A stretch of 64,000 nt of DNA, taken from Escherichia phage KarlSchell_Bas89. Shown piece after piece: positions 1 to 64,000 of the stretch (position 1 is its first letter; each line of letters begins with the position of its first letter). Both the position numbers and the translations under genes were made by a program. The notes beneath the pieces are model-generated. The model was not told where the DNA came from. It saw nothing but the letters and a program-made list of their open reading frames with translations, and ran no database searches. Location: the sequence record PQ850613.1; one strand, given 5' to 3'.

Positions 1-1542
1 ATGTCATTAGATAAAGAAATATATGAAGCTCTCACTGGAGATAAACTAACAGTAGAGGAAAAGAAGCATCTGTTAGGAATATTAAAAGAGCGAGATACAT
101 GGAGAAAGTATAACAAGATGTTAGCTTTCAAAGCATACGACTTTCAGAAGAAGTTTTATGCAGCAGGACTGAAGCATCGCTTTAGGTTCCTGTGCGCAGC
201 TAACCGTGTTGGTAAATCTTATAGCGAGGCATACGAGTTTGCTTGTCATGTCACAGGTCGCTACCCAACTTGGTGGACTGGATACAAATTTAAAAGACCT
301 ATCCTTGCATGGGCAGTCGGGATTACAGGGGATTCCACAAGAAAGGTTTTGCAAAAGGAATTGTTTGGCACACCTATTGGAAAAGATACAGATCTTATTG
401 GTACAGGTGTGATTCCTCGTGATGCTATTGTCATAGACACAATAGAACGAGATGGTAACAAGCTTCAGATCGTACAAATTAAACATCAAAATGAAAGGGG
501 AGAGTTTGACGGCCTGAGCACATTAGAATTCCGTTCAACCCAACAGGGTGAACATACATTGATGGGTGCTACAGTTGATTATATTTGGCTGGACGAAGAA
601 GATCCTTATGAAAGTATGGCAATCTTCTCTCAGTGTGTAACACGTACACTCACAACTAAAGGTTTAGTAACAATTACTGCTACACCAGAGAACGGTTTAA
701 CAGAGCTGGTGGACAAGTTTATGAAAGGTGAAGGTGATGCAGATACAGGTTCTCTGTATTTCCAGAATGCTTCTTGGTGGGATGCACATGTTGACTTAGG
801 TGGTCACATCTCAGACAAGGATATAAAGGATATGACCGAAGGTATTCCTGCTTGGCAGCTAGAGATGCGCTCCAAAGGTATGCCTCTGTTGGGTTCAGGT
901 TTGATTTATGATGTATCTGATGACGCAGTTAAGTGTGAACCATTCGATATCCCTGATACATGGAAACGTGTGTGTGCGGTTGATATTGGTATTGATCACC
1001 CTACTGCTGCTGTTTGGTCGGCTTACGACGCTAACACTGATACTATTTACATCTATGACTGCTATAAAGAAGGTGGTTACACTCCAGCTTATCATGCTCC
1101 GGCTATTAATGGTCGAGGACAGTGGATTCCGGTGGTGTTACCTCACGATGCTGACAACCTTGAGAAAGGTAGTGGTTCTTCAGTGGCCCAATTCTATAGG
1201 AATGCAGGGGTTAACGTACAATCTGAGACCTTCTACAACAAGATTGGAATGGATGGTAAAAAGAACTTCTTTGTAGAGCCGGGAATTACAGATATTCGTG
1301 AACGTATGATGTCAGGTCGATTCAAGATCTTTAATACTGCTTCCTGTGCTAAACTCTTTGAAGAAAAAGCACGATACCACCGTAAGGTTGGTAGGATTGT
1401 TAAAGAACATGATGACTTGATGGATGCGATGCGCTATTCTGCTTGTTCCGTAACACATAGAGGTCGTAGTAAACACGATGCTAGCTACGGAAGCTCGTCG
1501 CTTTATCAAGAAAATATTAACAGATGGAATTCGAGTTACTAA
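1..1542 (+). CDS. terL: terminase large subunit; true start may lie upstream of the window
   Basis: Walker A-like 'CAANRVGKS', Walker B-like 'VDYIWLDEED', RNaseH-like nuclease half 'CAVDIGIDHPTAAVW'; sits directly before the putative portal. Confidence 0.8.
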   Translation: MSLDKEIYEALTGDKLTVEEKKHLLGILKERDTWRKYNKMLAFKAYDFQKKFYAAGLKHRFRFLCAANRVGKSYSEAYEFACHVTGRYPTWWTGYKFKRPILAWAVGITGDSTRKVLQKELFGTPIGKDTDLIGTGVIPRDAIVIDTIERDGNKLQIVQIKHQNERGEFDGLSTLEFRSTQQGEHTLMGATVDYIWLDEEDPYESMAIFSQCVTRTLTTKGLVTITATPENGLTELVDKFMKGEGDADTGSLYFQNASWWDAHVDLGGHISDKDIKDMTEGIPAWQLEMRSKGMPLLGSGLIYDVSDDAVKCEPFDIPDTWKRVCAVDIGIDHPTAAVWSAYDANTDTIYIYDCYKEGGYTPAYHAPAINGRGQWIPVVLPHDADNLEKGSGSSVAQFYRNAGVNVQSETFYNKIGMDGKKNFFVEPGITDIRERMMSGRFKIFNTASCAKLFEEKARYHRKVGRIVKEHDDLMDAMRYSACSVTHRGRSKHDASYGSSSLYQENINRWNSSY

Positions 1543-1609
1543 ATTACAGGGGAGGCTAAGGTCTCCCTTTAGTAATTCCTTCCCAGCTATCAACCGAGGG
1601 AGAGATTAG

Positions 1610-3853
1610 ATGGCTAAGAAGAATTTTAGTGAAGATGTATTGGATGAACTGCGCGTTGACCTTCAACGTCGATTCAACTACGCTCAAGGCTACGTAGATA
1701 TCGCTGTAAAAGGCTATGCTCGCGAGGCTTGGGAATATTTTTATGGGAACCTTCCTGCTCCAGTTACAGCTGGTAGCTCTAGTTGGGTCGATCGTACAGT
1801 ATGGGAATCAGTAAACGGTACACTCCAAGATATCATCAACGTATTCTGTTCAGGTGATGAAGCAGTAACATTTGTAGCAGACAACCAAGCAGACAGCGAT
1901 GCAGCTGACGTAGCAACTAAGCTCGTTAACCAAATCCTGTTGCGTGATAATCCGGGATACAATGTTATTTCCTCAGCGGCACAAGAGTGTCTTGTCACTC
2001 GTAACTCTTTTATCAAATATTATTGGGATGAACAAACCTCCACTCAGACAGAAGAGGCAGAGGGCGTACCTCCAGAAGCACTTGCTGCATATGTGCAGGG
2101 ATTAGAGGCTGGTGGTCTTGAAGAGTTAGAAGTATTTACCACTGATAATGATGACGGCACAGTGGACGTCAAGGTTAACTACAAACAAACAGTAAAACGT
2201 GTGAAGGTTGAGTATGTTCCTTCCGAACAAATCTTTGTAGATGAACATGCAACCAGCTTTGCTGATGCACAATATTTCTGTCATCGTGTACGTCGTTCTA
2301 AAGAAGATCTCGTAGCTATGGGTTTCCCTAAAGATGAGATTGAAGCTTTTAACGATTGGACGGATACGATGGACACTACCCAATCAACTGTTGCTTGGTC
2401 ACGTACTGACTGGCGTCAGGATACAGATGCAGATATCGGTGTAGATACTGAAGATATCGCTTCTATGGTTTGGGTTTATGAACATTACATCCGTACTGGT
2501 GTACTGGATAAGAATAAAGAATCAAAACTCTATCAGGTTATCCAAGCAGGTGAGCATATTCTTACTTGTGAGGAAGTAACCAGTATTCCGTTCGTAACTT
2601 TCTGCCCGTACCCAATTCCGGGTTCATTTTATGGTCAGTCTGTCTATGACATTACGAAAGATATCCAAGATTTACGTACCGCACTAGTTCGTGGTTATAT
2701 TGATAACGTAAACAATGCTAACTATGGTCGTTATAAAGCGATTGTAGGGGCGTATGACCGTCGCTCTTTGCTAGACAACCGTCCGGGTGGAGTTGTTGAA
2801 ATGGAGCGTCAGGATGCGATTGATTTGTTCCCATACCACAATCTACCTCAGGGTATTGAGGGTCTGTTGGGAATGTCTGAAGAATTGAAAGAAACTCGTA
2901 CAGGTGTCACTAAGCTCGGAATGGGTATTAACCCTGATGTGTTTAAGAATGACAACGCCTATGCTACTGTAGGTTTGATGATGAATGCAGCTCAGAACCG
3001 CCTCCGTATGGTATGCCGTAACATTGCACACAATGGCATGGTTGAGTTAATGCGTGGAATCTACAACCTTATCAGAGAAAATGGTGAAACTCCTTTACAG
3101 GTTCAAACACCTCGTGGAATGGTTCAGGTAAATCCGAAACAGTTACCACCTCGTCATAATTTACAAGTTGTTGTAGCTATCTCTCCTAATGAGAAAGCAG
3201 AACGTGCACAGAAACTGATTAGTCTGAAACAGCTGATTGCTGCTGACCAACAGTTAGCACCTCTCTTTACTCTGGAGCAAGATCGTTACATGACTGCACA
3301 GATCTTTGAGTTGATGGGAATTAAGGATACTCATAAATACTTAATGCCTCTTGAACAATATCAGCCACCGCAGCCGTCTCCGATGGAAATTCTCCAGCTG
3401 GAAATGACTAAAGCTCAGGTTGAGAACGTACAGGCTTCTTCTCAGAAGATGATTGCTGATGCATTCGACCAGCGTGAACGTACTACATTTGAACAGCAGA
3501 AAGCTGCCGATGAGTTCAGTCTGAAGCAGGAAGAGTTGCAGTTCAAGCAAGAAAATGCAGCAGATGTAATGACCTTAGAGAATCGTAAGGAAGATAATAG
3601 TGCTACTCTGGAACAAGCTAAACACAAACTGTCTCTTCTTCAGCAGCAGGTTCGTCAGTATGAATCCGTACTGAAAGAACTACAGATGGTTATGGACCAT
3701 CAGGTTGACCAAGAGAAGATTGTTGCTCAAGCACAGGTTCAGGATAAGACTTTGGAACTCCAAAAGAAAGAGTCAAATGTAACTAAGAAAGACCAACAGA
3801 AGACTCTAAAAGATTCTAGGATTCCTAACAGGCGTCTTGGTAGTAAAAAATAA
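1610..3853 (+). CDS. putative portal protein (747 aa)
   Basis: Position between terminase and scaffold/capsid, size, Q/E-rich coiled-coil C-terminus; RBS GAGGGAGAG before ATG; no specific motif verified. Confidence 0.55.
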   Translation: MAKKNFSEDVLDELRVDLQRRFNYAQGYVDIAVKGYAREAWEYFYGNLPAPVTAGSSSWVDRTVWESVNGTLQDIINVFCSGDEAVTFVADNQADSDAADVATKLVNQILLRDNPGYNVISSAAQECLVTRNSFIKYYWDEQTSTQTEEAEGVPPEALAAYVQGLEAGGLEELEVFTTDNDDGTVDVKVNYKQTVKRVKVEYVPSEQIFVDEHATSFADAQYFCHRVRRSKEDLVAMGFPKDEIEAFNDWTDTMDTTQSTVAWSRTDWRQDTDADIGVDTEDIASMVWVYEHYIRTGVLDKNKESKLYQVIQAGEHILTCEEVTSIPFVTFCPYPIPGSFYGQSVYDITKDIQDLRTALVRGYIDNVNNANYGRYKAIVGAYDRRSLLDNRPGGVVEMERQDAIDLFPYHNLPQGIEGLLGMSEELKETRTGVTKLGMGINPDVFKNDNAYATVGLMMNAAQNRLRMVCRNIAHNGMVELMRGIYNLIRENGETPLQVQTPRGMVQVNPKQLPPRHNLQVVVAISPNEKAERAQKLISLKQLIAADQQLAPLFTLEQDRYMTAQIFELMGIKDTHKYLMPLEQYQPPQPSPMEILQLEMTKAQVENVQASSQKMIADAFDQRERTTFEQQKAADEFSLKQEELQFKQENAADVMTLENRKEDNSATLEQAKHKLSLLQQQVRQYESVLKELQMVMDHQVDQEKIVAQAQVQDKTLELQKKESNVTKKDQQKTLKDSRIPNRRLGSKK

Positions 3854-3862
3854 GGACACTGA

Positions 3863-4099
3863 ATGAATACACAACATCAATTCAATAAAGAGCATGCCGC
3901 CAGTTTGGCGGCTCTCAATCTTACAGGCAGTCTTGACGCAGCATTAGAGGCATTGAAAGAGAAACTCATGAAAGAAATCGTATCAACCGAGCCTCATGAG
4001 AACAAGAAACGCGAAGATTGTTATCAAAAGTATAAAATGGTGGGTAGCTTAAAAGAGGTCATAAAAGCTGCTATCAATAGTGCAGGAGATGTTTCATAA
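3863..4099 (+). CDS. hypothetical small head-module protein
   Basis: 78-aa ORF, stop overlaps next start (TAATG). Confidence 0.4.
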   Translation: MNTQHQFNKEHAASLAALNLTGSLDAALEALKEKLMKEIVSTEPHENKKREDCYQKYKMVGSLKEVIKAAINSAGDVS

Positions 4100-5181
4100 T
4101 GCCACAAGATAATTATATTGACCCGAACGATTTTAAATCTTTCCTCCAACTGGATGACCTGAAAGGTTCCTTCAAAGAAGAACTTGGTCGATTAGAATCT
4201 GAACAAGAGCCAGAAGTGGACATTGACGAAGACTTCCCTGAATCTCAGGCTGATGACTTCGACATTGACACCGACCTTCTCGGCAAAGGCGATACGCTAG
4301 CGTTCGAAGATGAAGATGGATGGGAAGATGAAGAAGAAACGGAAGACGAAGCAGATGAGACTGATGATGTTGTCGAGGATGACGAATCAGATGAGTCCAG
4401 TGATGCTGAACACGAAGAAACAGCTGACGAGGATGTAGACTACGAAGACGGCGACGTCTACGATGTTGACTACGAAACCGTTATCACTCTTCCGGATGGT
4501 CGTGAAATGACAATCGAAGAATTGTCTAACGGCTACTTAACTGGTTCAGCGATGACCGAACGAGAAGAAACTCTCCAACGTCATGTTGAAGCTTTTGAAG
4601 AACGTGTTGTAGGTTTGAAGGATGTATTAGATTTGGCGTCTCTGGAAGCAGACCGTGTAATTGAAGATTACAACGGCTTTGATTGGGACAAGCTCGCACA
4701 AGAAGATCCTCAGGCTTATGTAGAAAACAAACGTTTCTTAGAAAAATATGTAGCTCGTCGTCAGCAGCTGGAAGCAGCTCAGGCTAAGGCTAAACAGGAA
4801 GCGCAAGCTAAAGAAGAGGCTGTATTCCGCTCTAAGAGTGCTGAATGTGTTGCTATTCTGAAGCGTGAGATTCCTAATTGGGATGAGAATCTGTATCAGG
4901 GACTGATGCAATATGCAATTGATCTCGGTGCTACAGAGGAAGAAGTATTGCGGGAGAATCGTCCGTCTATCTTCTTGGCTTTACATAAAGCATACCAGTT
5001 TGATAAAGGTAAGCAACAGGTAATGGCTAAGATTAAACGTCCGGGTGCTCCACGAAAAGTCGTGAAGTCTGATGCTTCTAAAGCTCGTACTTCCGGTAAG
5101 CCAGACAACGCTAAGGTTGCCAAGGCATTTGCAGAGGGTCGTATTCGTCATGAAGATGCATTTAAGTATCTTGTAGATTAA
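4099..5181 (+). CDS. putative scaffolding protein (acidic)
   Basis: Very D/E-rich N-terminal half, coiled-coil character, located between portal and capsid. Confidence 0.5.
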   Translation: MPQDNYIDPNDFKSFLQLDDLKGSFKEELGRLESEQEPEVDIDEDFPESQADDFDIDTDLLGKGDTLAFEDEDGWEDEEETEDEADETDDVVEDDESDESSDAEHEETADEDVDYEDGDVYDVDYETVITLPDGREMTIEELSNGYLTGSAMTEREETLQRHVEAFEERVVGLKDVLDLASLEADRVIEDYNGFDWDKLAQEDPQAYVENKRFLEKYVARRQQLEAAQAKAKQEAQAKEEAVFRSKSAECVAILKREIPNWDENLYQGLMQYAIDLGATEEEVLRENRPSIFLALHKAYQFDKGKQQVMAKIKRPGAPRKVVKSDASKARTSGKPDNAKVAKAFAEGRIRHEDAFKYLVD

Positions 5182-5222
5182 TCGACAAATTTATTTTTTA
5201 ATAGTATAGGAGCTAACATAAC

Positions 5223-6296
5223 ATGGCAAATCCAACTTTATTTGTATCTTACGACCAGAACGGTAAAAAACTTTCCTTCGCTAACTGGATTTCTGTTCTG
5301 TCCCCGCAAGACACTCCGTTTGTGTCTATGACTGGTAAAGAGTCTATTAACCAGACTATTTTCAGCTGGCAGACCGACGCACTGGCAGCAGTTGATGCAT
5401 CTAACGCACACATCGAAGGCTCTCGTGCTGATGATGGCGAAATGCAGCCGACTGTAATCAAATCGAACGTTACTCAGATCCTGCGTAAAGTTGTTCGTGT
5501 ATCTGATACCGCTAACACCACCGCTAACTACGGTCGTGGTCGCGAACTGATGTATCAGCTGGAGAAGAAAGGTAAAGAGATCAAGCGTGACCTCGAAAAA
5601 ATCCTTCTGTCCGGTCAGGCTCGTACCGACGTGCTGGCTGACCAGTACCTGACTAACTCTGCAACTGATCCTGATCTGGTTGGTAAGAATGACACCAATG
5701 CAGCTCGTAAGACTGGTGCTTTCCAGTTCCTGTGTGCTCACGGCGGTCTGACCGGTGCTTCTGGTTCTCAGGTTGTTGATAAAACTAAGAACGGTCCTGC
5801 TGACCCGGATACTGGTGCAGTAACTGTTAAAGTTGCACAGAATGCTTCTAACCCGACCACTAACGTTGGTTTTGACGAAGCTGATATCTTTGATATGACT
5901 CTGCAACTGTACACTGCTGGTTCTGAAGCTGATATTATCATGATCAACCCTGCTCATGCTAAGATCTTTGCTGCTCTTCAGGAAAACTCTGTTGGTTCTC
6001 GTCAGCGTATCTTTGAGAACACCAAGCAGTTCATCTATGAAGTTAACAGCATCACTGACCCGCTGGGCCAGAGCTACAAAATCATCGTTAACCGTTGGAT
6101 GCCTACCGATGCAGTATACTTCTTCCGTAGTGCTGACTGGACTCAGATGGTCCTGCGTGCTCCGAAGCGTACTGAACTGGCTAAAGATGGTTCTTATGAG
6201 AAGTGGATGATTGAAATGGAAGTTGGTCTGCGTCACCGCAACCCTTATGCTTCTGGTGTTCTGTTCACTGCTGCGGGAAAGGTAGCGGCGGCGTAA
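5223..6296 (+). CDS. major capsid protein (short form, 357 aa)
   Basis: Strong RBS TAGGAG 8 nt upstream, position after scaffold, followed by a frameshift-accessible Ig-like extension as in T7 10A/10B. Confidence 0.65.
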   Translation: MANPTLFVSYDQNGKKLSFANWISVLSPQDTPFVSMTGKESINQTIFSWQTDALAAVDASNAHIEGSRADDGEMQPTVIKSNVTQILRKVVRVSDTANTTANYGRGRELMYQLEKKGKEIKRDLEKILLSGQARTDVLADQYLTNSATDPDLVGKNDTNAARKTGAFQFLCAHGGLTGASGSQVVDKTKNGPADPDTGAVTVKVAQNASNPTTNVGFDEADIFDMTLQLYTAGSEADIIMINPAHAKIFAALQENSVGSRQRIFENTKQFIYEVNSITDPLGQSYKIIVNRWMPTDAVYFFRSADWTQMVLRAPKRTELAKDGSYEKWMIEMEVGLRHRNPYASGVLFTAAGKVAAA

Positions 6297-7660
6297 CAGT
6301 AGATACCGTAACTGTTAGTCCTTCGTCGGTTGCAAGCCTTCCGACGGGGGCTACTCAGCAGTTTACAGCTACAGCAGAAATGAGCGACGGCTCCACAAGC
6401 ACAACCGGATTTAATTGGTCCGTTGAAGGCGGTGGGGCTGTTTCTGTTTCTGGGCTATATACTGCACCGAGTGCGTCGCAAGAAACCCCAGCAACTATTA
6501 CGGCAACTAAAGGTGGTAAGACAGGTACTTCTACAGTCCAATCTGTTTTTGAGCCCGCTACTATCGAAGCTAAAGCTAACATCACAGGTAAGATTGGTGG
6601 AAGTACTACAGCCTTTACTACAATGTTCACATCAACTAATTCTTCGGCAGAAGATTATTCTTTTGTTGTATCTCCAACATCAGCAGGAACTGTCAGTGCA
6701 GCAGGAGTTTTAACTTTGAGTAACAATGCAACAGGTACAGTTACTGTTAAAGCTACCCATAAAACTCAACCAGGAGTTGAAGCCACTGTAACCTTTACAG
6801 GTGTTGTTGCCAAAGCGGCTATTACTGGAAAAACAGTCACAGGTAAAATTGGGGGCGATACTGTTGCGTTTGCTGATCTATTTACAGCAACAAACTCTTC
6901 CGCATCCAATTACAACTTCGTAGCTAACCCTTCTGGAATGACTACCTCTATCAACACTAACACTGGACTTGTTACTTTATCGGCTAATGCTACAGGTGAT
7001 GTAACAATTACAACTACTCACAAAACTCAAACCTCAGTTACTGCTACAGGGACCATCAGTGGTGTAGTTCCTAAAGCCACTATCACAGGTAAATCTCTTA
7101 CCGGTAAAGTTGGGGGTGATGTGATTCCTTTCGCGGATATGTTCACCAGTAACAAACCAGCATCAGAATTCAACTACGTGTTGACTCCGACTGGTGATGT
7201 AGGTGAAATTAACACTACTACAGGTGCACTGACTCTCTTAGATGCTCCTACAGATGAGCTTATTAGTGTTAAAGCTACCCATAAAACTCAAACTTCTGTA
7301 ACGGCAACCGCTACAATCACAGCCACTCCGAAACTTACGGGCCTTGTTGCTTCTAATGTTTCTAATACTGTGGTCGTAGGTGCTCCAGAGAACCCTCTTG
7401 CTACAGACTCTATCACAATCACTGACTCCGCTCAACCGGGTGTAGTTCGTTTTGATGGTGTACCTCAGGGTTCGGTAGTTGGTGCTCTGTCTTATGACAC
7501 AGAAGGTACTGATGTAGGTTTGATGGAAGTTGATTTAACAGGTCAGGTGTTGACAATCACTTTATCAGCTCCGATTACCAGTGAAGATACTAAAATCTCA
7601 ATCAGAACTAACCCAGCCTCTACAATATTCCGTACTTATGTTGTCAAGTCTGGTGCATAA
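5223..7660 (+). CDS. predicted long capsid form via -1 programmed frameshift: capsid body fused to a ~459-aa Ig-like (Big_2-type) extension
   Basis: -1 frame is open from 6215 to 7660; slippery heptamer G_GGA_AAG at 6275-6281 in the capsid frame; a Big_2-like domain ('VTVSPSSVASLPTGATQQFTATAEMSDGS...') begins upstream of the ATG at 6380 and runs through it. Confidence 0.55.
6275..6281 (+). promoter_or_regulatory. candidate -1 ribosomal slippery site GGGAAAG (X_XXY_YYZ) near the capsid 3' end
   Basis: Heptamer is in register with capsid codons GCG-GGA-AAG; after slippage the reading continues GSGGVTVDTVTVSPSS... Confidence 0.5.
6557..7330 (+). repeat. three tandem ~83-aa Ig-like domain repeats within the capsid extension (coding repeats)
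   Basis: Repeated blocks 'ITGK..TGKIGGDTVAFADLFTATNSS..NY.FV...TG.VT..ATHKTQTSVTAT' starting near 6557, 6806 and 7069. Confidence 0.6.
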
Positions 7661-7664
7661 ACCT

Positions 7665-7700
7665 AAGCTGCCTTCGGGCGGCTTTTCTTGTTTTAAGACC
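7665..7700 (+). terminator. intrinsic terminator (GC stem, UUCG loop, U-tract)
   Basis: agctgcc-ttcg-ggcggct followed by tttcttgtttt. Confidence 0.6.
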
Positions 7701-7716
7701 TATACATGACCAAGTG

Positions 7717-7726
7717 TAATGTATAT
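7717..7726 (+). promoter_or_regulatory. recurrent promoter-like motif TAATGTATAT, 33 nt upstream of the 7759 gene
   Basis: Same 10-mer recurs upstream of other genes on both strands (24565, 34531, 34459 minus, 45655 minus). Confidence 0.4.
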
Positions 7727-7758
7727 TCTTTGTCTACATACAACTAGGAGGACAATCT

Positions 7759-8505
7759 ATGGCGATGCCAGACGTTCAGTACCCAATTAATACCTACGGA
7801 TGGCTTAAGAAGGCTGTGTCCCTCTGGGCTGACCGTGATGACCCTGAATTTGTTAATCAAATTCCAAACTTTATTAACTTTGCAGAAAAGGAAATCTATC
7901 GTAATTTACGTATTCCTCCTCTGGAAAAAGAAGTCTATTTAGATATTAAAGATGGTGTGGCTTTTATCCCACCAGATTACTTAGAAGCTCAGTGGATGAT
8001 GAGATCTAAAGATGGTTTAATCTTCCGTGTAACTTCTCTTGAAGAAGTGGATTGGCTTAAACGTAATAACTCAGTCAACCCTACTAATTGGAATCAGGGA
8101 GAAGTTGTCTTTGCTCGTTTGGGTAGTCGATTTATCTTCTATCCTGCAATTGAAGCAGATACTCCAGTTTACCCCGATGATGGCAGCCCTGAGATTCCAG
8201 CAGACAATGCGGTTATCCTCAGCTATTATGCTGACCCACCAGAATTTTGGGAAGACTCAGATACGAGTGCTATTCTTACTATAGCCCCAGAGCTTCTGTT
8301 ATATTTTGCTTTACGTCATGCTTCCTTGTTTGTTCAGGATGACAATGCAGTTCAGAAGTGGTCTGCTTTAGGTAAGGCTATTCTTGATGAAGTTGTTGAG
8401 CAGAGTAAGAAAGCAGAATACTCAGGTTCACCTTTAGTTATTCCTAACACGATTAGCCGTCTACATAGCTCTCGTGAAGTATATGGGATTCGTCGTTTTA
8501 GATAA
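7759..8505 (+). CDS. hypothetical virion protein (248 aa)
   Basis: RBS AGGAGG; located in the structural arm directly before the tail fiber genes. Confidence 0.4.
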   Translation: MAMPDVQYPINTYGWLKKAVSLWADRDDPEFVNQIPNFINFAEKEIYRNLRIPPLEKEVYLDIKDGVAFIPPDYLEAQWMMRSKDGLIFRVTSLEEVDWLKRNNSVNPTNWNQGEVVFARLGSRFIFYPAIEADTPVYPDDGSPEIPADNAVILSYYADPPEFWEDSDTSAILTIAPELLLYFALRHASLFVQDDNAVQKWSALGKAILDEVVEQSKKAEYSGSPLVIPNTISRLHSSREVYGIRRFR

Positions 8506-8514
8506 GGAGAGAAT

Positions 8515-11085
8515 ATGATCGTTTATAATAACCAAGCACCTTCGGCTGTTAACAACGTTGGTCAGTTTGGTGCAACAGAAGGCTCTATCGGAGCCTATAA
8601 ACAAGCTGCTGAATACGCAGCTGACTCTAAGTATTGGGCACTTTTAGCTGAGTCTAAATTTGGTACAGTTGATGACTTGATTGCTCAGGTTGAACTTCTG
8701 TATAAACAAGGTGTCCTGTTAAAAGAAGACATTGAAGATTTGAAACAAGACTTCATTGCACAAGATGCTCGTTTGATGAATCTTATTGCTCAAACTAACG
8801 CAGCTGTAGCTGATGCAAATAACGCAGTTGCTCTGATTAACCAGAAACTTGTAGAAGTTCAGCGCCAGTTGGATATTCTGTTGGGTATGACAGTCACCGT
8901 TACAACGCTTCCTCCGGGTTCTGAGGCCACTGGTTCATTTAACAACCAGACTGGTGAAATTAAACTTGGTATCCCTGAAGGGGAGAAAGGTGCAGATGGC
9001 TCTGTTACTGACCTATCTACTGCTCCTACTGGTACACCAGAGCTGGGAGATATAGGTTTCTATGTAGACAAAGATGATAACACTGTTCATAAAACCTCTC
9101 TTGAAGCTATTGCAAACCTGATCCCATCTGTTCGTTCTGTTTCTATTAACGATGGCCCTGCGCTTGATGGTGAAGTGGCTCTTACGATCAACAAAGGGAC
9201 AGTAGGTCTTGGGAACGTTTTGAACGTGGCTCAATATAGTCGACAAGAGATTAACGACAAGTTTGATAAAACAACTAAAACATACCAATCGAAAGCCGAA
9301 GCTGATTTAGATGCTCAATTTCGACAAGTGGGAGAGAAGGTTTTGGTGTGGGAAGCAACTAAATATGAATTCTATACTGTTGCAGCTAATAAGACACTCA
9401 CTCCAGTTAAAACGGAAGGCCGTATCCTGACTGTTAACTCTCGTGCCCCTGATTCAACAGGTAACATTGATATCACAATTCCAACAGGAAACCCCTCTTT
9501 GTATCTAGGTGAGATGGTGATGTTCCCTTATGACCCAGCTAAAACTGTTTCATATCCAGGAGTTCTTCCTGCGGATGGTCGTCTTGTTCCTAAAGCAAAC
9601 GCAGCAGACCTTGGACCCTCTTTAGTCAGTGGTCAATTGCCTGTAGTTTCTGAAACAGAGTGGCAAGCTGGTGCTCGTCAATATTTCTCTTGGGGTAAAT
9701 TGGCTGATGGTATTACTGATGCTGACTCTTCTAATTTCATTAACATAAGACTTCCTGATTGGACAGGTGGCGAGGCTATTCGCTCCCCTGACTCTGATAA
9801 AGATTCTCAATATGACGGCTCTGTACAAGCTCAGAAACCTTATGTTGTCACTGTAAATAATCAGGCTCCTGATGAGGTTACTGGTAATGTGAACATCTCC
9901 AGATCAATTTTAGGTGCTGCTTCTTCTGGGGCAAACTCTGACATTACATCTTTATCTGGACTCACAGCACCATTATCCATCTCTCAAGGCGGGACTGGAT
10001 CTACAACCGTAGACGGGATTCGTCATACTTTAAAAATAACCCCATTTACCAGTGAAAATAATCACGCATTTATCTTCTCCCCGAACCTGTTAAACAGGGT
10101 TGTATTAAGGGATGACGGATACTTTATCATACAAGAGAGAAGTGATACCTCATCTGATAGCTGGACACCTAATCCGGTGTCCATAGAAGCGGGTGGTACT
10201 GGAGCATCTACATCCAGTGGGGCACTTGCTAATCTCGGTTTAGGCCCTACAGCTACTCTCGACGTCATACCAGTTGCCAATGGTGGTACTGGAGCAACTG
10301 ATGCTGCTGGTGCTCGTTATAATTTAGGATTGGGAGGTGTTTCTACTCTTGATAACGTACCAATCGCCAGCGGTGGTACAGGTGCTGGGGATGCCGCTGG
10401 TGCCCGAAGCAACCTTGGAGCGCTGAGTAACACTCCAGCAAACACAGGTACAGGTGGTACTGGTGCGCGAGTCCAACATGCCACCGGAAGTGGCCTGTTT
10501 ACTTTAGACATGTTTAACTGCTACTGGTATATGCAGCCAGAGGATACTAACTTCTGGGTTGCCCACGGTGTGTCATATGCAGGATCTAGTGGCGAAGCCT
10601 CAGATTATGGTCGTATATCTTACGCAATAAAGATTGCAGACGGAACAACAAAATATGTCCATTGTCTTACAAACAAAAACACCATTACTGATACAGGCGG
10701 GTTTATCAAAGCGGCATCTCCGGTAGTTAACATTTATGCCAACGGTCAATATGAAACGAATGATGAATCTGAGGGGGTTAGTGTCATCCGGCAGGGTATT
10801 GGTGAATATCTGATTACCGGTTGCCTCGGTCTTAACTCTGATGCAAGATGGGGTGGGGTGGATGGGGGGTTTGAAATCCCAACAGATCGCAATAAGCAGC
10901 CTAGGATTTGGCTGGATTATGAGGTTAAAGAAGATGGTTCTATTTTAGTTAAAACCTATCACAGAACTCACTCAACCTCTCCAGTTTTTGCTAGAAATGA
11001 GATAGAAGGTTTTTCTGATGGGGACCCTATTGATATTCCAAGTGATGCTTTTATCTCAGTTCGTGTAGAGATGCCAGCTAAATAA
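8515..11085 (+). CDS. tail fiber protein with Gly-rich fiber repeats
   Basis: 856 aa; N-terminal coiled coil; three repeats of 'GGTGA.DAAGAR.NLGL' around 10190-10440. Confidence 0.55.
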   Translation: MIVYNNQAPSAVNNVGQFGATEGSIGAYKQAAEYAADSKYWALLAESKFGTVDDLIAQVELLYKQGVLLKEDIEDLKQDFIAQDARLMNLIAQTNAAVADANNAVALINQKLVEVQRQLDILLGMTVTVTTLPPGSEATGSFNNQTGEIKLGIPEGEKGADGSVTDLSTAPTGTPELGDIGFYVDKDDNTVHKTSLEAIANLIPSVRSVSINDGPALDGEVALTINKGTVGLGNVLNVAQYSRQEINDKFDKTTKTYQSKAEADLDAQFRQVGEKVLVWEATKYEFYTVAANKTLTPVKTEGRILTVNSRAPDSTGNIDITIPTGNPSLYLGEMVMFPYDPAKTVSYPGVLPADGRLVPKANAADLGPSLVSGQLPVVSETEWQAGARQYFSWGKLADGITDADSSNFINIRLPDWTGGEAIRSPDSDKDSQYDGSVQAQKPYVVTVNNQAPDEVTGNVNISRSILGAASSGANSDITSLSGLTAPLSISQGGTGSTTVDGIRHTLKITPFTSENNHAFIFSPNLLNRVVLRDDGYFIIQERSDTSSDSWTPNPVSIEAGGTGASTSSGALANLGLGPTATLDVIPVANGGTGATDAAGARYNLGLGGVSTLDNVPIASGGTGAGDAAGARSNLGALSNTPANTGTGGTGARVQHATGSGLFTLDMFNCYWYMQPEDTNFWVAHGVSYAGSSGEASDYGRISYAIKIADGTTKYVHCLTNKNTITDTGGFIKAASPVVNIYANGQYETNDESEGVSVIRQGIGEYLITGCLGLNSDARWGGVDGGFEIPTDRNKQPRIWLDYEVKEDGSILVKTYHRTHSTSPVFARNEIEGFSDGDPIDIPSDAFISVRVEMPAK

Positions 11086-11090
11086 CTAAT

Positions 11091-11113
11091 ATACGCTCCC
11101 CTCGGGGAGCTTT
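11091..11113 (+). terminator. weak hairpin or possible terminator
   Basis: gctccc-ctcg-gggagc stem followed by a short T run. Confidence 0.3.
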
Positions 11114-11125
11114 AAGGAGATTTTA

Positions 11126-13285
11126 ATGTCTAGAGAATTAATGCCCAAATCTGGCATAATGATGCCTCATGTTGTTATTAACCGAGATGCTGCGGTAGTG
11201 GGTGTTTCCACTATTGACGGTGTTGCTGGTGCTGTAGATTTAACAGGAAAGTATTTACAGAAAACGGATGCCGCTGATACATATCTAACCAAAACAGAAG
11301 GTGCTACAAAAACTTTTGTTACTGATGTAATTGAACCTATCATGACCGGTGCTTTGTTTAAAGATGACCCTGTTGTTGCAAATGATGTAGCTTTCCGTTC
11401 AGGTGGGGCTAATGGTGTAGAATCTGTGGATATGATCAAAGTCACTCCAGAGAACACTATTAAACTCGGTAGTTATGCATCTTCTGTTCAGGGTGTAGAG
11501 ATTCACTCAGCAGGTCGTCTTCAGGTTGTTGATCAGAGTGATAGTGGTGTAGAAACTAAATACCCTGTGTATTCTAAACGCTTCCGTCCTGAGATTGAAG
11601 ATTTACCTTTTGCTGCAATTGGTTCTTATGTTAAGGACTCTAAAGGTCGTACTGTCGGTGTAACTCGTACCGGTATCAACTCTGATATCAAACAGCTTAC
11701 ACAGAAAGTCACTTTTACTCAACCTGTAACCATAGCTGATGCTGTAGGCGATTATGATGCAGTAACATTGAGACAACTTCGTAACAGTGGTGGTGGTTCT
11801 GGTGGTCCTACCATGAGTGGTATCTCGAACTTTGGTATCGGTGATTTCCACCTACGTGACAGTCGTGCTTTTATCCCAGCCTTTGAAGTAGTGTCTGATG
11901 GTCAGCTTTTGAATCGTGCTGATTATCCAGATTTGTGGGCTTATGCTCAACTATTAACCCCTATTAGTGATTCTCTTTGGGTAGGAGACGTTACCCAAAG
12001 AGGTAGATACTCCACAGGCGATGGCACCACCACTTTCCGTGTCCCTGACCGAAATGGTATTCAGCTTAACTCCCTTGCAGCTCTTTATGGACGAGGTGAT
12101 GGGGGTGCTTCCTTAGCTAATGGTATGGTTTTTGACTCTGCCGCTCCTAACATCTACGGTGACATTGGTGGTGTTGTAGCCTATGGTCAGACTGGTGCTA
12201 TTATACGAGGTCAGGAAGAAACTCCACTAGCTCCACAACCAGTTACAGGAAACGGTGTATTAAAGGTAAGCTTGGATGCTTCCAAATCAAGTCCGATATA
12301 CGGTCGCAGTAACTCAGAAATCATGGGTCGTAACTTTGTTGGTGTTTGGACTATTCGCGCTCATGGTGGCTTTACCGCTGCTAACACTTCTTGGTCTGTT
12401 ATTGATAGTGACTCGACAGAGCCTGCATCCGGAACTGTTGTCAGGGGCGGTAGTGTCAAATCTGAGTATAAGATTGGTACAAACACGACGTATCAAGCGT
12501 ATCTTCAGGCATACGGAAAAATTGGTGGGTTAGCAAGTGACCGAGGTGCAGTTGTATCAAATGGGGTCCAAGAGTGGTTCTTTAATCAATCTGGGACTTT
12601 GTATTTACCCGACTCAGCGTCGCAAATCGGCACGACAAGGTCTGATGGCGCGTTACATATTGACGCATACGTCAGGTCGAGGGATATTGTTGTAAATCCA
12701 CTGAACGCTGTTGGAGTAGGAGCATCAGAAAGAAACGCCATCAGGATGACTAACTACGCGAATGTCCCAGAAGGAGGGTACGTAAATACTATTAGTGGAG
12801 ATTGGTATGACGGAAGTTGGTTACTTGGCGGAGTCAGAAGTGGCTCGACATTATTGGACCGTGCACAGCTTAACGTTTTTGATGGCGTTGGTAGTAGCGC
12901 CTCGTTTGCATTTAATTCTAATGGTGTAGCAAGCTGCCAAGAATGGAGAAGCACATCTGATGAACGGGTTAAAAGCAATATTGAGCGTATCAGTGATCCA
13001 CTCTCCAAGATGAGAAACATCAAGGGGGTTAAATGGGTTCTGGAAACCAATGGATCAATAGGATACGGATTCATCGCACAGGACGTAGAGAAGGATTTTC
13101 CTGAAGCTGTATCAGAAACAAAGGCTTCACCAGTCACTCTGCGAGATGGGTCAGTGTTGGATAACGTAAAGTCAGTTAACACCTCGGGCGTTGCTGCTGC
13201 GTTGCACCATGAAGCTATTCTTGAACTTATGAAGCAGGTTGAAGACCTCAAGAAAGAGGTGTCAGAGCTTAAGTCTAGTAAGTAA
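11126..13285 (+). CDS. tail fiber or spike with C-terminal intramolecular chaperone (peptidase S74-like) domain
   Basis: C-terminus '...ERVKSNIERISDPLSKMRNIKGVKWVLETNGSIGYGFIAQDVEKDFPEAV...' resembles the self-cleaving chaperone domain of endosialidase and T5 L-shaped fiber. Confidence 0.65.
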   Translation: MSRELMPKSGIMMPHVVINRDAAVVGVSTIDGVAGAVDLTGKYLQKTDAADTYLTKTEGATKTFVTDVIEPIMTGALFKDDPVVANDVAFRSGGANGVESVDMIKVTPENTIKLGSYASSVQGVEIHSAGRLQVVDQSDSGVETKYPVYSKRFRPEIEDLPFAAIGSYVKDSKGRTVGVTRTGINSDIKQLTQKVTFTQPVTIADAVGDYDAVTLRQLRNSGGGSGGPTMSGISNFGIGDFHLRDSRAFIPAFEVVSDGQLLNRADYPDLWAYAQLLTPISDSLWVGDVTQRGRYSTGDGTTTFRVPDRNGIQLNSLAALYGRGDGGASLANGMVFDSAAPNIYGDIGGVVAYGQTGAIIRGQEETPLAPQPVTGNGVLKVSLDASKSSPIYGRSNSEIMGRNFVGVWTIRAHGGFTAANTSWSVIDSDSTEPASGTVVRGGSVKSEYKIGTNTTYQAYLQAYGKIGGLASDRGAVVSNGVQEWFFNQSGTLYLPDSASQIGTTRSDGALHIDAYVRSRDIVVNPLNAVGVGASERNAIRMTNYANVPEGGYVNTISGDWYDGSWLLGGVRSGSTLLDRAQLNVFDGVGSSASFAFNSNGVASCQEWRSTSDERVKSNIERISDPLSKMRNIKGVKWVLETNGSIGYGFIAQDVEKDFPEAVSETKASPVTLRDGSVLDNVKSVNTSGVAAALHHEAILELMKQVEDLKKEVSELKSSK

Positions 13286-13379
13286 TCTAGTAGCCCCTTC
13301 GGGGGCTTTAGTAGTAAGTATGTTCAAGAAGTAATGAAACTACTATATCACAAAAGGAATACACATAGGAGATACGAAG

Positions 13380-13598
13380 ATGAAAATGATGAAACAAATC
13401 AGTTATGGGCTAGCTTGTGTTGCTACCGGTTTTGCTGTGTCAGTGGCTGTTCCTGTTAACGCAGTGCATCCTCTGGTAACACAACCCGCACCAATTGAGA
13501 AGTTAAGTGCATCATGTAAGCAGCGTACAATTCAAAATAATCTTGTAGTTATTTGTCCGGACTCTGATTCTAGTGCTCTGAGAAACATGCTTCAGTAA
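13380..13598 (+). CDS. small secreted protein (Sec-type signal peptide, 2 Cys)
   Basis: N-terminus MKMMKQ followed by a 20-aa hydrophobic stretch ending VNA; sits immediately upstream of the lysozyme gene. Confidence 0.45.
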   Translation: MKMMKQISYGLACVATGFAVSVAVPVNAVHPLVTQPAPIEKLSASCKQRTIQNNLVVICPDSDSSALRNMLQ

Positions 13599-13628
13599 CT
13601 TAGGGCTAACTGGAAAGGGAGGTGAAAA

Positions 13629-14120
13629 ATGGATAATGTCGCATTGCCACCGATACAACTGAGCTTAAGCCCAGAAGGGATGGAATTCATCATGAAGCAT
13701 GAAGGTATGAGAACTCGTGCTTACCAAGATTCCGCAGGTATCTGGACGATATGTGTTGGGGCTACGCGCGATATGAATGGGTATCCAGTTAGACAGGGAT
13801 TAACGTATTCTATAGAGGATTGTCTAGCTCTGCTAGATAGAGACACACAAGACTCTGTTCGTGCCACTCAGAAAAATATTAGGGTTCCTTTGTTAACCCA
13901 CGAGTTTGATGCTCTCACCTCTTTCAACTTTAACGTTGGTGGTGGGGCCTTATCAACTTCTAAACTTAGGAAAGTTATTAACGGAGATGTGAAGGGTGAT
14001 GTTTATTCTGAGTTCCTCCGTTGGGATAAAATTACAGTTAAAGGTAAGAAGATTAGCAGTCCGGGATTGAAGAATCGTAGAACTGCTGAAGCTGACCTTT
14101 ACACTGAAGGTAAATACTAA
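13629..14120 (+). CDS. lysozyme (GH24, T4/lambda-R-like muramidase), likely endolysin
   Basis: 'KHEGMRTRAYQDSAGIWTICVGAT' catalytic E..D..T spacing; 'FNVGGGAL' and 'GLKNRRTAEADLY' family motifs; no SAR or signal sequence. Confidence 0.85.
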   Translation: MDNVALPPIQLSLSPEGMEFIMKHEGMRTRAYQDSAGIWTICVGATRDMNGYPVRQGLTYSIEDCLALLDRDTQDSVRATQKNIRVPLLTHEFDALTSFNFNVGGGALSTSKLRKVINGDVKGDVYSEFLRWDKITVKGKKISSPGLKNRRTAEADLYTEGKY

Positions 14121-14131
14121 AAGGAGTTGTC

Positions 14132-14938
14132 ATGGCAGTAGAAACTAATGCTAACACAATTAATGACCTCAACCCCCTGTACCCTCGTGACAGGGACTAT
14201 CTTTACGAAGGGGCGGCTCAGATTCGCCTCGTTAAACAAGTATTGCAGAACACTTTTCCAAATGTAACAGAACCAGTTCAATTGGATTCAGATTCTCTCA
14301 ATATTCTGGCTAGCAAAGTTACCTTCACTGGCGACTCTATGGATGTTGGTGGGTTGATGATCAAGAATGCCACTCCGGGCACAGGTGACAGAGATGTTGT
14401 CACTAAAGGCCAGATGGAAGCTTTCATGCAGAACTGGATGGCTAACAAAGTATTCAGGATTGGTTCTTACTATATCACTGAAGAAGATATTAACCCCGGT
14501 GATAGTTCTTCTCTTGGTTTTGGCTCTTGGGCTAAAGTGACTGGTGTTATCATGGGTTCTGGTGTAGTAAACCCTGATGGTTCTGTTCCTAATGCTCAGC
14601 GTGTTGAATTCCAAGCAGGTGGTACAGGAGGTCGTGTGTTCAATACTATCCGTGCTGATAACTTGCCACTCACCACAATCAACGGCTCAAGCTTCCAAGT
14701 AAGTTCTTATACTCACCGACATAACATGCAATACTCTCGTGGTGATGCTAGCGGTCATAACAGCAATGATAACTGGCTATCTCCAGATGGTGCAGAGTTT
14801 ACGGATTACACCTCGGAAGATACTCACAGCCATACCATTACTGGTACAGCTTCATTTGGTCGTGATGATATTTCTCGTCAACCAATCAACACTTTACCAC
14901 CTTTCCGATCTGCACACATCTGGAGACGTATTAGCTAA
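14132..14938 (+). CDS. hypothetical tail-fiber-like structural protein
   Basis: 268 aa, G/S/T-rich beta-type composition; position in the tail module. Confidence 0.35.
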   Translation: MAVETNANTINDLNPLYPRDRDYLYEGAAQIRLVKQVLQNTFPNVTEPVQLDSDSLNILASKVTFTGDSMDVGGLMIKNATPGTGDRDVVTKGQMEAFMQNWMANKVFRIGSYYITEEDINPGDSSSLGFGSWAKVTGVIMGSGVVNPDGSVPNAQRVEFQAGGTGGRVFNTIRADNLPLTTINGSSFQVSSYTHRHNMQYSRGDASGHNSNDNWLSPDGAEFTDYTSEDTHSHTITGTASFGRDDISRQPINTLPPFRSAHIWRRIS

Positions 14939-14947
14939 GGAGGCAAT

Positions 14948-17900
14948 ATGGCGCTGTATCCAATAAAATCATTAGGGGCTATCGGTGTTATTGCTGATCA
15001 GGCACCAACTGATTTAGCACCTAACGCTTTCACCAACGCTATGAATGCTCGGTTTGTTGAGCAGAGAGTTTTTAAGACGGGGGGCAATGCCCCTCTTTCT
15101 TACGTGGAAGAAGACAAAGATCTGACCCCACTCTCTTTTGTCTCCATGCCTTTCGATTATTATAGCGCAGGAAATAGCTTCCTTGTAGTAGGTACAGATA
15201 AGAAGTTATATAAACTGACAGATGAAAGCTTAACCGATATCAGTCGTAAAGTTGCTACGGTAACTAAGAAAGCTTCTGCTATCATAAAAATTTATCCAGT
15301 GGTCTCAAGGATTGTTCCTAAAGAGAGCACTATCACAATGAACTTTAACCAGACAAAAGAGTTAGAAGTTCAGGTTTTTCCAGAGGATGCTAATAATGCC
15401 AATCTGACTTGGGAAGTAAGCAACCCCTCTTATGCCAGTATTGCAGTAAATCCTACAGATTCTAAAAAAGCCACCCTCACTACATTGTCTACAGAAGGAA
15501 CACTATCCATTACTGTTTCTACTGAAGACGAATCTGTGACAGCTCAAATCTCTGTTAACATCGTTGATGGTGATACCGGTATCTTCTTGAGCCAAGACAC
15601 AATCACAATTCGAAGAGGTGGTACAACAACTCTTACTGCTATCTCAGGTAAGACTCCTATCACTTGGGTTAGTAGCAACGGTGGTGCTTTGTCTGTGACA
15701 CCTAATGCCAATACACTAACTGCTGTTCTTAATGCTATAGGAGAAGGAACTTTTACTGTTACAGCTGATAACGGTTCTAAGTCTGCTACATGTACGGTTA
15801 ATGTGATACCTCAGATTGATTCTATTTCTTTGAGTCAGACAGATGTTCAGATGGATAGAGGAACTCAGTATGTTCTGACTGCGACAGTCAACCCTGCTGA
15901 TGCTCCTAATAAAGCAATCACTTGGACTTCTTCTAATCCGAATATTGCTACAGTATCAGGGACAAGCACAGAAGCTACAATTACTGGACTTCTGGCTGGG
16001 TTTACAGAGATTACAGCAGTAACAGAGGAAGGTAGTCGTTCAGCTGTTTGTACTGTTCGTGTCAACCTAGCAGGTAGAATGCTAAATACCAGAAGCCTAG
16101 CGATGGCTGCTAGTGCATCTCTAGTAGAAGAGTTCAAAGAGGAAGAAGAACCAGTTGTACAGAATGAAGAAATTGTTTACTTTATGTCTGACTCTATGGG
16201 AATTGATACCTCCGGAATGGCTGAAGGCAACAACTTCTTTGACTACTCTAACGTATTCGACATGGAAGGTTTTGCTCGTGCTGCGGAGAACTCAAGAGCT
16301 GCTCCTCTGACCAATGTGACACTAGATATTGTTGAAGCTTCTCTAGACGTAGGTGAAGAAATTGTCATAACTGCTACAGCAGCTCCAGAAGGGGATTACT
16401 CCTACCAGTGGGTTGTTGATAAAAGTGGTTATGTTTCTACTACCTCTACAACTGGAAGATCTTTGAAACTAACAGCTGTTCGTAAAGGTGAGATTAAAGT
16501 TACATGTACGGCGAGTCAGATGACTCAAAGAGACTACGACGCTTTTGATGATTACCCTTGGTATCATGCAGTAATCTCTAACTGTGCAGTAGCGACAACT
16601 CACTATGAAACTCCTCAGGTTAAAGAATTCGAATCTGAATACTTTACAGACCTTCCGGGATGGGGTGAACAGACAGTTGTTGATGGTGACGGAAACCCTT
16701 CTGTTCGTAAGTTTAACTGGAAGTGCGAAAGAGTTAGAGCTTTTAACAACAGGCTATTTGCTCTGAATATGAGAGAGTCTAACGCCTCTGGTGTTACCAC
16801 TCATTATCCTTTACGTCTTCGCTGGTCTAACTTTGCGAATGAGAACAAGGCTCCTACTTTGTGGGATGATTATGCTTACGACCGACTGACAACTTCTGAT
16901 CTTTCAGCGAATATTGTTGGACAGACTGAAGCTCTTGAGAATGGTTATGCAGGATATATTGATCTGGCTGACTCTAACGGAAGTTTGATTGATGTTCTCC
17001 CTTTGAAAGATTACTTATTTGTTTACACCGAGTTTGAAACCTACATTGGTTCTCCTACCAATAACACATACCAGCCTCTGATGTTTAAGAAGCTGTTTAA
17101 CGATTCAGGTATTCTTGCTCCTGAGTGTGTGGTTGAAGTGGAGGGTGGTCACTTTGTTGTAACACAGAACGATGTGATTCTTCATAACGGTGCATCTAAG
17201 AAATCTATTGCATCTAATCGTGTCAAGAACATGCTCATTAATGAAGTGTGTTTGGTAAATCCTCTAGCTACTAGAGTTCACTTGCATCAAGATAAGAAAG
17301 AAGTTTGGGTCATGTATGTTGGGCCGGGAGAGCCGAAAGAGAGTTTTGCTTGTACAAAGGCTGCGGTCTGGAATTACGAGTTTGACACTTGGTCTTTCCG
17401 TACTATCCCTTATGCTCAATGTATTGGTCTTGTTGATCCTCCGGTTCTCGAAAGAGGTCCAGTGTGGACTGACTTCCAAACTATCACTTGGGATGACCCT
17501 GCTATCGATAAACTGGTGTGGAGAAAAGATGCAACTAACTTCCGTCAGAGAATTACTATCGTAGGCTCTTTCTTAAGAGGTTTCTATCAAGTAGATGTTG
17601 GTGCTTTGGATTATTTCTACGATAGAGCTAATGACAGAGTAATAGAACGTCCTCTGGAAATGAGGTTAGAGAGAACGGGGATTGATTTTGATAACGTCAC
17701 TAACGAATGGAATCAAAAACATATCAACCGATTCAGACCTCAGACTACAGGTTCTGGTACGTATATCTTTGAAGCTGGAGGTAGTCAATTCTCTAATGAG
17801 TATGGTCACAACCACACAACTAAGAGTTATACGATTGGAGTTGATAGGCACGTAGCTGTGAGACTGAACCATCCATACCTATTCTATAATGTTATAGATA

Positions 17901-17968
17901 ATGATGTTAACAGTAACGCAGCCATAAATGGGCTGACAATAGAGTTTAATGTTGGCGGTCGAAGATAA
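14948..17968 (+). CDS. large virion protein with N-terminal Big_2-type Ig-like domains (1006 aa)
   Basis: At least three Big_2-like segments (e.g. 'ISLSQTDVQMDRGTQYVLTATVNPADAPNKAITWTSSNPNIATVSG'). Confidence 0.5.
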   Translation: MALYPIKSLGAIGVIADQAPTDLAPNAFTNAMNARFVEQRVFKTGGNAPLSYVEEDKDLTPLSFVSMPFDYYSAGNSFLVVGTDKKLYKLTDESLTDISRKVATVTKKASAIIKIYPVVSRIVPKESTITMNFNQTKELEVQVFPEDANNANLTWEVSNPSYASIAVNPTDSKKATLTTLSTEGTLSITVSTEDESVTAQISVNIVDGDTGIFLSQDTITIRRGGTTTLTAISGKTPITWVSSNGGALSVTPNANTLTAVLNAIGEGTFTVTADNGSKSATCTVNVIPQIDSISLSQTDVQMDRGTQYVLTATVNPADAPNKAITWTSSNPNIATVSGTSTEATITGLLAGFTEITAVTEEGSRSAVCTVRVNLAGRMLNTRSLAMAASASLVEEFKEEEEPVVQNEEIVYFMSDSMGIDTSGMAEGNNFFDYSNVFDMEGFARAAENSRAAPLTNVTLDIVEASLDVGEEIVITATAAPEGDYSYQWVVDKSGYVSTTSTTGRSLKLTAVRKGEIKVTCTASQMTQRDYDAFDDYPWYHAVISNCAVATTHYETPQVKEFESEYFTDLPGWGEQTVVDGDGNPSVRKFNWKCERVRAFNNRLFALNMRESNASGVTTHYPLRLRWSNFANENKAPTLWDDYAYDRLTTSDLSANIVGQTEALENGYAGYIDLADSNGSLIDVLPLKDYLFVYTEFETYIGSPTNNTYQPLMFKKLFNDSGILAPECVVEVEGGHFVVTQNDVILHNGASKKSIASNRVKNMLINEVCLVNPLATRVHLHQDKKEVWVMYVGPGEPKESFACTKAAVWNYEFDTWSFRTIPYAQCIGLVDPPVLERGPVWTDFQTITWDDPAIDKLVWRKDATNFRQRITIVGSFLRGFYQVDVGALDYFYDRANDRVIERPLEMRLERTGIDFDNVTNEWNQKHINRFRPQTTGSGTYIFEAGGSQFSNEYGHNHTTKSYTIGVDRHVAVRLNHPYLFYNVIDNDVNSNAAINGLTIEFNVGGRR

Positions 17969-17973
17969 CAACT

Positions 17974-18004
17974 AAGGGGCTTCGGCCCCTTTTCTTGTTT
18001 TTAA
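17974..18004 (+). terminator. intrinsic terminator
   Basis: aggggc-ttcg-gcccct stem with UUCG loop followed by tttcttgttttt. Confidence 0.65.
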
Positions 18005-18019
18005 ACTTTGGAGGTACTT

Positions 18020-18988
18020 ATGGGTGCTGGAGGTTTTCGTAAGAATACTGGACGCAACAACACCACACTTCCCTACAACGTTGGGTTTCTCAATAGGGTA
18101 GAGGATACGGAAACATATAACACTGCTGTCTATGATGAACTACAGAAAGTCAGTACAGCGACTAACCAAATGTTCCAAGCAATCGATGAGATTCATGATG
18201 AGATTGATGTTCGTATCAAAGCTCTTAACGCAATGAATCTCCAGTTCGATGAGCTTGAGAATCGAATTACTACAGAGATTGAAACAGCTATCGCAGATAT
18301 TCAAACCCAGATGGGCAACCTGTCTACGGAGGACATTTGGGATAACTCAACGAATCCTCCTACTAAGCTAGATGGTACGGTAGCTGGTATCAAGACTAGC
18401 ATTGAAGGTAATGATGTAAAGATTCAAACGGTTCAGGGGATTGTTAACGAGCAGGGAGAGGAGATTGCTTTAGTTCAAACAGAACTTTCTAACATTAATA
18501 GCAGTCTTTCTCAGTATATGAAGCTCACTGACTACGAAGCTACTTGGGGTGTTAATTCTAATGTTAATGGTCGATATGCTGGAGTTAAGTTAACTAACAA
18601 CGGGACGAACAGTGCTTTCCAAGTAACTGCTCAGAAGTTTATTGTCGGTGATGGCAGCTCTGGTAACACCCCTTTCGTCTTTGAGAATGGTAGGGCTAGA
18701 ATGGAGTTCGCTGATATAAAGAACGTCAACATCACAACTGCCATGATTGCTAATGCTCGTATCCAGTTTGCTCAGATTGATAACGTATGGATTCAAGATG
18801 GTCAGATTGCTAACCTAACTGCTAACAAGATTACTGCTGGTAGTATGTCCGGCTCTAACTGGAGACTTACTGTAGGTGGGGATTTTGTAATGGGCGGAAC
18901 AGGTGGGGCACAGCTTTGGATGAATGGAAACAGAATTGATTTCTATGATGGGAGTGGTGCTTTGAGAATTAGAATAGGGAGTTGGTGA
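18020..18988 (+). CDS. hypothetical structural protein with coiled coil; start trimmed to ATG 18020
   Basis: RBS GGAGG 6 nt before ATG 18020; the track start at 18008 is TTG. Confidence 0.45.
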   Translation: MGAGGFRKNTGRNNTTLPYNVGFLNRVEDTETYNTAVYDELQKVSTATNQMFQAIDEIHDEIDVRIKALNAMNLQFDELENRITTEIETAIADIQTQMGNLSTEDIWDNSTNPPTKLDGTVAGIKTSIEGNDVKIQTVQGIVNEQGEEIALVQTELSNINSSLSQYMKLTDYEATWGVNSNVNGRYAGVKLTNNGTNSAFQVTAQKFIVGDGSSGNTPFVFENGRARMEFADIKNVNITTAMIANARIQFAQIDNVWIQDGQIANLTANKITAGSMSGSNWRLTVGGDFVMGGTGGAQLWMNGNRIDFYDGSGALRIRIGSW

Positions 18989-18989
18989 T

Positions 18990-20021
18990 ATGGCATATGG
19001 AATTTGGGCACAACCTGTAGGGCCGGGGCCAGCTGCCCCTGCTCCTCTCTTTATAGATAGCGGGAGTACTTTCCCTCAGATAAAGAACACCATAAGCGGC
19101 AGTTTCAACTTTAACGGCGGTGGGAGATCTTTCCCTATTAGTGGGTGGGATGGTTCAGGTCAGATTGTTATTGTCCCAACAGGATCTCTTTGTTGGCAAT
19201 GGGAAGTTCCACCTAACCTAGTACCAGATGTTTATTGTGTAAACAATATCTACGTAGAGAACACCACATCGTTTCGTGTCAACCTTAATCAGAACCCCGG
19301 AAGCAACCCTCTTTTCGATTGCGGTTTTAACGTTTACCAAATCTGGCCCAGAGCTGATAGGAACTACGGTATAACCTTTTCTAATACAGCGGATTACTTC
19401 TCTATCTCTGATGCTGGAGTTGTTGGTCAGTGTGTTTGGGCTTGGCAAGGAACAATAAACAATGCTTTACAAATTCCAGATATCGGTGGATTCTATATGC
19501 CTAACGCTGTGGTTTTTGCTAACTGGTCTGATGGTGGTTTAGGTCTGTCTTACACTTCTGGTGACAGGGTTATACGTGTTTATCAAAACCGTCCATATAT
19601 TAACGGAAACACTAACGAAGGCGGTTCTGTCTTTGCTAGAGTTGCTGTGTTTTGTAATGGTGCTGGAGTTCCTGAGCACAATGGTGGTTTGAATATTTAC
19701 TCACCGGGAACTACACAGTGTGTGTTCTCGACAAATAGGACACCTTTTACCATCGACAATTTTATAGGTTCTGGTGGGGGTAACACTGGAATGGCTTACC
19801 CTATGATACCTCTTTCCTCTGGTATTGGGGCTATAAAGGGTCAAGGGAGTGGTTGGAGATATCAGCAGATGAGATCTCATACAATGTCCGGTTCTAGTGT
19901 AGGAACGGGTTATGGGAGATATCTTTTCCAGTGGGATCAGAATTACGATTTAGGGTCTGATACTGTGGTCAATTTATCTATACCTGTAATTAATGCAGCT
20001 AAAGTTTTTGCTGGTTTATAA
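18990..20021 (+). CDS. hypothetical structural protein (343 aa)
   Basis: Stop-start coupled with the upstream gene. Confidence 0.4.
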   Translation: MAYGIWAQPVGPGPAAPAPLFIDSGSTFPQIKNTISGSFNFNGGGRSFPISGWDGSGQIVIVPTGSLCWQWEVPPNLVPDVYCVNNIYVENTTSFRVNLNQNPGSNPLFDCGFNVYQIWPRADRNYGITFSNTADYFSISDAGVVGQCVWAWQGTINNALQIPDIGGFYMPNAVVFANWSDGGLGLSYTSGDRVIRVYQNRPYINGNTNEGGSVFARVAVFCNGAGVPEHNGGLNIYSPGTTQCVFSTNRTPFTIDNFIGSGGGNTGMAYPMIPLSSGIGAIKGQGSGWRYQQMRSHTMSGSSVGTGYGRYLFQWDQNYDLGSDTVVNLSIPVINAAKVFAGL

Positions 20022-20033
20022 CAAGGAGAGATT

Positions 20034-20828
20034 ATGGATAAGATTTTAGGAGTTTCAGAACTAGACCCACTGGTTCAACAAGCTGCTAAGAAGTATGGTA
20101 TTCCTGCTGCTCTTGTTCATGCGGTTATTCAGAGGGAGTCTAGTGGCAAACCCTCTGCTGCTTCAGGAACAGGTCCGGTAGGGTTAATGCAAATTAGTAA
20201 AGGCTTGGCTAAAGATTATGGTTACAAATTAGAAGATCGTCTAGACCCAGCTAAGAATATCGACATGGGTGCTAGGTATATCAGGGACAACTTAAAAGCT
20301 TTTAATGGCGATGTAAGAAAGGCAATGGTAGGTTATTCAGAAGGGACTGGTGGTGCTAAGCAAATGTTTGCTGGTAAGAGAGGGTTTACTCCTCAAGCAT
20401 TAGATTCTATGAACAACAAACACTTCCTCCCTTTCTTCAACCCTAACGATGCAGCAAGACAGACAGCAAACCCTGTAGGAGCTTTACAGGAGGCTCAAGT
20501 GGCAGATCAATACAACCCATCAACAATAACTCGTGAGGGTGCTGCAAACGCTCCTACACAGGCTGAGGTGATGGCTAGTAAGACAGGTGCTCTTGGTGGG
20601 AAACCTGCTGAGTTCTACACTGAAGAAGTACAAGGTCAAGACCAACAAAGGCCTCAGAACTTTGGTAATGCTGCTCTAGCTGCTGCTGCAATGTTAGCTG
20701 GTAAAGTTCCTAACTCACAGACTGTTCAAAGAGCGCATGCACCTACTGGAGCTTCCTCTAATTACAGTCCTCAAACTCAAGCGGTGCTCAGACGTTTAGC
20801 AAGCATCGGTACAGACATTTACAGGTAA
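20034..20828 (+). CDS. virion-associated lytic transglycosylase (SLT domain)
   Basis: 'ESSGKPSAASGTGPVGLMQI' matches the SLT catalytic-Glu motif. Confidence 0.7.
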   Translation: MDKILGVSELDPLVQQAAKKYGIPAALVHAVIQRESSGKPSAASGTGPVGLMQISKGLAKDYGYKLEDRLDPAKNIDMGARYIRDNLKAFNGDVRKAMVGYSEGTGGAKQMFAGKRGFTPQALDSMNNKHFLPFFNPNDAARQTANPVGALQEAQVADQYNPSTITREGAANAPTQAEVMASKTGALGGKPAEFYTEEVQGQDQQRPQNFGNAALAAAAMLAGKVPNSQTVQRAHAPTGASSNYSPQTQAVLRRLASIGTDIYR

Positions 20829-20837
20829 GGAGGTTCT

Positions 20838-21884
20838 ATGTCTCTCTTCGGTTCTTCGGCTAAATCTAAAGTTACAGTAGCGCCTTCTTCTCAAGTAGAT
20901 GCTCTGTTACGTCAGATTGTTTCCAATGCTCAAGGAATGAATAACGGTCAATTTGTTGGTCGTGAAATGGCAGGATTCAATCAGAATCAAAGTGCTGCGC
21001 TCTCAGGTTTGGCTAACTCTGATGTGCAGAAACAACTAGCTGCTCTTTATACCCCTCGTACTCAGCAAGGTTTAGACCAAATGAACACTCTGGCCCAGCG
21101 GTATCAGAGTATGGCAAACGGTGGTGGTGTTACTGGTCAAGCTGTTAATGATTACAGCAAAGCTCTTAATAACTCAGCTCTTGCACAAGCAACAGGTAAA
21201 GCTGCTTCTAATGTATCACTTGGTAATGGCTCTGATTCTGGTTCACTCCGTCGTGCTAGTGCTCAAGGTGCTGCTCTGGCTAGTGCAAACACTAACCTCT
21301 CTCGTAGTATAGATGGTAAGAACATGGGGATTAATAACCTCCAGAACAATGAAGCTTTCCAACGTGGAATCCTAGGTGCTCAGACAGGTCTAGCTGGTCA
21401 GAATCTTAATCTGGGTGCTCAAGGTGTTCAGGCTACTCAACAAGCTATTCAGAATCAGCTCTTGGCTGGCAATCTGCAACAACAGCAAGATCAGGCTCGA
21501 GCTAACCTTAATTGGGAGAATGCTATTGGTAATCAACAGTTCGGTTGGAATCAACTCAACAATCAGCTTAATGTACTTAACTCAGTAAGTCCTATGGCTG
21601 GGTACACAATCAAGAATGCACAGCCCGGTGTTAGCCAAGGACAGCAACTGCTTGGTGCAGGTATGACTGGACTAGGTATTGCAGGTCGCTTAGGTGCTTT
21701 CACTCCTAATACTCAAACTCAGAATGCTTGGAACTCTTACAATGCTTCTGGTGGACAATCCGGTATGGCTGGTCCTATGATTGGTGGGTCTAACCTTTCT
21801 AATCAACAGAGTCAAAACAACTGGCTATCTACCGCAGGTAATAATATTTTAGGTGGTGTTCTTGGAGCATTCGGGGCTAACTAA
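20838..21884 (+). CDS. Q/N/G/A-rich low-complexity virion protein
   Basis: Starts MSLFGSS; strongly biased composition. Confidence 0.4.
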   Translation: MSLFGSSAKSKVTVAPSSQVDALLRQIVSNAQGMNNGQFVGREMAGFNQNQSAALSGLANSDVQKQLAALYTPRTQQGLDQMNTLAQRYQSMANGGGVTGQAVNDYSKALNNSALAQATGKAASNVSLGNGSDSGSLRRASAQGAALASANTNLSRSIDGKNMGINNLQNNEAFQRGILGAQTGLAGQNLNLGAQGVQATQQAIQNQLLAGNLQQQQDQARANLNWENAIGNQQFGWNQLNNQLNVLNSVSPMAGYTIKNAQPGVSQGQQLLGAGMTGLGIAGRLGAFTPNTQTQNAWNSYNASGGQSGMAGPMIGGSNLSNQQSQNNWLSTAGNNILGGVLGAFGAN

Positions 21885-21896
21885 GGAGAAAACTTT

Positions 21897-22865
21897 ATGG
21901 CTTTATTTGGCAGCGGGGGTGGTTCTACTACCTCCAAAATGACAAGACCTGACTACATTCAGAGTTACATTGATCAATTAGTTAATCAAGTAAACAACAC
22001 TAGTTCAGGCGATTATGTTTATCGAGAGAACGTAGGATTTAATAACAACCAGAACCAAGCTCTTAATGATCTTGCTCAATCTGGTGCCCTAGGTGCTCTC
22101 TCTTCTCAATATATGGATGCAGCTGGTCAAGGGTTAGGTTATATGGATAACGCCTACCAAGGCTTTAATAACCTCTCAGGACAGGGGCCTATCTCAGCAG
22201 AACAGGTTGGTGCTCTTGCTGGTGAACTCTACGACGATTCCGCTGTACAAGCAGCTATCAATGCTAACAATGAACAAACTCAACAGAGTCTGGCACGTCA
22301 TGCTCTTCCTCAGCTGGCTCAGCAGTATGCTGGTCAACAAGGTTCTGGTGCTCGTATGGCTAAATCTTTTGCTCAGGGTGACGCTCTGAATCAGATGCAG
22401 AACACAGCAACCAATATTACTAATAGCGCTTATGACTCAGCTCTAGGACAAGCTCAGAACATCCTCTCTGGAAATAGACAGAACCAAGCAGCTGCTTTAA
22501 GTGGACTATCTAACATTGGTAGTAATATGGCTGGCTTAGGTCAACAAGGTGCTCAGCTATCACAACAGCAACTAGCTAATCAATGGGGTGCTGGTTTGCA
22601 GCAACAGCAACAGCAACAAGCTGGTTTGGATAATGCTTATCAGAATGCTCAGAACGCAGCTAATTGGGGATGGCAAGACATTAATAACCAACTAGGTGCA
22701 GCAGGTGTCCTCAATGGCGCTCTCGGAACAACTACAACTACTAAAACAACTGGAGGTGGTGGTGGTTTCCTTGGTGGAGCAGCAAGCGGTGCAGCAGCTG
22801 GTTCAGCGTTTGGCCCTTGGGGTGCATTAGCTGGCGGTGTTATTGGTGGCTTAGCCTCTACCTAA
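21897..22865 (+). CDS. Q/N/G/A-rich low-complexity virion protein, paralog of the upstream gene
   Basis: Starts MALFGSG; same composition; ends with a Gly-rich hydrophobic tail. Confidence 0.4.
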   Translation: MALFGSGGGSTTSKMTRPDYIQSYIDQLVNQVNNTSSGDYVYRENVGFNNNQNQALNDLAQSGALGALSSQYMDAAGQGLGYMDNAYQGFNNLSGQGPISAEQVGALAGELYDDSAVQAAINANNEQTQQSLARHALPQLAQQYAGQQGSGARMAKSFAQGDALNQMQNTATNITNSAYDSALGQAQNILSGNRQNQAAALSGLSNIGSNMAGLGQQGAQLSQQQLANQWGAGLQQQQQQQAGLDNAYQNAQNAANWGWQDINNQLGAAGVLNGALGTTTTTKTTGGGGGFLGGAASGAAAGSAFGPWGALAGGVIGGLAST

Positions 22866-22879
22866 CTAGGAGATTAATT

Positions 22880-24544
22880 ATGCAACAAACTTCATATGCG
22901 TACCTCCGTAGTCGAGACCCACGCAATCAGATTTATGGTGTAAATCAGGGAGGGGTGCAAGCCTCTCCTTATATTCCTCGTCCTGCTTACCCACAAGCAG
23001 ATATGTCTGTTTATACCCGTCCTAGTATGGCTCCTGCTGGATTAGCTGGGCTGGTTTCTCAGGCTAATGAAGATCAAGAAGCAATGCTTGGTCCAAACAA
23101 ACAAGTTGTTCAGGGTGCTAACATCCAACCTGATATCCCCAACGAAACTCCTGTAGCAGCCTCTCAGTCAGCTTCTCCGTTTGTTAACGATGAAAGCATG
23201 GTTGCTGCTGGCCTTTCTCCAGAAACTGCTTCTCAAGAGTTCTCAGACCCTCTACCGGTAAGTGCTCCTCCTAAACCGTTGGAACCTACTGATACAGAGT
23301 TTACTCAAGACCAAGTTAAACAGGCACAACAGGTTATGTCAACCCTTTCTTCCGGTTTACCTGAAGCTGAAGGTATGGCAGGTGCTTCTCGTAGCGCTGA
23401 CCAAGAACGTGTTAACAAAGATTTAATGGAAGTGGCTAAGGCTAAGAACCCGATGGAAGAGTGGGGTAAGTTACAGAAACAACCTTTCTATCAGAACTCT
23501 AGCTTCTATACAGGTTTGATGGGTGTAGGTCTTTCTATTATGTCAGGTAAGTCTCCTATTGAAGCTTTCCAGATTGGCTCTGGTATGGCTGCACAGGATG
23601 AAACTAAGAATCAGCTTGAAGCTAACCGTGAATCTCTGATTGAACAGGGTTATTCTCCAGACTCAGTTGCTGCTGCAATTGCTACTGGTGATCCTTCTGC
23701 TCTGAAGATGCGTCAGATTAGCCCTCAAGAGAAACTTGCTTTGTCTGCTATTGAAGATGAAAGAGCTAACCGTGAATGGGACAGACGCCAACAGATTAGT
23801 GAACAGTCTATGAGTCGTAGGATGGATGCAACTCGCCAAGCTGCTGAACAACGTGTACAAGAACAGTTTGCTCGTCAGAAAGAGTTGATTGGGTATCGTG
23901 ATCAAGTAAAAGCTGATCGTGCTGAGAAAGCTGCTCAGAGTTTTAATTTTAATCCGAAAGAAGTTCGTCTTGCTCAGAACACAGCTGAAGGTACAGTTGC
24001 TAAGCAGTGGGCAGAGAAAGGTGGTCTGTTTAACCAGTCTCATAAAGACTTGGATTTGGCAGATCAGGCAGTTAAAGATAAAGACTATCAGACAGCTCGT
24101 TCTGCTTACATGCAGGCTATCATGAACTCCGCAAGGGCTGAAATCGGTGCTACTCGTTCTCTGACCGAAGAAGACTTACGTCACTTTGCAGAAGACCCAT
24201 CAATCTTTGTTAAGGTTGGTAATACTTGGTCTCTGAAAGGTGGGTATCGTCCTACTGATGCTGCTCTTGCTTATGCTCGTAAACAGGCAACCGTTGGTGC
24301 TACTTCAGCGATGAAGGGTGTTAAGGATGCTAAGAAAGCAACCATCGAAGCTTACGTTGGTTCTGGTATGGATAAGAAACGTGCTACTGCACTTGTTAAC
24401 CGTGCTATACCTTCTGGTGGTTTCTATGACCCATTAGGTACATTTGAATCACAAGCTGAGGAAGAGGTTGGTGGTGCTGCTACTAATCCACGTCTGAATG
24501 GTGCTCTTTCAGCTTCTGAAGACACTAGCTGGTTTACTCAATAA
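22880..24544 (+). CDS. hypothetical virion protein; start trimmed to ATG 22880
   Basis: RBS TAGGAG before ATG 22880; the track start at 22817 is TTG and overlaps the upstream gene. Confidence 0.4.
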   Translation: MQQTSYAYLRSRDPRNQIYGVNQGGVQASPYIPRPAYPQADMSVYTRPSMAPAGLAGLVSQANEDQEAMLGPNKQVVQGANIQPDIPNETPVAASQSASPFVNDESMVAAGLSPETASQEFSDPLPVSAPPKPLEPTDTEFTQDQVKQAQQVMSTLSSGLPEAEGMAGASRSADQERVNKDLMEVAKAKNPMEEWGKLQKQPFYQNSSFYTGLMGVGLSIMSGKSPIEAFQIGSGMAAQDETKNQLEANRESLIEQGYSPDSVAAAIATGDPSALKMRQISPQEKLALSAIEDERANREWDRRQQISEQSMSRRMDATRQAAEQRVQEQFARQKELIGYRDQVKADRAEKAAQSFNFNPKEVRLAQNTAEGTVAKQWAEKGGLFNQSHKDLDLADQAVKDKDYQTARSAYMQAIMNSARAEIGATRSLTEEDLRHFAEDPSIFVKVGNTWSLKGGYRPTDAALAYARKQATVGATSAMKGVKDAKKATIEAYVGSGMDKKRATALVNRAIPSGGFYDPLGTFESQAEEEVGGAATNPRLNGALSASEDTSWFTQ

Positions 24545-24564
24545 GACCTAAGTCCTGCCTTCTA

Positions 24565-24574
24565 TAATGTATAT
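24565..24574 (+). promoter_or_regulatory. promoter-like motif TAATGTATAT, 36 nt upstream of the 24610 gene
   Basis: Identical 10-mer to 7717 and 34531. Confidence 0.4.
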
Positions 24575-24609
24575 AGGGGGTAGGACATTTTTATTTATAA
24601 GGAGACGTT

Positions 24610-27600
24610 ATGGCTAACATTAAATCTTGGGAAGAAGCATCGAAAAGCCCCAAGTATATGAATGCAACTCCTGAGCAACAGGCTCAGTTGAGAGAGCAAT
24701 ACAAAGCGGCAGGTGGTACAATCCCTGAAGATAAGCCAGTACAACCACAACAAGAAGAGCGTGGCTTAGTTGGTGAGTTCGCTCAGGGCGTATCTAATGC
24801 TATCGAATCTGGTGGAGCTAATATTGCAGCTAGTACCGCTCGTGGTTTAGGTGGTCTGGTTGAAATGGGTGAGAACGTTCTCGGTTCCCAAACAAGCTAT
24901 GGTAAAAGAATTCAAGATAACGCAAAACAAGTATTAGAAAAGCGTATGGCTGGTATCGAGGATGGCTTTGGTAAGACTGCTGGGCAGTATGCTGGAGTGG
25001 CTGCTGATATCGGTTTGACAGTTGCTAACCCTGCTTTGGCTGCTGGTGTTATTGCGGGACGTGAAGCAGGGCGTGCTTATGCAGACCAGACTCCAGAAGA
25101 GGGAGAAGATAAGTCAGTGTTAGATGCTGCTCTTGTTGGTGGTGCTAACTTTGCAGCTCAGAAGATTCTTCCGGGTTTCACAGGAACAGCTGAGTCTACT
25201 TTAGGTCGTATTGGTCAGAGTGCTGCTTCTAACGCAGTGGCTGGTGCTAAGGGTGGTGCTCTCGTAGGTGCTGCTGAAGCTCAGAATAAGTATGGTGATG
25301 ACACTACACTTGCCAATGTACTAGAAGGTGCAATTGATGAAGGTGTTGCTGGTGCTGCTTACGGCGGTGCTATTGGTGGTGTTCATGGTGCGATCAGTCG
25401 TCCTAGTCCTCAAGTATTTGATAAGACTCCTGAGAACGTTAAGACTGATATCTCCGCTGAAGATGAAGCGATTCGTAATGCTAAAAATGCTGATGAACTC
25501 CGTGAAGCTTATTCTCAAGCTGATACTGCTAACACAGCTTCCGCTCTTAACCTGCTAGACCAGAATGATTTCCGTATTACAGATGCCGTGGCTATGGATT
25601 CTCCTGCTGCTCAACGTATCCTTAATACAGACCAGACTCGTGCTGAGAAAGCTGCTTCCTCTCTTACAGAGCGTTCTAACATCCCAGGTCTCAATCCTCT
25701 TGCTTCTCCAAGTAAGGTTAAGGGTAAAGCTTTTGCAGATAACGAACATAACCAGAAGCAAGCTGTAGCAATGAAAGATGCAATGGCTGACTACACTAAA
25801 GACAACACCAAGGCTCTTAATGATGTTCTTGATAATCTAGACAGAGAGTTGAATGACCTTCGTGTCCGTGGTGACTTTACTGGTAGCGCTATTGACATTA
25901 AGAATCAGACTCGTAATGATCGTGATTTCATTGATGCTTACAAGAACTTCTACACTGAAGCAAACAGATTCAAAGCTCGTGATGGTGAAGACTTTAATAA
26001 CTTTGTAGAGAAAGCTACCGAGCTACAGAAACTTGCTGATAATGTTTCTCCAGAGATGAAGAAAGCTATTGGTGGTTTGAAGAAACTGAAAGGTATGCCT
26101 GAAGGTTTCAACCCTATCCAAGATGCCTTTACTCTGAATAACACAGCTAAATTAATGAGTAACCAAGACCGTGGTTGGACAACCCTGACAGATGATGGTT
26201 TCCGTGAAGCCTCTTCTCCAAGTTTTGTTATGAACACCCTTGGTGCTGCTAAGTATGCTCTGAACCGCTTCTCTTCAGAGAGGGCTAGGTCTCAACGTGC
26301 TCGACAGCAGGATTCAAACAGTGAAGCAATTCGCTCTTTGGCTCGTGGTGATTTAGAGGTTGCTCGTGCTCGAAGTGCAGCAGCAAAAGCACGCGAAGAA
26401 ATGGAAGCCGAACCGGTTGTTGATGACGTTCAATTTAAGACGCAAGCTGATGACCAAAATCAGGCTGGTTCTGAACCCTCTTCTCCAGCTACTGTGACGG
26501 AAGATTTCTCTCCTTCTCCAGCTCCTTTAACTGCTCGTGATTTGGTTGCTCAAAGACGTGCTATTCGACAGGCGGAACAACGCCGTGCAGAGGAGGAAGC
26601 ACAAGCTGCTCAGAATGCTCCAGTTGAACCAGAAGCTCCAGCAGAAACTTTGCCTACGCGTAACCCTCTTGAGGAACGTAGAGTGCAAGAAGCTGAGATG
26701 GAACAACAGCGTGCAGCAGAAGAGGCTGCTAAAGCTCCTGAGACGTCCGTAGAAGAGCCTACAGCTAAAGCTGAGCCGTTACCTGCTCGTGCTCCTAAAG
26801 CTCCTAAGGAAGCTGCTCCTGAGGTTAAACCGGCTACTGGTGTAGAACGTCTTGCTGCTATGTCAACAGCTGCTCGTCAGGCTACTAAAAACCGTGCTGA
26901 ACGTTTTGCTCGTTCTTTGTATACTGCTGGTGCTAAAGCCAAAGCTACTGCGGAAAACTTCTTGGCTTATAAAGGAGACCCGAAAGAGCTGATGCGTCGT
27001 ATCCGTCAGGAAGACCAAGCGAACAATGCTGCTCGTCATGAAGAGATGGCTCGTAACCAACTAGCTTCTCAGCAAGGTATTGCAGCTGCTAAATCTAACC
27101 GAGTTCGTTCTGCATTCTCCGATTGGGTTAAAGAGCGTGGATTACCTTCTGAAATCGCCTCTAAAGCCCTACGTGCTGAAGAACGTGGATTGGATGGTAA
27201 CGTATCAAGCCTAGACTCTTTGAAGCGCAGAGCTGAGCGTATGTATCAGAAAGAGCGTGATGATGAGTTTGATAGGCTGTATCGTGAAGCTCTGGAAGAA
27301 AACAAAGCTTTTGATAAGAAAGATGCACCTAAGCTGAAAGATCAGAAGGCTGAGTTCCAGTCAGAGATTGATTCTCTACTTGAGAACGAACCTCTCCGTC
27401 CTGCTCAGAAAGATGCAATGCGTAAGATGATGAGTGATTTTGTTGATGGGAAGTTTAAAGCGGCTGAGAAAGCTGGAAGGGAAGAAGCTTTAGAGGTTGG
27501 TCAAATGAAGGATTTGTGGGATGGGTTTATTAATACCTACAATCGTGAAGTTGGCATGTTCAATAAAGCTAACAAGAACTCTCAGTATGAGGCAGCAGCT

Positions 27601-29031
27601 AAACATCTACAGGCTCGTGAAGAGCGTCTTACCTCTTTACGTAACAGAGCAGAAGCTCGTGCTCAAGCGAAAGCTACAGCAGAAGCTGAACGTCAGTCAC
27701 TCGAAGCTATTGCTGGTCAGAAGACTGAGATAGAGAAGATGTTTGATGAGTTACCTAAACCTGTCCGCGAGGCTCAGGAAAGCCGTACTCTGAAACAGCT
27801 TGCAGCTCACCACGATAAGAACTCCCCTGTTCCTCCAGAACGTTTCCGTAGTATTATCGAACGTATCCATAACGCAGAGTCCGACTACCTTGATCGTAAG
27901 CGTCGTCTCACTGATGCAGAGGAAGATGCTCGTGAAGCTAAGTGGAACAAGATGTATGAACAAGCAGAGGAGATGAACCGTAAATTCGATATAGATGCTC
28001 GCGTGTCCCGTGATAAGAGCCTCAAAGAAGCTCAGGAGCGACAGAATGATCTCATGGCAGTACAACGCCAACGTGATGACATTCACAGCCGTCTGGTGCG
28101 TTCTATCGAAGATAAGGGCATCCCTAAAGCTGATGCTGAAGCATTTGCTGGTTCTTATATGGATAACCGTTATGCTCTTCTTGAAAAACCTATGACCCCT
28201 ACCGAGCATCAGAATGCTCGTGCACGTATTGAGTCCGATGTAGAGAAGTTTGCTAAGAAGTATGAAAGCTTGTCTCCTATCGAGAAAGACGTGGTTAAGA
28301 TTACTGGTGATGTGGAAGGTAAACTGGATGGGTTGGATGCTGAGACTATGAAGGCAGTTGAGGAAGCTAGGAAGGTTGACTCTGATATTAAGAAACTTCA
28401 GGATGAAGAGTTGGAAATGGAGAAAGTCCGTTCAGCTTTACCTGATGATGAAAAGTCTCAGGCAAATTCCGACATTCTGGAAAGCATTAAAAAGCAAGAA
28501 GATGAGTTTGCAGGAAAGGTTGAGAAGGCATTCTTGGAAGGCAAGGACTTGAAGGAATTGGCTAGTGTTGCAGAGGTTCTGGATAGGGTTCATGGTGCTG
28601 ACAAGGCTGGGAACAACCGTAGATTTGTTCGTGCTCTACAGACTGCTGCTGACAACAAGAATAAGTATGGTGATAATCCGGTAGCTTGGTTTAGTGCTGA
28701 TGATTACTCTGCTATTGCTAAACTTGGTGCTGCATCAGCGGGCGGTAACAAATCGAGAGCGTTGGAGAAGATCTTTGGTTCTACAGCAGATCAAGCTAAG
28801 GCTAAGCTTTTGGGGAGAGATGATGTAGCGAAGATTAGACGTGTGATTGAAGCGAATCCTGAAGTCAAGATTCCTTCTTACAAGACTACTACTCGTCAAG
28901 AGTATTTACAGTTCTTGGAGAAGTATAATGATGAAGGAGTGTTGAAAGTCAAACGTGGTTCTCTGTCTGACAGATTAGAAAGGAATAAGCGTCAAGCTAA
29001 ACTCCGTGTTAGAGTTCGCTCGAAAGAGTAA
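24610..29031 (+). CDS. large coiled-coil virion protein (1473 aa); internal/ejection protein or tape-measure-like
   Basis: Gly/Ala-rich hydrophobic N-terminal segments followed by >1000 aa of A/E/K/R-rich helix; no RNAP motifs. Confidence 0.45.
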   Translation: MANIKSWEEASKSPKYMNATPEQQAQLREQYKAAGGTIPEDKPVQPQQEERGLVGEFAQGVSNAIESGGANIAASTARGLGGLVEMGENVLGSQTSYGKRIQDNAKQVLEKRMAGIEDGFGKTAGQYAGVAADIGLTVANPALAAGVIAGREAGRAYADQTPEEGEDKSVLDAALVGGANFAAQKILPGFTGTAESTLGRIGQSAASNAVAGAKGGALVGAAEAQNKYGDDTTLANVLEGAIDEGVAGAAYGGAIGGVHGAISRPSPQVFDKTPENVKTDISAEDEAIRNAKNADELREAYSQADTANTASALNLLDQNDFRITDAVAMDSPAAQRILNTDQTRAEKAASSLTERSNIPGLNPLASPSKVKGKAFADNEHNQKQAVAMKDAMADYTKDNTKALNDVLDNLDRELNDLRVRGDFTGSAIDIKNQTRNDRDFIDAYKNFYTEANRFKARDGEDFNNFVEKATELQKLADNVSPEMKKAIGGLKKLKGMPEGFNPIQDAFTLNNTAKLMSNQDRGWTTLTDDGFREASSPSFVMNTLGAAKYALNRFSSERARSQRARQQDSNSEAIRSLARGDLEVARARSAAAKAREEMEAEPVVDDVQFKTQADDQNQAGSEPSSPATVTEDFSPSPAPLTARDLVAQRRAIRQAEQRRAEEEAQAAQNAPVEPEAPAETLPTRNPLEERRVQEAEMEQQRAAEEAAKAPETSVEEPTAKAEPLPARAPKAPKEAAPEVKPATGVERLAAMSTAARQATKNRAERFARSLYTAGAKAKATAENFLAYKGDPKELMRRIRQEDQANNAARHEEMARNQLASQQGIAAAKSNRVRSAFSDWVKERGLPSEIASKALRAEERGLDGNVSSLDSLKRRAERMYQKERDDEFDRLYREALEENKAFDKKDAPKLKDQKAEFQSEIDSLLENEPLRPAQKDAMRKMMSDFVDGKFKAAEKAGREEALEVGQMKDLWDGFINTYNREVGMFNKANKNSQYEAAAKHLQAREERLTSLRNRAEARAQAKATAEAERQSLEAIAGQKTEIEKMFDELPKPVREAQESRTLKQLAAHHDKNSPVPPERFRSIIERIHNAESDYLDRKRRLTDAEEDAREAKWNKMYEQAEEMNRKFDIDARVSRDKSLKEAQERQNDLMAVQRQRDDIHSRLVRSIEDKGIPKADAEAFAGSYMDNRYALLEKPMTPTEHQNARARIESDVEKFAKKYESLSPIEKDVVKITGDVEGKLDGLDAETMKAVEEARKVDSDIKKLQDEELEMEKVRSALPDDEKSQANSDILESIKKQEDEFAGKVEKAFLEGKDLKELASVAEVLDRVHGADKAGNNRRFVRALQTAADNKNKYGDNPVAWFSADDYSAIAKLGAASAGGNKSRALEKIFGSTADQAKAKLLGRDDVAKIRRVIEANPEVKIPSYKTTTRQEYLQFLEKYNDEGVLKVKRGSLSDRLERNKRQAKLRVRVRSKE

Positions 29032-29037
29032 ACAAGA

Positions 29038-29070
29038 AAAGCCCCAACCGAAAGGAAGGGGCTTTATTTT
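29038..29070. terminator. bidirectional intrinsic terminator between the convergent arms
   Basis: gcccc..cc-GAAA-gg..ggggc hairpin flanked by T-runs on both strands. Confidence 0.65.
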
Positions 29071-29099
29071 TATCTAAGTTTTAGAAACCATCAAATTCG

Positions 29100-29603
29100 T
29101 CAATCTTTTTTAAACTCTCCATGATATTCCTCTCTTTTACTCTTAAGCCATCTATGTAAATATAAGATATCGTATGAAGATTTCGTGTAAGATTTACCTG
29201 ATATGTAAATTCGAGCCTGGTAGTATCCCGGATTCTTTCCTCCATGAGAGTTGTCATGAATACCTTTAGGTAAAGAATCTCTTTTACTGCTCCAACCTCT
29301 AGTATTCCTAGCACTTTCCTTCGCATTACAAAGTCTAAGATTTTCTATTGTATTGTTGTCTAGGTTATTATCTATGTGGTCTACTAAAAACCCTTCTGGG
29401 ATAGGTCCATTATGGTACTCCCAAACCAACCGGTGAGCTTTAATTCTTCCAGAGTTTTTGGTGTTGATTTCCCAATAACCTTTCTTGTTTTTCGTACCTA
29501 CCACGCTTCCTATTTTTACAAAAGGGGCTGGTTTACTCTTCCAGAGAAATCCAGAAGGGGATTCAGAGGAGTATAGAAAATGGGTCCACTTTTCTTCACT
29601 CAT
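29100..29603 (-). CDS. HNH homing endonuclease
   Basis: 'HRLVWEYHNGPIPEGFLVDHIDNNLDNNTIENLR' HNH_3-type motif. Confidence 0.8.
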   Translation of the reverse strand: MSEEKWTHFLYSSESPSGFLWKSKPAPFVKIGSVVGTKNKKGYWEINTKNSGRIKAHRLVWEYHNGPIPEGFLVDHIDNNLDNNTIENLRLCNAKESARNTRGWSSKRDSLPKGIHDNSHGGKNPGYYQARIYISGKSYTKSSYDILYLHRWLKSKREEYHGEFKKD

Positions 29604-29611
29604 ACACTCTC

Positions 29612-29866
29612 CTAGATTAAGTCGTAATACTGGATAATACCTTTCAGAGCAAAGTCACGAATCTGGTCTTTCTCTGTATCATAGGCTGTCATAATCCAGC
29701 AAGGATTCCCGTCATTGTGATAAACGGAAACACCAACTGAAGTTCGGATAGGAATAACGGCGCGGTCTGCAACCTCACCTCTCCAATTACGATAGCGAAA
29801 GCGAAGAATTTGTTTCGTAGAGACTGGAGCATCAGTTGTTTCCTTTTTTAAATTGTTTTCTAGCAT
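29612..29866 (-). CDS. hypothetical protein (start uncertain)
   Basis: ORF in coding orientation; first ATG overlaps the upstream HNH gene. Confidence 0.3.
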   Translation of the reverse strand: MLENNLKKETTDAPVSTKQILRFRYRNWRGEVADRAVIPIRTSVGVSVYHNDGNPCWIMTAYDTEKDQIRDFALKGIIQYYDLI

Positions 29867-30233
29867 TATTTTCTTCTTGAGTTTTAGTCTTGTGACAAGG
29901 TTCTTTACAAAGCACTTGGAATCCATGCTTCTCAACAAGTGCCCTCTGAATAATTTCATCCCAAGTAGCTTCATGGTCAATAGGAACCAGAGGCTCTATA
30001 TGGTCAATAGCCATTTCTTTAACAGGGTGATCATTGCCACACATAGCACATTGATAGTGCATTGCCAGCTTCCCTGTCTTGGGGTTTATCTTTCGTTCTG
30101 TTTGAGCATCTTTAAGAGCATCGAACATAGGCTTCCACTTCCTAGTCAGAGAGCGAATCCCTGACTTGATGAAGGAGTTATATCGAGCTTCTGTCCAAGT
30201 GCCGCTACAGCGAGTCTTCTCAACCTTCGCCAT
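29832..30233 (-). CDS. HNH endonuclease (classic Cys/His HNH)
   Basis: 'CAMCGNDHPVKEMAIDHIEPL...QVLCKEPCHKTK'. Confidence 0.75.
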   Translation of the reverse strand: MAKVEKTRCSGTWTEARYNSFIKSGIRSLTRKWKPMFDALKDAQTERKINPKTGKLAMHYQCAMCGNDHPVKEMAIDHIEPLVPIDHEATWDEIIQRALVEKHGFQVLCKEPCHKTKTQEENNARKQFKKGNN

Positions 30234-30406
30234 AACCTACATCCATATCATCCTCCTGCCAAACTCTTTTATTAACACGGTGACTAACCTTGTCAGCTTT
30301 AGGGATACGACCAGTGCGTTGATCAAACAGTTGGTGTTTAATCTTCTGATCTTTACGAGTTTCACGGTTAGGTGCAGTTTCATCATAAGTACGGTAGTTG
30401 AATTTA

Positions 30407-31255
30407 TTACCCATTATCAATATCCTTATTCCAAATTTTATCAAGCCATGACCACTCGAAGAGGTCTTCTGGTGTTTGACCTACGAATAGGAGACGAGCA
30501 TTCTCAAGCATCTTTTCTTCCCATTCTGTATCAAACTTCTTATAATATTCCATTCGCACTATATGATAAAGAGTCCACTTATCACTTACACCTTGTAAAA
30601 GGTTAATAGCAGCTTTCTTTCCAATCCCTTGACGACGGAGTTGTAACTTACCTCCCCACATGACTTCTTCACGCTCGCCACAACCGGGAATGTTGTCTGT
30701 GCCATCACCAATAAGCATTTGATAAAAGAAGTTTTGCCAAGCAACCTCATCTGATACGTAGTGAGGAGGAACCTCTTTCTGCCTTTCTCCACATGCCCAC
30801 CGATAATGCCATCCGGGGGTTATCAATAAATCTTTGTCTCGTGTGCAGATGATAGTGTTCTTGTCAGTTCGCTGCCTTTCTGCTAATGCATCGTCAGCCT
30901 CTCTTCCATAAACACCTACATACTCGTAGTTATTTTTAATGTAATCACCAACGTTCTGCCAGTGGAAAGGTCTTTCTCCCGGAGGTCGGTTGGCTTTGTA
31001 CCCTTGCTGCTTTGCTACATCAAAACGGAAGTTACCGCCTTCGCTGAAGTAGAAGATTGTCTTTCGGCAACCAGCGCGAGCAATGATTGTATCAATTTTA
31101 TTTTGAAGTCGTTCAATTAGAAATCCATAATCTACTGGTGTACGTCCTGTATCTAGGAAAGGATGCTCCTGAGTCAGAGCACCCACTTCGTATCGGAGAA
31201 CATCAGCATCAACCAAAGCTACTTCAGGATACTTAACATCTTCCATAAACATCAT
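30407..31255 (-). CDS. 5'-3' exonuclease / flap endonuclease
   Basis: 'GYKANRP' and 'DGTDNIPG' motifs typical of the FEN / 5'-3' exo family; track start is TTG. Confidence 0.75.
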   Translation of the reverse strand: MMFMEDVKYPEVALVDADVLRYEVGALTQEHPFLDTGRTPVDYGFLIERLQNKIDTIIARAGCRKTIFYFSEGGNFRFDVAKQQGYKANRPPGERPFHWQNVGDYIKNNYEYVGVYGREADDALAERQRTDKNTIICTRDKDLLITPGWHYRWACGERQKEVPPHYVSDEVAWQNFFYQMLIGDGTDNIPGCGEREEVMWGGKLQLRRQGIGKKAAINLLQGVSDKWTLYHIVRMEYYKKFDTEWEEKMLENARLLFVGQTPEDLFEWSWLDKIWNKDIDNG

Positions 31256-31847
31256 CCCGAGTTTGAGCAATAATCCAATCCAAATAATATCGAGCTTCCG
31301 AAATAGTCCGATTATTATATAATGTGCAAGTTTCTAACTGATTTCCTTCAATATAATTCCTAGAATCTCCAGAAAAATCACATCCCTCTCTTTTGACTTG
31401 AACTACTACTACATTGAAAGACTTCTCTAACTCTCTTACCTCTGCTTCAAACCCACCGTCCGTAAACAGGATAACATCATTATGATTCCTCCCTTCTGCA
31501 TTGATGCTGTTTACTGCTTGGATTCCCATATAGTTCTCACCAAACATAGGTTTTAAGTAATCTTCACTTGTGGAAATCATTAAATCCCTAACAGATCTCC
31601 CTCCCCATTCAGGTCTAGCCTTTTCTTTCCAGTCTCGGTCTTTATACAACTCCAGAAAATCCTCCAACTGCAAACCTAATGCTGCGGAGGCTACTTTGTA
31701 CATAGGCTCTTTAAATGATTTAGCATAACGGGAATAAGACGCAATGTGGGATTTTAGTAACCACTCCTCAGCTATCGTGTCTTTACCACAACCCGGAGGC
31801 CCATTGAGAATTACTACTAAAGGTTTAGACTTATCAGTCATTTCCAA
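31233..31847 (-). CDS. P-loop nucleotide kinase (dNMP-kinase-like)
   Basis: Walker A 'GPPGCGKDT'; ~200 aa. Confidence 0.55.
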   Translation of the reverse strand: MEMTDKSKPLVVILNGPPGCGKDTIAEEWLLKSHIASYSRYAKSFKEPMYKVASAALGLQLEDFLELYKDRDWKEKARPEWGGRSVRDLMISTSEDYLKPMFGENYMGIQAVNSINAEGRNHNDVILFTDGGFEAEVRELEKSFNVVVVQVKREGCDFSGDSRNYIEGNQLETCTLYNNRTISEARYYLDWIIAQTRDDVYGRC

Positions 31848-32230
31848 TCTCCAATGATTTCCATATCTAGTTTGTCTCCTTTCTTTGTAAGGAGTATTGC
31901 TGGTTTATCTTTACTTTTCATGTACTCAAACATGTGCAGAGAGCCTCTTGACTCTCCATCCCAGAAGACTATTGCTGAGTCAGCATATTCTCCCATGTCT
32001 ACGTTTCTAAGGATACCAGCTTTCTTTCCTAAGGTTGTCCAAGACGGGATAAACCTTTTAATACCAAGGCCGTTATGCTTAGCAATAACCTCTCCATGAG
32101 AGTCTGGCCCTTTTGCTCCCCCTGATACAACTTCAGTGAAGAGCTTAGGTATACCTTTCGGGAGTAAATCCCACATCTGAATAAAAGAAGGCCAGTCAAT
32201 AGACCGGCTTCCTGCTATAATCACTTTCAT
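31838..32230 (-). CDS. Rossmann-type nucleotide-binding protein (DprA/LOG/SLOG-like)
   Basis: 'IIAGSRS...VVSGGAKGPD' motif. Confidence 0.35.
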   Translation of the reverse strand: MKVIIAGSRSIDWPSFIQMWDLLPKGIPKLFTEVVSGGAKGPDSHGEVIAKHNGLGIKRFIPSWTTLGKKAGILRNVDMGEYADSAIVFWDGESRGSLHMFEYMKSKDKPAILLTKKGDKLDMEIIGDWK

Positions 32231-32231
32231 A

Positions 32232-32873
32232 TTAAGACCCTTGGAATTCTTCCTTGTCGAAGTGCTTCTCTACCACATACTCATACAGATCTTTATACTC
32301 TGCATAACGACGATAGAATGTCCCATGTGAGATGCCTAATTCTTTCTGAATGGAATCGTGAGGGATACCTAAGAAGAGCATTGAGAACATGCTTGCAAGC
32401 TTCTGTGTATCCATTGTATCACTCAAATCTTGGAAGAAGTAGAAGATACGAGACTCCATGAAAGGGTCCCCAACTGAGTCATGCTTATTAACTGCATATT
32501 CCAGAGGGCCTTCTGAGTAAATGTCAGGGTTGTTAAACATATCTGCTTCTGGAATAGCATAGATACGTCGATCACCAACTGTCTGTCGATTGGAACGGAT
32601 AGACCAGATGATATTCTTCACACGATAAGTCATGTGCTCAATCTCTACTTCACCTTCTAGTAGAAGTTCTTCTTGCTTGGAGTAGATGAAACGCCAAACA
32701 TTAAGCAACACCTCTTGAGCTACATCCTCTGCTTCATGATAGTCACGAATGTCGTACATAAAGAATTTGTGAACCACTTTCCAGTTCACCTTATAGAACT
32801 CATCGAAGGTTGGGAAGTATTTGATTGGAATACCGTGAATACGATACCGAGTAGGTGTTGTTTTCTTAGCCAC
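32232..32873 (-). CDS. phage-encoded sigma-factor-like protein (ECF/sigma-70 regions 2 and 4)
   Basis: Region-2-like '[14 protein letters not shown]' and region-4 HTH-like '[23 protein letters not shown]'; GTG start with AAGGA RBS. Confidence 0.5.
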
Positions 32874-32903
32874 AAGTTATCCTTAACTTTGTCGGTTTTA
32901 ATT

Positions 32904-33110
32904 TTATACACTGATCAAGTAAATAGCTGTTTCAGGGTTTGGTGTGTTTTGTTGTGGTGTGCCGGAGATACGAATCCACTCATCATTTTCTGGTTCGTAA
33001 TACAACCAAGCATCTGTGAATTTGAAAGTTCTTCCAAACACTTTATTATCATGTTCCCAAATTACGTGAACATTCCTAGTATCAGGTAGAACTGATTGCG
33101 CTCTAATCAT
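32904..33110 (-). CDS. hypothetical protein
   Basis: 68-aa ORF in coding orientation. Confidence 0.3.
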   Translation of the reverse strand: MIRAQSVLPDTRNVHVIWEHDNKVFGRTFKFTDAWLYYEPENDEWIRISGTPQQNTPNPETAIYLISV

Positions 33111-33367
33111 TGAATACCTCTTTCTTTCAGAGCTTCTAACAACCCATTGTGGTTAGCAGCACACTCTGGGTACTGGTCTTGATACCACTCTAGTGTCGTT
33201 AATATTGCAACACCTTGTGGACTTTTTAGCATCGGCAAATCTACACGACACTTAGTTTTTAGATTTGTTGGTAATGGCATTAACTGCCTGCTGTTGTCGC
33301 TCGTTGAACAGCTTGACGTACTCATCACTAGCGCAAACATTATAAAAAACTGGCTTAGTCTTTTCAT
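33107..33367 (-). CDS. candidate o-spanin (Rz1-like lipoprotein), overlapped with the i-spanin in another frame
   Basis: 'MKRLSQFFIMFALVMSTSSC' signal with lipobox-like TSSC; Pro-containing mature part; imperfect lipobox. Confidence 0.35.
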   Translation of the reverse strand: MKRLSQFFIMFALVMSTSSCSTSDNSRQLMPLPTNLKTKCRVDLPMLKSPQGVAILTTLEWYQDQYPECAANHNGLLEALKERGIQ

Positions 33368-33626
33368 AGTGCATCTCTTTGTAAACTGTCTCAGTGTTCT
33401 TCTTCCAGTCTGATAGACCATTGAGAACTCTCATAGCAACATCATCAGCTGCTTTGTTTCTCTCTATCTCTAATTCTTGCTGATGTTTCTCTTTGTCCAG
33501 ATTATTACTATCTGTTTGATATTCGTTAAACTTCATACCACCAAAGAATACAAGAGCTGAAAAGATGATGAACCCTAAGTTATCACTTAACGTGTTTTGC
33601 ATATTATCTCCAACGAAAAAAGCCAC
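33252..33626 (-). CDS. candidate i-spanin (Rz-like)
   Basis: N-terminal TMD 'GFIIFSALVFFGG' followed by a charged coiled-coil periplasmic domain. Confidence 0.4.
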   Translation of the reverse strand: MAFFVGDNMQNTLSDNLGFIIFSALVFFGGMKFNEYQTDSNNLDKEKHQQELEIERNKAADDVAMRVLNGLSDWKKNTETVYKEMHYEKTKPVFYNVCASDEYVKLFNERQQQAVNAITNKSKN

Positions 33627-33640
33627 CCGAAGGTGGCTAA
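33611..33640 (-). terminator. intrinsic terminator on the minus strand
   Basis: Minus-strand agccacc-ttcg-ggtggc followed by tttttt. Confidence 0.6.
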
Positions 33641-33660
33641 ACTGTTACAAGGAGAGATAC

Positions 33661-34401
33661 TTAGAATGGAGATTCGTCTTCTTCAAAAGTAGACTCAGGC
33701 TCACGATCAATAGTAGGGATAGAAGCAACCGGCTCTTTCTGCTCGTTCTCAGAAGCCTTAGTGACTTCACGACCAGCGAGAGGAATGTTCTTAGCGTCAT
33801 TAGCTTGGGTAAGCAGGTTACGCTGGAATGGGAAGATTACCTGATAAGCAGCTACGTTATCATCTGTTTCAGCATACGGTTCGAAGAAGACCAGAGGACT
33901 GCGAGCAGCAGCAACAGCTTCACGATACTTGGTAGGAATCGGAGTAATCTGTTTGATAGAGTTCTTAACTTCACCAGCTTTGTTGGTGTAAGAGTTGATT
34001 AGAACGTTTACAGGCTGACCTAACAGCATTTCTTTAAACCAAGCCAAATCACCTTTCAGTGCTTGGATGCTAGGGTCAACCATCTTAATTAGGTTGAGAA
34101 TACCAGAGTTCTTAGCTCGTGGGTTTACATCGAAGCTCTTAAACTGACATGCAGGGCGCGGGTCAAGAGCATTGCCTTCAGAGTCCTTACCGGTTGCATC
34201 AACACCAATCAGCTCAAACGCCAAGTCCATACGGAAAGCTGGGTTCTTAGGAGTAACTGCTTTAGTCTTAGGGTCAACCCAAGGGTCACGATTGTGAACA
34301 CCAAGACCAACAACACGAACGATACGAGCTTCGTACTCACCATCAGGGATTACGTCGTAGTTGGATTTACGGGAAACGGACATAGTTGGGATAGAAGACA
34401 T
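33661..34401 (-). CDS. single-stranded DNA-binding protein (T7 gp2.5-like)
   Basis: Acidic C-terminal tail ending in aromatic F ('EEDESPF'); size; placement in the T7-like replication set. Confidence 0.5.
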   Translation of the reverse strand: MSSIPTMSVSRKSNYDVIPDGEYEARIVRVVGLGVHNRDPWVDPKTKAVTPKNPAFRMDLAFELIGVDATGKDSEGNALDPRPACQFKSFDVNPRAKNSGILNLIKMVDPSIQALKGDLAWFKEMLLGQPVNVLINSYTNKAGEVKNSIKQITPIPTKYREAVAAARSPLVFFEPYAETDDNVAAYQVIFPFQRNLLTQANDAKNIPLAGREVTKASENEQKEPVASIPTIDREPESTFEEDESPF

Positions 34402-34458
34402 ATTTTAATTTCCTTATTTAATTTAAGATTGTTGCTCACTTTGAGCGGTTATGTATAG

Positions 34459-34467
34459 TATACATTA
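34459..34467 (-). promoter_or_regulatory. promoter-like motif TAATGTATA on the minus strand, ~58 nt upstream of the SSB gene
   Basis: Plus-strand tatacatta; 9 of 10 match to the recurrent 10-mer. Confidence 0.4.
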
Positions 34468-34530
34468 CACCTATACCGATAAGGGTGCTATATAGTATAA
34501 GCAGTAGTGGTAGTAGATATTGACTACTAG

Positions 34531-34540
34531 TAATGTATAT
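34531..34540 (+). promoter_or_regulatory. promoter-like motif TAATGTATAT on the plus strand inside a minus-strand gene arm
   Basis: Exact 10-mer, preceded by TTGACT at 34520; no plus-strand CDS lies downstream. Confidence 0.3.
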
Positions 34541-34946
34541 ATTGTATAGATGATAATTCTATTGCAGGCTTGTATATTGGGCAATTCTCAGAATCCCTTG
34601 CAAGTACCGAAGGGCAGGAGACACCTGCGAGATAAAAATAGAGAATTAAGGAATCCTTGATTTAGGTTGTAGGGACTCCTAGGGACTTTGATTCTCTATT
34701 TAAAAGAAATATTAATTACTTACTACCTAAATAGTTAACTAACTTACTTAAAACCTTTTCAATAAGAATTGCTAAAAGGATAATTCCTAAGAAAGCTAAT
34801 AAGAGAAAGGCATAAGTTACCATTCCATCATTCCTTTTAATCTAGATTCTTCTACTATTCGCTGATAGAGTAAGTTAGACTCAGCTTGATCTTTTAACAT
34901 TTTACTGTATTGATCTCTGAGACTATCTTTATAAACAACAGGTGGT

Positions 34947-35453
34947 TTAAATAGTGATGATACTTTGTTCTTTTCTTCTTTCATCAAAAGTCTTCCTAAT
35001 CTCTTGCAGAGATACAGCTTTAAAGTTGATTTGTTCCATCGAGGTACAGAAGTATCTCCAATCATCAATCACATGATTGTGAGTATGAGCATAGATGTTG
35101 AACTTCCCTCTCATTTCATCAGCGTGAATGGGAATGTGAGTCACCCAAAACTCTTTGTACTTGAAGTCACCTGATACAGTTCTGAACACTTTCATAATCT
35201 GTGGTAACAAATCCAGTCTGTCATGATTCCCTAAGACAAGATGCTTCTCGCCTTTAATCTCATAGATGATATCCAGTGCATATGGTTCAAACACCCAATC
35301 ACCAGTGAAGAAAGTCTTATCTCGTTTAGTCACATGGTCAAACGCTGAAAGAACTGCTTTATCGTGCTCTTCAATACTACCAAACTGTTTACGAAACTTG
35401 CAGATATTACGATGACCTAAGTGACCATCTCCTGCGAAATATACTTCAGCCAT
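34947..35453 (-). CDS. calcineurin-like metallophosphatase
   Basis: 'GDGHLGH' and 'LGNHD' metallophosphoesterase motifs. Confidence 0.7.
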   Translation of the reverse strand: MAEVYFAGDGHLGHRNICKFRKQFGSIEEHDKAVLSAFDHVTKRDKTFFTGDWVFEPYALDIIYEIKGEKHLVLGNHDRLDLLPQIMKVFRTVSGDFKYKEFWVTHIPIHADEMRGKFNIYAHTHNHVIDDWRYFCTSMEQINFKAVSLQEIRKTFDERRKEQSIITI

Positions 35454-35462
35454 AAAGACCTC

Positions 35463-35945
35463 TTAGATAGTTAATTTGTGATCTTCCTCCGCTCTGTTTC
35501 TGACAGAGACGGCTTCCTCTAGGGTTGAGAAAGTTCCTAGGTATTTAGTTTTACCTTTAATGTGTATGTTGGCTATGTACTTCCCTCTTGAATTGAGGTA
35601 CACACCCTTAGCCCCTGAGGTGTTGTTAGAATTCAAACCCTTATTCCAAGAGTTATTCTCGTTGTTAACCTCTCTAAGGTTGCCTATGGAATCATTGGAA
35701 GGATTTCGATCAATGTGGTCTATTTGATCTTTAGGTAAAACGCCATTAGCAAAATACCAAATGATATGGTATCTGTAAATAGCTCTTCCTTTCAATCGAA
35801 TAAACACTCTTCCATCCTTTTTTGAAGTTCCTGCCTCATCACCTCGCCTGCATTTTGTTCCGTTGTGAATTCTCCAGAACACTTTCCCAGATGATAAATC
35901 ACAAACAAAGAACTCATCCAGAAGATCTTCTATCATATCATGCAA
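35463..35945 (-). CDS. HNH homing endonuclease with AP2-like domain
   Basis: 'YRYHIIWYFANGVLPKDQIDHIDRNPSNDSIGNLR' plus 'KGVYLNSRGKYIANIHIKGKTKYLGTFSTLEEA'. Confidence 0.8.
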   Translation of the reverse strand: MHDMIEDLLDEFFVCDLSSGKVFWRIHNGTKCRRGDEAGTSKKDGRVFIRLKGRAIYRYHIIWYFANGVLPKDQIDHIDRNPSNDSIGNLREVNNENNSWNKGLNSNNTSGAKGVYLNSRGKYIANIHIKGKTKYLGTFSTLEEAVSVRNRAEEDHKLTI

Positions 35946-36154
35946 CCATCACACACGAAATCCCCACTCAGGGATTCTTGTAATAAACGACTTTGTTCAT
36001 CAGAGACTAACTGATTAACAACTTTCTGTAACTCTAACAGTTGATCAAAATCTATATATTGTCCTTCCTCAAGAACGTTAGTTTCAATCCCCCATAAAGG
36101 TGACGGCATGTTTCCACTTGCATTAAAAATCATCGTATGTTTCCTTATGTCCAA
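35933..36154 (-). CDS. hypothetical protein
   Basis: 73-aa ORF in coding orientation. Confidence 0.3.
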   Translation of the reverse strand: MDIRKHTMIFNASGNMPSPLWGIETNVLEEGQYIDFDQLLELQKVVNQLVSDEQSRLLQESLSGDFVCDGCMI

Positions 36155-36467
36155 GATTTAGCTTTTACTTCAACGTAGGTTTTAACTTCACCTTTCAGAA
36201 CCTCTTGAGAAGCGATAGCGCTTTCTTCAGAGTGGTGTACAACGGTAATTACTTTCTTTCCAATCTTATAAGTATGAACCCAAATCATTTAACTTCCTCA
36301 ATATCAACTAATTCGAAACTCCCTATTTCTTCAAGCTGGATAATCTTTTCAACCTTCTCAACAGCTTTAATAGGGTTCTCTTCTTCTACAACCTTACACC
36401 CCGACACCACGAGACTGCCTGTCCCACGAAGGTATAGATTTAACTTATAGATCACTTTGTAATATTT

Positions 36468-36646
36468 CACCTTGATAAGACCCTTCCCCAATCTTTGATG
36501 TAACAGCGACCATCAATCCACTTGGTCTCTGATTTAAATTCTTGAGAGATTCTTGTTTCACAGTCTTCTTTACTGTAGTCACCAAGCATCTCCATAACAC
36601 AAATAAACAGAGCTATACCAATGGCCCACAAGATTAACTTCTTCAT
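36468..36646 (-). CDS. small membrane protein (59 aa, below the track cutoff)
   Basis: ATGA start-stop overlap with the upstream HAD-like gene; N-terminal TMD 'LILWAIGIALFICVM'. Confidence 0.3.
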
Positions 36647-37035
36647 CGAATCACCAAAGGCTCATCAGAGTACACAGGAGCGGCTATTTCTACAGGAGGT
36701 GCTGCTTTAAGGTCATTAAGTCTTACACCCTTTAGCATCCCATCTAGGTGGTCCATTTTAGGGATTCCAACAGGGAAGTCATCAATCCAGATATCTACAA
36801 AGAAACCTAGTTGACGACATACATCATCCTTCTGTACACCATTACAAAAGATAACAGGAATCTGTAAGGTCTCTGCATCATAGAGAATGTCTACGTTGTC
36901 ATACCCGTTAGGCTCTGAGAATCGGAAAGTTACAAATCGAACATCGTGCCCATTTGCTTTCATTAAACCAATCACGTCTCTCCACAAGCGTCTATCCGCT
37001 GTGTATGTATCATCATAATCTAAACCAATGTTCAT
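36643..37035 (-). CDS. HAD-like phosphatase / nucleotidase
   Basis: N-terminal DxDxT motif 'LDYDDT'. Confidence 0.45.
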   Translation of the reverse strand: MNIGLDYDDTYTADRRLWRDVIGLMKANGHDVRFVTFRFSEPNGYDNVDILYDAETLQIPVIFCNGVQKDDVCRQLGFFVDIWIDDFPVGIPKMDHLDGMLKGVRLNDLKAAPPVEIAAPVYSDEPLVIR

Positions 37036-37051
37036 ATCTAATCCTTAGACA

Positions 37052-37081
37052 AGAAAAGCCGCCCGAAGGCAGCTCTTTATT
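37052..37081 (-). terminator. intrinsic terminator on the minus strand; same 25-nt element as the plus-strand terminator at 7665
   Basis: Minus-strand agctgcc-ttcg-ggcggct followed by tttcttg. Confidence 0.6.
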
Positions 37082-37279
37082 TTATGCTTCTTGTTCTTCT
37101 GGCTCTTCAGCGTTCAACTGTTCCAGTCGATCATTCTCAATACTAAGATCAATAACTACACCAGTAAGTTCTACTACAGCCTGACGCAGTGCGTCTTTAC
37201 CCATCGAGTTAACTTGGGTCAGGAAGAATGCTTTACCTTCTTCGGTGGATAGGGTTTCTTTAAGTTCAATAGGGGTCAT
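37082..37279 (-). CDS. hypothetical protein
   Basis: 65-aa ORF in coding orientation. Confidence 0.3.
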   Translation of the reverse strand: MTPIELKETLSTEEGKAFFLTQVNSMGKDALRQAVVELTGVVIDLSIENDRLEQLNAEEPEEQEA

Positions 37280-37626
37280 TTATTATCTCTCATAAATTCG
37301 GGTTACTGTACCACCCGCAGCTTCTACTTGAGCTACGAATGAATCACGCTCTTCATCTGTATAAACCAGCTCATTCAGGAAGATCCCTTCAGAGTCTTGG
37401 TACAAGATGTTCCACTTAGGCAGGGGCTTACGAATCAAGTCCATCACTCTTTATCCTCCCGTTCTTTCCACAGTTGGGCTAGTTCTAAATAATACTCAGC
37501 TTCGTCAGTGCGTCCTTGTTCTTTACAGATGCTATGCTGACGGAAGCACCAATCTGAAGGTTGCTCTTCCACTTCCTTGTCTCCTTGAGAAGTAATCAAT
37601 AAGACTACTTCATTTGTTTTTCCAAT

Positions 37627-37818
37627 TCACTCTGCCATTTGAGGAATCTCTAGATGCTTTATAGAGAAGTTTTTATTTGGGAAAGTCTTTATTAGCCAAG
37701 CTGCTTCTTGGATAGCTTTGTTTTCTTTCTCGTAAATACAAAGCCGAGCATCCAAGGAAACAATTCTCCCGGTTTCGCTGACGATTACCCATGTTTTATA
37801 GGTATAAGTAGGGGTCAT
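37627..37818 (-). CDS. hypothetical protein
   Basis: 63-aa ORF in coding orientation. Confidence 0.3.
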   Translation of the reverse strand: MTPTYTYKTWVIVSETGRIVSLDARLCIYEKENKAIQEAAWLIKTFPNKNFSIKHLEIPQMAE

Positions 37819-37834
37819 TGATAATCCTTTTGAA

Positions 37835-38316
37835 TCAATGTGTGTGATTCCAATTTAATCCAATCTGACAGTCAGATGCCAGAGGGCATTCCATCTTGAG
37901 ATACTCACCAGCTTTCTTAACACAAAGCTCTGTAAGCTCTTTTAGCTTTTGTGCATCATTACGGTGAACAGAGAACTGCCCTTCATCGTGCATGTCAATA
38001 ACCTTCGCACAACGAACACCATCACGCTCAATCCACTTGTTAAGGAAAAGCATGGCATACTTCATAACAATCGCACCAGCACTCTGTAAGAGAGTATTCA
38101 GTGCTTTATGAACCATTACCTTGCCTGTTGCATCACGTCTCATTGTAATACGACGACCATCAACACCCAAGATATAACCTTGAGCTGCTTTCTCTGTCAT
38201 ACGCTCAATAAGAATTGCAATACAAGGATTCTCTGCCAAGAAACGTGCTCTCATTACTGCACCTTCTTCAGAGCCTCCACCAACGATAGAACCGAGCTTA
38301 GCATCACCTGCCCCAT
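37835..38316 (-). CDS. DNA polymerase (family A, T7 gp5-like) exon 2: C-terminal palm with motif C
   Basis: 'GAGDAKLGSIVGG', 'HKALNTLLQSAGAIVMK' and 'DMHDEGQF' match family-A motif B (second half) and motif C; frame is open upstream of the track ATG to 38323. Confidence 0.75.
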
Positions 38317-39096
38317 CAATAGTTCAAGCAAAGGCGCTACTCTTTGCTCCGTTCTCTTATGAACTGCTTACAGTTTCCTGTAAGATCGGACTATATCTTC
38401 ATCTCCACCTTTACGTGCTGAGAGACAGGCGCTTCCGTAACACTTGTTACGTACTCCCTTCCGGGATAGTCTCTGAACTTTCCGTGACACAAACTTTTCT
38501 ACATAGATCAATGAACTGAGCATCAGATAGTTTACCTTTTGCATTATTCACTTCCCAAGTTACCCATTGGACATTTCCAATTTCGTAACCTTTCGAATTA
38601 TCCTTCCTATCTAAAGAAAGTTTATTCGGGTGTCCGCTGACGAAAGATAGTGAATCCCCTGTCAAGGCACATTTGTAGTTTTGCTGAGAAAGAAGCTCGA
38701 ATAAATAGTCTTGAGTAATCGTGAACTCAAAACCCCTTTCTCTAGCTCTGTGATGGGAGTTGTGATATCTCTCACGAACCGCTCCACCCCAAGTTTGTCG
38801 ATATTGTCCCATAGCAGCAGATGCTGCACTTCTGTTTCGACGTCTCCACTCATTTGAAGCAATGCGAGCACAATTTTTACATTGACATTGCTTTCCATCT
38901 TTACTCTTAGATGAATTATGGAAACTGTCGAGTGGCTTTTCTTCGCCACAGCTTGAACATATCTTTGTCATAAACACCTCCTTGTGTTGATGTTTATGTC
39001 ACGGCTTAGCTGCTGATTGGCATATCTTTCGACTTAGCTTTCCAGCAATTCACCTGTTTTGCTTCTGCACATTTCTATGCAGTGAACCAATTATTT
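38317..39096 (-). other. group I-type intron (780 nt) in the DNA polymerase gene, carrying a homing endonuclease ORF
   Basis: 5' exon ends in U (39097); candidate guide GGUU in the intron pairs with exon AACU (U-G at splice site); intron ends in G (38317); splicing rejoins FIYAF-NYGAGD and the joined exons total 1845 nt. Confidence 0.6.
38447..38971 (-). CDS. intron-encoded HNH-type homing endonuclease with N-terminal zinc ribbon
   Basis: Own RBS AAGGAG before ATG 38971; 'CSSCGEE...CQCKNC' zinc ribbon; C-terminal 'SLDRKDNSKGYEIGNVQWVTWEVNNAKG' HNH-like. Confidence 0.6.
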   Translation of the reverse strand: MTKICSSCGEEKPLDSFHNSSKSKDGKQCQCKNCARIASNEWRRRNRSAASAAMGQYRQTWGGAVRERYHNSHHRARERGFEFTITQDYLFELLSQQNYKCALTGDSLSFVSGHPNKLSLDRKDNSKGYEIGNVQWVTWEVNNAKGKLSDAQFIDLCRKVCVTESSETIPEGST

Positions 39097-40459
39097 AGTT
39101 AAAGGCATATATAAATGTCTTCGCATTGTCACGAGTAGGAAGACCAGCAAGTCTCTGGTTGTGGGAGTGGATATCACCTTCTAATAAAATGTCACGATAC
39201 ATAACAGCAGAAGCTAAACCACGTTCAGCCAATGCTTTCTTACCAGCGTTACCTTCTGCAATGGCTTCAGCAAGCATGTCTCTACACTCTTTAATGAGGT
39301 AGTGAGCAAGCATACGAAGCTCTAATCCAGAACCGTCATAACCTAAGAAGAGTTCTCTACCAGCTGGTACATAATATTTATACAGACCTACCGGTTTGTC
39401 TTTCTTTCCGGGTTTTCCACGTTCGTAGATAACGTTTGTATTTTTTCGTAAGTAACACCCATCAGGGATATTGTTGGTAATGATGAAAGGATAGTTATGA
39501 CTATCATCTGTGGAGTAGTTAGATTGAAATAAACTCCTACACTCGTGACCAAACAAACCGCGAGAAGGAATATTAACAACAATGCGATGTTTAAAACGAA
39601 ATGTCGGAGTAGCGCAGCTATTAGCTTCCGCTGAGAGTTTACCATCTGGACGTTCCTTATCAATCAGTCCATTAATCAAGCCTAGTCTGTGAGCCGCTAC
39701 AACACGTCTCTTAAGCAGACTTCCCACTTTACCTAGATCACCCTCAAGACCTTCTTCAAGAGTCTCTTCGAGGTTTGTAGGAGCTGTGGGCCACTTGTTT
39801 GAAGTAGCTAATGCTCTCTTAATTTCATCAAAGGTTACAGGTTTCTTCCTGTTAGGGTTCAAACCTAAACCAAAGACATAAGCCTTCATGTAGTTGACAG
39901 TTTTGTGACGGAAGTGCTTATCCAAGAACTTCTTGATATCAGCATCAACCATCTGAGCTGTCTGTCGCTCTTTCTCATTGCCACGCATCCAAGAGTTGTA
40001 CCATTCTTGATACGTTCCACACTTACGCATGGCTCGCTTAATCTCAAATGTGTTCCAAGGCTTCTTAGATGTATTAAATTCTGGAGGAAGAAAACCTTCA
40101 TCCATCAGTGCTTCTTTAACTCGTGCATCCTTTGATGGGTCAAAGTCAACATACTCAACACAAGTAAAAGCTCCACCAATATCTTCTCTCTTTAACCCTA
40201 CTCTGTCGCAATATAATTGAGGCCACTTCTGAAGAGCACCAGTCTTCTTAAAGGGTTTCATGTAAGTAGAGCCATCAACCCTCATCTTAGGTAACAGAGG
40301 AATTAATTCTCTGTCGATGTTAACGATAATCTCTCTGAGAAGGTGAACATACCACCGTGCATTCCTCCGATTAAAGTTGACACCACTCTTCGCTTGCTTT
40401 GAAATTATATCAGCGACAGTCATCTCCGTTAAGAACGGAAGTACATCAGGGTTCTCCAT
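39097..40459 (-). CDS. DNA polymerase (family A, T7 gp5-like) exon 1: polymerase domain through the first half of motif B, no exonuclease domain
   Basis: Motif A 'LGYDGSGLELRMLAHY'; motif B start 'RDNAKTFIYAF'; RBS AAGGAGAGG before ATG 40459. Confidence 0.75.
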
Positions 40460-40474
40460 CACCCTCTCCTTTTA

Positions 40475-40852
40475 TTATCGGTATAGTAAATCTGTAAATG
40501 CTTGATTATCTGCTATTACATCCAAAGCCTCATCCGTGCTAGGAGTTTCAGCTTCTTCTACTTGGTACACAACCTCACGCACACGGAAAGCTCTTGCAGG
40601 AACCCTAAAGCCAGCATGTCTCTCCATAACATCTTTCTGAACCTGTGCAAGTTTCATACCCCACACTTCTTCATAAAGCTCTGGATGTTTATTACTAATA
40701 ACTACATATTGGCGATGTACGGATTTCGACTCTCTGACCTTAGCTAGTAACTCATTAAACAGGTCTAACTCTTCTTCAGAGAGTGCATCCACAATATCTT
40801 CCCACTTCTCTACACAGAAGCGGTGGGCATGTCTGATAGGTAATGGCATCAT
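40475..40852 (-). CDS. hypothetical protein
   Basis: 125-aa ORF in coding orientation. Confidence 0.35.
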   Translation of the reverse strand: MMPLPIRHAHRFCVEKWEDIVDALSEEELDLFNELLAKVRESKSVHRQYVVISNKHPELYEEVWGMKLAQVQKDVMERHAGFRVPARAFRVREVVYQVEEAETPSTDEALDVIADNQAFTDLLYR

Positions 40853-41107
40853 TTACCCCTTAGGGAAAGGAAGAAGATTTTCTACTGCAACACGATAAAC
40901 TTTTTCTACGTTTTTGTTTTTATAGGAGATAAACTTGCCATCAGCACCACGAAGAATTACATTAGTGCGAGCAGTCTTCGGGTTCTGGGAAATCTGACCA
41001 GCAATGATAGACGCATTAATCGCATTATCAGCGAAGTTAGCAAACTTCCACTTAACCAGTTTATTGGAAATTGAATCGATGATAGTTACAGTTTTTACGA
41101 TAGACAT
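40853..41107 (-). CDS. hypothetical protein
   Basis: 84-aa ORF, adjacent to the upstream stop. Confidence 0.35.
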   Translation of the reverse strand: MSIVKTVTIIDSISNKLVKWKFANFADNAINASIIAGQISQNPKTARTNVILRGADGKFISYKNKNVEKVYRVAVENLLPFPKG

Positions 41108-41166
41108 ATTTTATTACCTAAAGGGTTTGTATAAAAGAAAAGGCCACCCAAGCGGGTAGCCTCTGA

Positions 41167-41661
41167 TTAACTAGAGCTTAAAGCGTGTCTGATAGCTGTA
41201 TGGCTTACACCAAACATCCTACCTAAAGCTCTTGTTCCAAACTGAGCAGAACCTTTGACATAAAGGTTTTTAACTCTTTTAACATCCTCTGTATTAAGTT
41301 TCATTCTAGGGTTTATGTTCCTGTGATGGCCTACATTAAGACCTGTATCAAAAGAATGTTGAACATTCTCAGAAGCATCTGCCCACTCTAGATTCTCAAT
41401 ACGATTATCACTTTTTACACCATTCTTATGATTTATCTGAGGTTTGTTTTCAGGGTTAGGTATGAAAAAGGTTGCTATCAACCTATGAGCTTTCCATGAC
41501 CTCCCTTCAAAATAAACCCTAATATAACCTTTAGTGTCTAAGTGGCCAGCCTCTTTACCCGGATGGCTCTTATTCCACTTAAAACCTTTTGAAGATGACT
41601 CTGTGTAAAACAGACGACCAGAATCTCTATCATAAGAGAGGTAGTCGGATATAGGAATCAC
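41167..41661 (-). CDS. HNH homing endonuclease
   Basis: 'HRLIATFFIPNPENKPQINHKNGVKSDNRIENLEWADASEN'. Confidence 0.8.
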   Translation of the reverse strand: MIPISDYLSYDRDSGRLFYTESSSKGFKWNKSHPGKEAGHLDTKGYIRVYFEGRSWKAHRLIATFFIPNPENKPQINHKNGVKSDNRIENLEWADASENVQHSFDTGLNVGHHRNINPRMKLNTEDVKRVKNLYVKGSAQFGTRALGRMFGVSHTAIRHALSSS

Positions 41662-41969
41662 TGACTCAGCGCCCCCTTCCTTCCACCATTTGATTTTCCA
41701 GCTCGATCTCCACTTTTGCCGCCAGCTGAACGATTGCTGCTGACTGTCTCAACACGTAAATTGCTTGACGCATTAGAGCCTCCTGATTTAATGGCTCGTT
41801 TGTGTCCGACATCTTTACCTTTGAGTGCAGATTTTCCAACGCGTTTCTCAACGATGCGACGTGCACGGTGGCGCTGAGCATCTCCGCTCTTACTTCCAAC
41901 TCCCGTTTCACCTCTTGCGATGGCTGTACGTCTTTCTTGTGCATAATCTCTTTTAGCCTTATCAGTCAT
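41658..41969 (-). CDS. hypothetical basic protein (frame choice uncertain)
   Basis: K/R/G/S-rich; overlaps an alternative-frame ORF 41666-41944 on the same strand. Confidence 0.3.
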   Translation of the reverse strand: MTDKAKRDYAQERRTAIARGETGVGSKSGDAQRHRARRIVEKRVGKSALKGKDVGHKRAIKSGGSNASSNLRVETVSSNRSAGGKSGDRAGKSNGGRKGALSQ

Positions 41970-42027
41970 TTACAACTCCTTAATATATCAGTGTACACTA
42001 AGGAGTATACATTATGAGAGGGTAGCT

Positions 42028-42768
42028 TTAGTTGCCACCCTTCTCCATAGCTTTAACGATTGCTTTACAGAAACCAGAACGAACAATGTCATCCGAGTCG
42101 CCATCAACAATATCAGCGAACTCGTACAGATCATGCTCATCAATGAACTCGGTAGCCCAAGTAAGACCACTCTCCCGACCTTTCATATCGTGCTGGTTAG
42201 TGTCACCCATGCAGAACAGCTGGGATGTTTCACCCAAGCGGGTCATGATAGAGAATGCTTCATCTTTGGTTGTATTCTGGAACTCATCCACAATAACAAT
42301 GGCATCATTGAAAGAGCGACCACGGAGGTATTCCAGAGGCACAAACTCAATATTCCCATTACCAAGCTGGCATTCATAAAAACCTTTACCATATCGCTGA
42401 GTAATCACATCAACAATAGGCATCAGGTATGGTTCGAACTTATCACGAAGCCCACCCGGAAGTAACCCAAGAGAATTACCCATGCCAACAGAGGGTCGGC
42501 TAATGATAATCTTTTGAATCTTACCACTCTTCAGTGCATCAATGACAGTAGAGGTGATGACGAATGTCTTACCACAGCCCGCAGGAGCGTCTGTGAACAC
42601 CACTTGTTTAGTCTTGATAGCATTGAGTAGCTCAGATTGAAACTGATTCTGAGGGACCACTGGCTTCGCTAAAACAACCTCTTCATACTCACGCTTACCT
42701 TTCTTGGTGACTAAGGCTTCACGACGTAAATCTTTACGAGATTCTCTACGGGACTGTCTACGGCTCAT
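42028..42768 (-). CDS. phoH: PhoH-like ATPase
   Basis: Walker A 'DAPAGCGKT' and Walker B 'IVIVDEFQN'. Confidence 0.8.
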   Translation of the reverse strand: MSRRQSRRESRKDLRREALVTKKGKREYEEVVLAKPVVPQNQFQSELLNAIKTKQVVFTDAPAGCGKTFVITSTVIDALKSGKIQKIIISRPSVGMGNSLGLLPGGLRDKFEPYLMPIVDVITQRYGKGFYECQLGNGNIEFVPLEYLRGRSFNDAIVIVDEFQNTTKDEAFSIMTRLGETSQLFCMGDTNQHDMKGRESGLTWATEFIDEHDLYEFADIVDGDSDDIVRSGFCKAIVKAMEKGGN

Positions 42769-42950
42769 TTGCGCTCTCCTAGCTCTTCGTAATTAAATAC
42801 AGAGGTTCGACAATCTTTACATATTGTTGTATAGACTCGAACATTAATGAACTTCTTGTTCTTCCCTTTGGTGGGTGAGCCTTTAGCAAGCTCACTGATA
42901 ACTTTAGAACTTAAGTTTAGGTTTGTGCCTTCACATTTAGAGCACTTCAC
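42765..42950 (-). CDS. small zinc-ribbon protein
   Basis: 'CSKCEG...CKDC' pair of CxxC. Confidence 0.35.
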   Translation of the reverse strand: MKCSKCEGTNLNLSSKVISELAKGSPTKGKNKKFINVRVYTTICKDCRTSVFNYEELGERK

Positions 42951-43113
42951 TCAGGCTCACCAACAGTAACTTCCAAAACAACTTGAGAGATGATGTTGTT
43001 GATCTGTTTGATTTGCTCATAAGTCAGTTGCATACCTTTCATTTTCCGAGGGGCATTACTTCGTGCTCTTCGCTGACGATAAAAATTGTTCTTTTTGACA
43101 GAGTGTAAGCTAC

Positions 43114-43344
43114 TCATTTTAAATCCACCAACTCAAGATTCCACCAAACATCTTCCATTCTCGGCGAACGCCCACCGAATGAGTCGTCGCAGTTCTTGTT
43201 GTTTAGGGTGTAATCGATAGAGTAACAAGGCACACCTTCATCTTCTAGCTGCTTTCGAGTCGGTTTATCTTGGAACACAGCTTCGAAGTATGAACCATCT
43301 TGATCATATTCATTTATTTCACGAGTTAGAACCCATACTTTCAT
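43114..43344 (-). CDS. hypothetical protein
   Basis: 76-aa ORF in coding orientation. Confidence 0.3.
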   Translation of the reverse strand: MKVWVLTREINEYDQDGSYFEAVFQDKPTRKQLEDEGVPCYSIDYTLNNKNCDDSFGGRSPRMEDVWWNLELVDLK

Positions 43345-43562
43345 TTCACAACCTTAAACTTAAATGTTGTTGGGTGGTAGTAGTGTAACCTGTTTATTGT
43401 GTGCTTAGTCTCATGATACAGAACACAAGAGTGGCACATTGAATGGTGCAAACAGGTTACTGGATTACGTTTGAAATTGGCAATAAGCTTCCGCTTGTTA
43501 CAGAAGCTACATGTTTTGTGTAAGTCCATTAACTCTCCAGAGTTTTCCTTAGAGCTGACCAA
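43341..43562 (-). CDS. hypothetical Cys/His-rich protein
   Basis: 73-aa ORF with 'CSFC...CLHHSMCHSC'. Confidence 0.3.
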   Translation of the reverse strand: MVSSKENSGELMDLHKTCSFCNKRKLIANFKRNPVTCLHHSMCHSCVLYHETKHTINRLHYYHPTTFKFKVVK

Positions 43563-44185
43563 GAAATTGGGTAGAGTTTAGCCATCTCTTCATCTAATGA
43601 CTGAGCAAACAGTCGAACTTCATACTGAGCATGGGATGATAGTCGTTGACGACACAATTCAAACCAGCCATACAAGCTACCAGTCCAGACCCACTCAGTA
43701 ATCATTCCCTGAGGAAGAACAAAGCGAGCTTGCTCTGGTGCAATAAATTCAATTAGCTTATCATACGCTGCCAGTGAAGCTTCGTATGCATTATTGATCA
43801 GCATTAATGCTTCGGCTCGTTCTCCGTTGACAAGCTGTGTCCCTGAACCTGCATGGAGGTCCGAAGGTCTCGCAAAAATCTCTTTAGGGATGAAGACTTC
43901 AACTGCTCCATCTTTATACCGCCGGGACATTTCGTTCCACGAGAACCCAATTTGGTGTTTTCCAAGCTGTCTCGCAATTGCGATAGGTGCTTTGCATCGG
44001 AAACTGACTTGTGGGTGTCGGAATGGCGTAACATGCTTCTCTCTTGCGAGAAAGTTGATGAGACGTTCATCGCGATCATTTAAATCACCTTCGCGGGTTA
44101 CGCCAAAGGAAACTCGAGCTGCGTTTACTACGCTACGATCACTTCCCATAGCTTCGATTAATGTTGCTTGTAATTGTTCATTCAT
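43529..44185 (-). CDS. thyX: ThyX-family (flavin-dependent thymidylate synthase-like) protein, divergent
   Basis: Region 'HVTPFRHPQVSF...RQLGKHQIGFSWNEMSRRY' aligns by eye to the ThyX RHR-x7-S block, but reads KHQ where RHR is expected. Confidence 0.5.
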   Translation of the reverse strand: MNEQLQATLIEAMGSDRSVVNAARVSFGVTREGDLNDRDERLINFLAREKHVTPFRHPQVSFRCKAPIAIARQLGKHQIGFSWNEMSRRYKDGAVEVFIPKEIFARPSDLHAGSGTQLVNGERAEALMLINNAYEASLAAYDKLIEFIAPEQARFVLPQGMITEWVWTGSLYGWFELCRQRLSSHAQYEVRLFAQSLDEEMAKLYPISWSALRKTLES

Positions 44186-44204
44186 CCGTGAATTTCCTTA
44201 TTTC

Positions 44205-44480
44205 TTATTTAATATCCAAAGCTGTTACTAAGAAAGCTTTCAGGTTTGCTTCAGTCTGCATACCAGATAAGCTATAATGTGCTCCGCTGTTACGATTAGG
44301 CACAATGAAAGCAGGAATGCTTCGTACACCGTACTCGATAGCTCGCTCACGACCGTTGCCTTCGAGGATATTAACCTCTTCAACTTCTAGGTTAAGCTCT
44401 TCAGCTAATTTGTTGAGGGTAGGAGCCATTGCTTTGCAAGGGGCACATTGATTACTATAAAACTTAATAATTTTGTTCAT
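44205..44480 (-). CDS. thioredoxin-like protein
   Basis: CxxC active site 'CAPC' in a ~90-aa thioredoxin-fold-sized protein. Confidence 0.65.
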   Translation of the reverse strand: MNKIIKFYSNQCAPCKAMAPTLNKLAEELNLEVEEVNILEGNGRERAIEYGVRSIPAFIVPNRNSGAHYSLSGMQTEANLKAFLVTALDIK

Positions 44481-44487
44481 AAAAACC

Positions 44488-44742
44488 TTAAGCAGTGATC
44501 AGGTGGAGGGTAAATGGGATGACCACAGAGATAATAACCCAAGCAACAGATGCGATTTGGATTTCATTCTTCTTGTCCGGTGTCTCTTCAATAAGTTTCT
44601 TGCTGCCATAATAAACACCGCCGCCAATGAGAAGTGCCCAAATACTCCAAATGGTTGCTGATAACATATTCAATTCCTTATAAACAAGTTCGCCCCACCT
44701 CGGATTAGGAGACAGGGCGGAGGTTTTAGTATGAGACGTCAC
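44488..44742 (-). CDS. small two-TMD membrane protein
   Basis: Two hydrophobic segments 'LSATIWSIWALLIGGGVYY' and 'IASVAWVIISVVIPFTL'. Confidence 0.4.
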   Translation of the reverse strand: MTSHTKTSALSPNPRWGELVYKELNMLSATIWSIWALLIGGGVYYGSKKLIEETPDKKNEIQIASVAWVIISVVIPFTLHLITA

Positions 44743-45310
44743 TGGAGTGTGACATGTTACTTTTAACGAAGTAGCAATACTTGCCTAACCCTTCGTTGAT
44801 TTCTTGGAGCATGCTCTGGTCAACTGGATACTCGCTCAAACATCCATCGAACTCATCCATTTTGTCAATCATGCACATTAAAGACATGCACATATCAGAG
44901 AGCATACCATCCATATCTAGGTCTGCATTTCCTTCAGAGAACCAAGAGTGTGACAAGTAGTTAGAAGCAGTTGCATCCACCTTAATACAGTGGAAACGCA
45001 TACGTTCAGCTATCCGATCACCTGTCTCACGAGCATAATCTTCCAGCTCATCAAACATTCCATGAACACCCTGAAACCCTGCACCAGATACGTTCCAGTG
45101 ATAATTCTTAGCTTTGATATGCAAGAGTTCTAAGTTAGCTTGAATACCGCATAGAATGTGTTCTAGGCTGTTTCCACTAATCATCCCTTGCATACGCTCT
45201 AAACGGGAGATAGAAGAGTCTGTTTCACGTAATACATCACGGAAAGAAGTCTCTTTTGTTAGAGTTGGTAAGTCGAAAACATTGTGATTAGACATTAGGA
45301 TTTTCTCCAT
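44726..45310 (-). CDS. Dps/ferritin-like protein
   Basis: 'HWNVSGAGFQGVHGMFDELEDYARETGDRIAERM' matches the Dps ferroxidase-site signature. Confidence 0.6.
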   Translation of the reverse strand: MEKILMSNHNVFDLPTLTKETSFRDVLRETDSSISRLERMQGMISGNSLEHILCGIQANLELLHIKAKNYHWNVSGAGFQGVHGMFDELEDYARETGDRIAERMRFHCIKVDATASNYLSHSWFSEGNADLDMDGMLSDMCMSLMCMIDKMDEFDGCLSEYPVDQSMLQEINEGLGKYCYFVKSNMSHSSDVSY

Positions 45311-45617
45311 CAAGTTCTACTGAGTTCGCAACATTGCGTTCCAGATTTGAGATTACCTGTTGGGTGATAACGATGCAGTTCTGTGGGTCAACTGACTTAG
45401 AACGTCCCATCTCAGGGTCATACACCTTAACACGTTTTGCTGTAGAACCAGTTACCTGTAACACCTTGAGAAGATAACCCTGATTCCCGATAGACCATGC
45501 AACAACATCACGATTCTTGATGAATCGACCAAGCATATCACGATGGTAGAACTGCTGCATAACCTTTGATTTATTAATCTCTTCGGCTGGCGGAGCCACT
45601 TTACTCAAATCTAACAT
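45288..45617 (-). CDS. hypothetical protein
   Basis: 109-aa ORF; promoter-like motif upstream. Confidence 0.35.
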   Translation of the reverse strand: MLDLSKVAPPAEEINKSKVMQQFYHRDMLGRFIKNRDVVAWSIGNQGYLLKVLQVTGSTAKRVKVYDPEMGRSKSVDPQNCIVITQQVISNLERNVANSVELDGENPNV

Positions 45618-45654
45618 TTCACTCTCTCCTGTTTAATACAATATTCTTATACTG

Positions 45655-45664
45655 TATATACATT
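45655..45664 (-). promoter_or_regulatory. promoter-like motif AAATGTATATA on the minus strand, ~38 nt upstream of the 45617 gene
   Basis: Plus-strand tatatacattt; 9 of 10 match to TAATGTATAT. Confidence 0.35.
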
Positions 45665-45689
45665 TGAGAGTGATCATATCTACTACCAA

Positions 45690-45902
45690 TTAGTAGTAAA
45701 CATATCCAGAGATATATGAGCCTTTATCCCCACTAAACTCAAACCATCGATGCATGTCAGCACGTTTAACCGTACCGACTAGAGCTTTCATATTCTTCTT
45801 AGCAATACGAGCCTCTTTACGAGTGTTAAACAGTTTGATATTATCTTTACCTAGATGGTGTCCATCTTCCCAAACAACACGAACAGCCCACATCTTTTTC
45901 AT
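45690..45902 (-). CDS. small basic protein, tandem paralog 3 of 3
   Basis: Shares 'K.W.VRV...R.EAR..KK...G.YISG.V.Y' with the two upstream ORFs. Confidence 0.45.
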   Translation of the reverse strand: MKKMWAVRVVWEDGHHLGKDNIKLFNTRKEARIAKKNMKALVGTVKRADMHRWFEFSGDKGSYISGYVYY

Positions 45903-46117
45903 TAGTAATGCACCTTTCCGCTGATATAAATACGGCCTGAGGTATACTCATAGCCCTTGAGAATCTTGACAGAGGTAAGATATCCAGTGTGTAATTCACT
46001 GAACGATTTCTTAAGCCTACGTGCGCCTTCTCGTGTTTTCTGGTAGGTCATGGTCACACCCCCACTTGTCCACTCTGTTCTAACTAACCAAACTCTTTTC
46101 ATAAGACCTGCTCTCAT
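45902..46117 (-). CDS. small basic protein, tandem paralog 2 of 3
   Basis: Same family pattern; stop-start overlaps on both sides. Confidence 0.45.
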   Translation of the reverse strand: MRAGLMKRVWLVRTEWTSGGVTMTYQKTREGARRLKKSFSELHTGYLTSVKILKGYEYTSGRIYISGKVHY

Positions 46118-46314
46118 TAGTAGTACACCTTGCTGCCAGCCATGAAAGCCCCTGTCGAGCTTATAATAACCTTACTGATAGTAACTTTCTTATGCCGGAA
46201 GTATGTCTTCCAGCCCTTTTTACAGATTCGAGCTTCTTGTCGAGTCTTACAAAAGTCAGCCAAAGACAGCTCTTGGGTTTTGTTATCATAAACACGAACA
46301 CACCACTTTTTCAT
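46117..46314 (-). CDS. small basic protein, tandem paralog 1 of 3
   Basis: Same family pattern; ends in YY. Confidence 0.45.
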   Translation of the reverse strand: MKKWCVRVYDNKTQELSLADFCKTRQEARICKKGWKTYFRHKKVTISKVIISSTGAFMAGSKVYY

Positions 46315-46839
46315 TTATCTTTCATCCACATTAAAGGAGAGATGGAGTCTGCTTCTCATAGACTTAGCTAAAAGTTTTGCCTCTTCGAGAGTTTTCACTC
46401 CATATACAGACTCACGTTTACCATCTTTTTGAACAGAGACACAGAACGTCCCACCTTTCTCTTGGTAGACATTCTTAATCCCTAGCTTGTTATCAACTCT
46501 GGTCTTAGCATTCTGACTATTTTCAGAGTGAGAACACTTTCTCAGGTTAATTTCTTCTAGATTCCCTCTGTTACCATCAGCGTGATCTATTTGATATTCA
46601 TCCGATAAATCCTCACCAGTATAAAGAACAAAAAGAATCCTATGATTATGGACACGAACTCCTCCTAAGGGAATTTGGTAATATCCATCTTTTGTGAGTT
46701 TTCCAGCAGGTTTCCCTGCTATATCATTAGCAAATTTACTAGGCTTCCTTTTCCAAGAAAGCCCTGACGGGGATGACATGTCTATGTTAAAAAGATCAAA
46801 CACTTCATCATAGCATATCAGCATGGTTTGTTCCACCAA
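46315..46839 (-). CDS. HNH homing endonuclease with AP2-like domain
   Basis: 'HNHRILFVLYTGEDLSDEYQIDHADGNRGNLEEINLR' plus 'GIKNVYQEKGGTFCVSVQKDGKRESVYGVKTLEEA'. Confidence 0.8.
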   Translation of the reverse strand: MVEQTMLICYDEVFDLFNIDMSSPSGLSWKRKPSKFANDIAGKPAGKLTKDGYYQIPLGGVRVHNHRILFVLYTGEDLSDEYQIDHADGNRGNLEEINLRKCSHSENSQNAKTRVDNKLGIKNVYQEKGGTFCVSVQKDGKRESVYGVKTLEEAKLLAKSMRSRLHLSFNVDER

Positions 46840-47362
46840 AAGCTTTTGTTGGCCCTTGTTGGTTATTGTATGAACCTTTAGTTGCGTAACTATCTTCTTC
46901 AGAGGAGGAGTGTTTAAAGAACTCCATTTGACCGATACGCATTCCCGGCTTAATTAGCAAAGAGTGATGCTGTAGGACGTTCTTGAATTCCATAGTAAGT
47001 TGGCTCCCATGCCACCCACCGTCAGCATGACCAGCGTGCATGTGCTCTAAGAAGCAACGACCAACAGTGGACCGTAACATGAAGTCACAACTAATATTAT
47101 CTGGCAGGTTGAATGTCTCCACTGTATGAGCCAAGAAGCACTCACCCGGTTTGATAACTAAACCTTCTTCTGGAATCATAACCTCGTTGAAGTTAGGAGA
47201 CTCTTTAGCGGAGATATCAACAACCCCATTAGCTGCTCCTTCCATCAGAACACGGTCTCCAATACGAACATCAATACTGGAGGAGTTAACAGCTGAGTGA
47301 GGTGCATCAATAACACCATCATCGATTAGTTTATGTAATTCCGGACTTCCTAATAAACTCAT
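46808..47362 (-). CDS. dcd: dCTP deaminase (dUTPase superfamily)
   Basis: Collinear with E. coli Dcd by eye: 'IDVRIG', 'KPGECFLAHTVE', 'AGHADGGWHGSQLTMEF', 'IKPGMRIGQMEF'. Confidence 0.8.
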   Translation of the reverse strand: MSLLGSPELHKLIDDGVIDAPHSAVNSSSIDVRIGDRVLMEGAANGVVDISAKESPNFNEVMIPEEGLVIKPGECFLAHTVETFNLPDNISCDFMLRSTVGRCFLEHMHAGHADGGWHGSQLTMEFKNVLQHHSLLIKPGMRIGQMEFFKHSSSEEDSYATKGSYNNQQGPTKAFGGTNHADML

Positions 47363-47376
47363 TCTTATTCCTTGTA

Positions 47377-48657
47377 TTAATCTGCGATACTATCGCTTTC
47401 ATCAACCCAGACTGTACCATTAACCTGTCTTAGACGACGAGCTGACGCTTCGTTAATAGAGTTAACCCCTGCTGTGCGAGGGTTTGTGTACCAAGGTCGA
47501 GCTATGGTGCCCTCTCGAATCACTTGGTTCGTTTCGACATGCCATCTGTTTGATACCATGTTGGCTTCAAAGTTACCACCCGCTCCACCACTGATAGGCA
47601 CAGCTTGAGCTGGTTGGTTTACTCGGTTAGTTCCTGCCCCAAAGGATGCTGCAAATTCAGACATACGTGCATCAAATGCAGAACGAACACGCTGAGTAGG
47701 TGATATATCATTTCGTGTATCTACTGCACGAGGCATAGCCCAAGTATCATCTGTTGAGATATCAGGGGTAGGCTCTTGCTCTAGAGGTTGAAGATTAGCT
47801 GTCCATTGACTGTTCAGTATACGATAGAAATCTGCACCATAACCACTTCGGATAACATCTTCTCTGATACCAAAAAAGCGACTAATATCTCCACCGATTC
47901 GGGCCAACTTATCGTTGTATGTAGATACAGATACCCCACTTTCTGTTACTAAGTCAGAAACACGACTTGTTGTAAGTGGTGAGTTATTCCAACAATAATA
48001 GTCAGTAATGTGGCCGTCATACCCAAAGTATGCAACCTCTGCATCAGGCCATTTCTTGTGGACATATGCCACTTCGCGAGTAGAACAAACAGGGATTGCG
48101 CCTGTTTCAGTCATTGCATAGAAGCCGTCAGAAGAGAACCAAAGTGAGTCTAGTGCTAAGAATCCACGACACACACTTGGGAAAGTAGCAGCCAGCGCCC
48201 CAAGTGAGGTGGGTTCGTTGAACATTAACTGAACCTTTGCACCCTGATAATCAATCTCTAGGATATCTACAAAATTCAAAGAAGACCCAGGGGCATATTG
48301 ACTATTACTTCGTCCAATATCCTGCTCAACAAGAAGAGATCTTGTTTCAACACCATGAGCCTCTGCCCACTCTTTGAAATCTTCAAGGAACAAGCGAGCC
48401 TTAGCTCGCCACATCGACCGATCAGTTACGGATTGTCTCGGCAATCCGCCCTCTGTAGTGATGAGGAAGATATCAATGTCATGGGGCTCACGCGTCTGGA
48501 AGATTGCATCCCTAACAGCACCACCTGCAATGATAGGGTACACACCATCAGGGATTAAACGGTTTGCAATCAACTCGTTAATTAACGTAAGACCAGACAT
48601 AAGCTGCGGACTGTCATCAATCCGACGACGAATTAGTGCATTAGGGATATTATACAT
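47377..48657 (-). CDS. pol-beta-superfamily nucleotidyltransferase (CCA-adding / poly(A) polymerase-like head) with a long unknown C-terminal region
   Basis: 'IIAGGAVRDAIF...PHDIDIF' matches the GGxVRD...DxD nucleotidyltransferase signature; directly abuts the exonuclease gene. Confidence 0.5.
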   Translation of the reverse strand: MYNIPNALIRRRIDDSPQLMSGLTLINELIANRLIPDGVYPIIAGGAVRDAIFQTREPHDIDIFLITTEGGLPRQSVTDRSMWRAKARLFLEDFKEWAEAHGVETRSLLVEQDIGRSNSQYAPGSSLNFVDILEIDYQGAKVQLMFNEPTSLGALAATFPSVCRGFLALDSLWFSSDGFYAMTETGAIPVCSTREVAYVHKKWPDAEVAYFGYDGHITDYYCWNNSPLTTSRVSDLVTESGVSVSTYNDKLARIGGDISRFFGIREDVIRSGYGADFYRILNSQWTANLQPLEQEPTPDISTDDTWAMPRAVDTRNDISPTQRVRSAFDARMSEFAASFGAGTNRVNQPAQAVPISGGAGGNFEANMVSNRWHVETNQVIREGTIARPWYTNPRTAGVNSINEASARRLRQVNGTVWVDESDSIAD

Positions 48658-49206
48658 TTACATTTTCCAATATAAAGATGGGGGGTCATTTGGGTCAAAG
48701 TTTGCAATATGACAAAGATATTTATAAACCTTAACCGTTAAGTTTACATCCTGTTCACAATAAGTAAACATGTCCTCTGTAAAGGCATCCCATGCTTCTT
48801 CCTGTTCACCGTAATCACCCTTAAGCTCTTCTAAGAACTCACCCCATTGCTTTAAGCCATGACCTCTTGGGCCATGTCTAGGGTCGCCTTTCGGATACTC
48901 AGGACTGTCACCAATACGGTCAGGTTTAAGATACCGACTCAGACATAAAGTGTCTAGGACGTTGAATTTGTAATCAATCAAATCAGGGTACATCTTCTTC
49001 AGAGCACATAAGTCGAAGTCAATAACGTTATGACCTACAACAACATCAGCCTCTGTAAGTTTCTTGATACCCTCTTCAATCTGGTGAGGACGAAATCCCC
49101 ACCGTTCACCAGTTGCTATATCAAAGATAAAGATACACCATACGTTTGTGATATCGTCGTACAGTGCATCACTCTCAATATCAAATGCGTAGACTTTCTT
49201 TACCAC
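48658..49206 (-). CDS. 3'-5' exonuclease (DnaQ-like; homolog of the T7 gp5 N-terminal exo domain) as a separate gene
   Basis: Exo I 'FDIESD', Exo II '[16 protein letters not shown]', 'YCEQDVNLT'; 182 aa; GTG start with GGAG RBS. Confidence 0.75.
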
Positions 49207-50990
49207 GGGCTTTTCTCTCCATCTTGAGCAAGAAGTGATGCTGCATCCTCTCCATTTGTCAGCGAGAATGGATTTTCTTCATCAATTTCATGTTCTTCAC
49301 GCTCAAGCAGTCGTCCCGTCTCTCCTACATATTTCGTATAGCACACCCCTGTTTGTCCATAGTTACGCTCTTTGAGGAGTCGTATAATGGAGAGGTTCTT
49401 AGCCAGACCATCTGCTTGTTTGTCACGTTCAAAACCGATGATACATTGACACCAACGCATAAGAGAACGAGAGCCAGTAAACTGTACCTCTCGAACCTGA
49501 CCACCTTCTTCATGAGGTGCACCACCTGCCGGAGCATTGAGGTGAGATAATACGAATGCTGTGAAGTTTAATTCTTGACACATACCAGCAAGCTCGGAAG
49601 CAATCTTACTGATTTCAGTGTTAATCTCTGAAGGTGTTAAATGAGACACCAGAGCGGTAATATTATCAAGGATGATAAACTTACACTGGTTTTCAACAAC
49701 CCAGAAACGGATACACTGTTTAATGTCGGCCCATTCATTCTGACCAAAGTTATCATAGAGGAAGAATTTATCTGCATATCGAAGAGCTTCGTTACGCAAT
49801 GTATCTTCATCATACTCAACATCAGGTCTGTGGAAAGGGATAGATGCTGACTTACCTGCAATGTTCTTAACGGACATTCCGACCTTCTCTTCCAAGAAGA
49901 ATCCACCACCATTAAAACCATGCTCAAGACAAAGCCAAGCAACCAGTTCATGTGCAATCAGTGTTTTACCAGAGCCTACACCGCCACCAATTGCTACCAT
50001 CTCTCCCCAACGAATACCGTAGGTCATCTCATTAAGAGTCTTCCACGGATATGGGATACCCCACTCTGCTTTCTTCAGAGCATCATCTAAGCAATCAAAA
50101 ACAGTTACAGCACCAGCTGGAGATTCACGCTTCGCTGAATATTTAAGAATGTTAAACAACTCCTGACCACGACCAGAGAGAAGCATATCATTCGCATCTT
50201 TAAGTTCTTTCTCAACACCATTGTACTGGAAAGAACCTTTAGGAATACGAGCAAACTTCACATGTGGGAACAGAGCACGCCCTTTGGTAAGAGCAATCTC
50301 ACCAGCATCATCGTTGTCCATACAGAGGACAACCTCTTCAAAACCATTCAAGAACTCACGGTTGCGAGATAGAACGGAAGAGATTGACCCTGCACCGAAT
50401 GGTAAAGAGACACACGCTGGTTTAATGTTTGTTGCATTTGTAAAAGCTGTAAGAACGTGGAAGCCAGACATACAAGACAAGGGGTCTTCAAAGATGAAGA
50501 GCTTCTTATTGTACACATCTCCACGTTTAGCCTGTGCCATACCAAACAAATCAGCTTCTTTCACACTACCGATGTAATAAAACTTTTTACTATCGAGCAG
50601 TTTAACCTCATAACCGACAATGTTTCCATCACGTTCACGAGGGAAGAAGTAACTATCCGGTGTCTGACCATCAGTTTGACTGAGACCTATACGACACTCA
50701 AAACGCTCTGATACAGCTTTAGGGATTAATCGACGAGTGAGTTCTCCTTGAGGTAACTCCAAGCAATCATCCAAGACTTCTCGAAGTTCTTCAGGGGACA
50801 GCTCTTTCTTTTCATTTGGTGTAGGTGTCGTGCCTTTCTCAAAGACTTCGTAATTACCACACCGGTTGCAACTTCCAAAAGTTTCTTCAGTTTCTTCGTT
50901 ATGAAACAGAATCATATGATTGCCGGTCTTGTCCCTACCATGTGACTGGCATTCTTTACAAGCGCAATCTCCAATAATCTTTTTAGACAT
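49200..50990 (-). CDS. primase-helicase (T7 gp4-like); start trimmed to ATG 50990
   Basis: Zinc ribbon '[10 protein letters not shown]...CNRCG'; helicase Walker A 'GGGVGSGKT'; 'IILDNITA'; 'HLNAPAGG'. Confidence 0.85.
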
Positions 50991-51474
50991 ATAATCTCCA
51001 TCCGTGAGTTTGTTTATATTCTCCGCTATATAACCTGTAAAGGGCGGCAGAATCAACACCAGAAAGCCTTGAAAGCTGTCTTATACTATCACCTGAAACA
51101 ATTTCCCCATTACTAGAGACGATCGACATACTCTTACCAAAAGAATATATCTGATTGTACTCAGAAGTGCACCACTCTAGATTCTCTACCAGATTATTAT
51201 CTGGCTGTTCATCTATATGATTAACTTGAGGTAAGTTTTCAGGGTTAGGAAGGAAAGCTATAGCTACTAATCTGTGTACACTTCTAGTACATTTAACACC
51301 TTCAGAGTTTGTCATTCTCACGTAAAGATATTTACGACTATAATGTAGAGACTTGATAGCTGGCTCTGTGGGAGGTTTTCTCCCACGTCCAGTAATTCTC
51401 CAAGATCTTATACGTCCAAAGGATGAAACCTCATACCCCGGAAAATCTGTAATTGGTTTCCATTCTTCTGACAT
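50983..51474 (-). CDS. HNH homing endonuclease
   Basis: 'HRLVAIAFLPNPENLPQVNHIDEQPDNNLVENLEW'. Confidence 0.8.
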   Translation of the reverse strand: MSEEWKPITDFPGYEVSSFGRIRSWRITGRGRKPPTEPAIKSLHYSRKYLYVRMTNSEGVKCTRSVHRLVAIAFLPNPENLPQVNHIDEQPDNNLVENLEWCTSEYNQIYSFGKSMSIVSSNGEIVSGDSIRQLSRLSGVDSAALYRLYSGEYKQTHGWRLYV

Positions 51475-51511
51475 GCTCTATCCTCCTTGGATTCTCCTTG
51501 AGCAAACTACC

Positions 51512-51721
51512 TTACTTATAAAAACTTCGAATCATGTCCCAGATTTCTTCCTGCTGGACCCTAAAGAAAGCTAAACGTGTCGATGTACGTTCAATAAATT
51601 CTTCACTATGCTTTTCTCTATCTAGCATACTGACAAGCTTTTCATATTTATTGATCTTCCATCGCATTTTTAAATAGTCTGATTCTAGTGTCCTTAACCT
51701 CTGACACTCAATCAAATCCAT
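51512..51721 (-). CDS. hypothetical protein
   Basis: 69-aa ORF abutting the AIG2-like gene. Confidence 0.3.
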   Translation of the reverse strand: MDLIECQRLRTLESDYLKMRWKINKYEKLVSMLDREKHSEEFIERTSTRLAFFRVQQEEIWDMIRSFYK

Positions 51722-52140
51722 CAGTTATCCTCTGACAGATAAAGAGACCAGTCACCAGATTCAACCAGTTCATCTTGCTCTTCATCAATGTGATAAATCC
51801 AAGCAGTGACAGTTTCACCACTATCCAGAACCACTTCGATAGGTGTACGCTTATAGAAAGTGTGTGGGTTGTCATTACCACGATGCCCTTCCAGCATGTC
51901 ATAAGCACCCTCAACACCGTCCATGTCAGTTTTAAACACTTCAACACGAACAGGTTTACCGTTACTGCTGTGTTCCAGAGAAACACTTGGGAAGTATGAA
52001 CCACCGTAGCGGTACAGGTTGTAGTTTTCTTTAGTGAAACCTTCACCAATCGATTCAGCACCTGCACGAGCATTCACTCGGAAGTTAGCCTGACCAGTAC
52101 GAAGAGAACCATAAGTTGCTACATAAATTACTTCTGACAT
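51721..52140 (-). CDS. gamma-glutamyl cyclotransferase-like (AIG2/GGCT fold) protein
   Basis: N-terminal 'YVATYGSLRTGQANF' matches the GGCT/AIG2 'YGSL' motif; ~140 aa. Confidence 0.6.
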   Translation of the reverse strand: MSEVIYVATYGSLRTGQANFRVNARAGAESIGEGFTKENYNLYRYGGSYFPSVSLEHSSNGKPVRVEVFKTDMDGVEGAYDMLEGHRGNDNPHTFYKRTPIEVVLDSGETVTAWIYHIDEEQDELVESGDWSLYLSEDN

Positions 52141-52211
52141 TTTAAATACCTTTGTTCATTGTTTAGTTAATCCGAACTAGCCTCCTCTTTCGAAGAAGCT
52201 AGAGCAGATTG

Positions 52212-52394
52212 CTATGCTGTGAAGTTTTTGATTACACCGCAAATAACATCTGTTTCAAACGTACCCACCAGAACATCGTCTCGGTAGAAGTTAATCGCCT
52301 TACCATCTCGGTTAAAGTGATCTGCTTCAATGAGCATAGATTGTACCTGACCATCTGGAGTGGAGGTTCGAAAGATGACGTTATACTGACTCAT
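52212..52394 (-). CDS. hypothetical protein
   Basis: 60-aa ORF inside the cluster. Confidence 0.3.
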   Translation of the reverse strand: MSQYNVIFRTSTPDGQVQSMLIEADHFNRDGKAINFYRDDVLVGTFETDVICGVIKNFTA

Positions 52395-52633
52395 AAAGAA
52401 GTTACTCCCTTATCTTCTTGGGCGATAGAGATGATACGACTCACACACTGCATTGAGTACTCATCACCACGCTTTAGGAACGTTACGATAGCAGAGAATT
52501 GATTACCAATCATCCGCTCATTTGTAATACCGAACTCTTTGCAGAGTTCTTTCAGTTTGCTACGAGAACCAATAATCAGAGGTTCTTTTTCTTCAGTCAT
52601 TCCACGACTAATCAAATCTTCAATAGACAACAT
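52391..52633 (-). CDS. hypothetical protein
   Basis: 80-aa ORF, stop-start coupled. Confidence 0.3.
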   Translation of the reverse strand: MLSIEDLISRGMTEEKEPLIIGSRSKLKELCKEFGITNERMIGNQFSAIVTFLKRGDEYSMQCVSRIISIAQEDKGVTSL

Positions 52634-52656
52634 AATTCCATTCCTTGGGGGTTTAA

Positions 52657-53874
52657 TTAAAAGTTTACTGCTTCACCATCAACGGTAGTTACTGATGCAA
52701 GACGACGAACACGGCCAATCTGTTCACGACTGATTGGAGTATTCCAACCAGAGCGATAGAAGTTGCGACCACAGAAGAACACAACAACATTAGAAGCAAT
52801 CCGTCCGTAGTTACGATCAGGGTGATTGATGTTAGCAAGATAATAACCACGGGTCAAGTTTGCATTTTCGTTGATATGCCGAGCATTTGGTGCAGTTGTT
52901 TCAGCTTGCATCATTTCAGGAACATCTTCTACGATAGGCTCAACCGTAGGTTCATCACCAGCTAAAGCAAAGTTCTCATCAGCAGCCTCTTCTGCATCAT
53001 CTTCCAGCTCCACAGTTTCCTGAATAACTGGCAGAGGGTATGCTACACGATACTCAGGGTTTTGACCACGGAGAGATTCAACATACTGCAAGAAGTTGTG
53101 CTGGTAAGTTTCCAGAGTTGTACCAGTCAGGCCCGGAGCGGTATTAACTTCTAACACCCACGCTTCCTCACCTTTACTGATAAGATCAACAGCACCAAAG
53201 TTAAGACCGAGTGCTTGTACTGCTTTGTGCGCTTGAATTAGAACCTGATCAGGTGGTGAATCATTAAAAGAGTTGGAATAAACCCAACCAGTGTGGTGAT
53301 TACGAACATCTTCACGATAGTCAGGGTTATCACGATACCCATTACGACGAATCTTCTTCTGGACGTAAGTAATAACACCTTCAAAAACATGCACACGCCA
53401 TTCACGACGTGGACCAGTGATTGCTTTTGTATACAGAGGAGCCTCAGCAACACCCTCACGAGGAAGACGAACAGTGATGCCTTCACCAGAGTGACCATTA
53501 AGTACACCACGTTCGTAAACAATACTGTTTTGGTTCCAGTTAAGTGCTTCATCTCGGTTAGTGGTATACTCAACAGTCTTGACTTCCGCAAGACGCATGG
53601 CATTGAAAGCTGCAACCTTGTTAGCCGCACGATTCAATGCTGCTACGTTGTTCAGAACCGTTGCACCTTCGAAGAAGGATTCTTGATAACGACGGTTTCC
53701 ATAGTTGATAATCACGTCACCAGAACGAGCACGGAATCGGCTGGTTCCATCAGACAGAAGAGTCATTGCGTTGGCATTGATTCGGTTGTCACGGAGATGT
53801 TGATTCAAGCTGGATACCAGAGCATTAACAGAATCAGAAGGGCCATAAGGGAGAACACGGATACGAGTAGTCAT
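52657..53874 (-). CDS. ATP-grasp ligase (RimK/GshB-like)
   Basis: 'FGAVDLISKGEEAWVLEVNTAPGLTG' matches the ATP-grasp C-terminal motif; acidic linker region. Confidence 0.7.
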   Translation of the reverse strand: MTTRIRVLPYGPSDSVNALVSSLNQHLRDNRINANAMTLLSDGTSRFRARSGDVIINYGNRRYQESFFEGATVLNNVAALNRAANKVAAFNAMRLAEVKTVEYTTNRDEALNWNQNSIVYERGVLNGHSGEGITVRLPREGVAEAPLYTKAITGPRREWRVHVFEGVITYVQKKIRRNGYRDNPDYREDVRNHHTGWVYSNSFNDSPPDQVLIQAHKAVQALGLNFGAVDLISKGEEAWVLEVNTAPGLTGTTLETYQHNFLQYVESLRGQNPEYRVAYPLPVIQETVELEDDAEEAADENFALAGDEPTVEPIVEDVPEMMQAETTAPNARHINENANLTRGYYLANINHPDRNYGRIASNVVVFFCGRNFYRSGWNTPISREQIGRVRRLASVTTVDGEAVNF

Positions 53875-53876
53875 TT

Positions 53877-54110
53877 TTAGATACCTTTAAGTTTAAGAAT
53901 TTCGTTGCGAGTACGTTGGATACGTTCTTCAAGAGTGTGATAATCAAAGATGCACATCTCTTCTGCTTCATCAGAAGGTGCATCCATTAAACCCATAGCA
54001 ATCGGATACACCTTTCGCTGTTCCGTTGTCATGCCCTGTAGCCGGAGTCGTTGATACTCCAGCAGGGTAATTTTCGGCTTGTTAGTTTCCTTGCTTGACA
54101 TGAGGCTCAA
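53877..54110 (-). CDS. hypothetical protein
   Basis: 77-aa ORF. Confidence 0.3.
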   Translation of the reverse strand: MSLMSSKETNKPKITLLEYQRLRLQGMTTEQRKVYPIAMGLMDAPSDEAEEMCIFDYHTLEERIQRTRNEILKLKGI

Positions 54111-54315
54111 CCTTGATACCTTTCAGTTTCACATAGTCAGCCAGCACGTTGTTAATAACTGTTGGGAAAGGAATCTCAACAGGTGCATTAACTAACCCAC
54201 CAATACCCTCTTGCATCCACTTCTGGATTGCACGAAGGTTATCACATCCTGTGCTTGTCATTGGAATACGGCGAGTGGTTACAACGTTATCCAACATCAT
54301 CTTACGAATTTCCAA
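54082..54315 (-). CDS. hypothetical protein
   Basis: 77-aa ORF. Confidence 0.3.
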   Translation of the reverse strand: MEIRKMMLDNVVTTRRIPMTSTGCDNLRAIQKWMQEGIGGLVNAPVEIPFPTVINNVLADYVKLKGIKVEPHVKQGN

Positions 54316-54811
54316 GGTACACCTCTACATTTTCATTTAGTTTAGCAAAAGATTTGTGATGAATAGGAGCTGCTTTATTGTAAGCATTTGCTGCATCTTC
54401 CTCGGTAGAAAACCTACCAAGATACAGAAGCTTACCATCAACTCGAATCCTCGCTTCCCATTTACCAGAATTGAAGTATATTCCTTTATACTTGGTATTT
54501 TTACCATTCATAACAGAACAGTTTCTACTATTTCCTGCTGCATCAGCTTCTCTAAGATTTTCGGGATGCTGATCATCTCGGATACCATTGATATGGTCTA
54601 CATATTTAGGAAGGTATCCATTATACATAAAGAAAGCTACCCTATGTGCTAGGTATGTCTTTCTTTTGAATCCGATTTGAATATACCCGCTATCTTTGTT
54701 TAGGCTTCCAGCAAAATCTCCAACTTGTTTCATCGGGGTAGGTTGTTTCCAATAGAGACTCCCCTCTTTATGTTCCAACCTAGATGCAAGCTCTATTAGT
54801 GTTTCATCCAC
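54302..54811 (-). CDS. HNH homing endonuclease with AP2-like domain, inserted inside the ligase cluster
   Basis: 'HRVAFFMYNGYLPKYVDHINGIRDDQHPENLR' plus 'KGIYFNSGKWEARIRVDGKLLYLGRFSTEEDAANAYN'. Confidence 0.8.
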   Translation of the reverse strand: MDETLIELASRLEHKEGSLYWKQPTPMKQVGDFAGSLNKDSGYIQIGFKRKTYLAHRVAFFMYNGYLPKYVDHINGIRDDQHPENLREADAAGNSRNCSVMNGKNTKYKGIYFNSGKWEARIRVDGKLLYLGRFSTEEDAANAYNKAAPIHHKSFAKLNENVEVYLGNS

Positions 54812-54821
54812 TCTACACCTC

Positions 54822-56840
54822 TTAATTATGACCTTTACAGTGCACTGAATCGCACACCACTTGATTGGTATTGTTTAGTGTGCAGAGTTCTGCATCACGC
54901 CACGGAATCTTTTTAAAACAGACTGCACAAAACCCAAGAGTAGACCAGAGGGCTTTTGTGAAGGTTGCTGATCGGTTTCCATCGAAGGACGCAACTGTTC
55001 TGGTAATTGAGACTTTTGACTCACGAAAGGTTTCCGCTGCTGGAGCGGGTTCCTCCTTTGGGGTAGTCACTGCAATAGCATAAACACCACCCCAACGCTT
55101 CTCAATGTAAGCACCGAACACATCTTCCAGAGTGATTTCACTCTTACGTTTGGTTGAGGATTCCATGACAATCATGTTGTCCAGAATCTTTTGATCAACA
55201 CGAAGAGCTACTTCAGGACGTCGAGCACTTGTTGTATCAACATACTTGGTCCAAACATAACCCTCTTTCAGAGTGACTTGAGTTGCTTGCTTCTTTGCTT
55301 TATTAGCACAGATTTTACAAACATCGTCACTACGAAGTTTACTGAACTCTTCATCAAATTCAAAGTCAGACTTCACTTCGCCGCACACTGAACAAACGCC
55401 GATAGGAATCTCATCCTCTTCAACGTCTTCCACTTGCTTCTGGATAGAGTCAAAACAAGCTTTATGCCAATATGCTTGGTATGCGAAGATCGCACTTGGT
55501 GCTTCTTTCCAGTCGATGTGCTTATCACAGCCACCACAATCACCGTGGGAATGGGCTTCCCAGAACTTACGAGTGATAGTCACCCCATTCTTGCTGACAA
55601 AACTATCCTCTGCGTCAAAAGGGATATCATCATCGAAATCAGCAGTAGTGCTTTCCGGCTCCTTTTTCGACAAATCAAAGAAGTGACCAGAGATTAACAC
55701 CAGACGAATCATGCTATTAACTTCAGAGATACAGCCAACCGTACCACGGTAAACCATATGCTTGTTCTTAAGAGCAGCTTCATAATCAGTTTGCAGGATG
55801 TTATGAACATCACCCTCAATATACTCTTGAGCTTTGTCATCATAAATATAACCAACCATCTTACCGCGATCGGTATCTTTATAACAAACAAACTCATGAG
55901 GAATAATATCAACCTGCATATCACGACGGATATCAACACCTTTGTCAGAGGCGATCTTGTTTTGTTTCAAGATTGCTTCACGACGACGTACATCACCTGC
56001 GGTTACGCCGGGCTTTCTTTGCTCGTCGCTGTTCCCGTTTAAGTAACTTTTTACTACGCTTGAGTGGTTGTTGCTGTAGCTGTTCGAGTAATAACTGCCC
56101 CAACGCGTTGCTACCGTAAAAACCGGGAGTTCATGTACGACCTCCTCTACCAAAGTCATCTTGTTGTCAGAAACATCAAAGATGTACTCTGTACCGACCT
56201 TACACTCAAAGTGCTCATCAATTCGGTTCTTGTGGCTCTTAGAACGCTGAAGAATCCACATCAACATCGCTTCTTCTGAAGCACCAAACCATGAAGTTCC
56301 CAGACGGGCCAGATGGAATGGACGCTCATCGTTGCGAATGATGTGAAGACGGTTATCACTTGCATCATGCCAGATCAGAGTGAATGCACCATCCAACTTC
56401 TGAATAGTCTCTGCTGCACCAATCTTGTTAATAGAGTGGCAGATATTCTCACTATCAACTTCAAAAGCCTTACTGTCAGGCAGGAGGTCTTGATCAACTA
56501 GGGTTCCGTTATGAACCAGAGTGATGTTTCCGTGAGAGAATGGGTGAGCGTTACGTGAGTTAATAGCGCCTTTCGTAGCATGTCGGCTGTGACCAACAAT
56601 CCATGAAGGAGGCACTGTGTAATTAGTAAGGCCAGTTGTCAGCTCGGTGTACTCTTTCTGTAACATGAAAGCATAGGAAGGCAGTGCTTCTTTATAAGAG
56701 AACACAGATCTTTCGCTTTTACGCTGACCGAAAATACCAGTTGAGTGTTGACCACGAAATACACCAGCGTAGAGAAGCTGGTTGTAAATATCTAAGTCAT
56801 AACTTGAGAGGCTTCCACCTGCTAATACGATACCACAAAT
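54822..56840 (-). CDS. class-II (Ntn) glutamine amidotransferase-domain protein with a long Cys-rich C-terminal region; predicted AUU start directly before the catalytic Cys
   Basis: In-frame 'CGIVLAGG...RGQHSTG...GHSRHATKGAINSRNAHPF...LVHNGTL' lies upstream of the track GTG start; frame reads TAG-AAA-ATT-TGT with SD AGGTGGA 7 nt before ATT. Confidence 0.65.
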   Translation of the reverse strand: MCGIVLAGGSLSSYDLDIYNQLLYAGVFRGQHSTGIFGQRKSERSVFSYKEALPSYAFMLQKEYTELTTGLTNYTVPPSWIVGHSRHATKGAINSRNAHPFSHGNITLVHNGTLVDQDLLPDSKAFEVDSENICHSINKIGAAETIQKLDGAFTLIWHDASDNRLHIIRNDERPFHLARLGTSWFGASEEAMLMWILQRSKSHKNRIDEHFECKVGTEYIFDVSDNKMTLVEEVVHELPVFTVATRWGSYYSNSYSNNHSSVVKSYLNGNSDEQRKPGVTAGDVRRREAILKQNKIASDKGVDIRRDMQVDIIPHEFVCYKDTDRGKMVGYIYDDKAQEYIEGDVHNILQTDYEAALKNKHMVYRGTVGCISEVNSMIRLVLISGHFFDLSKKEPESTTADFDDDIPFDAEDSFVSKNGVTITRKFWEAHSHGDCGGCDKHIDWKEAPSAIFAYQAYWHKACFDSIQKQVEDVEEDEIPIGVCSVCGEVKSDFEFDEEFSKLRSDDVCKICANKAKKQATQVTLKEGYVWTKYVDTTSARRPEVALRVDQKILDNMIVMESSTKRKSEITLEDVFGAYIEKRWGGVYAIAVTTPKEEPAPAAETFRESKVSITRTVASFDGNRSATFTKALWSTLGFCAVCFKKIPWRDAELCTLNNTNQVVCDSVHCKGHN

Positions 56841-56914
56841 TTTCTAATCCACCTGAAGGGTAAACCCTTTCATCTAATTAACCTTTAGTTGTGCCCCTTT
56901 CGAGGCACCCATTG

Positions 56915-58015
56915 TTACAGCAGTCGTTCTAACTGAATTTCCAAGTGATCTGGAATATACTCAGTGACGTTGTTATCGGAGACGCCAGATTCACGCATCA
57001 TGTTGAGCATGTTACGAATCTGCCCTTCTGTTGCTTCACGAGCTTCGCTGATCTCTGATTCATAGAGGGACATAATCTCGTCATGAACATCTGGAGCGTT
57101 ACCTCGAACATATCCGAGGAAGCCGTAGAAGTCAGACATATCACGAAGAGATACAACTACGGACCCACTATTATCAAGAGTTTGTAAACGAATACGCCCA
57201 ACCTGACGTACAGAACGGTTACGACAGAACAGGATATCACGAGCCAGACGATAACCACTATCAAGATCTTCGTGTCTTGGTGAATAATCCAGAGGTAGGT
57301 GAGGTAGCATAGGTTCAAAACGAACCCTGTTAAGCATCTCAACAAACTCTTCATTGTCAAGCTCTGCATTCTCAACTGCTAATTTCTTGAGAACCAAGAA
57401 GCGATTTACCAGATTTAACAGCTGACCTTTCTTCCACTTAGGCTCTGAGATACGGAACTCAACAGAACCGAACTGAGCCAGAGGAAGTAGATTAAGTGAT
57501 GTATACTTATCCCAACGATCAACAATATGTCGGAAGAAGTTCTCACCTTCGTAGTTAAACGCTTCAGAGGCATTCATTACTTGAGCCTGAACCACTGCAA
57601 ACGCAGGACAGAAATTACTACGGTAACGGTGATAACCAGAGCACTTAAACATCAATGCTTCATAGAAAGTCCACCCAAGGATAACTTTCTTAACGATGTT
57701 GCTATCAGCATCTCGCATATCCATATGAACGTGAGTGGAACAGCGCCAAGTCCCTTCTGCTTCGGACTCCATCACTGCCTCACTCAGATTGTTGATAGCG
57801 TCAAACAGTTCTACACCATTGTAAGGGCGAGAACAGACCATTTCACATCCGTTGCGAAGCGAGCCGTCCTCTGTACATTCCCACATATCTGCTTCGATAT
57901 GATCGTCACCTTCAAGCTCCAGCTCAATACCAATACCACATTGGAATGCGATACTCGGATGTTCTTCACTCAGACGATTACTACGGTATCCAAAAGCTTG
58001 CGCTACAGTTGTCAT
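56915..58015 (-). CDS. carboxylate-amine ligase (glutamine-synthetase fold, GCS2/YbdK-like)
   Basis: N-terminal 'GIGIELELEGDD' resembles the GCS2 'GVELE' motif; 'STHVHMDM'; 366 aa. Confidence 0.5.
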   Translation of the reverse strand: MTTVAQAFGYRSNRLSEEHPSIAFQCGIGIELELEGDDHIEADMWECTEDGSLRNGCEMVCSRPYNGVELFDAINNLSEAVMESEAEGTWRCSTHVHMDMRDADSNIVKKVILGWTFYEALMFKCSGYHRYRSNFCPAFAVVQAQVMNASEAFNYEGENFFRHIVDRWDKYTSLNLLPLAQFGSVEFRISEPKWKKGQLLNLVNRFLVLKKLAVENAELDNEEFVEMLNRVRFEPMLPHLPLDYSPRHEDLDSGYRLARDILFCRNRSVRQVGRIRLQTLDNSGSVVVSLRDMSDFYGFLGYVRGNAPDVHDEIMSLYESEISEAREATEGQIRNMLNMMRESGVSDNNVTEYIPDHLEIQLERLL

Positions 58016-58626
58016 AACGACTCCACTAACTCCACAGTGTATTGGTTAAAATCACTTTCAATATGCTTGAACTTGTCAAGCAGTTGTACGGTCTGACGAC
58101 CACGGCTGTCATATCCAGCCCTAAGAAGCACACGACCAACATGTGCACCTTTATAATAAATAAGACCATCAGAAGGGTTGATGAAGATGAATCGAGTCAA
58201 CAAACCTTCAAAGGATGGATTAAACAGGTTATAAACCATCTCACCGGAGATGTTACGACCCAGAGAAGTTACACCACGGAGTTTGTTACCCATTAGACCC
58301 TTAGCTCGCTGACGAACTGGATTGATATGGGTCCAACTTACCATGTTACGACCGTGTTGAAGATAACCAACATCAGGGGATTCCAGAATCAGGTTAGGGT
58401 TGAACACCCCAATCTGAACTGTTGTACGGTTAAACCCTGAGTCTGTTTTAATCCAACGCTCTGCTTCGAACATCAAAGCCATCTCTGCTTCATGAGAGAA
58501 GTCATCACGAGAGAACTCACCTTGTTGGAATACGTTCATAACAAACAGTGGGATATTTAGGTTCCCACGTCTTTCAGCAATCCATGTCCCACAATAGTAA
58601 TGAGAGAAGTCAGTTACTAAGCTCAC
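58012..58626 (-). CDS. hypothetical protein, translationally coupled within the cluster
   Basis: ATGA overlap with the upstream ligase gene; no recognised motif. Confidence 0.35.
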   Translation of the reverse strand: MSLVTDFSHYYCGTWIAERRGNLNIPLFVMNVFQQGEFSRDDFSHEAEMALMFEAERWIKTDSGFNRTTVQIGVFNPNLILESPDVGYLQHGRNMVSWTHINPVRQRAKGLMGNKLRGVTSLGRNISGEMVYNLFNPSFEGLLTRFIFINPSDGLIYYKGAHVGRVLLRAGYDSRGRQTVQLLDKFKHIESDFNQYTVELVESL

Positions 58627-58635
58627 GATAACCCC

Positions 58636-59445
58636 TTACGCTACCTGTAAACGTTTCAAGAACACACCTGCTTCACGAACATCATTGGTGTTGATGATCT
58701 GGTGCAGCTTTTCAATCGGAAGGCGAGAGTGGAGGCTCATCAAGAACTCCATGTCGCTGTTTTGTACAACCTTGTCAACTTGATCATACACAAATTGACG
58801 ATCTTCTTTCTTGCCAATCCAGAAGTTCGACAGAGATCGATACTCAATACCGTAAGGTTTGTAACGGATTGCGGATGCTTTACCGTACAGCTCTTTACGA
58901 CGAGTATCACCGTCCATCAGAACAGCAGGCAATGACAGGAAGTAATCACACAGAACGCCCAGCATCATCTGAACCTTCTTATTCACATCCAGAGAGCCAG
59001 TGACACCAATGTGCACATGACCACCTGCTGTACGCAAGCCCTTGTTCTCTGAAGTTGGAGAAGCATTCTTTTGACCGGTGAATGCGTTGAAGTCTGGAGT
59101 ACAACCAAACACGAAAGCGGACGGATGGAATGATTCCAATTCTTCTTTAGAGAAGATATGAGAGCTTACACCCAGAGCCGCTTCCATGTCCTGTTTCTTC
59201 AGCACTTCATTGGTAAGATCAATACCGCGCTGAACGTTGTCATTAAACGCTTCAAAACCTTGTTGTGGGTTGATATCAAACTCAGCCAGCACGTTGTCTT
59301 CTTGGAGACGTACATCCTTAGCCAGATCGATTTTATTTTCTTTAGAACAACCCAGCTTGCCAGCAACAGAGGTGATGATGCCAGAAGAAGTACGAACAAA
59401 CATCTCTGGGTCCGTCCCAATTAAAAATACACGTTTAGTAGTCAT
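58636..59445 (-). CDS. possible second amidoligase-like protein
   Basis: 'GGHVHIGV' HxH-type motif and ~270-aa size; weak by-eye resemblance only. Confidence 0.3.
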   Translation of the reverse strand: MTTKRVFLIGTDPEMFVRTSSGIITSVAGKLGCSKENKIDLAKDVRLQEDNVLAEFDINPQQGFEAFNDNVQRGIDLTNEVLKKQDMEAALGVSSHIFSKEELESFHPSAFVFGCTPDFNAFTGQKNASPTSENKGLRTAGGHVHIGVTGSLDVNKKVQMMLGVLCDYFLSLPAVLMDGDTRRKELYGKASAIRYKPYGIEYRSLSNFWIGKKEDRQFVYDQVDKVVQNSDMEFLMSLHSRLPIEKLHQIINTNDVREAGVFLKRLQVA

Positions 59446-59912
59446 GCTTTAGTCCAACCTTTATGAGATAGATAGTTTTTAAACCTGCCACTGTGAACAG
59501 CTCCCATGTGGCCGGGATGTAAGTTGTTATTTCTACAGAAGTCTTTGAGGTTATATATTTTAACAACCCTTCCTTCTGGAGATTTAAACTTCCAAAATCT
59601 AGCATTCCCTTTCACAGCATTATCTTTGCTGGATAGAAGTTGGAAATTGGTGAGACGGTTATTAGTTTTATCACCATCTATGTGGTCAACTGTCATGCCC
59701 TCAGGTATCGGGCCTATAAACAACTCCCACAAGAGCCTGTGTACCAGAAAATTTCTTGTAATCTTTTCCGGAGCTTGAATGGCAACAAACCTTAAATAGC
59801 CATCTTTATCAGGGAATGTTTTCCTACATTTCCCTGTTTTTGCATTAATGATTCTACCGTTTTCAAATACCCGAAAAGTAGAAACACCAACTACTAACTC
59901 TCTGTAGTCCAT
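59442..59912 (-). CDS. HNH homing endonuclease
   Basis: 'HRLLWELFIGPIPEGMTVDHIDGDKTNNRLTNFQLL'. Confidence 0.75.
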   Translation of the reverse strand: MDYRELVVGVSTFRVFENGRIINAKTGKCRKTFPDKDGYLRFVAIQAPEKITRNFLVHRLLWELFIGPIPEGMTVDHIDGDKTNNRLTNFQLLSSKDNAVKGNARFWKFKSPEGRVVKIYNLKDFCRNNNLHPGHMGAVHSGRFKNYLSHKGWTKA

Positions 59913-59939
59913 AAGAAACTGCCAATTAAAAAGATGCGC

Positions 59940-60869
59940 TTAGTCATTATAGTATTCCACCAATTCTTTAAAGAGGGATATGATTGTTTCTTTGTTGCTC
60001 TCCATATTAGAGCCGCAACGACTTTCAATACGTTCTAAGAAACCATTTACATTGATGTTAGAAATCTTTTCATCAAGAGATGAACGTTTCCAACCAGTGC
60101 TCATAGACCAAACTCTCAAAAAGGTACTCATTGAAGAGTACATCTCTGCGTTTTGGTTTCGACGACGAGCAATACGACGAAGGGCTGCACGGTCATGGTT
60201 TCGGATATACCCTGATGTGTTATCACCTTCTCCGACTTTGTTTTGCAACCAAACGTCGGTTGAAAACTCATCTGTATCGCAAATGATCGGAAGAAATGCA
60301 AATGCTGGTAAATCATGCGGTAAATAGATAGATGTTGATTCGTCAGTGGAGTCATTAACTCTGTCAAAGTTAAGCTCCCCAAAGAAATCCTTACTTACCC
60401 CAGCAAGAGCTAGAGCTAATCCAACACGACGACGGAATAGCCATTCTTCTCTATCATCAACTCCCTCTGAAAGAAAATCCATAGATTCGTACTCGCAATC
60501 GAGATAACTACGGAAAGTCATTAGTCCTGTAAAAACTTTATCTGCTGCGTGTTCGCGAAGATCAACCTCTACGCTATTAGCAGAAGTGATCGTGAACATG
60601 TCTTTGTACATAGAACAAGAGTTCAGTACGTCAGCAGTATCCAACAAATGGGACTCAATCTCATCCATGTTGCAGTGGGGCCAGTAGTTAATCTTACCCA
60701 TGTGCGCTGTGAAGTTATCCAAGCTGGTTCGAGTACTTAGGCCGTTAACATCACGAGTGCTGAAGTTGTGCATAGAGTTGTGGATACCAAAACAAACTCG
60801 GCTCGTAAAACTCTGCTCACCCACCATGTCACTAACTTCTACAGGAGCTAATGTTGTGGAAATTGCCAT
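59940..60869 (-). CDS. hypothetical protein (309 aa)
   Basis: ORF with ATG start in operon context; no recognised motif. Confidence 0.4.
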   Translation of the reverse strand: MAISTTLAPVEVSDMVGEQSFTSRVCFGIHNSMHNFSTRDVNGLSTRTSLDNFTAHMGKINYWPHCNMDEIESHLLDTADVLNSCSMYKDMFTITSANSVEVDLREHAADKVFTGLMTFRSYLDCEYESMDFLSEGVDDREEWLFRRRVGLALALAGVSKDFFGELNFDRVNDSTDESTSIYLPHDLPAFAFLPIICDTDEFSTDVWLQNKVGEGDNTSGYIRNHDRAALRRIARRRNQNAEMYSSMSTFLRVWSMSTGWKRSSLDEKISNINVNGFLERIESRCGSNMESNKETIISLFKELVEYYND

Positions 60870-60881
60870 TGTCTTTAACCT

Positions 60882-62075
60882 TTAATTTCCTAAGAAAAGT
60901 TTCGTGAGAATTGAATCCCACTCCGTACTAGGCAGTACATCAAAACTGCTATTATTTGACAGATTCGACTGTTGAAAGTGGCGAATCATTGTGTAAGTAT
61001 TAACACGGTCATTGCCAAATCGAGTATACAACAACTCATTTCGAGTCTTGTCTGATAGGGAAATAGCTTTGGCAAAAGCTACAATCAGCATAGGCTCTTT
61101 GAGGGCACGATCTTGAAGGGCTTCCGGTTGAAGGATAGGTAAGAACATTGAGTTGTTTACATACAGCTCATGCTCTTCGTGTCCGGGAACGTCATACCAA
61201 ACACTCTGGTAGTCTTCATCACGAAAATGCCCTTCACCAGCCATGTATGACGGTTGACGCCACACAGTCTGGCGAGGTTCTGCCATATTAGCTCCGATGC
61301 CCACTGTGTATAGTGTTACAGGGAACAGACAGTTGTCGTATTCATTACCAGTAAAGGCAACTCGTACTTCACCAAACAGGTTCTCTTTTGCGTTAATCAA
61401 TCGAGAATAAGCAAGAGCTTGTAACGGAGACCAGTTATCCATGTAGAGCTTATCAAGGAAAGTCCACACATTTGCTTGTTCGTCTTCTTGATAGAACAGA
61501 CGGTTCACCATAAGATAGAACAGGCAACGATCAGCAGGAACTGGCTCAGACACATCTTCTGTTACCACACCCATAAAACCTTTTTCATGCCAAACAAGAC
61601 ATGAAGGACGATCTTTATCCATGAAAGCTTCAAGCTCTTCCATAACTGACTTGACAGTTACATCAGGTCGTTCACGATATTCAGCCCAAAGCTCAACTGC
61701 GTTCTTAGGCTTTTCATCCCCTACATCAGCGTAATAGAAAGCATATTGGAAGGAGATGATGTTGTTGCTCCCATCCTTTCCACGCATAGGGATATGGGTT
61801 CCAGAGTTCCAGATAATACGAATATCTTCCATTGACATTAAACTGCTTAGGAGTTCATCGCTGCCAGAGCTTTGCATCAAGCTATAGCTGCTATCCCAAA
61901 CATGGACATACTGCGTCCAGCCTTCATTGGCTTCGTAGGTAATGGGGTCGTAATAATCACTATCTTCGTCACAATCATCACCACCGTGGTAGTTGCTGTG
62001 CTGAAGAAAGCCATAGCAAGGAGGCCAGACTGTTACTACATTGTCCTGCTTATCCTGCAATGTTACTGGAAACAT
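60882..62075 (-). CDS. hypothetical protein (397 aa)
   Basis: ORF with ATG start; acidic N-terminal segment; no recognised motif. Confidence 0.4.
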   Translation of the reverse strand: MFPVTLQDKQDNVVTVWPPCYGFLQHSNYHGGDDCDEDSDYYDPITYEANEGWTQYVHVWDSSYSLMQSSGSDELLSSLMSMEDIRIIWNSGTHIPMRGKDGSNNIISFQYAFYYADVGDEKPKNAVELWAEYRERPDVTVKSVMEELEAFMDKDRPSCLVWHEKGFMGVVTEDVSEPVPADRCLFYLMVNRLFYQEDEQANVWTFLDKLYMDNWSPLQALAYSRLINAKENLFGEVRVAFTGNEYDNCLFPVTLYTVGIGANMAEPRQTVWRQPSYMAGEGHFRDEDYQSVWYDVPGHEEHELYVNNSMFLPILQPEALQDRALKEPMLIVAFAKAISLSDKTRNELLYTRFGNDRVNTYTMIRHFQQSNLSNNSSFDVLPSTEWDSILTKLFLGN

Positions 62076-62086
62076 TTTGAAACCTC

Positions 62087-62449
62087 TTATTGTTGTTTGA
62101 TCAACTCAACGGACTTACGGATGTAAAGAATATCACGGAAGTTACGGTAGTTGTTCATGAATTGATGCTTCTGGAACTCCGCTTCAAGCAGAGATTCTTT
62201 GGCACTTTCATAACTCTTACGGGCAAGATACACAACCCGCTCTGGTAATACGTTTGCACGACGGATGATATACTTGTGAGCTTTCATATTGCTCTGCTCA
62301 CGAGATATCTTACTTTTCGCTACCGTAATGCCATTTGCAAGCCAAACAAGCTCTTGCTCAAGCTCTTCGTTGGACATTCCACCGAGGTTTGATGCAACCT
62401 TGTTCAGAGTTTCAATGTTAACGTTGCCCTTGATGGGACGTGTATTCAT
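62087..62449 (-). CDS. hypothetical protein
   Basis: 120-aa ORF with ATG start. Confidence 0.35.
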   Translation of the reverse strand: MNTRPIKGNVNIETLNKVASNLGGMSNEELEQELVWLANGITVAKSKISREQSNMKAHKYIIRRANVLPERVVYLARKSYESAKESLLEAEFQKHQFMNNYRNFRDILYIRKSVELIKQQ

Positions 62450-62623
62450 ACCTACTCCTGTTGTTTACACTCACCAACAACCCACTGATAAGATGTGGAT
62501 TGACCTGAAAAGAAACACTGAATAAATCCAGACGTTCTCTGCGTTACCAGTGCTAGTGCACATATCACTACCGCTGCTGCTAGCAGTTTCATATCTAATT
62601 TAGACATATTTCCTCTCTTTGAA

Positions 62624-62655
62624 TTTAAAAAAGGACTCTCCGAAAAGAGTCAAGC
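62624..62655 (-). terminator. intrinsic terminator on the minus strand
   Basis: Minus-strand gactctt-ttcg-gagagtc followed by cttttttaaa. Confidence 0.5.
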
Positions 62656-62843
62656 TTTAAACCCAAAAAAGATATTACCCAATATCTGTGGATAACCTGC
62701 TCTTAAAATATCTATCCGACGGATGTTCGAGGATTGTTCCTCTCCCTAGCATCGGCCCCATACGGGAAATATATTAAGATTAGGTTAGTTGAGTCAGAAT
62801 AACTCACATAGCCCTCCGAAGAAGGCTATAGGCGTTACTACAA

Positions 62844-63062
62844 CTAAAAATCACCTGATTTTACAAAATCATCACTAAGAATTTCGTCAATCTCTTTGCT
62901 AGTCAAATCTTTCCTGAACCAGCAACAAGGAACATTCACCCATTGACCAGAGTCGTTCTCTACAGAGCATAGATTCCCTGTCTTACTCTTGCATTTATAG
63001 GATTTTCCTTTATCTAGACGGTAGTGTAATCTGTAAACGACAGACACGAGTGTTATCATCAC
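62844..63062 (-). CDS. hypothetical Cys-rich protein
   Basis: 72-aa ORF. Confidence 0.3.
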   Translation of the reverse strand: MMITLVSVVYRLHYRLDKGKSYKCKSKTGNLCSVENDSGQWVNVPCCWFRKDLTSKEIDEILSDDFVKSGDF

Positions 63063-63292
63063 TCACCTTTCTTAGCACGATCTTTGGCAGTTTTACCAGT
63101 GCGGATACGATGGGAAACGTTAACCAGAGTGCCACCATCAACTACGGTAACGCTCTTGTTTTTAGCCAGATCAAACACAGTCTTTTCTGTGCCACCCAAG
63201 CGAATTTGCTTAGGCTCACTGAAGGTTTGGGTTGATTTGGATTGGAACTGGAACGGTTGACGGATTGCATCGATTGCACTTACTTTAGACAT
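63059..63292 (-). CDS. hypothetical protein
   Basis: 77-aa ORF. Confidence 0.3.
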   Translation of the reverse strand: MSKVSAIDAIRQPFQFQSKSTQTFSEPKQIRLGGTEKTVFDLAKNKSVTVVDGGTLVNVSHRIRTGKTAKDRAKKGE

Positions 63293-63523
63293 ATGGGAAA
63301 TTCCTTAAAAAGTTATGGCTGCGTAGAGGGAATTCCCTACGCAAATTGGGCCGCCCACAGAGAGGCGTCATAGTACTAAAAGGAGGAGAGAAGAGGGCTT
63401 ATTTAGTTACCTTTTTCTGTCCGTTTATGAACCAGATAATTGAACCGTCAGGCTGCCGTTGACCGAAGCCTTTCTGGTTAATCATATCGTCATAAGAATA
63501 TGCTTTACGTCTCATTTGTTTTC

Positions 63524-63772
63524 CTACGAAGTTAGGATGATTTCAGCCTTAATATACTTCTCACCAACAACCATATCACCAGACACAGGACGAACCTCTC
63601 CAGTGCCTAGGTTAACAGCTCCAGCAGGTTGACAACCCATGCTCTTAGCTGTCAGCATGTAAATCTTTTGAAGATGGCACTCTTGGAGAGTGAACACATC
63701 TGACATATTTAGATCTTTAACACGGAGGACTGTTTCCTCTTTGCTCTTAACTTTAATATGGATAGTGCTCAT
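63524..63772 (-). CDS. hypothetical protein
   Basis: 82-aa ORF; ATG 63772 preceded by AGGAG. Confidence 0.35.
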   Translation of the reverse strand: MSTIHIKVKSKEETVLRVKDLNMSDVFTLQECHLQKIYMLTAKSMGCQPAGAVNLGTGEVRPVSGDMVVGEKYIKAEIILTS

Positions 63773-63775
63773 GAT

Positions 63776-64000
63776 TACTCCTGAACCACTGACATACGAA
63801 TCACTTCAACTGGGGCATCACTTTTCATAACACCCAGCACACCAGTCAGAAGGTTAACCGTAGTAATCCAACCCTCTTCTACAGAGATCTTGTTGGACAC
63901 GTTATTGACACGCATGTAATACTGAGGTGATGCTGTACCCCGCTGAACTACGAAAGGGTTTCCGGGGATGATTGTATCCAGTGGATACGTGTTATCTTTA
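63776..64000 (-). CDS. hypothetical protein, 5' end outside the window
   Basis: Open minus-strand frame running to the window edge, ending '...MSVVQE' with stop at 63776. Confidence 0.35.

Follow-up and report, generated by a model that had tools for sequence, protein, structure and literature searches.

Gene organisation at the locus

The DNA derives from a phiEco32-like coliphage of the Gordonclarkvirinae, in which the region around the locus is 97% identical to that of EP335 and KBNP1711 and 87% identical to that of 4E8. Along the minus strand, PhoH is followed by a gene of 103 codons, an HNH_3 homing endonuclease, a terminator-like hairpin, two small genes and DNA polymerase. The near-complete overlap of two minus-strand ORFs described in the first-pass annotation is present in the ORF listing, where a frame of 103 residues (ATG start, 41658..41969) coincides with one of 92 residues (ATG start, 41666..41944). 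The shorter ORF starts 25 nt inside the longer, which places it in the +1 frame, and the two stop codons lie 8 nt apart. The features below are numbered by position in the window, the whole 64,000-nucleotide stretch of DNA that was analysed.

42028..42768, minus strand: PhoH-like ATPase gene, the upstream neighbour (PF02562, E = 3.6e-56)
42006..42014, minus strand: TAATGTATA, the phiEco32 sigma-gp36 middle/late promoter motif, just upstream of the 103-residue gene
41976..41981, minus strand: Shine-Dalgarno sequence AAGGAG, 6 nt upstream of the ATG of the 103-residue gene, read from the sequence
41658..41969, minus strand: gene for a small basic protein of 103 residues, probably HNH-like, phrog_4590 (PHROG match, homologues, dN/dS, codon usage)
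41666..41944, minus strand: probable shadow ORF, the 92-residue +1 frame (without family match, fast-changing, null-like in composition)
41848..41891, minus strand: block of 44 invariant nt within the overlap, spanning codons 27-40 and encoding KSGDAQRHRARRIV
41666..41784, minus strand: internal AGGAGG (41779-41784) with a +1 ATG (41771-41773) and a 35-codon sub-ORF, read from the sequence
41167..41661, minus strand: HNH_3 homing endonuclease gene, 164 residues (PF13392, E = 4.7e-11)
41139..41164, minus strand: terminator-like hairpin, an 11-bp stem followed by a T-run

The TAATGTATA motif of phiEco32 sigma-gp36 middle/late promoters is located 6-8 nt upstream of transcription starts (PMC4281155). 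Five copies are found within the window, against 0.45 expected, and the promoter region at this locus (41994-42015) forms a 22-nt run that is invariant in 8 divergent genomes; the 4E8 record has a promoter annotated at the same place. At the unit's opposite end, 19 nt of the terminator-like hairpin are invariant in 8 genomes, and the 4E8 and SU7 records each mark a terminator at this position. The 103-residue gene would be transcribed from its own phage-sigma (gp36-type) promoter and translated from a strong AAGGAG-ATG start, in a transcription unit that would run through the gene and the inserted homing endonuclease gene to the terminator.

The homing endonuclease has been inserted in the 3' end of the 103-residue gene, its GTG start overlapping the TGA of the latter. 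It is absent from EP335, KBNP1711, IME267, SU7 and Bas92, and present in 4E8, E20-1, EcoN5 and YF01. In an alignment, relatives without it end the 103-residue gene in GG RKGALSSS and a stop codon; in the source phage and 4E8 the HNH_3 gene sits within these RKGALSSS-stop codons. The insertion brings a synonymously recoded tail, RKGALSQ and stop (AGG AAG GGG GCG CTG AGT CAG TGA), and the homing endonuclease ORF itself ends in the original ALSSS-stop codons of the 103-residue gene. The stop codon of the +1 frame in the source phage is part of this recoded tail.

The 103-residue frame is a conserved phage gene

The product of the 103-residue frame had been described as basic and rich in K, R, G and S, with which its composition (G 15.5%, R 13.6%, S 12.6%, A 11.7%, K 11.7%) and pI of 11.5 agree; the 92-residue product is rich in E, A, L and V, with a pI of 6.8. 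Along its whole length the longer protein aligns with phrog_4590 (E = 5.8e-40), and it has 273 homologues of about 100 residues in a large protein database, distributed over at least six phage groups. By tblastn it matched 260 phage records at 48-98% identity, from phages of Escherichia, Pseudomonas (LUZ24-like), Vibrio (ICP2), Aeromonas, Proteus, Salmonella and Cronobacter, with 48-67% identity between phage families. It is the only CDS annotated at the locus in all 12 Gordonclarkvirinae records inspected, and the 111-nt core of the gene matches 98 of 98 related phage records, the same number as the wider region.

Measured against 17 relatives, the frame has a dN/dS of 0.08-0.20, and its nucleotide differences fall mostly at third codon positions (for example 12, 5 and 38 at the three positions). 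Its codon-usage log-likelihood ratio, +0.49 per codon, compares with a mean of +0.44 for the true frames of the window, and its Shine-Dalgarno sequence is AAGGAG or CAGGAG in 18 of 18 relatives. The 103-residue frame is therefore a real and widely conserved small phage gene. At least six phage groups have it as a core component of their DNA-replication/nucleotide-metabolism module. In the source phage, as in the more than 20 loci inspected, it stands between PhoH and DNA polymerase A, the polymerase gene always following a few genes downstream and PhoH, NrdD/NrdG or ThyX being close by.

Why the +1 frame is long

A +1 stop codon can arise only where a main-frame codon has T as its second letter (xTA followed by A or G, or xTG followed by A), so a gene with few such codons has few +1 stops. 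The proportion of codons with T at position 2 is 0.13 in the 103-residue gene and 0.26 in window genes; for Val and Ile the gene uses GTY and ATY exclusively. Low T at this position, together with Val and Ile codons that end in T or C, accounts for the long +1 frame and for the three antisense frames, while the G-rich second positions of the Gly, Arg and Ser codons become +1 first positions and so give a protein-like translation rich in E, A, L and V. Residues E/A/L/V/Q/R/K make up 66% of the +1 translation, against 67% in the synonymous-shuffle null. The 92-residue product had also been called amphipathic, a description that does not hold: its helical hydrophobic moment is not above either the synonymous-codon or the order-shuffle null (P = 0.26-0.32).

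With the 103-residue protein held fixed and codons drawn according to phage usage, the longest +1 open run expected under synonymous shuffling is about 50 codons, compared with about 20 for +2, and a +1 run of at least 99 codons has a probability of 0.036. Bias of this null by codon-boundary context could be discounted, as off-frame stops are slightly enriched genome-wide (924 versus 874) and context-aware codon sampling still gives P = 0.027. Among the 138 gene-frames of the window it comes 7th, and nine of them have P ≤ 0.05 where 6.9 are expected; seen in a single sequence, an open +1 frame is thus no more than chance allows in a window so large. Around the gene centre, the stop-free intervals across every clade member span 64-102 codons in +1, 5-19 in +2, and 59-108, 31-60 and 34-122 in the antisense frames a0, a2 and a1, respectively, so that +2 is the only one of the five alternative frames that is not poor in stops. 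We conclude that the 92-residue frame is almost certainly a by-product of the unusual composition of the 103-residue gene, and not a second gene.

A nucleotide-invariant block within the overlap

Synonymous variation is unevenly distributed along the 103-residue gene. Codons 14-25 and 87-103 are near saturation, codons 41-58 vary little, and the 44-nt block at codons 27-40 is identical in 26 distinct clade sequences. This block is the longest invariant run in the approximately 4.3 kb common to 8 divergent genomes; in PhoH, which served as the control gene, the longest run is 3 codons. Since the same peptide, KSGDAQRHRARRIV, is encoded by varied codons in distant lineages, the nucleotide constraint is specific to the clade. 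When viral and metagenome contigs were scanned with degenerate patterns that let the block peptide be coded differently, only clade members and tf-like phages were found, and the clade members among them all carry the invariant nucleotide block.

One explanation is that the block, perhaps extending to codon 58, is a DNA or RNA site that does not act through an encoded protein; it might bind a protein, belong to an origin or serve as a recombination hotspot, and the 92-residue ORF would still be a shadow. The block has double the length of the invariant runs that the same method picks out at the promoter and the terminator, and as a clade-specific element of the replication module containing a palindrome, CGTGCACG (read from the sequence), it has some of the attributes of such a site. 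It does not, however, form a stable RNA: the predicted fold is worse than those of shuffled sequences (z = +1.29) and there is no Rfam match. Nor does it appear to be a repeat or to originate from the host, as the window holds no second copy and no match was found in E. coli. The position of the block, on the peptide that the protein conserves most strongly, also fits codon-level selection or homogenisation by recombination, and has a parallel in the ThyX-like gene, where a comparable island of about 99 nt with 3 variable sites (43847-43945) falls exactly on the catalytic SxNExSxRY motif. We regard a non-protein site as unlikely, though it deserves to be kept in mind.

That the islands lie on the most conserved peptide in both genes suggests a general cause, and not a hidden gene in each. 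Within the overlap, synonymous change is suppressed only in islands that coincide with the best-conserved motif of the 103-residue protein, and these observations suggest that the invariant islands arise from codon-level selection at critical residues or from recombination-driven homogenisation. There is a second conserved feature, the internal GGAGG separated by 5 nt from the +1 ATG that follows it. It comes from SGGSN, an invariant motif in the 103-residue protein; the underlying sequence, GGA GGY TCT AAT GCG TCA, is kept in 18 of 18 clade sequences, and outgroups are without the ATG or without GGAGG.

Evolution of the +1 frame

The first-pass annotation had raised the possibility that the pair is an overprinted gene. 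In that case the +1 frame would be translated as a young small protein specific to the Gordonclarkvirinae, either at its full 92 residues from the ATG at 41944 or as 35 residues from the internal GGAGG-ATG at 41773, with its constrained core in the segment RAEMLSATVHVASL encoded by the 44-nt block. The location of this block, inside the overlap and confined to the clade, is what dual coding predicts; the +1 ATG at 41944 falls within a small island of synonymous conservation (codons 8-13), and the GGAGG 5 nt before the internal ATG is conserved. As noted above, however, the similar island on the catalytic motif of ThyX points to a more general cause. The start signals of the full-length frame are also poor, its ATG lying 25 nt inside a strongly initiated ORF and being preceded, three nt upstream, by AGAGA or GAGAG only.

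Outside the block, the +1 product evolves at the neutral rate or faster. Its identity is 61-67% where that of the 103-residue frame is 85-91%, and the apparent dN/dS of 1.5-2.5 reflects substitutions concentrated on the +1 second codon position; because third positions of the 103-residue gene are +1 second positions, every synonymous change at a third position alters a +1 residue. Residues 5-17 and the C-terminal third are unconserved, and across codons 41-58, where nucleotide variation is low, the +1 product changes 8 of about 20 residues between the two subclades and the main frame 4. An embedded protein under ordinary constraint would cut synonymous change in its host five- to ten-fold, to about 0.1-0.2x. 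In the 103-residue gene synonymous change is 0.78x (range 0.57-1.05) that of eight neighbouring genes, matched by codon family, and 0.80x at codons other than those for Val, Ile and Leu. The proposed overprinting is thus unsupported, with the 92-residue frame evolving at about 0.8x the neutral rate and having no independent relatives.

No homologue of the 92-residue product could be identified by Pfam or PHROG searches, and tblastn matches to the frame were limited to the 98 records whose DNA matches as well. Its relatives among 5.8 billion protein clusters amount to 3 clusters, from contigs of 0.6-9.6 kb. Comparison of the +1 products of Gordonclarkvirinae and LUZ24-like phages gave 13-16 shared residues of about 95, which is not above synonymous shuffles (P = 0.3-0.9), and their character differs, being hydrophilic in Gordonclarkvirinae and hydrophobic in LUZ24. 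The hydrophilicity of the clade product does exceed the null, and its coding score (-0.03) is the highest among +1 frames in the window, the next reaching -0.30 at most; both fit a translated frame. Codon usage and third-position behaviour, whose analysis in each frame the first-pass annotation had proposed, nevertheless separate the two frames clearly: the 103-residue frame is typical of coding sequence and the third positions of the 92-residue frame run opposite to those of genes (G 0.43 and T 0.08, compared with G 0.18 and T 0.41 in real genes).

In favour of a functional +1 product is the openness of the frame within the clade. The frame is open in 26 of 26 distinct Gordonclarkvirinae sequences, with its ATG kept in all clade members, and synonymous-codon simulation on the clade tree (18 sequences), calibrated to the observed synonymous divergence, gave a probability of 0.012-0.05 that all 18 would be open given an open ancestor. 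Beyond the clade, +1 stops occur at 0.73x the expected number across 24 representatives of family lineages, and 4 of 10 additional lineages are open where 0.7 would be expected; of about 20 other family lineages, 11 have the frame interrupted. Against this, three antisense frames are equally poor in stops, the rank of the frame within the window is unremarkable, and specific avoidance of +1 stops does not explain the codon choice. Across the family, Val codons ending in A or G make up 0.23 of Val codons in safe contexts and 0.34 in contexts that risk a stop, compared with 0.46-0.47 in flanking genes, so the bias is the same or stronger where no stop is at risk, indicating a gene-specific codon preference. 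Ile and Leu codons trend in the direction predicted by stop avoidance, but on small counts. A preference peculiar to the gene is also apparent for Gly, for which GGA supplies 9 of 16 codons compared with 19% genome-wide, and it follows that nulls built on flanking-gene codon usage overstate the surprise of the openness. A conserved overlapping element common to the whole family was likewise rejected, with site-specific codon identity across 20 distant lineages at 0.434 versus 0.407 after permutation, an excess present in open and broken lineages alike.

If dual coding were true, selection would keep the +1 frame open, which would account for the tree-aware P of 0.01-0.05. We nevertheless consider a clade-specific overprinted product improbable, and assign only a slim chance to any functional +1 product. 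Still less credible, to the point of being negligible, is that the 92-residue frame is the real gene and the 103-residue frame its shadow, or that programmed frameshifting links the two: although the LUZ24 RefSeq record annotates gp26 in the +1 frame, it is the 103-residue frame that is 48-67% identical across phage families in which +1 is broken or unrelated, and with frame ends 8 nt apart a fusion would add nothing.

The literature searched yielded no ribosome-profiling or whole-cell proteomic data for phiEco32-like phages; the SU10 report describes mass-spectrometry proteomics alongside virion imaging (PMC4281155). From the sequence, tryptic peptides diagnostic of the +1 product are AEMLSATVHVASLR and QAIYVLR. 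The earlier suggestion that one ORF of the pair is probably a shadow stands, and that ORF is the 92-residue frame: promoter, Shine-Dalgarno sequence, protein family, purifying selection and annotation all go with the 103-residue frame. Very probably, then, the 103-residue frame is the sole gene here, encoding a small, basic, HNH-like protein, and the 92-residue ORF is its compositional shadow.

The 103-residue protein belongs to a probable HNH-like family

An alignment of 40 diverse members of the family contains 18 invariant positions. Over 121 aligned members, His56, Asn70 and Asn79 are each invariant (121 of 121) and Leu71 is present in 119, and the spacing of the invariant residues is that of the HNH motif (xH...GG...NL...N). 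His56 falls at the end of a predicted strand (52-56), where HNH nucleases carry their catalytic His on strand beta-1; going by motif spacing, Asn70-Leu71 would be the structural "NL" motif and Asn79 the third metal-site residue. The protein is without Cys. An N-terminal segment, RGETGxGSKSGDAxRHRARR, is even more conserved than the HNH-type motif.

The residue preceding the catalytic His is Gly55 in the source phage; in the family it is D in 96 members, G in 14, H in 7 and E in 4 (n = 121). All Gordonclarkvirinae copies have Gly here and so lack the "DH" motif, and this replacement of Asp makes nuclease activity in the Gordonclarkvirinae uncertain.

In profile searches the 103-residue protein had no Pfam match at E ≤ 1, and a PHROG search gave a weak HNH match (phrog_7785, E = 0.046). 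Weak, sub-threshold matches to PF01844 were obtained with 32 of 40 family members, the best at 5e-4, and NCBIfam gave weak matches to IscB (HNH domain) only, in 13 of 40. Searching 1.8 billion representatives with a family profile recovered 351 relatives, mostly of 80-110 residues, and two distant ones pass Pfam gathering scores, P0210 for PF01844 (24.1 versus 21.4) and P0185 for HNH_3 (25.8 versus 24.8). In a sequence and profile search of the PDB, the best hit of the 103-residue protein was an Rhs HNH toxin, at E = 1.4 only.

The role of the protein is most likely DNA binding with nicking or cutting, or that of an accessory to an enzyme that does so; by inference, it would act in this way in replication or nucleotide metabolism. 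A free-standing homing endonuclease is ruled out by the presence of the gene in 98 of 98 related records, and a terminase-associated HNH protein of the HK97 gp74 type by a locus near DNA polymerase A, and not near terminase or portal genes. The site-specific nickase of LUZ24/tf-like phages, acting here on the same motif, is not supported for the source phage: the nick motif TACTRTGMC occurs twice within the window, against 1.9 expected. The nickase is not named in PMC3517423 or PMC11780129.

Implications and comparison with known systems

As originally framed, the overlap has little significance, the 92-residue frame being a classic shadow ORF within a hypothetical gene that annotations already include, its length explained by few codons with T at position 2 and a preference for GTY and ATY codons. 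It does bear on annotation. The gp26 of the LUZ24 RefSeq record ("contains transmembrane domain") is the same shadow frame and needs correcting, as do the occasional metagenomic calls of the frame as a protein. The family of the 103-residue protein, comprising tightly conserved HNH-like proteins of about 100 residues at the core of the replication module, merits characterisation. A further outcome is that at least two genes of the Gordonclarkvirinae carry short nucleotide-invariant islands on their most conserved peptide motifs, for which codon-level selection, recombination-driven homogenisation and hidden elements are candidate causes.

The top fold matches of the 103-residue protein are small stand-alone phage HNH nicking endonucleases (HK97 gp74, the GVE2 HNH protein 5h0o and the Gme HNH protein 4h9d), with which it has in common a length of about 100 residues, a single (here predicted) beta-beta-alpha-metal motif, a basic character and a phage origin. 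Free-standing HNH homing endonucleases, such as the adjacent 164-residue HNH_3 protein and I-HmuI, share with it the HNH motif and a place in the phage replication module. These enzymes are, however, sporadic and have DNA-binding modules, whereas the 103-residue protein is too small for extra modules and is under purifying selection; unlike them, its gene is itself the target of a homing-endonuclease insertion.

With genuine overprinted phage genes (lambda Rz/Rz1, phiX174) the ORF pair shares its geometry, one frame being nested almost entirely in the other on the same strand. In those systems the embedded frame is under purifying selection of its own and synonymous change in the host gene is depressed throughout the overlap, while here it still runs at 0.78x overall and the product of the embedded frame is not conserved. 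The resemblance is closer to shadow ORFs in compositionally biased genes, in which a same-strand frame owes its length to the composition of the real frame, changes at its second codon positions, has no homologues and is occasionally mis-called by gene finders (here the 3 clusters and LUZ24 gp26). From typical shadow ORFs the 92-residue frame differs in being open across its clade somewhat above the null, and in having a nucleotide-invariant block inside it.

Conservation and coding character of the 103-aa gene

The sites considered within the 103-aa gene (41658-41969, minus strand), which encodes a small basic HNH-like protein, are:
41771-41784 (-), a perfect internal AGGAGG and, 5 nt downstream of it, a +1-frame ATG opening a 35-codon sub-ORF
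41803-41805 (-), codon 55, Gly in every Gordonclarkvirinae copy
41848-41891 (-), an invariant 44-nt stretch, with few changes onward to about 41796

Among 26 distinct Gordonclarkvirinae sequences no nucleotide varies across 41848-41891, and no other invariant run is as long in an eight-genome alignment of about 4.3 kb. Searches of the stretch for an RNA fold, an Rfam family, a repeat or a host match found none. At the putative internal start signal, all 18 of the clade sequences compared keep nearly every third position of GGA GGY TCT AAT GCG TCA, whereas codons on either side differ among them.

In 96 of the 121 members of its family, position 55 of the protein holds the HNH 'DH' motif's Asp, and others carry H or E; the Gordonclarkvirinae version of this putative nuclease, with Gly, may be altered or inactive. 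The gene is nevertheless under strong purifying selection in these phages despite the Gly. Its codon choice departs from that of the phage as a whole: GGA supplies 9 of its 16 Gly codons, compared with 19% genome-wide, and its third positions are A-rich (0.36 vs 0.24) and T-poor (0.32 vs 0.41). Val codons ending in A or G are depleted throughout the family.

Flanking elements

Two features border the gene, and the promoter motif of the phiEco32 sigma factor gp36, TAATGTATA, recurs in the window:
41167-41661 (-), HNH_3 homing endonuclease gene, sitting inside the final codons of the 103-aa gene (41658-41684)
41975-41987 and 41994-42006, arms of a 13-nt inverted repeat, 85% complementary, with a 6-nt spacer
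7717, 24565, 34459 (-), 34531 (+) and 42006, exact copies of TAATGTATA

The tail of the 103-aa gene, RKGALSQ*, is synonymously recoded and was brought by the HNH_3 insertion; the original ALSSS* codons now form the end of the endonuclease ORF. HNH_3 genes also adjoin the family elsewhere, downstream of the homologue at locus L043 and upstream at L035, and in Cronobacter phage GAP52 an annotated HNH endonuclease lies upstream of the homologue.

At the 5' side, one arm of the inverted repeat is the Shine-Dalgarno region of the 103-aa gene (TTAAGGAGT) and the other, ACTCCTTAG, directly follows the promoter motif; paired, they could give a 5'-leader hairpin sequestering the ribosome-binding site. 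The five exact copies of TAATGTATA compare with 0.45 expected, and those at 34459 and 34531, about 70 nt apart and facing each other, suggest a divergent promoter pair.

Other long alternative frames

Two further genes of the window, and one annotation in phage LUZ24, involve a long +1 frame:
43847-43945 (-), second conserved island, ~99 nt, within the ThyX-like gene 43529-44185
51721-52140 (-), gamma-glutamyl cyclotransferase-like gene (phrog_2520, E=1.8e-43)
L025 2532-2801 (15668-15937 of NC_010325.1), RefSeq gp26 of Pseudomonas phage LUZ24, GTG start, 'hypothetical protein, contains transmembrane domain'

The ThyX-like island has three variable sites over about 99 nt in eight genomes, covers the ThyX catalytic motif (FSWNEMSRRY...) and falls within a +1 open run of 91 codons (43807-44079; P=0.019, window-wide scan). 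The +1 frame of the cyclotransferase-like gene is open over 117 of 139 codons (P=0.03), a same-strand run whose nominal significance equals that of the 92-aa frame inside the 103-aa gene.

In LUZ24, the gp26 annotation corresponds to the +1 shadow frame of the homologue of the 103-aa gene, and the conserved HNH-like frame (L025 2501-2776+) carries no annotation in NC_010325.1. Records of other LUZ24-like phages annotate either the HNH frame or the two together, and LUZ24 gp26 is likely a mis-annotation.

What the first reader, a model, noticed from the sequence alone, without database searches (positions are those of the whole stretch)
45690..46314. Tandem triplication of a small basic protein family
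Three consecutive ORFs of 65-71 aa with overlapping stop-start junctions share a pattern (M-K-K-W-x-V-R-V ... R-x-E-A-R ... K-K ... G-x-Y-I-S-G-x-V-x-Y) but have diverged considerably. Tandem paralog arrays of tiny basic proteins are a common form for host-takeover or anti-defense factors; the function here is unknown.
Basis: seen in the sequence. Interest (0 to 1): 0.5.

Follow-up and report, generated by a model that had tools for sequence, protein, structure and literature searches.

The report
Three small basic phage paralogs
Three adjacent, translationally coupled genes of a phiEco32-like E. coli phage encode diverged copies of one tiny, strongly basic protein that occurs only in this phage group; they are real genes, already in databases as "hypothetical proteins", and their function is still unknown.

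Summary
Three minus-strand ORFs, C (46117-46314), B (45902-46117) and A (45690-45902), are true paralogs. Profiles built from orthologues of one copy find the other two as the best non-self hits among 991 window ORFs, and all three match PHROG 4939 (unknown function) end to end.

The window is a phiEco32-like coliphage (Gordonclarkvirinae). The genes are orthologues of phiEco32 gp71, gp70 and gp69. They lie between dCTP deaminase and a phage-sigma promoter. dN/dS is 0.1-0.5.

At internal junctions the penultimate Lys/Glu-Val codons form the Shine-Dalgarno sequence of the next copy, and stop and start overlap (TAATG).

AlphaFold models (pLDDT 80 and 92) give a strand-strand-helix-strand-strand domain with no specific structural relative. 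The invariant residues (W, T-R-x-x-A-R-x-x-K) place an Arg/Lys ridge on the single helix. Net charge is +5 to +12 across the family.

Only 28 representatives turn up among 1.84 billion proteins, none in bacterial genomes. A and B are core genes; C and dispersed extra copies vary between phages.

My best inference, at moderate confidence, is that these are polyanion (nucleic-acid) binding accessory proteins. Host-factor or anti-defence inhibitors remain a live rival. Nothing here tests function. Interest is modest.

The parts
46117..46314 (-). Copy C: 65 aa, pI 9.97, net charge +11. Orthologue of phiEco32 gp71. This is the accessory member of the array.
   Evidence: ORF. phrog_4939 match at E 7.3e-23. 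80% identical to KBNP1711 gp073 and 52% to phiEco32 gp71. Found in 64 phage records, against 93-98 for A and B. AF2 model has pLDDT 91.9 with strand-strand-helix-strand-strand order.
45902..46117 (-). Copy B: 71 aa from the ATG that overlaps C's stop codon, or 66 aa from the ATG at 46100-46102. Orthologue of phiEco32 gp70. Core gene.
   Evidence: ORF. phrog_4939 match at E 3.3e-21, aligned from residue 6. Gene callers start most orthologue clusters at MKRVW. 94% identical to phage NC-B and 50% to phiEco32 gp70. phi32_70 is listed among the core genes of the phiEco32 subgroup.
45690..45902 (-). Copy A: 70 aa, pI 9.99, net charge +8. Orthologue of phiEco32 gp69. Core gene and the last gene of its transcription unit.
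   Evidence: ORF. phrog_4939 match at E 2.2e-22. 97% identical to phage NC-B, 89% to O18-011 and 60% to phiEco32 gp69. AF2 model has pLDDT 80.5. phi32_69 is listed as a core gene.
46126..46131 (-). AAGGTG, the Lys-Val codons near the C-terminus of copy C. It is Shine-Dalgarno-like and lies 8 nt upstream of the ATG of B at 46115-46117, which overlaps C's TAA stop (46117-46119).
   Evidence: Read from the sequence. The same (A/G)AGGTn arrangement is present at 13 of 14 internal array junctions in 7 phages.
45911..45916 (-). AAGGTG, the Lys-Val codons near the C-terminus of copy B. It is Shine-Dalgarno-like and lies 8 nt upstream of the ATG of A at 45900-45902, which overlaps B's TAA stop (45902-45904).
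45655..45700 (-). Downstream boundary of the array: a promoter-like region in front of the gp68 homologue. It has a sigma-70-like -35 TTTACT (45695-45700, overlapping A's last codons), a -10 TATGAT (45673-45678), and the phage-sigma (gp36) motif AAATGTATATA (45655-45665).
   Evidence: The consensus tAATGTAtA and a promoter upstream of the gp68 homologue are described for phiEco32 and SU10 in PMC8948821 and PMC4281155. SU7 carries an annotated promoter at the same spot.
46315..46839 (-). Context, not a family member: a free-standing HNH endonuclease gene inserted between dCTP deaminase (46808-47362) and copy C.
   Evidence: Pfam HNH_3 at E 2e-8 and phrog_99 at E 4.8e-41. Absent at this position in phiEco32, KBNP1711 and EP335.

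Best explanation
SHOWN. The three ORFs are genuine protein-coding paralogs, the orthologues of phiEco32 gp71, gp70 and gp69. They form the distal end of the leftward replication and nucleotide-metabolism transcription unit of a Gordonclarkvirinae phage. They are read from one mRNA by translational coupling: the penultimate Lys-Val codons of each copy (AAGGTG) act as the Shine-Dalgarno sequence for the next, and stop and start overlap as TAATG. Each product is a single-domain protein of about 8 kDa. Its predicted order is a beta-hairpin, one helix, then a second beta-hairpin. Every family member is strongly basic.

INFERRED. The family-invariant Thr-Arg-x-x-Ala-Arg-x-x-Lys(-Lys) segment caps and begins the only helix. 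It places Arg, Arg, Lys and Lys on one solvent-facing ridge next to the hydrophobic face that packs on the sheet. I take this ridge to be the working surface. I infer that it binds a polyanion, most likely the backbone of DNA or RNA during phage replication or gene expression. On this reading the variable loops give each paralog and allele its own preference. These are the beta1-beta2 loop, the helix-beta3 loop and, in A, the C-terminal hairpin.

The array evolves by birth and death at a fixed locus. A and B are kept in all relatives, while C and the dispersed D/E copies come and go.
For: - **Paralogy.**
- **Coding and purifying selection.** dN/dS is 0.11-0.49 for unsaturated orthologue pairs of all three copies. 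Alternative frames match no family.
- **Identity and synteny.** The order dCTP deaminase, array, gp68 homologue, Dps-like gene is found in phiEco32, O18-011, KBNP1711, EP335, SU7 and EK010. It is also found in two far more divergent metagenomic phages, L004 and L017, each with three family members in the array.
- **Coupling.** Junction sequences are. The C-terminus of the last copy, A, which has no coupled gene downstream, is variable. The C-terminal GKVHY of B is invariant.
- **Fold.** AF2 pLDDT is 80.5 for A and 91.9 for C, with the same element order.
- **Invariant residues.** W5, T27, R28 and R32, with A31 and K35 nearly invariant, across 31 diverse members. On a helical wheel R28, R32, K35 and K36 fall at 0, 40, 340 and 80 degrees, while A31, A34 and M38 fall at 300, 240 and 280 degrees.
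- **Charge.** Net charge is +5 to +12, mean +8.3, in all 31 members.
- **Core status.** phi32_69 and phi32_70 are listed as core genes.

Against: A basic ridge could equally well dock onto an acidic protein surface. Variable copy number and allele reassortment fit an antagonistic role as well as they fit this one. The proteins were not among the 34 detected by mass spectrometry in SU10 lysate, though this is weak evidence because they are small and rich in Lys and Arg. I had no model coordinates, so surface exposure is derived from helix periodicity, not measured.
Confidence: 0.4

Rival explanations
1. They are small protein-binding inhibitors of host factors, used for host takeover or anti-defence. 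Each paralog or allele would neutralise a different host protein, with the basic ridge docking on an acidic or nucleic-acid-binding surface of the target.
For: - Copy number varies: 1-3 copies in the array, and 0-2 dispersed copies between thioredoxin and ThyX in other genomes.
- A, B and C alleles reassort freely between genomes.
- Across distant relatives only one array member (L004_1 and L017_2) keeps recognisable orthology, which indicates turnover.
- The family is confined to one lytic phage lineage and is absent from 185,579 bacterial and archaeal species genomes.
- Gordonclarkvirinae are reported as highly resistant to tested defence systems, with no known inhibitor (PMC11990801).
- From general knowledge: the small class II proteins of T7 that sit among its replication genes (gp1.2, gp2, gp5.5, gp5.7, gp5.9) are host-protein inhibitors.
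Against: - No match to PADLOC or to any known anti-defence fold. phi29-type p56 appears only at Foldseek E 0.67, probability 0.41.
- The proteins are basic, not acidic like DNA-mimic anti-restriction proteins.
- The same Arg/Lys ridge is invariant across all subtypes, which argues for one common ligand rather than many evolving targets.
- A and B are core genes under purifying selection.
- The neighbouring enzymes are equally mosaic, so allele shuffling is not special to the array.
Confidence: 0.3
2. They are accessory or regulatory subunits of neighbouring phage proteins. Candidates are the dCTP deaminase, the CCA-adding-enzyme-like nucleotidyltransferase, the gp68 homologue and the Dps-like protein. 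The paralogs might also assemble with one another.
For: The position directly downstream of dCTP deaminase and upstream of gp68 and the Dps-like gene is conserved even in very divergent relatives. Translational coupling gives co-ordinated synthesis. The extra D/E copies also sit between nucleotide-metabolism genes, thioredoxin and ThyX.
Against: A alleles combine freely with B and C alleles and with dCTP deaminase and nucleotidyltransferase alleles. For example, the window's dCTP deaminase is 100% identical to that of O18-011, yet B and C are only 48-54% identical. That pattern is not expected for co-evolving interfaces. Copy number ranges from 1 to 3. Phage 7-11 carries a single copy in a different neighbourhood. 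I could not run a multimer prediction.
Confidence: 0.12
3. They are decaying or functionless duplicated ORFs, kept only as spacer or translational-coupling sequence, or hitch-hiking with the adjacent homing endonuclease.
For: No function is known and the proteins were not detected by mass spectrometry in SU10. An HNH endonuclease abuts the array in this window.
Against: dN/dS is well below 1 for all three copies. Reading frames are intact in 64-98 phage records. The invariant residues and the confident fold are retained across members only 25-35% identical. The array is present in genomes that have no HNH gene at this site.
Confidence: 0.03

Closest known systems
phiEco32 gp69, gp70 and gp71 with their orthologues in Kuravirus, Nieuwekanaalvirus and Suseptimavirus (PHROG 4939, 'unknown function')
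   Same: Direct orthologues. They share the same position between dCTP deaminase (gp72) and gp68, the same order, the same overlapping junctions, and full-length profile matches.
   Different: The window carries an allele combination not seen in the records I compared. Its A is like NC-B and O18-011, while its B and C are like KBNP1711 and 4E8. It also has an HNH insertion upstream. No function has been reported for any member: a literature search for the locus tags and the PHROG id found nothing.
Small class II (replication-region) proteins of phage T7, such as gp1.2, gp2, gp5.5, gp5.7 and gp5.9 (from general knowledge; an analogy, not homology)
   Same: They are tiny proteins encoded among replication and nucleotide-metabolism genes of a lytic podovirus, and are often translationally coupled.
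   Different: No sequence or fold relationship was found. The T7 proteins are not a paralog family, and several are acidic. Here all members are basic and share one invariant motif.
Small basic chromatin or RNA-binding proteins, such as Sso7d/Cren7-type proteins, HU, and ribosomal proteins like uL22 (functional analogy)
   Same: They are similar in size (7-8 kDa), in very high positive charge density, and in having an exposed Arg/Lys surface.
Protein G B1 / beta-grasp-like two-hairpin-plus-helix domains (recalled from memory as a topology lead)
   Same: The order of elements matches: hairpin, helix, hairpin in about 60 residues.
Phage DNA-mimic anti-restriction or anti-repair proteins (Ocr, ArdA, phi29 p56)
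   Same: They are small phage proteins, and p56 appears in the Foldseek list.
   Different: The p56 match is not significant (E 0.67-2.3, TM 0.37-0.49). DNA mimics are strongly acidic, whereas this family carries +5 to +12.

Membership tests
PHROG 4939 (phage protein family of unknown function) | Significant full-length match to the family profile | tested here: met
   A scores E 2.2e-22 (residues 1-70 against profile 1-67 of 67). B scores 3.3e-21 (residues 6-71). C scores 7.3e-23 (residues 1-65).
phiEco32 gp69/gp70/gp71 orthologue groups | Best matches to gp69, gp70 and gp71 respectively, and the same position between dCTP deaminase and the gp68 homologue | tested here: met
   Identity to phiEco32 is 60% (A), 50% (B) and 52% (C), with conserved order and flanks. 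The bit-score matrix separates the A, B and C groups cleanly within Gordonclarkvirinae.
Tandem paralog array (common descent of the three copies) | Statistically significant similarity between copies, shown independently of a profile that already contains them | tested here: met
   Orthologue-only profiles give A to C 3.6e-7, A to B 4.5e-5, B to A 1.1e-10, B to C 2.5e-4, C to A 1.1e-5 and C to B 6.2e-3. The best background hit is 0.13 or worse among 991 ORFs.
Known anti-phage-defence or counter-defence proteins | Match to a model of a defence-system protein, or to a solved anti-defence protein | tested here: not met
   PADLOC gives 0 families at E<=10. Foldseek against the PDB gives nothing at E<0.001. 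p56 scores E 0.67 and the AcrIIA2 complex chain E 1.5. PADLOC models defence proteins rather than inhibitors, so this test is weak.
DNA-mimic anti-restriction proteins (Ocr, ArdA, p56 type) | Strongly acidic surface that mimics DNA phosphate | tested here: not met
   Net charge is +8, +9 (or +10 for the long form) and +11, with pI 10.0-10.3. The whole family ranges from +5 to +12.
Curated protein domain families (Pfam-A, NCBIfam) | Score above the family threshold | tested here: not met
   No family matches the three proteins. For 34 and 31 family members scanned individually, only scattered single hits appear at E 0.05 or worse.
Nucleic-acid-binding protein families with solved structures | Sequence-profile or fold similarity to a known DNA- or RNA-binding domain | tested here: not met
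Beta-grasp / protein G B1-like fold | Mixed four-stranded sheet of order 2-1-4-3, with parallel central strands crossed by one helix | not testable with these tools
   Only the order of secondary-structure elements is returned, and no coordinates were available. The afdb50 library was unavailable.
Translationally coupled operon genes | Stop/start overlap with a Shine-Dalgarno sequence inside the upstream gene | tested here: met
   TAATG overlaps, with AAGGTG 8 nt upstream of the ATG, occur at both junctions. The same arrangement occurs at 13 of 14 internal junctions in 7 phages. Coupling itself is inferred from sequence, not measured.

The most novel reading that the evidence does not exclude
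The array encodes the unidentified determinant behind the reported broad resistance of Gordonclarkvirinae to restriction-modification and other defence systems. On this reading it is a new family of small basic proteins that either coat or mask phage DNA, or block DNA-targeting host nucleases. The conserved Arg/Lys helix would be the common DNA- or nuclease-binding element. The variable loops, paralogs and alleles would diversify under host pressure.
Probability: 0.1. Interest if true: 0.7.

Novelty: new member of a known kind. Interest (0 to 1): 0.3.

Why it matters
Gordonclarkvirinae are common, therapeutically used coliphages whose molecular biology is poorly known. They are unusually resistant to tested defence systems for reasons nobody has identified (PMC11990801). 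A lineage-restricted family with two core members, sitting in the replication block, is a reasonable place to look.

The family has a confident small fold, an invariant basic ridge and variable copy number, which makes it a tractable target. The proteins are about 8 kDa, easy to express, and have clear point mutants to test.

The dual use of the C-terminal Lys-Val codons as the ribosome-binding site of the next copy neatly shows how a tandem duplication unit can carry its own translational coupling signal.

Without functional data, however, this remains one of many uncharacterised small phage gene families.

Tried and rejected
- **Curated libraries.** Pfam, NCBIfam and PADLOC scans of the three proteins and of 31-34 family members gave nothing.
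- **PDB sequence profiles.** Searches with two alignments gave only sub-threshold uL22 and proline dipeptidase hits.
- **Exhaustive profile search.** Among 1.84 billion representatives there were 28 hits. The four long proteins among them (I inspected P0053 and P0066) are tail-fibre or adhesin repeats scoring by summed weak repeats. They are not homologues, so there are no informative domain fusions.
- **Extra ORFs in relatives.** The fourth small ORFs next to the array in O18-011 (ORF103) and KBNP1711 (gp074) are not family members.
- **Collection scans.** IMG/VR, the metagenome collection and GTDB genomes gave only close relatives (4 and 8 loci) and no bacterial copy.
- **Literature.** No paper mentions the locus tags or the PHROG id. 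The two primary phiEco32 papers (PMC2587145, PMC3275717) are not held. The temporal class therefore rests on secondary statements that disagree. The SU10 paper puts CDS69-125 in the early class. The 7-11 paper puts nucleotide-metabolism genes, and the upstream gene 79, in the middle class.
- **Hypervariable-hairpin idea.** I considered a single hypervariable specificity hairpin common to all copies and rejected it, because the variable segments differ between A, B and C.
- **Co-evolving heteromer idea.** I considered A, B and C as a co-evolving complex. Free reassortment of alleles argues against it.

Full report
**1. What is at the coordinates**

Between 45690 and 46314 there are three consecutive ORFs on the minus strand. 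Copy C is 46117-46314 (65 aa), copy B is 45902-46117 (71 aa) and copy A is 45690-45902 (70 aa), transcribed in that order. Each junction is a one-base stop/start overlap reading TAATG. B also has an in-frame ATG five codons downstream (46100-46102). That start gives the MKRVW N-terminus that gene callers use for most orthologue clusters, so B's true start is uncertain. Overlapping ORFs in other frames and on the plus strand match no phage protein family, and no Rfam family matches the region.

**2. Whether the similarity is real**

Pairwise BLASTP gives A-B E=5e-7 and A-C E=5e-5, with nothing for B-C. All three match PHROG 4939 over its whole length at E about 1e-21 to 1e-23.

That profile probably already contains all three types, so I built profiles from orthologues of one copy only. 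I searched each against all 991 stop-to-stop ORFs of the window. Each profile found the other two copies as its best non-self hits, at E 1e-10 to 6e-3. The best background hit was 0.13 or worse. The paralogy is therefore established, and no further copy exists in the window.

**3. Which genome this is**

The region is 80-88% identical in DNA to phiEco32-like coliphages: Gordonclarkvirinae, genera Kuravirus and Nieuwekanaalvirus.

The three ORFs are the orthologues of phiEco32 gp71, gp70 and gp69. In phiEco32 these lie between dCTP deaminase (gp72) and the conserved gp68 and Dps-like gp67. In the window an HNH homing-endonuclease gene (46315-46839) has been inserted between dCTP deaminase and copy C.

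Directly after copy A's stop codon lies a promoter-like region. It has a sigma-70-like -35/-10 pair and the AAATGTATATA motif of promoters read by the phage sigma factor gp36 (consensus from PMC8948821 and PMC4281155). The array is therefore the last part of the upstream transcription unit.

Secondary sources disagree on the temporal class. The SU10 paper assigns CDS69-125 to the early class and 25-68 to the middle class. The 7-11 paper places the nucleotide-metabolism genes, and even gene 79, in the middle class. The primary papers were not available. I treat the class as 'early or delayed-early to middle, not resolved'.

**4. Evidence that the genes are functional**

Nei-Gojobori dN/dS for orthologue pairs with unsaturated dS is 0.11-0.49 for each of A, B and C. 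tblastn finds intact A in 93 phage records, B in 98 and C in 64. A published core-gene table lists phi32_69 and phi32_70, but not phi32_71. The proteins were not among 34 detected by mass spectrometry in an SU10 lysate. This is weak negative evidence for 8-kDa Lys/Arg-rich proteins.

**5. Anatomy of the array**

At 13 of 14 internal junctions in seven phages, the sequence 13 to 8 nt before the downstream ATG is (A/G)AGGTn. These are the Lys/Glu-Val codons of the upstream copy's C-terminal K-V-x-Y motif. The stop codon overlaps the ATG. In the window both junctions read AAGGTG-yAy-TAC-TAATG.

The duplicated unit thus carries its own Shine-Dalgarno sequence, which argues for coupled translation. 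This is inferred from sequence.

Consistent with a dual constraint, B's C-terminal GKVHY is invariant. The C-terminus of the last copy, A, which has no coupled gene downstream, is among its most variable parts.

**6. Distribution and evolution**

An exhaustive profile search of 1.84 billion representative proteins gave only 28 hits at E<1e-3. All genuine ones are proteins of 64-80 residues. The few long hits are repeat proteins scoring by accumulation. Scans of IMG/VR and of a metagenome collection returned only close relatives, and a scan of one genome per bacterial or archaeal species returned none.

Structure-based search of viral models adds members in the 7-11-like Salmonella and Cronobacter phages and in Aeromonas phage LAh_8. 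Phage 7-11 has one unannotated copy in a different neighbourhood.

Copy number varies between genomes.
- Suseptimavirus (SU7, EK010), ECBP2 and NC-B lack C.
- KBNP1711, ECBP2, NC-B and EK010 carry one or two further, more divergent copies (types D and E) between thioredoxin and ThyX.
- Two very divergent metagenomic phages (L004, L017) keep the order dCTP deaminase, three copies, gp68, Dps-like gene.
- A third metagenomic contig (L018) has one copy between a 168-residue gene product and a 109-residue one that I did not identify.

Within Gordonclarkvirinae the A, B and C groups are clean. Between the distant arrays only one pair, L004_1 and L017_2, is recognisably orthologous, and it sits at different positions. 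This is birth-and-death evolution at a fixed locus.

Alleles reassort between genomes. The window pairs an A like that of O18-011 and NC-B with B and C like those of KBNP1711. However, dCTP deaminase (100% versus 56-58%) and the nucleotidyltransferase (91-93% versus 32-41%) are equally mosaic. Reassortment is therefore a property of the region, not of the array alone.

**7. The protein**

AlphaFold2 with family alignments gives confident models: pLDDT 80.5 for A and 91.9 for C. Both have the same order: strand, strand, helix, strand, strand.

Across 31 diverse members the invariant residues are W5, T27, R28 and R32, with A31 and K35 nearly invariant. On a helical wheel R28, R32, K35 and K36 occupy a contiguous arc (0, 40, 340 and 80 degrees). 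This arc lies next to the small or hydrophobic face (A31, A34, M38) that must pack on the sheet. Net charge is +8 to +11 for the window proteins and +5 to +12 for all 31 members. Variable segments differ by paralog: the beta1-beta2 loop and C-terminal hairpin in A, the helix-beta3 loop in B, and both loops in C.

**8. Comparison with known families**

**9. Mechanism**

*Shown:* these are real, selected, probably co-translated paralogs encoding a small basic alpha/beta domain with an invariant Arg/Lys ridge.

*Inferred:* the ridge binds a polyanion, most plausibly nucleic acid, and the variable loops differentiate the copies (confidence about 0.4).

The main rival, at about 0.3, is that they inhibit host proteins (host takeover or anti-defence). 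That reading is favoured by the variable copy number and the lineage restriction. It is also favoured by the reported unexplained defence resistance of Gordonclarkvirinae. Against it stand the uniform basic character, the single invariant surface across all subtypes and the core status of A and B. A role as subunits of neighbouring enzymes is less likely given free allele reassortment. Junk ORFs are essentially excluded.

**10. Verdict**

The genes are new alleles of an already catalogued, function-unknown phage family. Interest is modest (0.3). It would rise sharply only if the array proved to be the defence-evasion determinant of this phage group, for which I estimate about 10% probability.

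Noticed in passing
window 46315-46839 (-): A free-standing HNH_3 homing endonuclease gene lies between dCTP deaminase and copy C. Its first 32 nt overlap the end of the dCTP deaminase ORF (46808-47362). It is absent at this site in phiEco32, KBNP1711 and EP335. O18-011 has an HNH gene plus one extra unrelated small ORF here.
   Followed up: partly
window 45655-45700 (-): A dual promoter-like site lies between copy A and the gp68 homologue. It combines a sigma-70-like TTTACT-16-TATGAT with the phage-sigma gp36 motif AAATGTATATA. The core AATGTATA occurs 7 times in the window against 2.8 expected. The other sites are 7718(+), 24566(+), 34459(-), 34532(+), 42006(-) and 48651(-). The last overlaps the nucleotidyltransferase start codon.
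   Followed up: partly
window 46808-48657 (-) and loci L001-L003, L011-L014: The block from dCTP deaminase through the nucleotidyltransferase to the array is strongly mosaic. The window's dCTP deaminase is 100% identical (aa) to O18-011 but 56-58% to the other relatives. Its CCA-adding-enzyme-like nucleotidyltransferase is 91-93% identical to KBNP1711 and EP335 but only 32-41% to the others. The gp68 homologue stays at 88-96% throughout.
   Followed up: partly
L006 (Salmonella phage 7-11, NC_015938) about 949-1167 (-), record about 40948-41166: An unannotated 73-aa ORF (MSKVQWEVHF...KTRAEARAHKK...) matches the family profile at E 8.6e-7. It lies in the gap between gp054 and gp055 and overlaps the 3' end of gp055.
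   Followed up: no
L002 1619-1822 (-), L010 6069-6293, L011 5068-5292, L012 4865-5077 and 5085-5300: More divergent family members (types D and E) sit at a second locus, between the thioredoxin and ThyX genes, in KBNP1711, ECBP2, NC-B and EK010. The window has none there.
   Followed up: partly
window 44691-44719 (-): A strong terminator-like hairpin (11-bp stem, 7 GC pairs) lies just downstream of the Dps-like gene (44726-45313). It may end the short transcription unit that starts at the promoter after copy A.
   Followed up: no
window 44726-45617 (-): The gp68 homologue (109 aa, phrog_10984, unknown function) is the most conserved gene of the neighbourhood and always follows the array. It overlaps the start of the Dps/ferritin-like 'DNA-binding protein' gene. 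Both products were detected by mass spectrometry in SU10 (PMC4281155).
   Followed up: no

What the first reader, a model, noticed from the sequence alone, without database searches (positions are those of the whole stretch)
47377..48657. Pol-beta-type nucleotidyltransferase encoded directly downstream of the exonuclease gene
The GGAVRD...DxD head is shared by CCA-adding enzymes and poly(A) polymerases; the ~300-aa C-terminal region is unrecognised. Possible roles include tRNA 3'-end repair against host anticodon or acceptor-stem nucleases, or nucleotide addition to nucleic-acid ends during replication. Both are speculative.
Basis: partly seen in the sequence, partly recalled or inferred. Interest (0 to 1): 0.5.

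Follow-up and report, generated by a model that had tools for sequence, protein, structure and literature searches.

The report
Gad2-like nucleotidyltransferase in phage replication module
This is a real phage gene for a small nucleotide-transferring enzyme whose closest studied relative is Gad2, a phage protein that disarms the bacterial Gabija defence, so it more likely acts around replicating phage DNA than repairs tRNA, but its actual job is untested.

Summary
Window 47377..48657 (minus strand) is a 426-aa gene whose ATG directly follows the stop of the DNA-polymerase 3'-5' exonuclease-subunit gene. It carries GGAVRD(45-50) and DxD(60-62).

The window is a phiEco32-like podophage, genus Nieuwekanaalvirus, closest to EP335. 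RefSeq and PHROG 12715 already call the gene 'nucleotidyltransferase'.

New here:
- The 'unrecognised 300 aa' is a folded core (aa 1-~292) plus a disordered, lineage-specific tail (293-426).
- The core is a divergent member of the phage mini-nucleotidyltransferase clade that Pfam names Gad2 (PF26128). Profile-profile E is 1e-23. That clade branches from the class II CCA/poly(A)-polymerase head.
- CCA-enzyme motifs B (RRD) and D (EDxxR) and the tRNA-binding domains are missing or replaced, so it is not a CCA-adding enzyme.
- The gene keeps its slot (helicase, exo, NTase, dCTP deaminase) in relatives down to about 30% identity. Related mini-enzymes recur beside primase/helicase and DNA polymerase genes in other podophages.
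- It is the most divergent gene of the block, yet under purifying selection.

Function is inferred only. Most likely it is an active transferase serving or protecting replicating phage DNA, as Gad2 may. tRNA repair is unlikely. It is a new variant of a known kind, of moderate interest.

The parts
47377..48657 (-). Complete CDS of the nucleotidyltransferase (426 aa plus stop)
   Evidence: ORF list. PHROG 12715 E=1.6e-152. 93% identical to EP335 YP_010672738 'nucleotidyltransferase'. dN/dS 0.16.
47782..48657 (-). Folded core, aa 1-292: N-terminal helices, Pol-beta head, helical neck-like part, and a conserved aromatic motif (W285)
   Evidence: AF2 pLDDT is mostly 84-94 up to aa ~230, 74-89 over aa 231-270, and ~60 over aa 271-290. 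The core is conserved in all 38 family sequences. hhalign of aa 25-226 against the mini-NTase profile gives 99.6% probability, E=1e-23.
48466..48537 (-). Motif A, aa 41-64: PIIAGGAVRDAIFQTREPHDIDIF (nucleotide-binding GG/R, metal carboxylates D60 and D62)
   Evidence: G45, G46, R49, D50, D60, D62 and F64 are invariant in 38 sequences. Aligns to CCA-enzyme motif A and to Gad2 IIAGGA..DVDIYF.
48223..48273 (-). Beta-hairpin aa 129-145 (FVDILEIDYQGAKVQLM) carrying the predicted third carboxylate D131, plus invariant Q143 and M145
   Evidence: Position 131 is D (27) or E (11) in all 38 sequences, whereas E134 is kept in only 25 of 38. Chaining the hhalign alignments by hand places D131 opposite the Glu in PAP I's IIEVATFR strand. 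Treating that Glu as catalytic rests on my own knowledge of class II enzymes.
48169..48183 (-). FPxxC motif, aa 159-163, in the place of CCA-enzyme motif B (RRDFTINA) and of mini-NTase/Gad2 FDFxxC
   Evidence: P160 is invariant and F159 is F or M. Motif correspondence comes from hhalign of the mini-NTase profile against E. coli Cca, PcnB and Gad2.
48046..48078 (-). R[DE]xxYxxKKxP motif, aa 194-204 (REVAYVHKKWP), in the place of CCA-enzyme motif D (EDxxRxxR)
   Evidence: Y198 and K202 are invariant, position 195 is always D or E, and R194 is kept in 31 of 38. A subset of mini-NTases and PhiCHU gp46 share KK[FYW]P[DE].
47380..47781 (-). Disordered, lineage-specific C-terminal tail, aa 293-426, with a short helical motif (aa 327-343, AFDARMSEFAASFGAGT)
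   Evidence: Block-mean pLDDT is 24-34 from aa 291 to the end. Alignment occupancy falls to 20-55%, and the tail is absent from members of 274-290 aa. The motif recurs only in some subgroups. dN/dS is 0.37 in the tail against 0.115 in the core.
48658..49206 (-). Context: PolA 3'-5' exonuclease subunit ('DNA polymerase part I'), whose stop abuts the NTase start
   Evidence: PF01612 E=6e-6 and phrog_38876 E=3e-70. Junction ATG TAA ATG.
46808..47362 (-). Context: dCTP deaminase-like gene, the invariable downstream neighbour
   Evidence: PF22769 E=1.3e-31. The same neighbour is present in SU10, IME267, IMEP8, L005, L007, L016 and L018.
49200..51059 (-). Context: T7 gp4-like primase/helicase, heading the helicase, exo, NTase gene string
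   Evidence: phrog_239 E=1e-176 and DnaB_C.

Best explanation
The gene encodes a catalytically competent, minimal Pol-beta-type nucleotidyltransferase. It belongs to a divergent branch of the phage 'mini-NTase' clade that Pfam calls Gad2 (PF26128). That clade is an offshoot of the class II CCA/poly(A)-polymerase head-plus-neck.

Shown:
- The fold is a class II-type nucleotidyltransferase head.
- Motif A and a conserved acidic residue at the predicted third-carboxylate position are present.
- The CCA-type specificity motifs are replaced.
- The C-terminal tail is disordered.
- The gene holds a fixed slot directly behind the polymerase exonuclease-subunit gene in every relative examined.

Inferred: it is made together with the replication proteins and transfers a nucleotide (NMP or dNMP) onto an acceptor tied to replicating phage DNA. 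That acceptor could be a DNA or primer 3' end, a nick, or a nucleotide-derived molecule.

Most likely purpose (analogy only): to keep replicating phage DNA safe from host nuclease-based immunity. This is what the only tested relative, Gad2, does against Gabija. tRNA repair is the less likely purpose.
For: Identity and activity:
- The AF2 core is confident.
- D60 and D62 are invariant, position 131 is always D or E, and R49, Q143, Y198 and K202 are invariant in 38 sequences.
- Purifying selection: core dN/dS 0.115.

Gad2 link:
- Family core against the mini-NTase profile: 99.6% probability, E=1e-23, 173 columns.
- Those mini-NTases carry PF26128 'Gad2' in the precomputed Pfam tables.
- Mini-NTase profile against Gad2 of SPbetaL7: E=1.9e-13. 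Against a 40-member Gad2 family alignment: E=3.8e-17.
- Three family members have weak PF26128 hits on record.
- Both Gad2 and the window protein hit phrog_1614.
- Gad2 knockout sensitises SPbetaL7 to Gabija (bioRxiv 10.1101/2023.05.01.538930).

DNA-replication context:
- The order helicase, exo, NTase, dCTP deaminase is kept in relatives down to about 30% identity.
- Mini-NTases sit between or next to primase/helicase and DNA polymerase genes in Arno160, BOESR1, BB8, Curvibacter phage P26059A and contig L021. In PhiCHU one sits beside the 5'-3' exonuclease gene.

Host-interaction flavour:
- The NTase is 37% identical to its SU10 counterpart, while the flanking helicase is 93% and the exo subunit 86%.
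- The tail is variable and disordered.
- Gordonclarkvirinae resist the RM systems tested in the BASEL study (PMC11990801). This window does contain EcoRI, EcoRV, EcoKI and EcoP1 sites.
Against: - No biochemical or genetic data exist for this family.
- Gad2's own mechanism is unknown (PMC12904381).
- The direct profile comparison with the Gad2 family proper is only moderate (70% probability, E=4e-5, 110 columns). The Gad2 C-terminal domain has no counterpart here.
- The window protein itself has no PF26128 hit on record.
- Universal, syntenic, vertically inherited presence is more typical of a core function than of an accessory anti-defence gene.
- Recent dN/dS (0.16) shows no positive selection. 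The large between-genus divergence may reflect old allele exchange, as with the neighbouring dCTP deaminase gene.
- Location among replication genes does not prove a DNA substrate. My own recollection is that T7 keeps host-takeover genes in the same region.
- The core is acidic (pI 4.9) and has no recognisable nucleic-acid-binding domain.
- The sister LUZ24-like phages have the same split polymerase without an NTase in this slot. The enzyme is therefore not an obligatory replisome part.
Confidence: 0.4

Rival explanations
1. Replisome enzyme proper. It would add nucleotides without a template to DNA or primer 3' ends as a routine step of phage DNA replication or end processing. It would be docked to the polymerase or exonuclease through its tail, with no defence-related role.
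For: - The start codon abuts the stop of the exonuclease-subunit gene.
- In Arno160 a mini-NTase gene overlaps the DNA polymerase gene start.
- The position is fixed across the whole lineage.
- The gene is a core gene, present in 97 of about 99 related phage records.
- The disordered tail carries short conserved motifs that could be docking peptides.
Against: - LUZ24-like and UFV-P2-like phages run the same helicase plus split PolA without an NTase in this place.
- 37% identity beside 86-93% identical replisome partners is odd for a tightly integrated subunit.
- The tail is absent in many members.
- There is no DNA-binding domain and the core is acidic.
- The apparent C-terminal aromatic 'tip' is not statistically enriched.
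Confidence: 0.2
2. tRNA 3'-end repair (CCA addition), or RNA tailing (polyadenylation), to counter host tRNA-targeting nucleases or to destabilise host RNA.
For: - Motif A is almost identical to that of CCA-adding enzymes (IAGGAVRD..PHDIDI).
- The best solved-structure matches are PAP I and CCA-adding enzymes.
- EP335 carries one tRNA-Arg gene.
Against: - PF01743 scores 13.6 bits against a cut-off of 23, covering only aa 43-65.
- Motif B (RRD) is replaced by xxFP with an invariant proline. The Arg of motif D (EDxxR) is replaced by an invariant Tyr.
- No PolyA_pol_RNAbd domain or body/tail domains: the C-terminus is disordered and dispensable in short members.
- The core is acidic.
- No tRNA gene lies in the window.
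- The gene neighbourhood is DNA metabolism throughout.
Confidence: 0.1
3. DNA or precursor modification enzyme. Together with the adjacent dCTP deaminase-like protein it would help install a covalent DNA modification that explains the RM resistance of these phages. This is the suggestion made in the BASEL paper.
For: - Gordonclarkvirinae resist the tested RM systems, and the authors point to exactly this gene pair (PMC11990801).
- The window does contain EcoRI (13), EcoRV (33), EcoKI (8) and EcoP1 (102) sites, so site loss does not explain that resistance.
- The NTase and deaminase genes are always adjacent.
- One mini-NTase lies next to a GTP cyclohydrolase I gene. By my own recollection, that enzyme is used in deazaguanine DNA-modification pathways.
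Against: - No known DNA hypermodification pathway uses a Pol-beta-fold transferase (my own knowledge).
- The phage encodes ThyX and a normal dTMP route.
- Strong avoidance of GC-rich palindromes, and of CCWGG (5 observed against 134 expected), implies the DNA is exposed to restriction.
- The NTase and deaminase alleles do not co-vary: 93% against 56% identity to EP335.
- No modification has been reported.
Confidence: 0.1
4. Nucleotidylation of a non-nucleic-acid acceptor. It would AMPylate or UMPylate a host or phage protein, or synthesise a nucleotide-derived small molecule that interferes with host signalling or nucleotide-sensing immunity.
For: - It is a minimal acidic enzyme without nucleic-acid-binding domains.
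- Gad2's mechanism is unknown and could be of this kind.
Against: The closest folds are RNA 3'-end enzymes. Nothing in the neighbourhood suggests a protein or signalling target. No cyclase-type features were tested or seen.
Confidence: 0.15

Closest known systems
Gad2 (Gabija anti-defence 2) of Bacillus phage SPbetaL7, and the Pfam family PF26128 built around its N-terminal nucleotidyltransferase domain
   Same: - Phage-encoded, with the motif IIAGGA-x(8-9)-D-h-D-I-[FY]-F, then a strand with an invariant Gln (vQhM), then F-[DP]-x-x-C.
- The relationship is transitive but strong. Window family to PF26128-annotated mini-NTases: E=1e-23. Those mini-NTases to the Gad2 family: E=3.8e-17.
- Weak PF26128 hits are on record for three family members.
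   Different: - The direct comparison is only moderate (70% probability, E=4e-5).
- Pairwise identity is confined to 25 residues.
- Gad2's C-terminal domain (about aa 230-400) has no counterpart here. This protein has a disordered tail instead.
- FDF is replaced by FP.
- This family keeps an acidic residue at position 131, where Gad2 has none on that strand (my reading of the sequences).
- Gad2 sits in an anti-defence locus of a temperate Bacillus phage. This gene sits in the replication operon of a virulent coliphage.
- Anti-Gabija activity is untested here.
Phage mini-nucleotidyltransferases of about 200 aa (PHROG 1614). Examples: Pectobacterium phage Arno160 orf20, Ralstonia phage BOESR1, Bordetella phage BB8 p30, Aeromonas phage phiAS7 H6UK10, and the N-terminal domain of Pseudomonas phage PhiCHU gp46
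   Same: - Homologous over aa 25-226 (E=1e-23).
- The window protein hits phrog_1614 at E=5e-7.
- BFVD fold matches to phiAS7 and Vibrio phage VEN proteins (TM 0.5-0.6 on the target).
- A subgroup shares the KK[FYW]P[DE] motif.
- Same kind of location, next to primase/helicase and DNA polymerase genes.
   Different: - This family has an extra helical insertion (aa ~70-125), a further ~70 folded residues ending in an aromatic motif, and, in this phage, a 134-aa disordered tail.
- None of the mini-NTases has a known function.
Class II CCA-adding enzymes and bacterial poly(A) polymerase I (Pfam PF01743 head domain)
   Same: - Pol-beta fold with GGAVRD...DxD.
- The neck-start motif is recognisably related (D-x-x-[R to Y]-x-x-[R to K]).
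   Different: - Below the Pfam threshold.
- Motif B arginines and Asp are lost, and the base-templating Arg of motif D is replaced by Tyr.
- No body/tail RNA-binding domains.
- About 290 aa of fold, against 370-470 aa in those enzymes.
- DNA-metabolism gene context.

Membership tests
Class II CCA-adding enzyme / poly(A) polymerase (PF01743 plus RNA-binding domains) | Motif A: GGxVRD followed by DxD, on a Pol-beta head fold | tested here: met
Class II CCA-adding enzyme / poly(A) polymerase (PF01743 plus RNA-binding domains) | Score at or above Pfam's gathering threshold for PF01743 (23 bits) | tested here: not met
   13.6 bits, E=0.09, covering aa 43-65 only. The family members tested reach at most 21.5 bits.
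Class II CCA-adding enzyme / poly(A) polymerase (PF01743 plus RNA-binding domains) | Motif B 'RRD' (ribose and triphosphate contacts; role taken from my knowledge of the family) | tested here: not met
   The corresponding segment is xxF-P160-xx-C, with an invariant Pro in place of the Asp and no conserved arginines.
Class II CCA-adding enzyme / poly(A) polymerase (PF01743 plus RNA-binding domains) | Motif D 'EDxxR' (amino-acid template for C/A selection; role taken from my knowledge of the family) | tested here: not met
   The segment reads R-[DE]195-x-x-Y198-x-x-K-K202. The acidic residue is kept, but the Arg is replaced by an invariant Tyr. The alignment is by profile and by hand, not by superposition.
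Class II CCA-adding enzyme / poly(A) polymerase (PF01743 plus RNA-binding domains) | Alpha-helical body/tail domains that hold the tRNA or RNA (for example PF12627) | tested here: not met
   No Pfam hit beyond aa 65. Block-mean pLDDT is 24-34 from aa 291 to the end. Some members end at 274-290 aa.
Class II CCA-adding enzyme / poly(A) polymerase (PF01743 plus RNA-binding domains) | CCA or poly(A) addition to RNA 3' ends | not testable with these tools
   Needs an enzyme assay.
Gad2-like nucleotidyltransferase (Pfam PF26128) | Significant match to the family profile | tested here: inconclusive
   The local Pfam copy appears to lack PF26128, because Gad2 itself gets no hit. The window protein has no PF26128 hit on record. 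Three homologues have weak hits. Profile-profile against PF26128-annotated mini-NTases gives E=1e-23. Against the Gad2 family proper it gives 70% probability, E=4e-5.
Gad2-like nucleotidyltransferase (Pfam PF26128) | Shared motifs: IIAGGA..D-h-D-I-F, Gln strand (vQhM), F-D-F-x-x-C | tested here: met
   The first two are present and invariant (Q143 in 100%). The third is present as F-P-x-x-C.
Gad2-like nucleotidyltransferase (Pfam PF26128) | Gad2-type C-terminal domain (aa ~230-400 of Gad2) | tested here: not met
   No alignment beyond Gad2 aa 128-170 in any comparison.
Gad2-like nucleotidyltransferase (Pfam PF26128) | Inhibition of Gabija defence | not testable with these tools
   Needs phage genetics. 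Gabija is not mentioned in the BASEL paper's main text.
PHROG 12715 'nucleotidyltransferase' (Gordonclarkvirinae orthologue group) | Full-length profile match and conserved position between the exonuclease-subunit and dCTP deaminase genes | tested here: met
   E=1.6e-152 over aa 1-425. Synteny in EP335, SU10, IME267, IMEP8, L005, L007, L016 and L018.
Family X DNA polymerase / terminal transferase | Palm plus fingers/thumb and 8-kDa or BRCT domains; close fold match | tested here: not met

The most novel reading that the evidence does not exclude
Gad2-like mini-nucleotidyltransferases may form a widespread class of phage enzymes, previously unrecognised as such, that is built into the replication module beside primase/helicase and DNA polymerase genes. 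They would chemically mark or extend DNA ends, nicks or replication intermediates, or make a nucleotide decoy, so that end- or nucleotide-sensing nucleases such as Gabija cannot act. In Gordonclarkvirinae this has become a fixed core gene and would contribute to their unusual resistance to host immunity. If so, this coliphage family, now plateable on E. coli K-12 through the BASEL collection, would be the tractable system for solving Gad2's unknown mechanism.
Probability: 0.2. Interest if true: 0.75.

Novelty: new variant of a known kind. Interest (0 to 1): 0.45.

Why it matters
The gene is a core, always-present enzyme of a common group of therapeutic-candidate coliphages, the phiEco32/SU10-like phages. 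Its function is unknown.

Tying it to the Gad2 clade does three things:
- It gives Gad2, an anti-Gabija protein of unknown mechanism, several hundred relatives with a consistent replication-module address.
- It replaces the misleading 'CCA-adding enzyme domain' label with tested statements about which CCA-enzyme features are absent.
- It offers a concrete candidate, with catalytic residues to mutate (D60, D62, D131, Y198, K202), for the unexplained resistance of these phages to restriction and other defences.

If it turns out to be an ordinary accessory transferase, little is lost. The gene is already annotated as a nucleotidyltransferase.

Tried and rejected
- **C-terminal aromatic 'tip'.** Many family members seem to end in F, W or Y, like SSB or T7 gp2.5 tails. 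The count is 19 of 38, against 14.5 +/- 2.8 in shuffles, and 154 of 2000 shuffles reach it. Not significant, so dropped.
- **Positive selection.** dN/dS against EP335 is 0.16 (core 0.115, tail 0.37), which is purifying selection. The large between-genus divergence cannot be called an arms-race signature.
- **Restriction-site loss as the cause of RM resistance.** EcoRI, EcoRV, EcoKI and EcoP1 sites are present at about the expected numbers.
- **Promoter and terminator scan of 43-53 kb.** No excess over shuffles and nothing that isolates the gene.
- **Direct Pfam test against PF26128.** The local Pfam copy appears to lack the model, because Gad2 itself gives no hit. I used profile-profile comparisons and the precomputed Pfam labels instead.
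- **Single-sequence comparisons with Gad2, Cca and PcnB.** These recover only motif A.
- **Sequence search of solved structures.** Only motif A of CCA-adding enzymes matches, at E~0.04-0.06.
- **Scan of IMG/VR with family patterns.** Only 6 loci, nothing new.
- **Word-indexed protein search.** Only relatives of at least 73% identity were found until an alignment of divergent members was used.
- **tRNA scan of the window.** None found.
- **Literature.** No functional study of this protein in phiEco32, SU10, 7-11 or LUZ24 papers.
Full report
**1. The observation.** The upstream ORF (48658..49206) is the 3'-5' exonuclease subunit of a family-A DNA polymerase (PF01612 E=6e-6; phrog_38876 E=3e-70). 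The junction reads ...ATG TAA ATG... with no spacer. The next gene, a dCTP deaminase-like protein (PF22769, E=1e-31), starts 14 nt after the stop, behind an AAGGAA Shine-Dalgarno-like sequence. GGAVRD is at residues 45-50 and D-I-D at 60-62. The gene is real. It matches PHROG 12715 ('nucleotidyltransferase') at E=1.6e-152. It is 93% and 91% identical to orthologues in Escherichia phages EP335 and KBNP1711. It evolves under purifying selection, with dN/dS 0.16 against EP335.

**2. What the window is.** The window is a Gordonclarkvirinae (phiEco32-like, C3-morphotype) podophage of the genus Nieuwekanaalvirus. It aligns to EP335 at 95.7% identity over 83% of a 20-kb stretch. RefSeq already names the gene 'nucleotidyltransferase'. 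[quoted passage not shown] The DNA polymerase of these phages is split. The exonuclease subunit lies next to the primase/helicase gene, and the polymerase domain lies about 8 kb downstream.

**3. Anatomy.**
- An AlphaFold2 model built on a 17-sequence alignment is confident over the core. Its pLDDT is mostly 84-94 up to aa ~230, then 74-89 to aa 270, then ~60 to aa 290. Block means are 24-34 from residue 291 to the end.
- An alignment of 38 family members drawn from phage genomes and metagenomes shows a conserved core of about 290 residues, ending in an aromatic motif ([WYF]285).
- The tail beyond the core is 0 to 206 residues long and absent from the shortest members of 274-290 aa.
- So the '~300 unrecognised residues' are about 230 further residues of folded enzyme plus a 134-residue disordered, lineage-specific tail.
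- Invariant residues in all 38 sequences are G45, G46, R49, D50, D60, D62, F64, Y121, I132, Q143, P160, Y198 and K202. Positions 131 and 195 are always Asp or Glu.
- Chaining the profile alignments by hand places D131 opposite the Glu in PAP I's IIEVATFR strand. Treating that Glu as catalytic rests on my own knowledge. I therefore take D60, D62 and D131 as the predicted metal-binding triad.

**4. Fold and family.**
- By sequence, only motif A is recognisable. PF01743 scores 13.6 bits against a cut-off of 23, and CCA-adding enzymes in the PDB match at E~0.04-0.06 over about 20 residues.
- An exhaustive profile search of 1.84 billion representative proteins finds only 31 clusters at E<1e-10, so the family is small.
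- Below those clusters lies a twilight zone of ~200-aa proteins. Several of these reach PF01743 weakly, belong to PHROG 1614, and carry PF26128 'Gad2' in the precomputed Pfam tables.

**5. Profile-profile comparisons, run locally with hhalign.**

| Comparison | Probability | E-value | Extent |
|---|---|---|---|
| Window family core vs mini-NTases | 99.6% | 1e-23 | 173 columns, aa 25-226 |
| Mini-NTases vs Gad2 of SPbetaL7 | 98% | 1.9e-13 | 153 columns |
| Mini-NTases vs 40-member Gad2 family | 98.9% | 3.8e-17 | 143 columns |
| Mini-NTases vs E. coli Cca | 89% | 2e-6 | 138 columns |
| Mini-NTases vs E. coli PcnB | 91% | 1e-6 | 146 columns |
| Window family vs Gad2 family, direct | 70% | 4e-5 | 110 columns |

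The protein is therefore a divergent branch of the Gad2-like mini-nucleotidyltransferase clade. That clade is itself a reduced offshoot of the class II head-plus-neck.

**6. Why it is not a CCA-adding enzyme.**
- Where CCA/PAP enzymes have motif B (RRDFTINA), the mini-NTases and Gad2 have FDFxxC. This family has F-P160-x-x-C, with an invariant proline and no conserved arginines.
- Where CCA/PAP enzymes have motif D (E-D-x-x-R-x-x-R), this family has R-[DE]-x-x-Y198-x-x-K-K202-x-P. The roles of motifs B and D, in ribose recognition and base templating, are taken from my knowledge of the class II enzymes.
- There are no body or tail RNA-binding domains.
- The core is acidic, with pI 4.9.
- No tRNA gene lies in the window.

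Each of these is a defining feature that was tested and not met. tRNA CCA repair is therefore an unlikely function.

**7. Gene neighbourhood.**
- The order primase/helicase, exonuclease subunit, NTase, (occasional HNH), dCTP deaminase is kept in SU10, IME267 and IMEP8. It is also kept in metagenomic relatives whose NTase is only about 30% identical.
- In every one of these loci, thioredoxin/glutaredoxin and ThyX genes lie further downstream.
- Of about 99 related phage records, 97 carry the gene.
- The sister lineage, LUZ24-like and UFV-P2-like Pseudomonas phages, shares the upstream amidoligase, GATase and GGACT genes, the helicase, and the split polymerase. It has only small ORFs between the two polymerase parts.
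- In that lineage a Gad2-like domain protein (PhiCHU gp46, 326 aa; E=1e-9 to the mini-NTase profile) sits just after the 5'-3' exonuclease gene. The enzyme is thus not an obligatory replisome subunit, but it stays within the DNA-metabolism operon.
- Mini-NTases elsewhere show the same habit:
  - Arno160: ligase, NTase, DNA polymerase, with overlapping gene ends.
  - BOESR1 and BB8: primase/helicase, NTase, DNA polymerase.
  - Curvibacter phage P26059A: NTase, HNH, primase/helicase, HNH, PolB.
  - Contig L021: PolA, two small ORFs, NTase.
- Exceptions are Gad2 itself, in an anti-defence locus, and one contig where the neighbours are an AAA_28 protein and GTP cyclohydrolase I.

**8. Evolutionary behaviour.** Identity of each window gene to its counterpart in four relatives:

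| Gene | SU10 | IME267 | L005 | L018 |
|---|---|---|---|---|
| Primase/helicase | 93% | 91% | 84% | 78% |
| Exo subunit | 86% | 80% | 72% | 61% |
| NTase | 37% | 41% | 35% | 30% |
| dCTP deaminase | 59% | 56% | 55% | 60% |

- The NTase is the most divergent gene of the block, even though its catalytic residues never change.
- Within the genus it is under purifying selection, with core dN/dS 0.115 and tail 0.37.
- I therefore read the pattern as old, deeply diverged alleles held in a conserved frame, not as demonstrated positive selection.
- The neighbouring deaminase gene shows outright allele replacement. It is 56% identical to the EP335 copy, while the other compared genes in the block are 93-99.5% identical.

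**9. What it most likely does.**
- Shown: a conserved, apparently active minimal nucleotidyltransferase of the Gad2-like clade. Its start codon abuts the stop of the polymerase exonuclease-subunit gene.
- Inferred: it is produced with the replication machinery and nucleotidylates an acceptor connected with replicating phage DNA.
- Analogy only: the only experimentally studied relative is Gad2. Deleting Gad2 makes SPbetaL7 sensitive to Gabija, and a Gad2 homologue protects SPbeta in trans (10.1101/2023.05.01.538930). Its mechanism was still unknown in a February 2026 review (PMC12904381).
- The BASEL study found Gordonclarkvirinae to be remarkably resistant to RM systems with no known protective mechanism. 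It singled out this gene and the deaminase as candidates for a DNA modification (PMC11990801). The word Gabija does not occur in that paper's main text.
- The window does contain EcoRI, EcoRV, EcoKI and EcoP1 sites, so site loss is not the explanation.
- I put about 0.4 on a DNA-linked, protective or counter-defence role.
- I put 0.2 on a purely replicative end-processing role, 0.15 on a non-nucleic-acid acceptor, 0.1 on DNA modification and 0.1 on tRNA or RNA tailing.

**10. Novelty and verdict.** The gene is already annotated, and one paper has remarked on it. The additions here are:
- the domain dissection;
- the tested absence of CCA-enzyme determinants;
- the homology to the Gad2/PF26128 clade;
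- the recurring replication-module address of that clade;
- the divergence pattern.

I class it as a new variant of a known kind, of moderate interest. Function remains to be shown. The residues to mutate and the assays to run are listed under next steps.

Noticed in passing
window 37838..40459 (minus strand); insert 38315..39097: The family-A DNA polymerase gene is interrupted inside motif B (..KTFIYAFN | YGAG..). Exon 1 is 40459..39098 and exon 2 is 38314..37838, relative to the uninterrupted EP335 gene. The ~783-nt insert matches Rfam Intron_gpI (48.1 bits against a gathering score of 50, E=5.8e-11). It carries a 176-aa ORF (38447..38977) with a Cys-rich N-terminus that gave no Pfam hit. 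I read this as a probable group I intron with a homing endonuclease; the endonuclease assignment is by eye only.
   Followed up: partly
window 46808..47362 (minus strand): The dCTP deaminase-like gene is only 56% identical to the EP335 copy, with saturated dS, while the other compared genes in the block are 93-99.5% identical. It is about equally distant (55-60%) from the SU10, IME267 and metagenomic copies. This looks like replacement by a deeply divergent allele.
   Followed up: partly
window 46315..46839 and 50983..51474 (minus strand): Two free-standing HNH homing-endonuclease genes flank the block. They are HNH_3 (E=2e-8) and NUMOD4 plus HNH_3. The first overlaps the 3' end of the deaminase gene. 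Neither is annotated at the corresponding positions in EP335. An HNH gene also sits between the NTase and deaminase genes in metagenomic relative L005.
   Followed up: partly
whole window 1..64000: There is strong avoidance of GC-rich 6-bp palindromes. BamHI, PstI, KpnI, SacI, NcoI, CACGTG and others have 0 sites against 6-11 expected. CCWGG occurs 5 times against 134 expected, and GATC 133 times against 240 expected. A/T-rich sites (EcoRV, HindIII, HpaI) are at or above expectation. CAGCAG is 4-fold over-represented.
   Followed up: no
window 45690..46314 (minus strand): Three tandem paralogous small ORFs of 70, 71 and 65 aa, 34-37% identical to each other. All have the pattern MKK.W.VR...KTR.EAR..KK...G.V.Y, and none has a Pfam hit. 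EP335 and SU10 have the same string of 65-71-aa genes.
   Followed up: partly
window ~51700..60000, and loci L005, L016, L018, L025, L026: A cluster of glutamine amidotransferase, COOH-NH2 ligase/amidoligase, ATP-grasp ('S6 glutaminyl transferase') and gamma-glutamyl cyclotransferase genes lies directly upstream of the primase/helicase gene. It is shared between phiEco32-like coliphages and LUZ24-like/UFV-P2-like Pseudomonas phages. The two groups thus appear to share an ancestral early/replication module with a split PolA.
   Followed up: partly
window 44726..45313 (minus strand): A Dps/ferritin-like protein (PF00210, E=4e-8) is conserved in the replication and nucleotide-metabolism block. 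It is annotated variously as 'DNA binding protein' or, probably wrongly, 'integrase' in related genomes.
   Followed up: no
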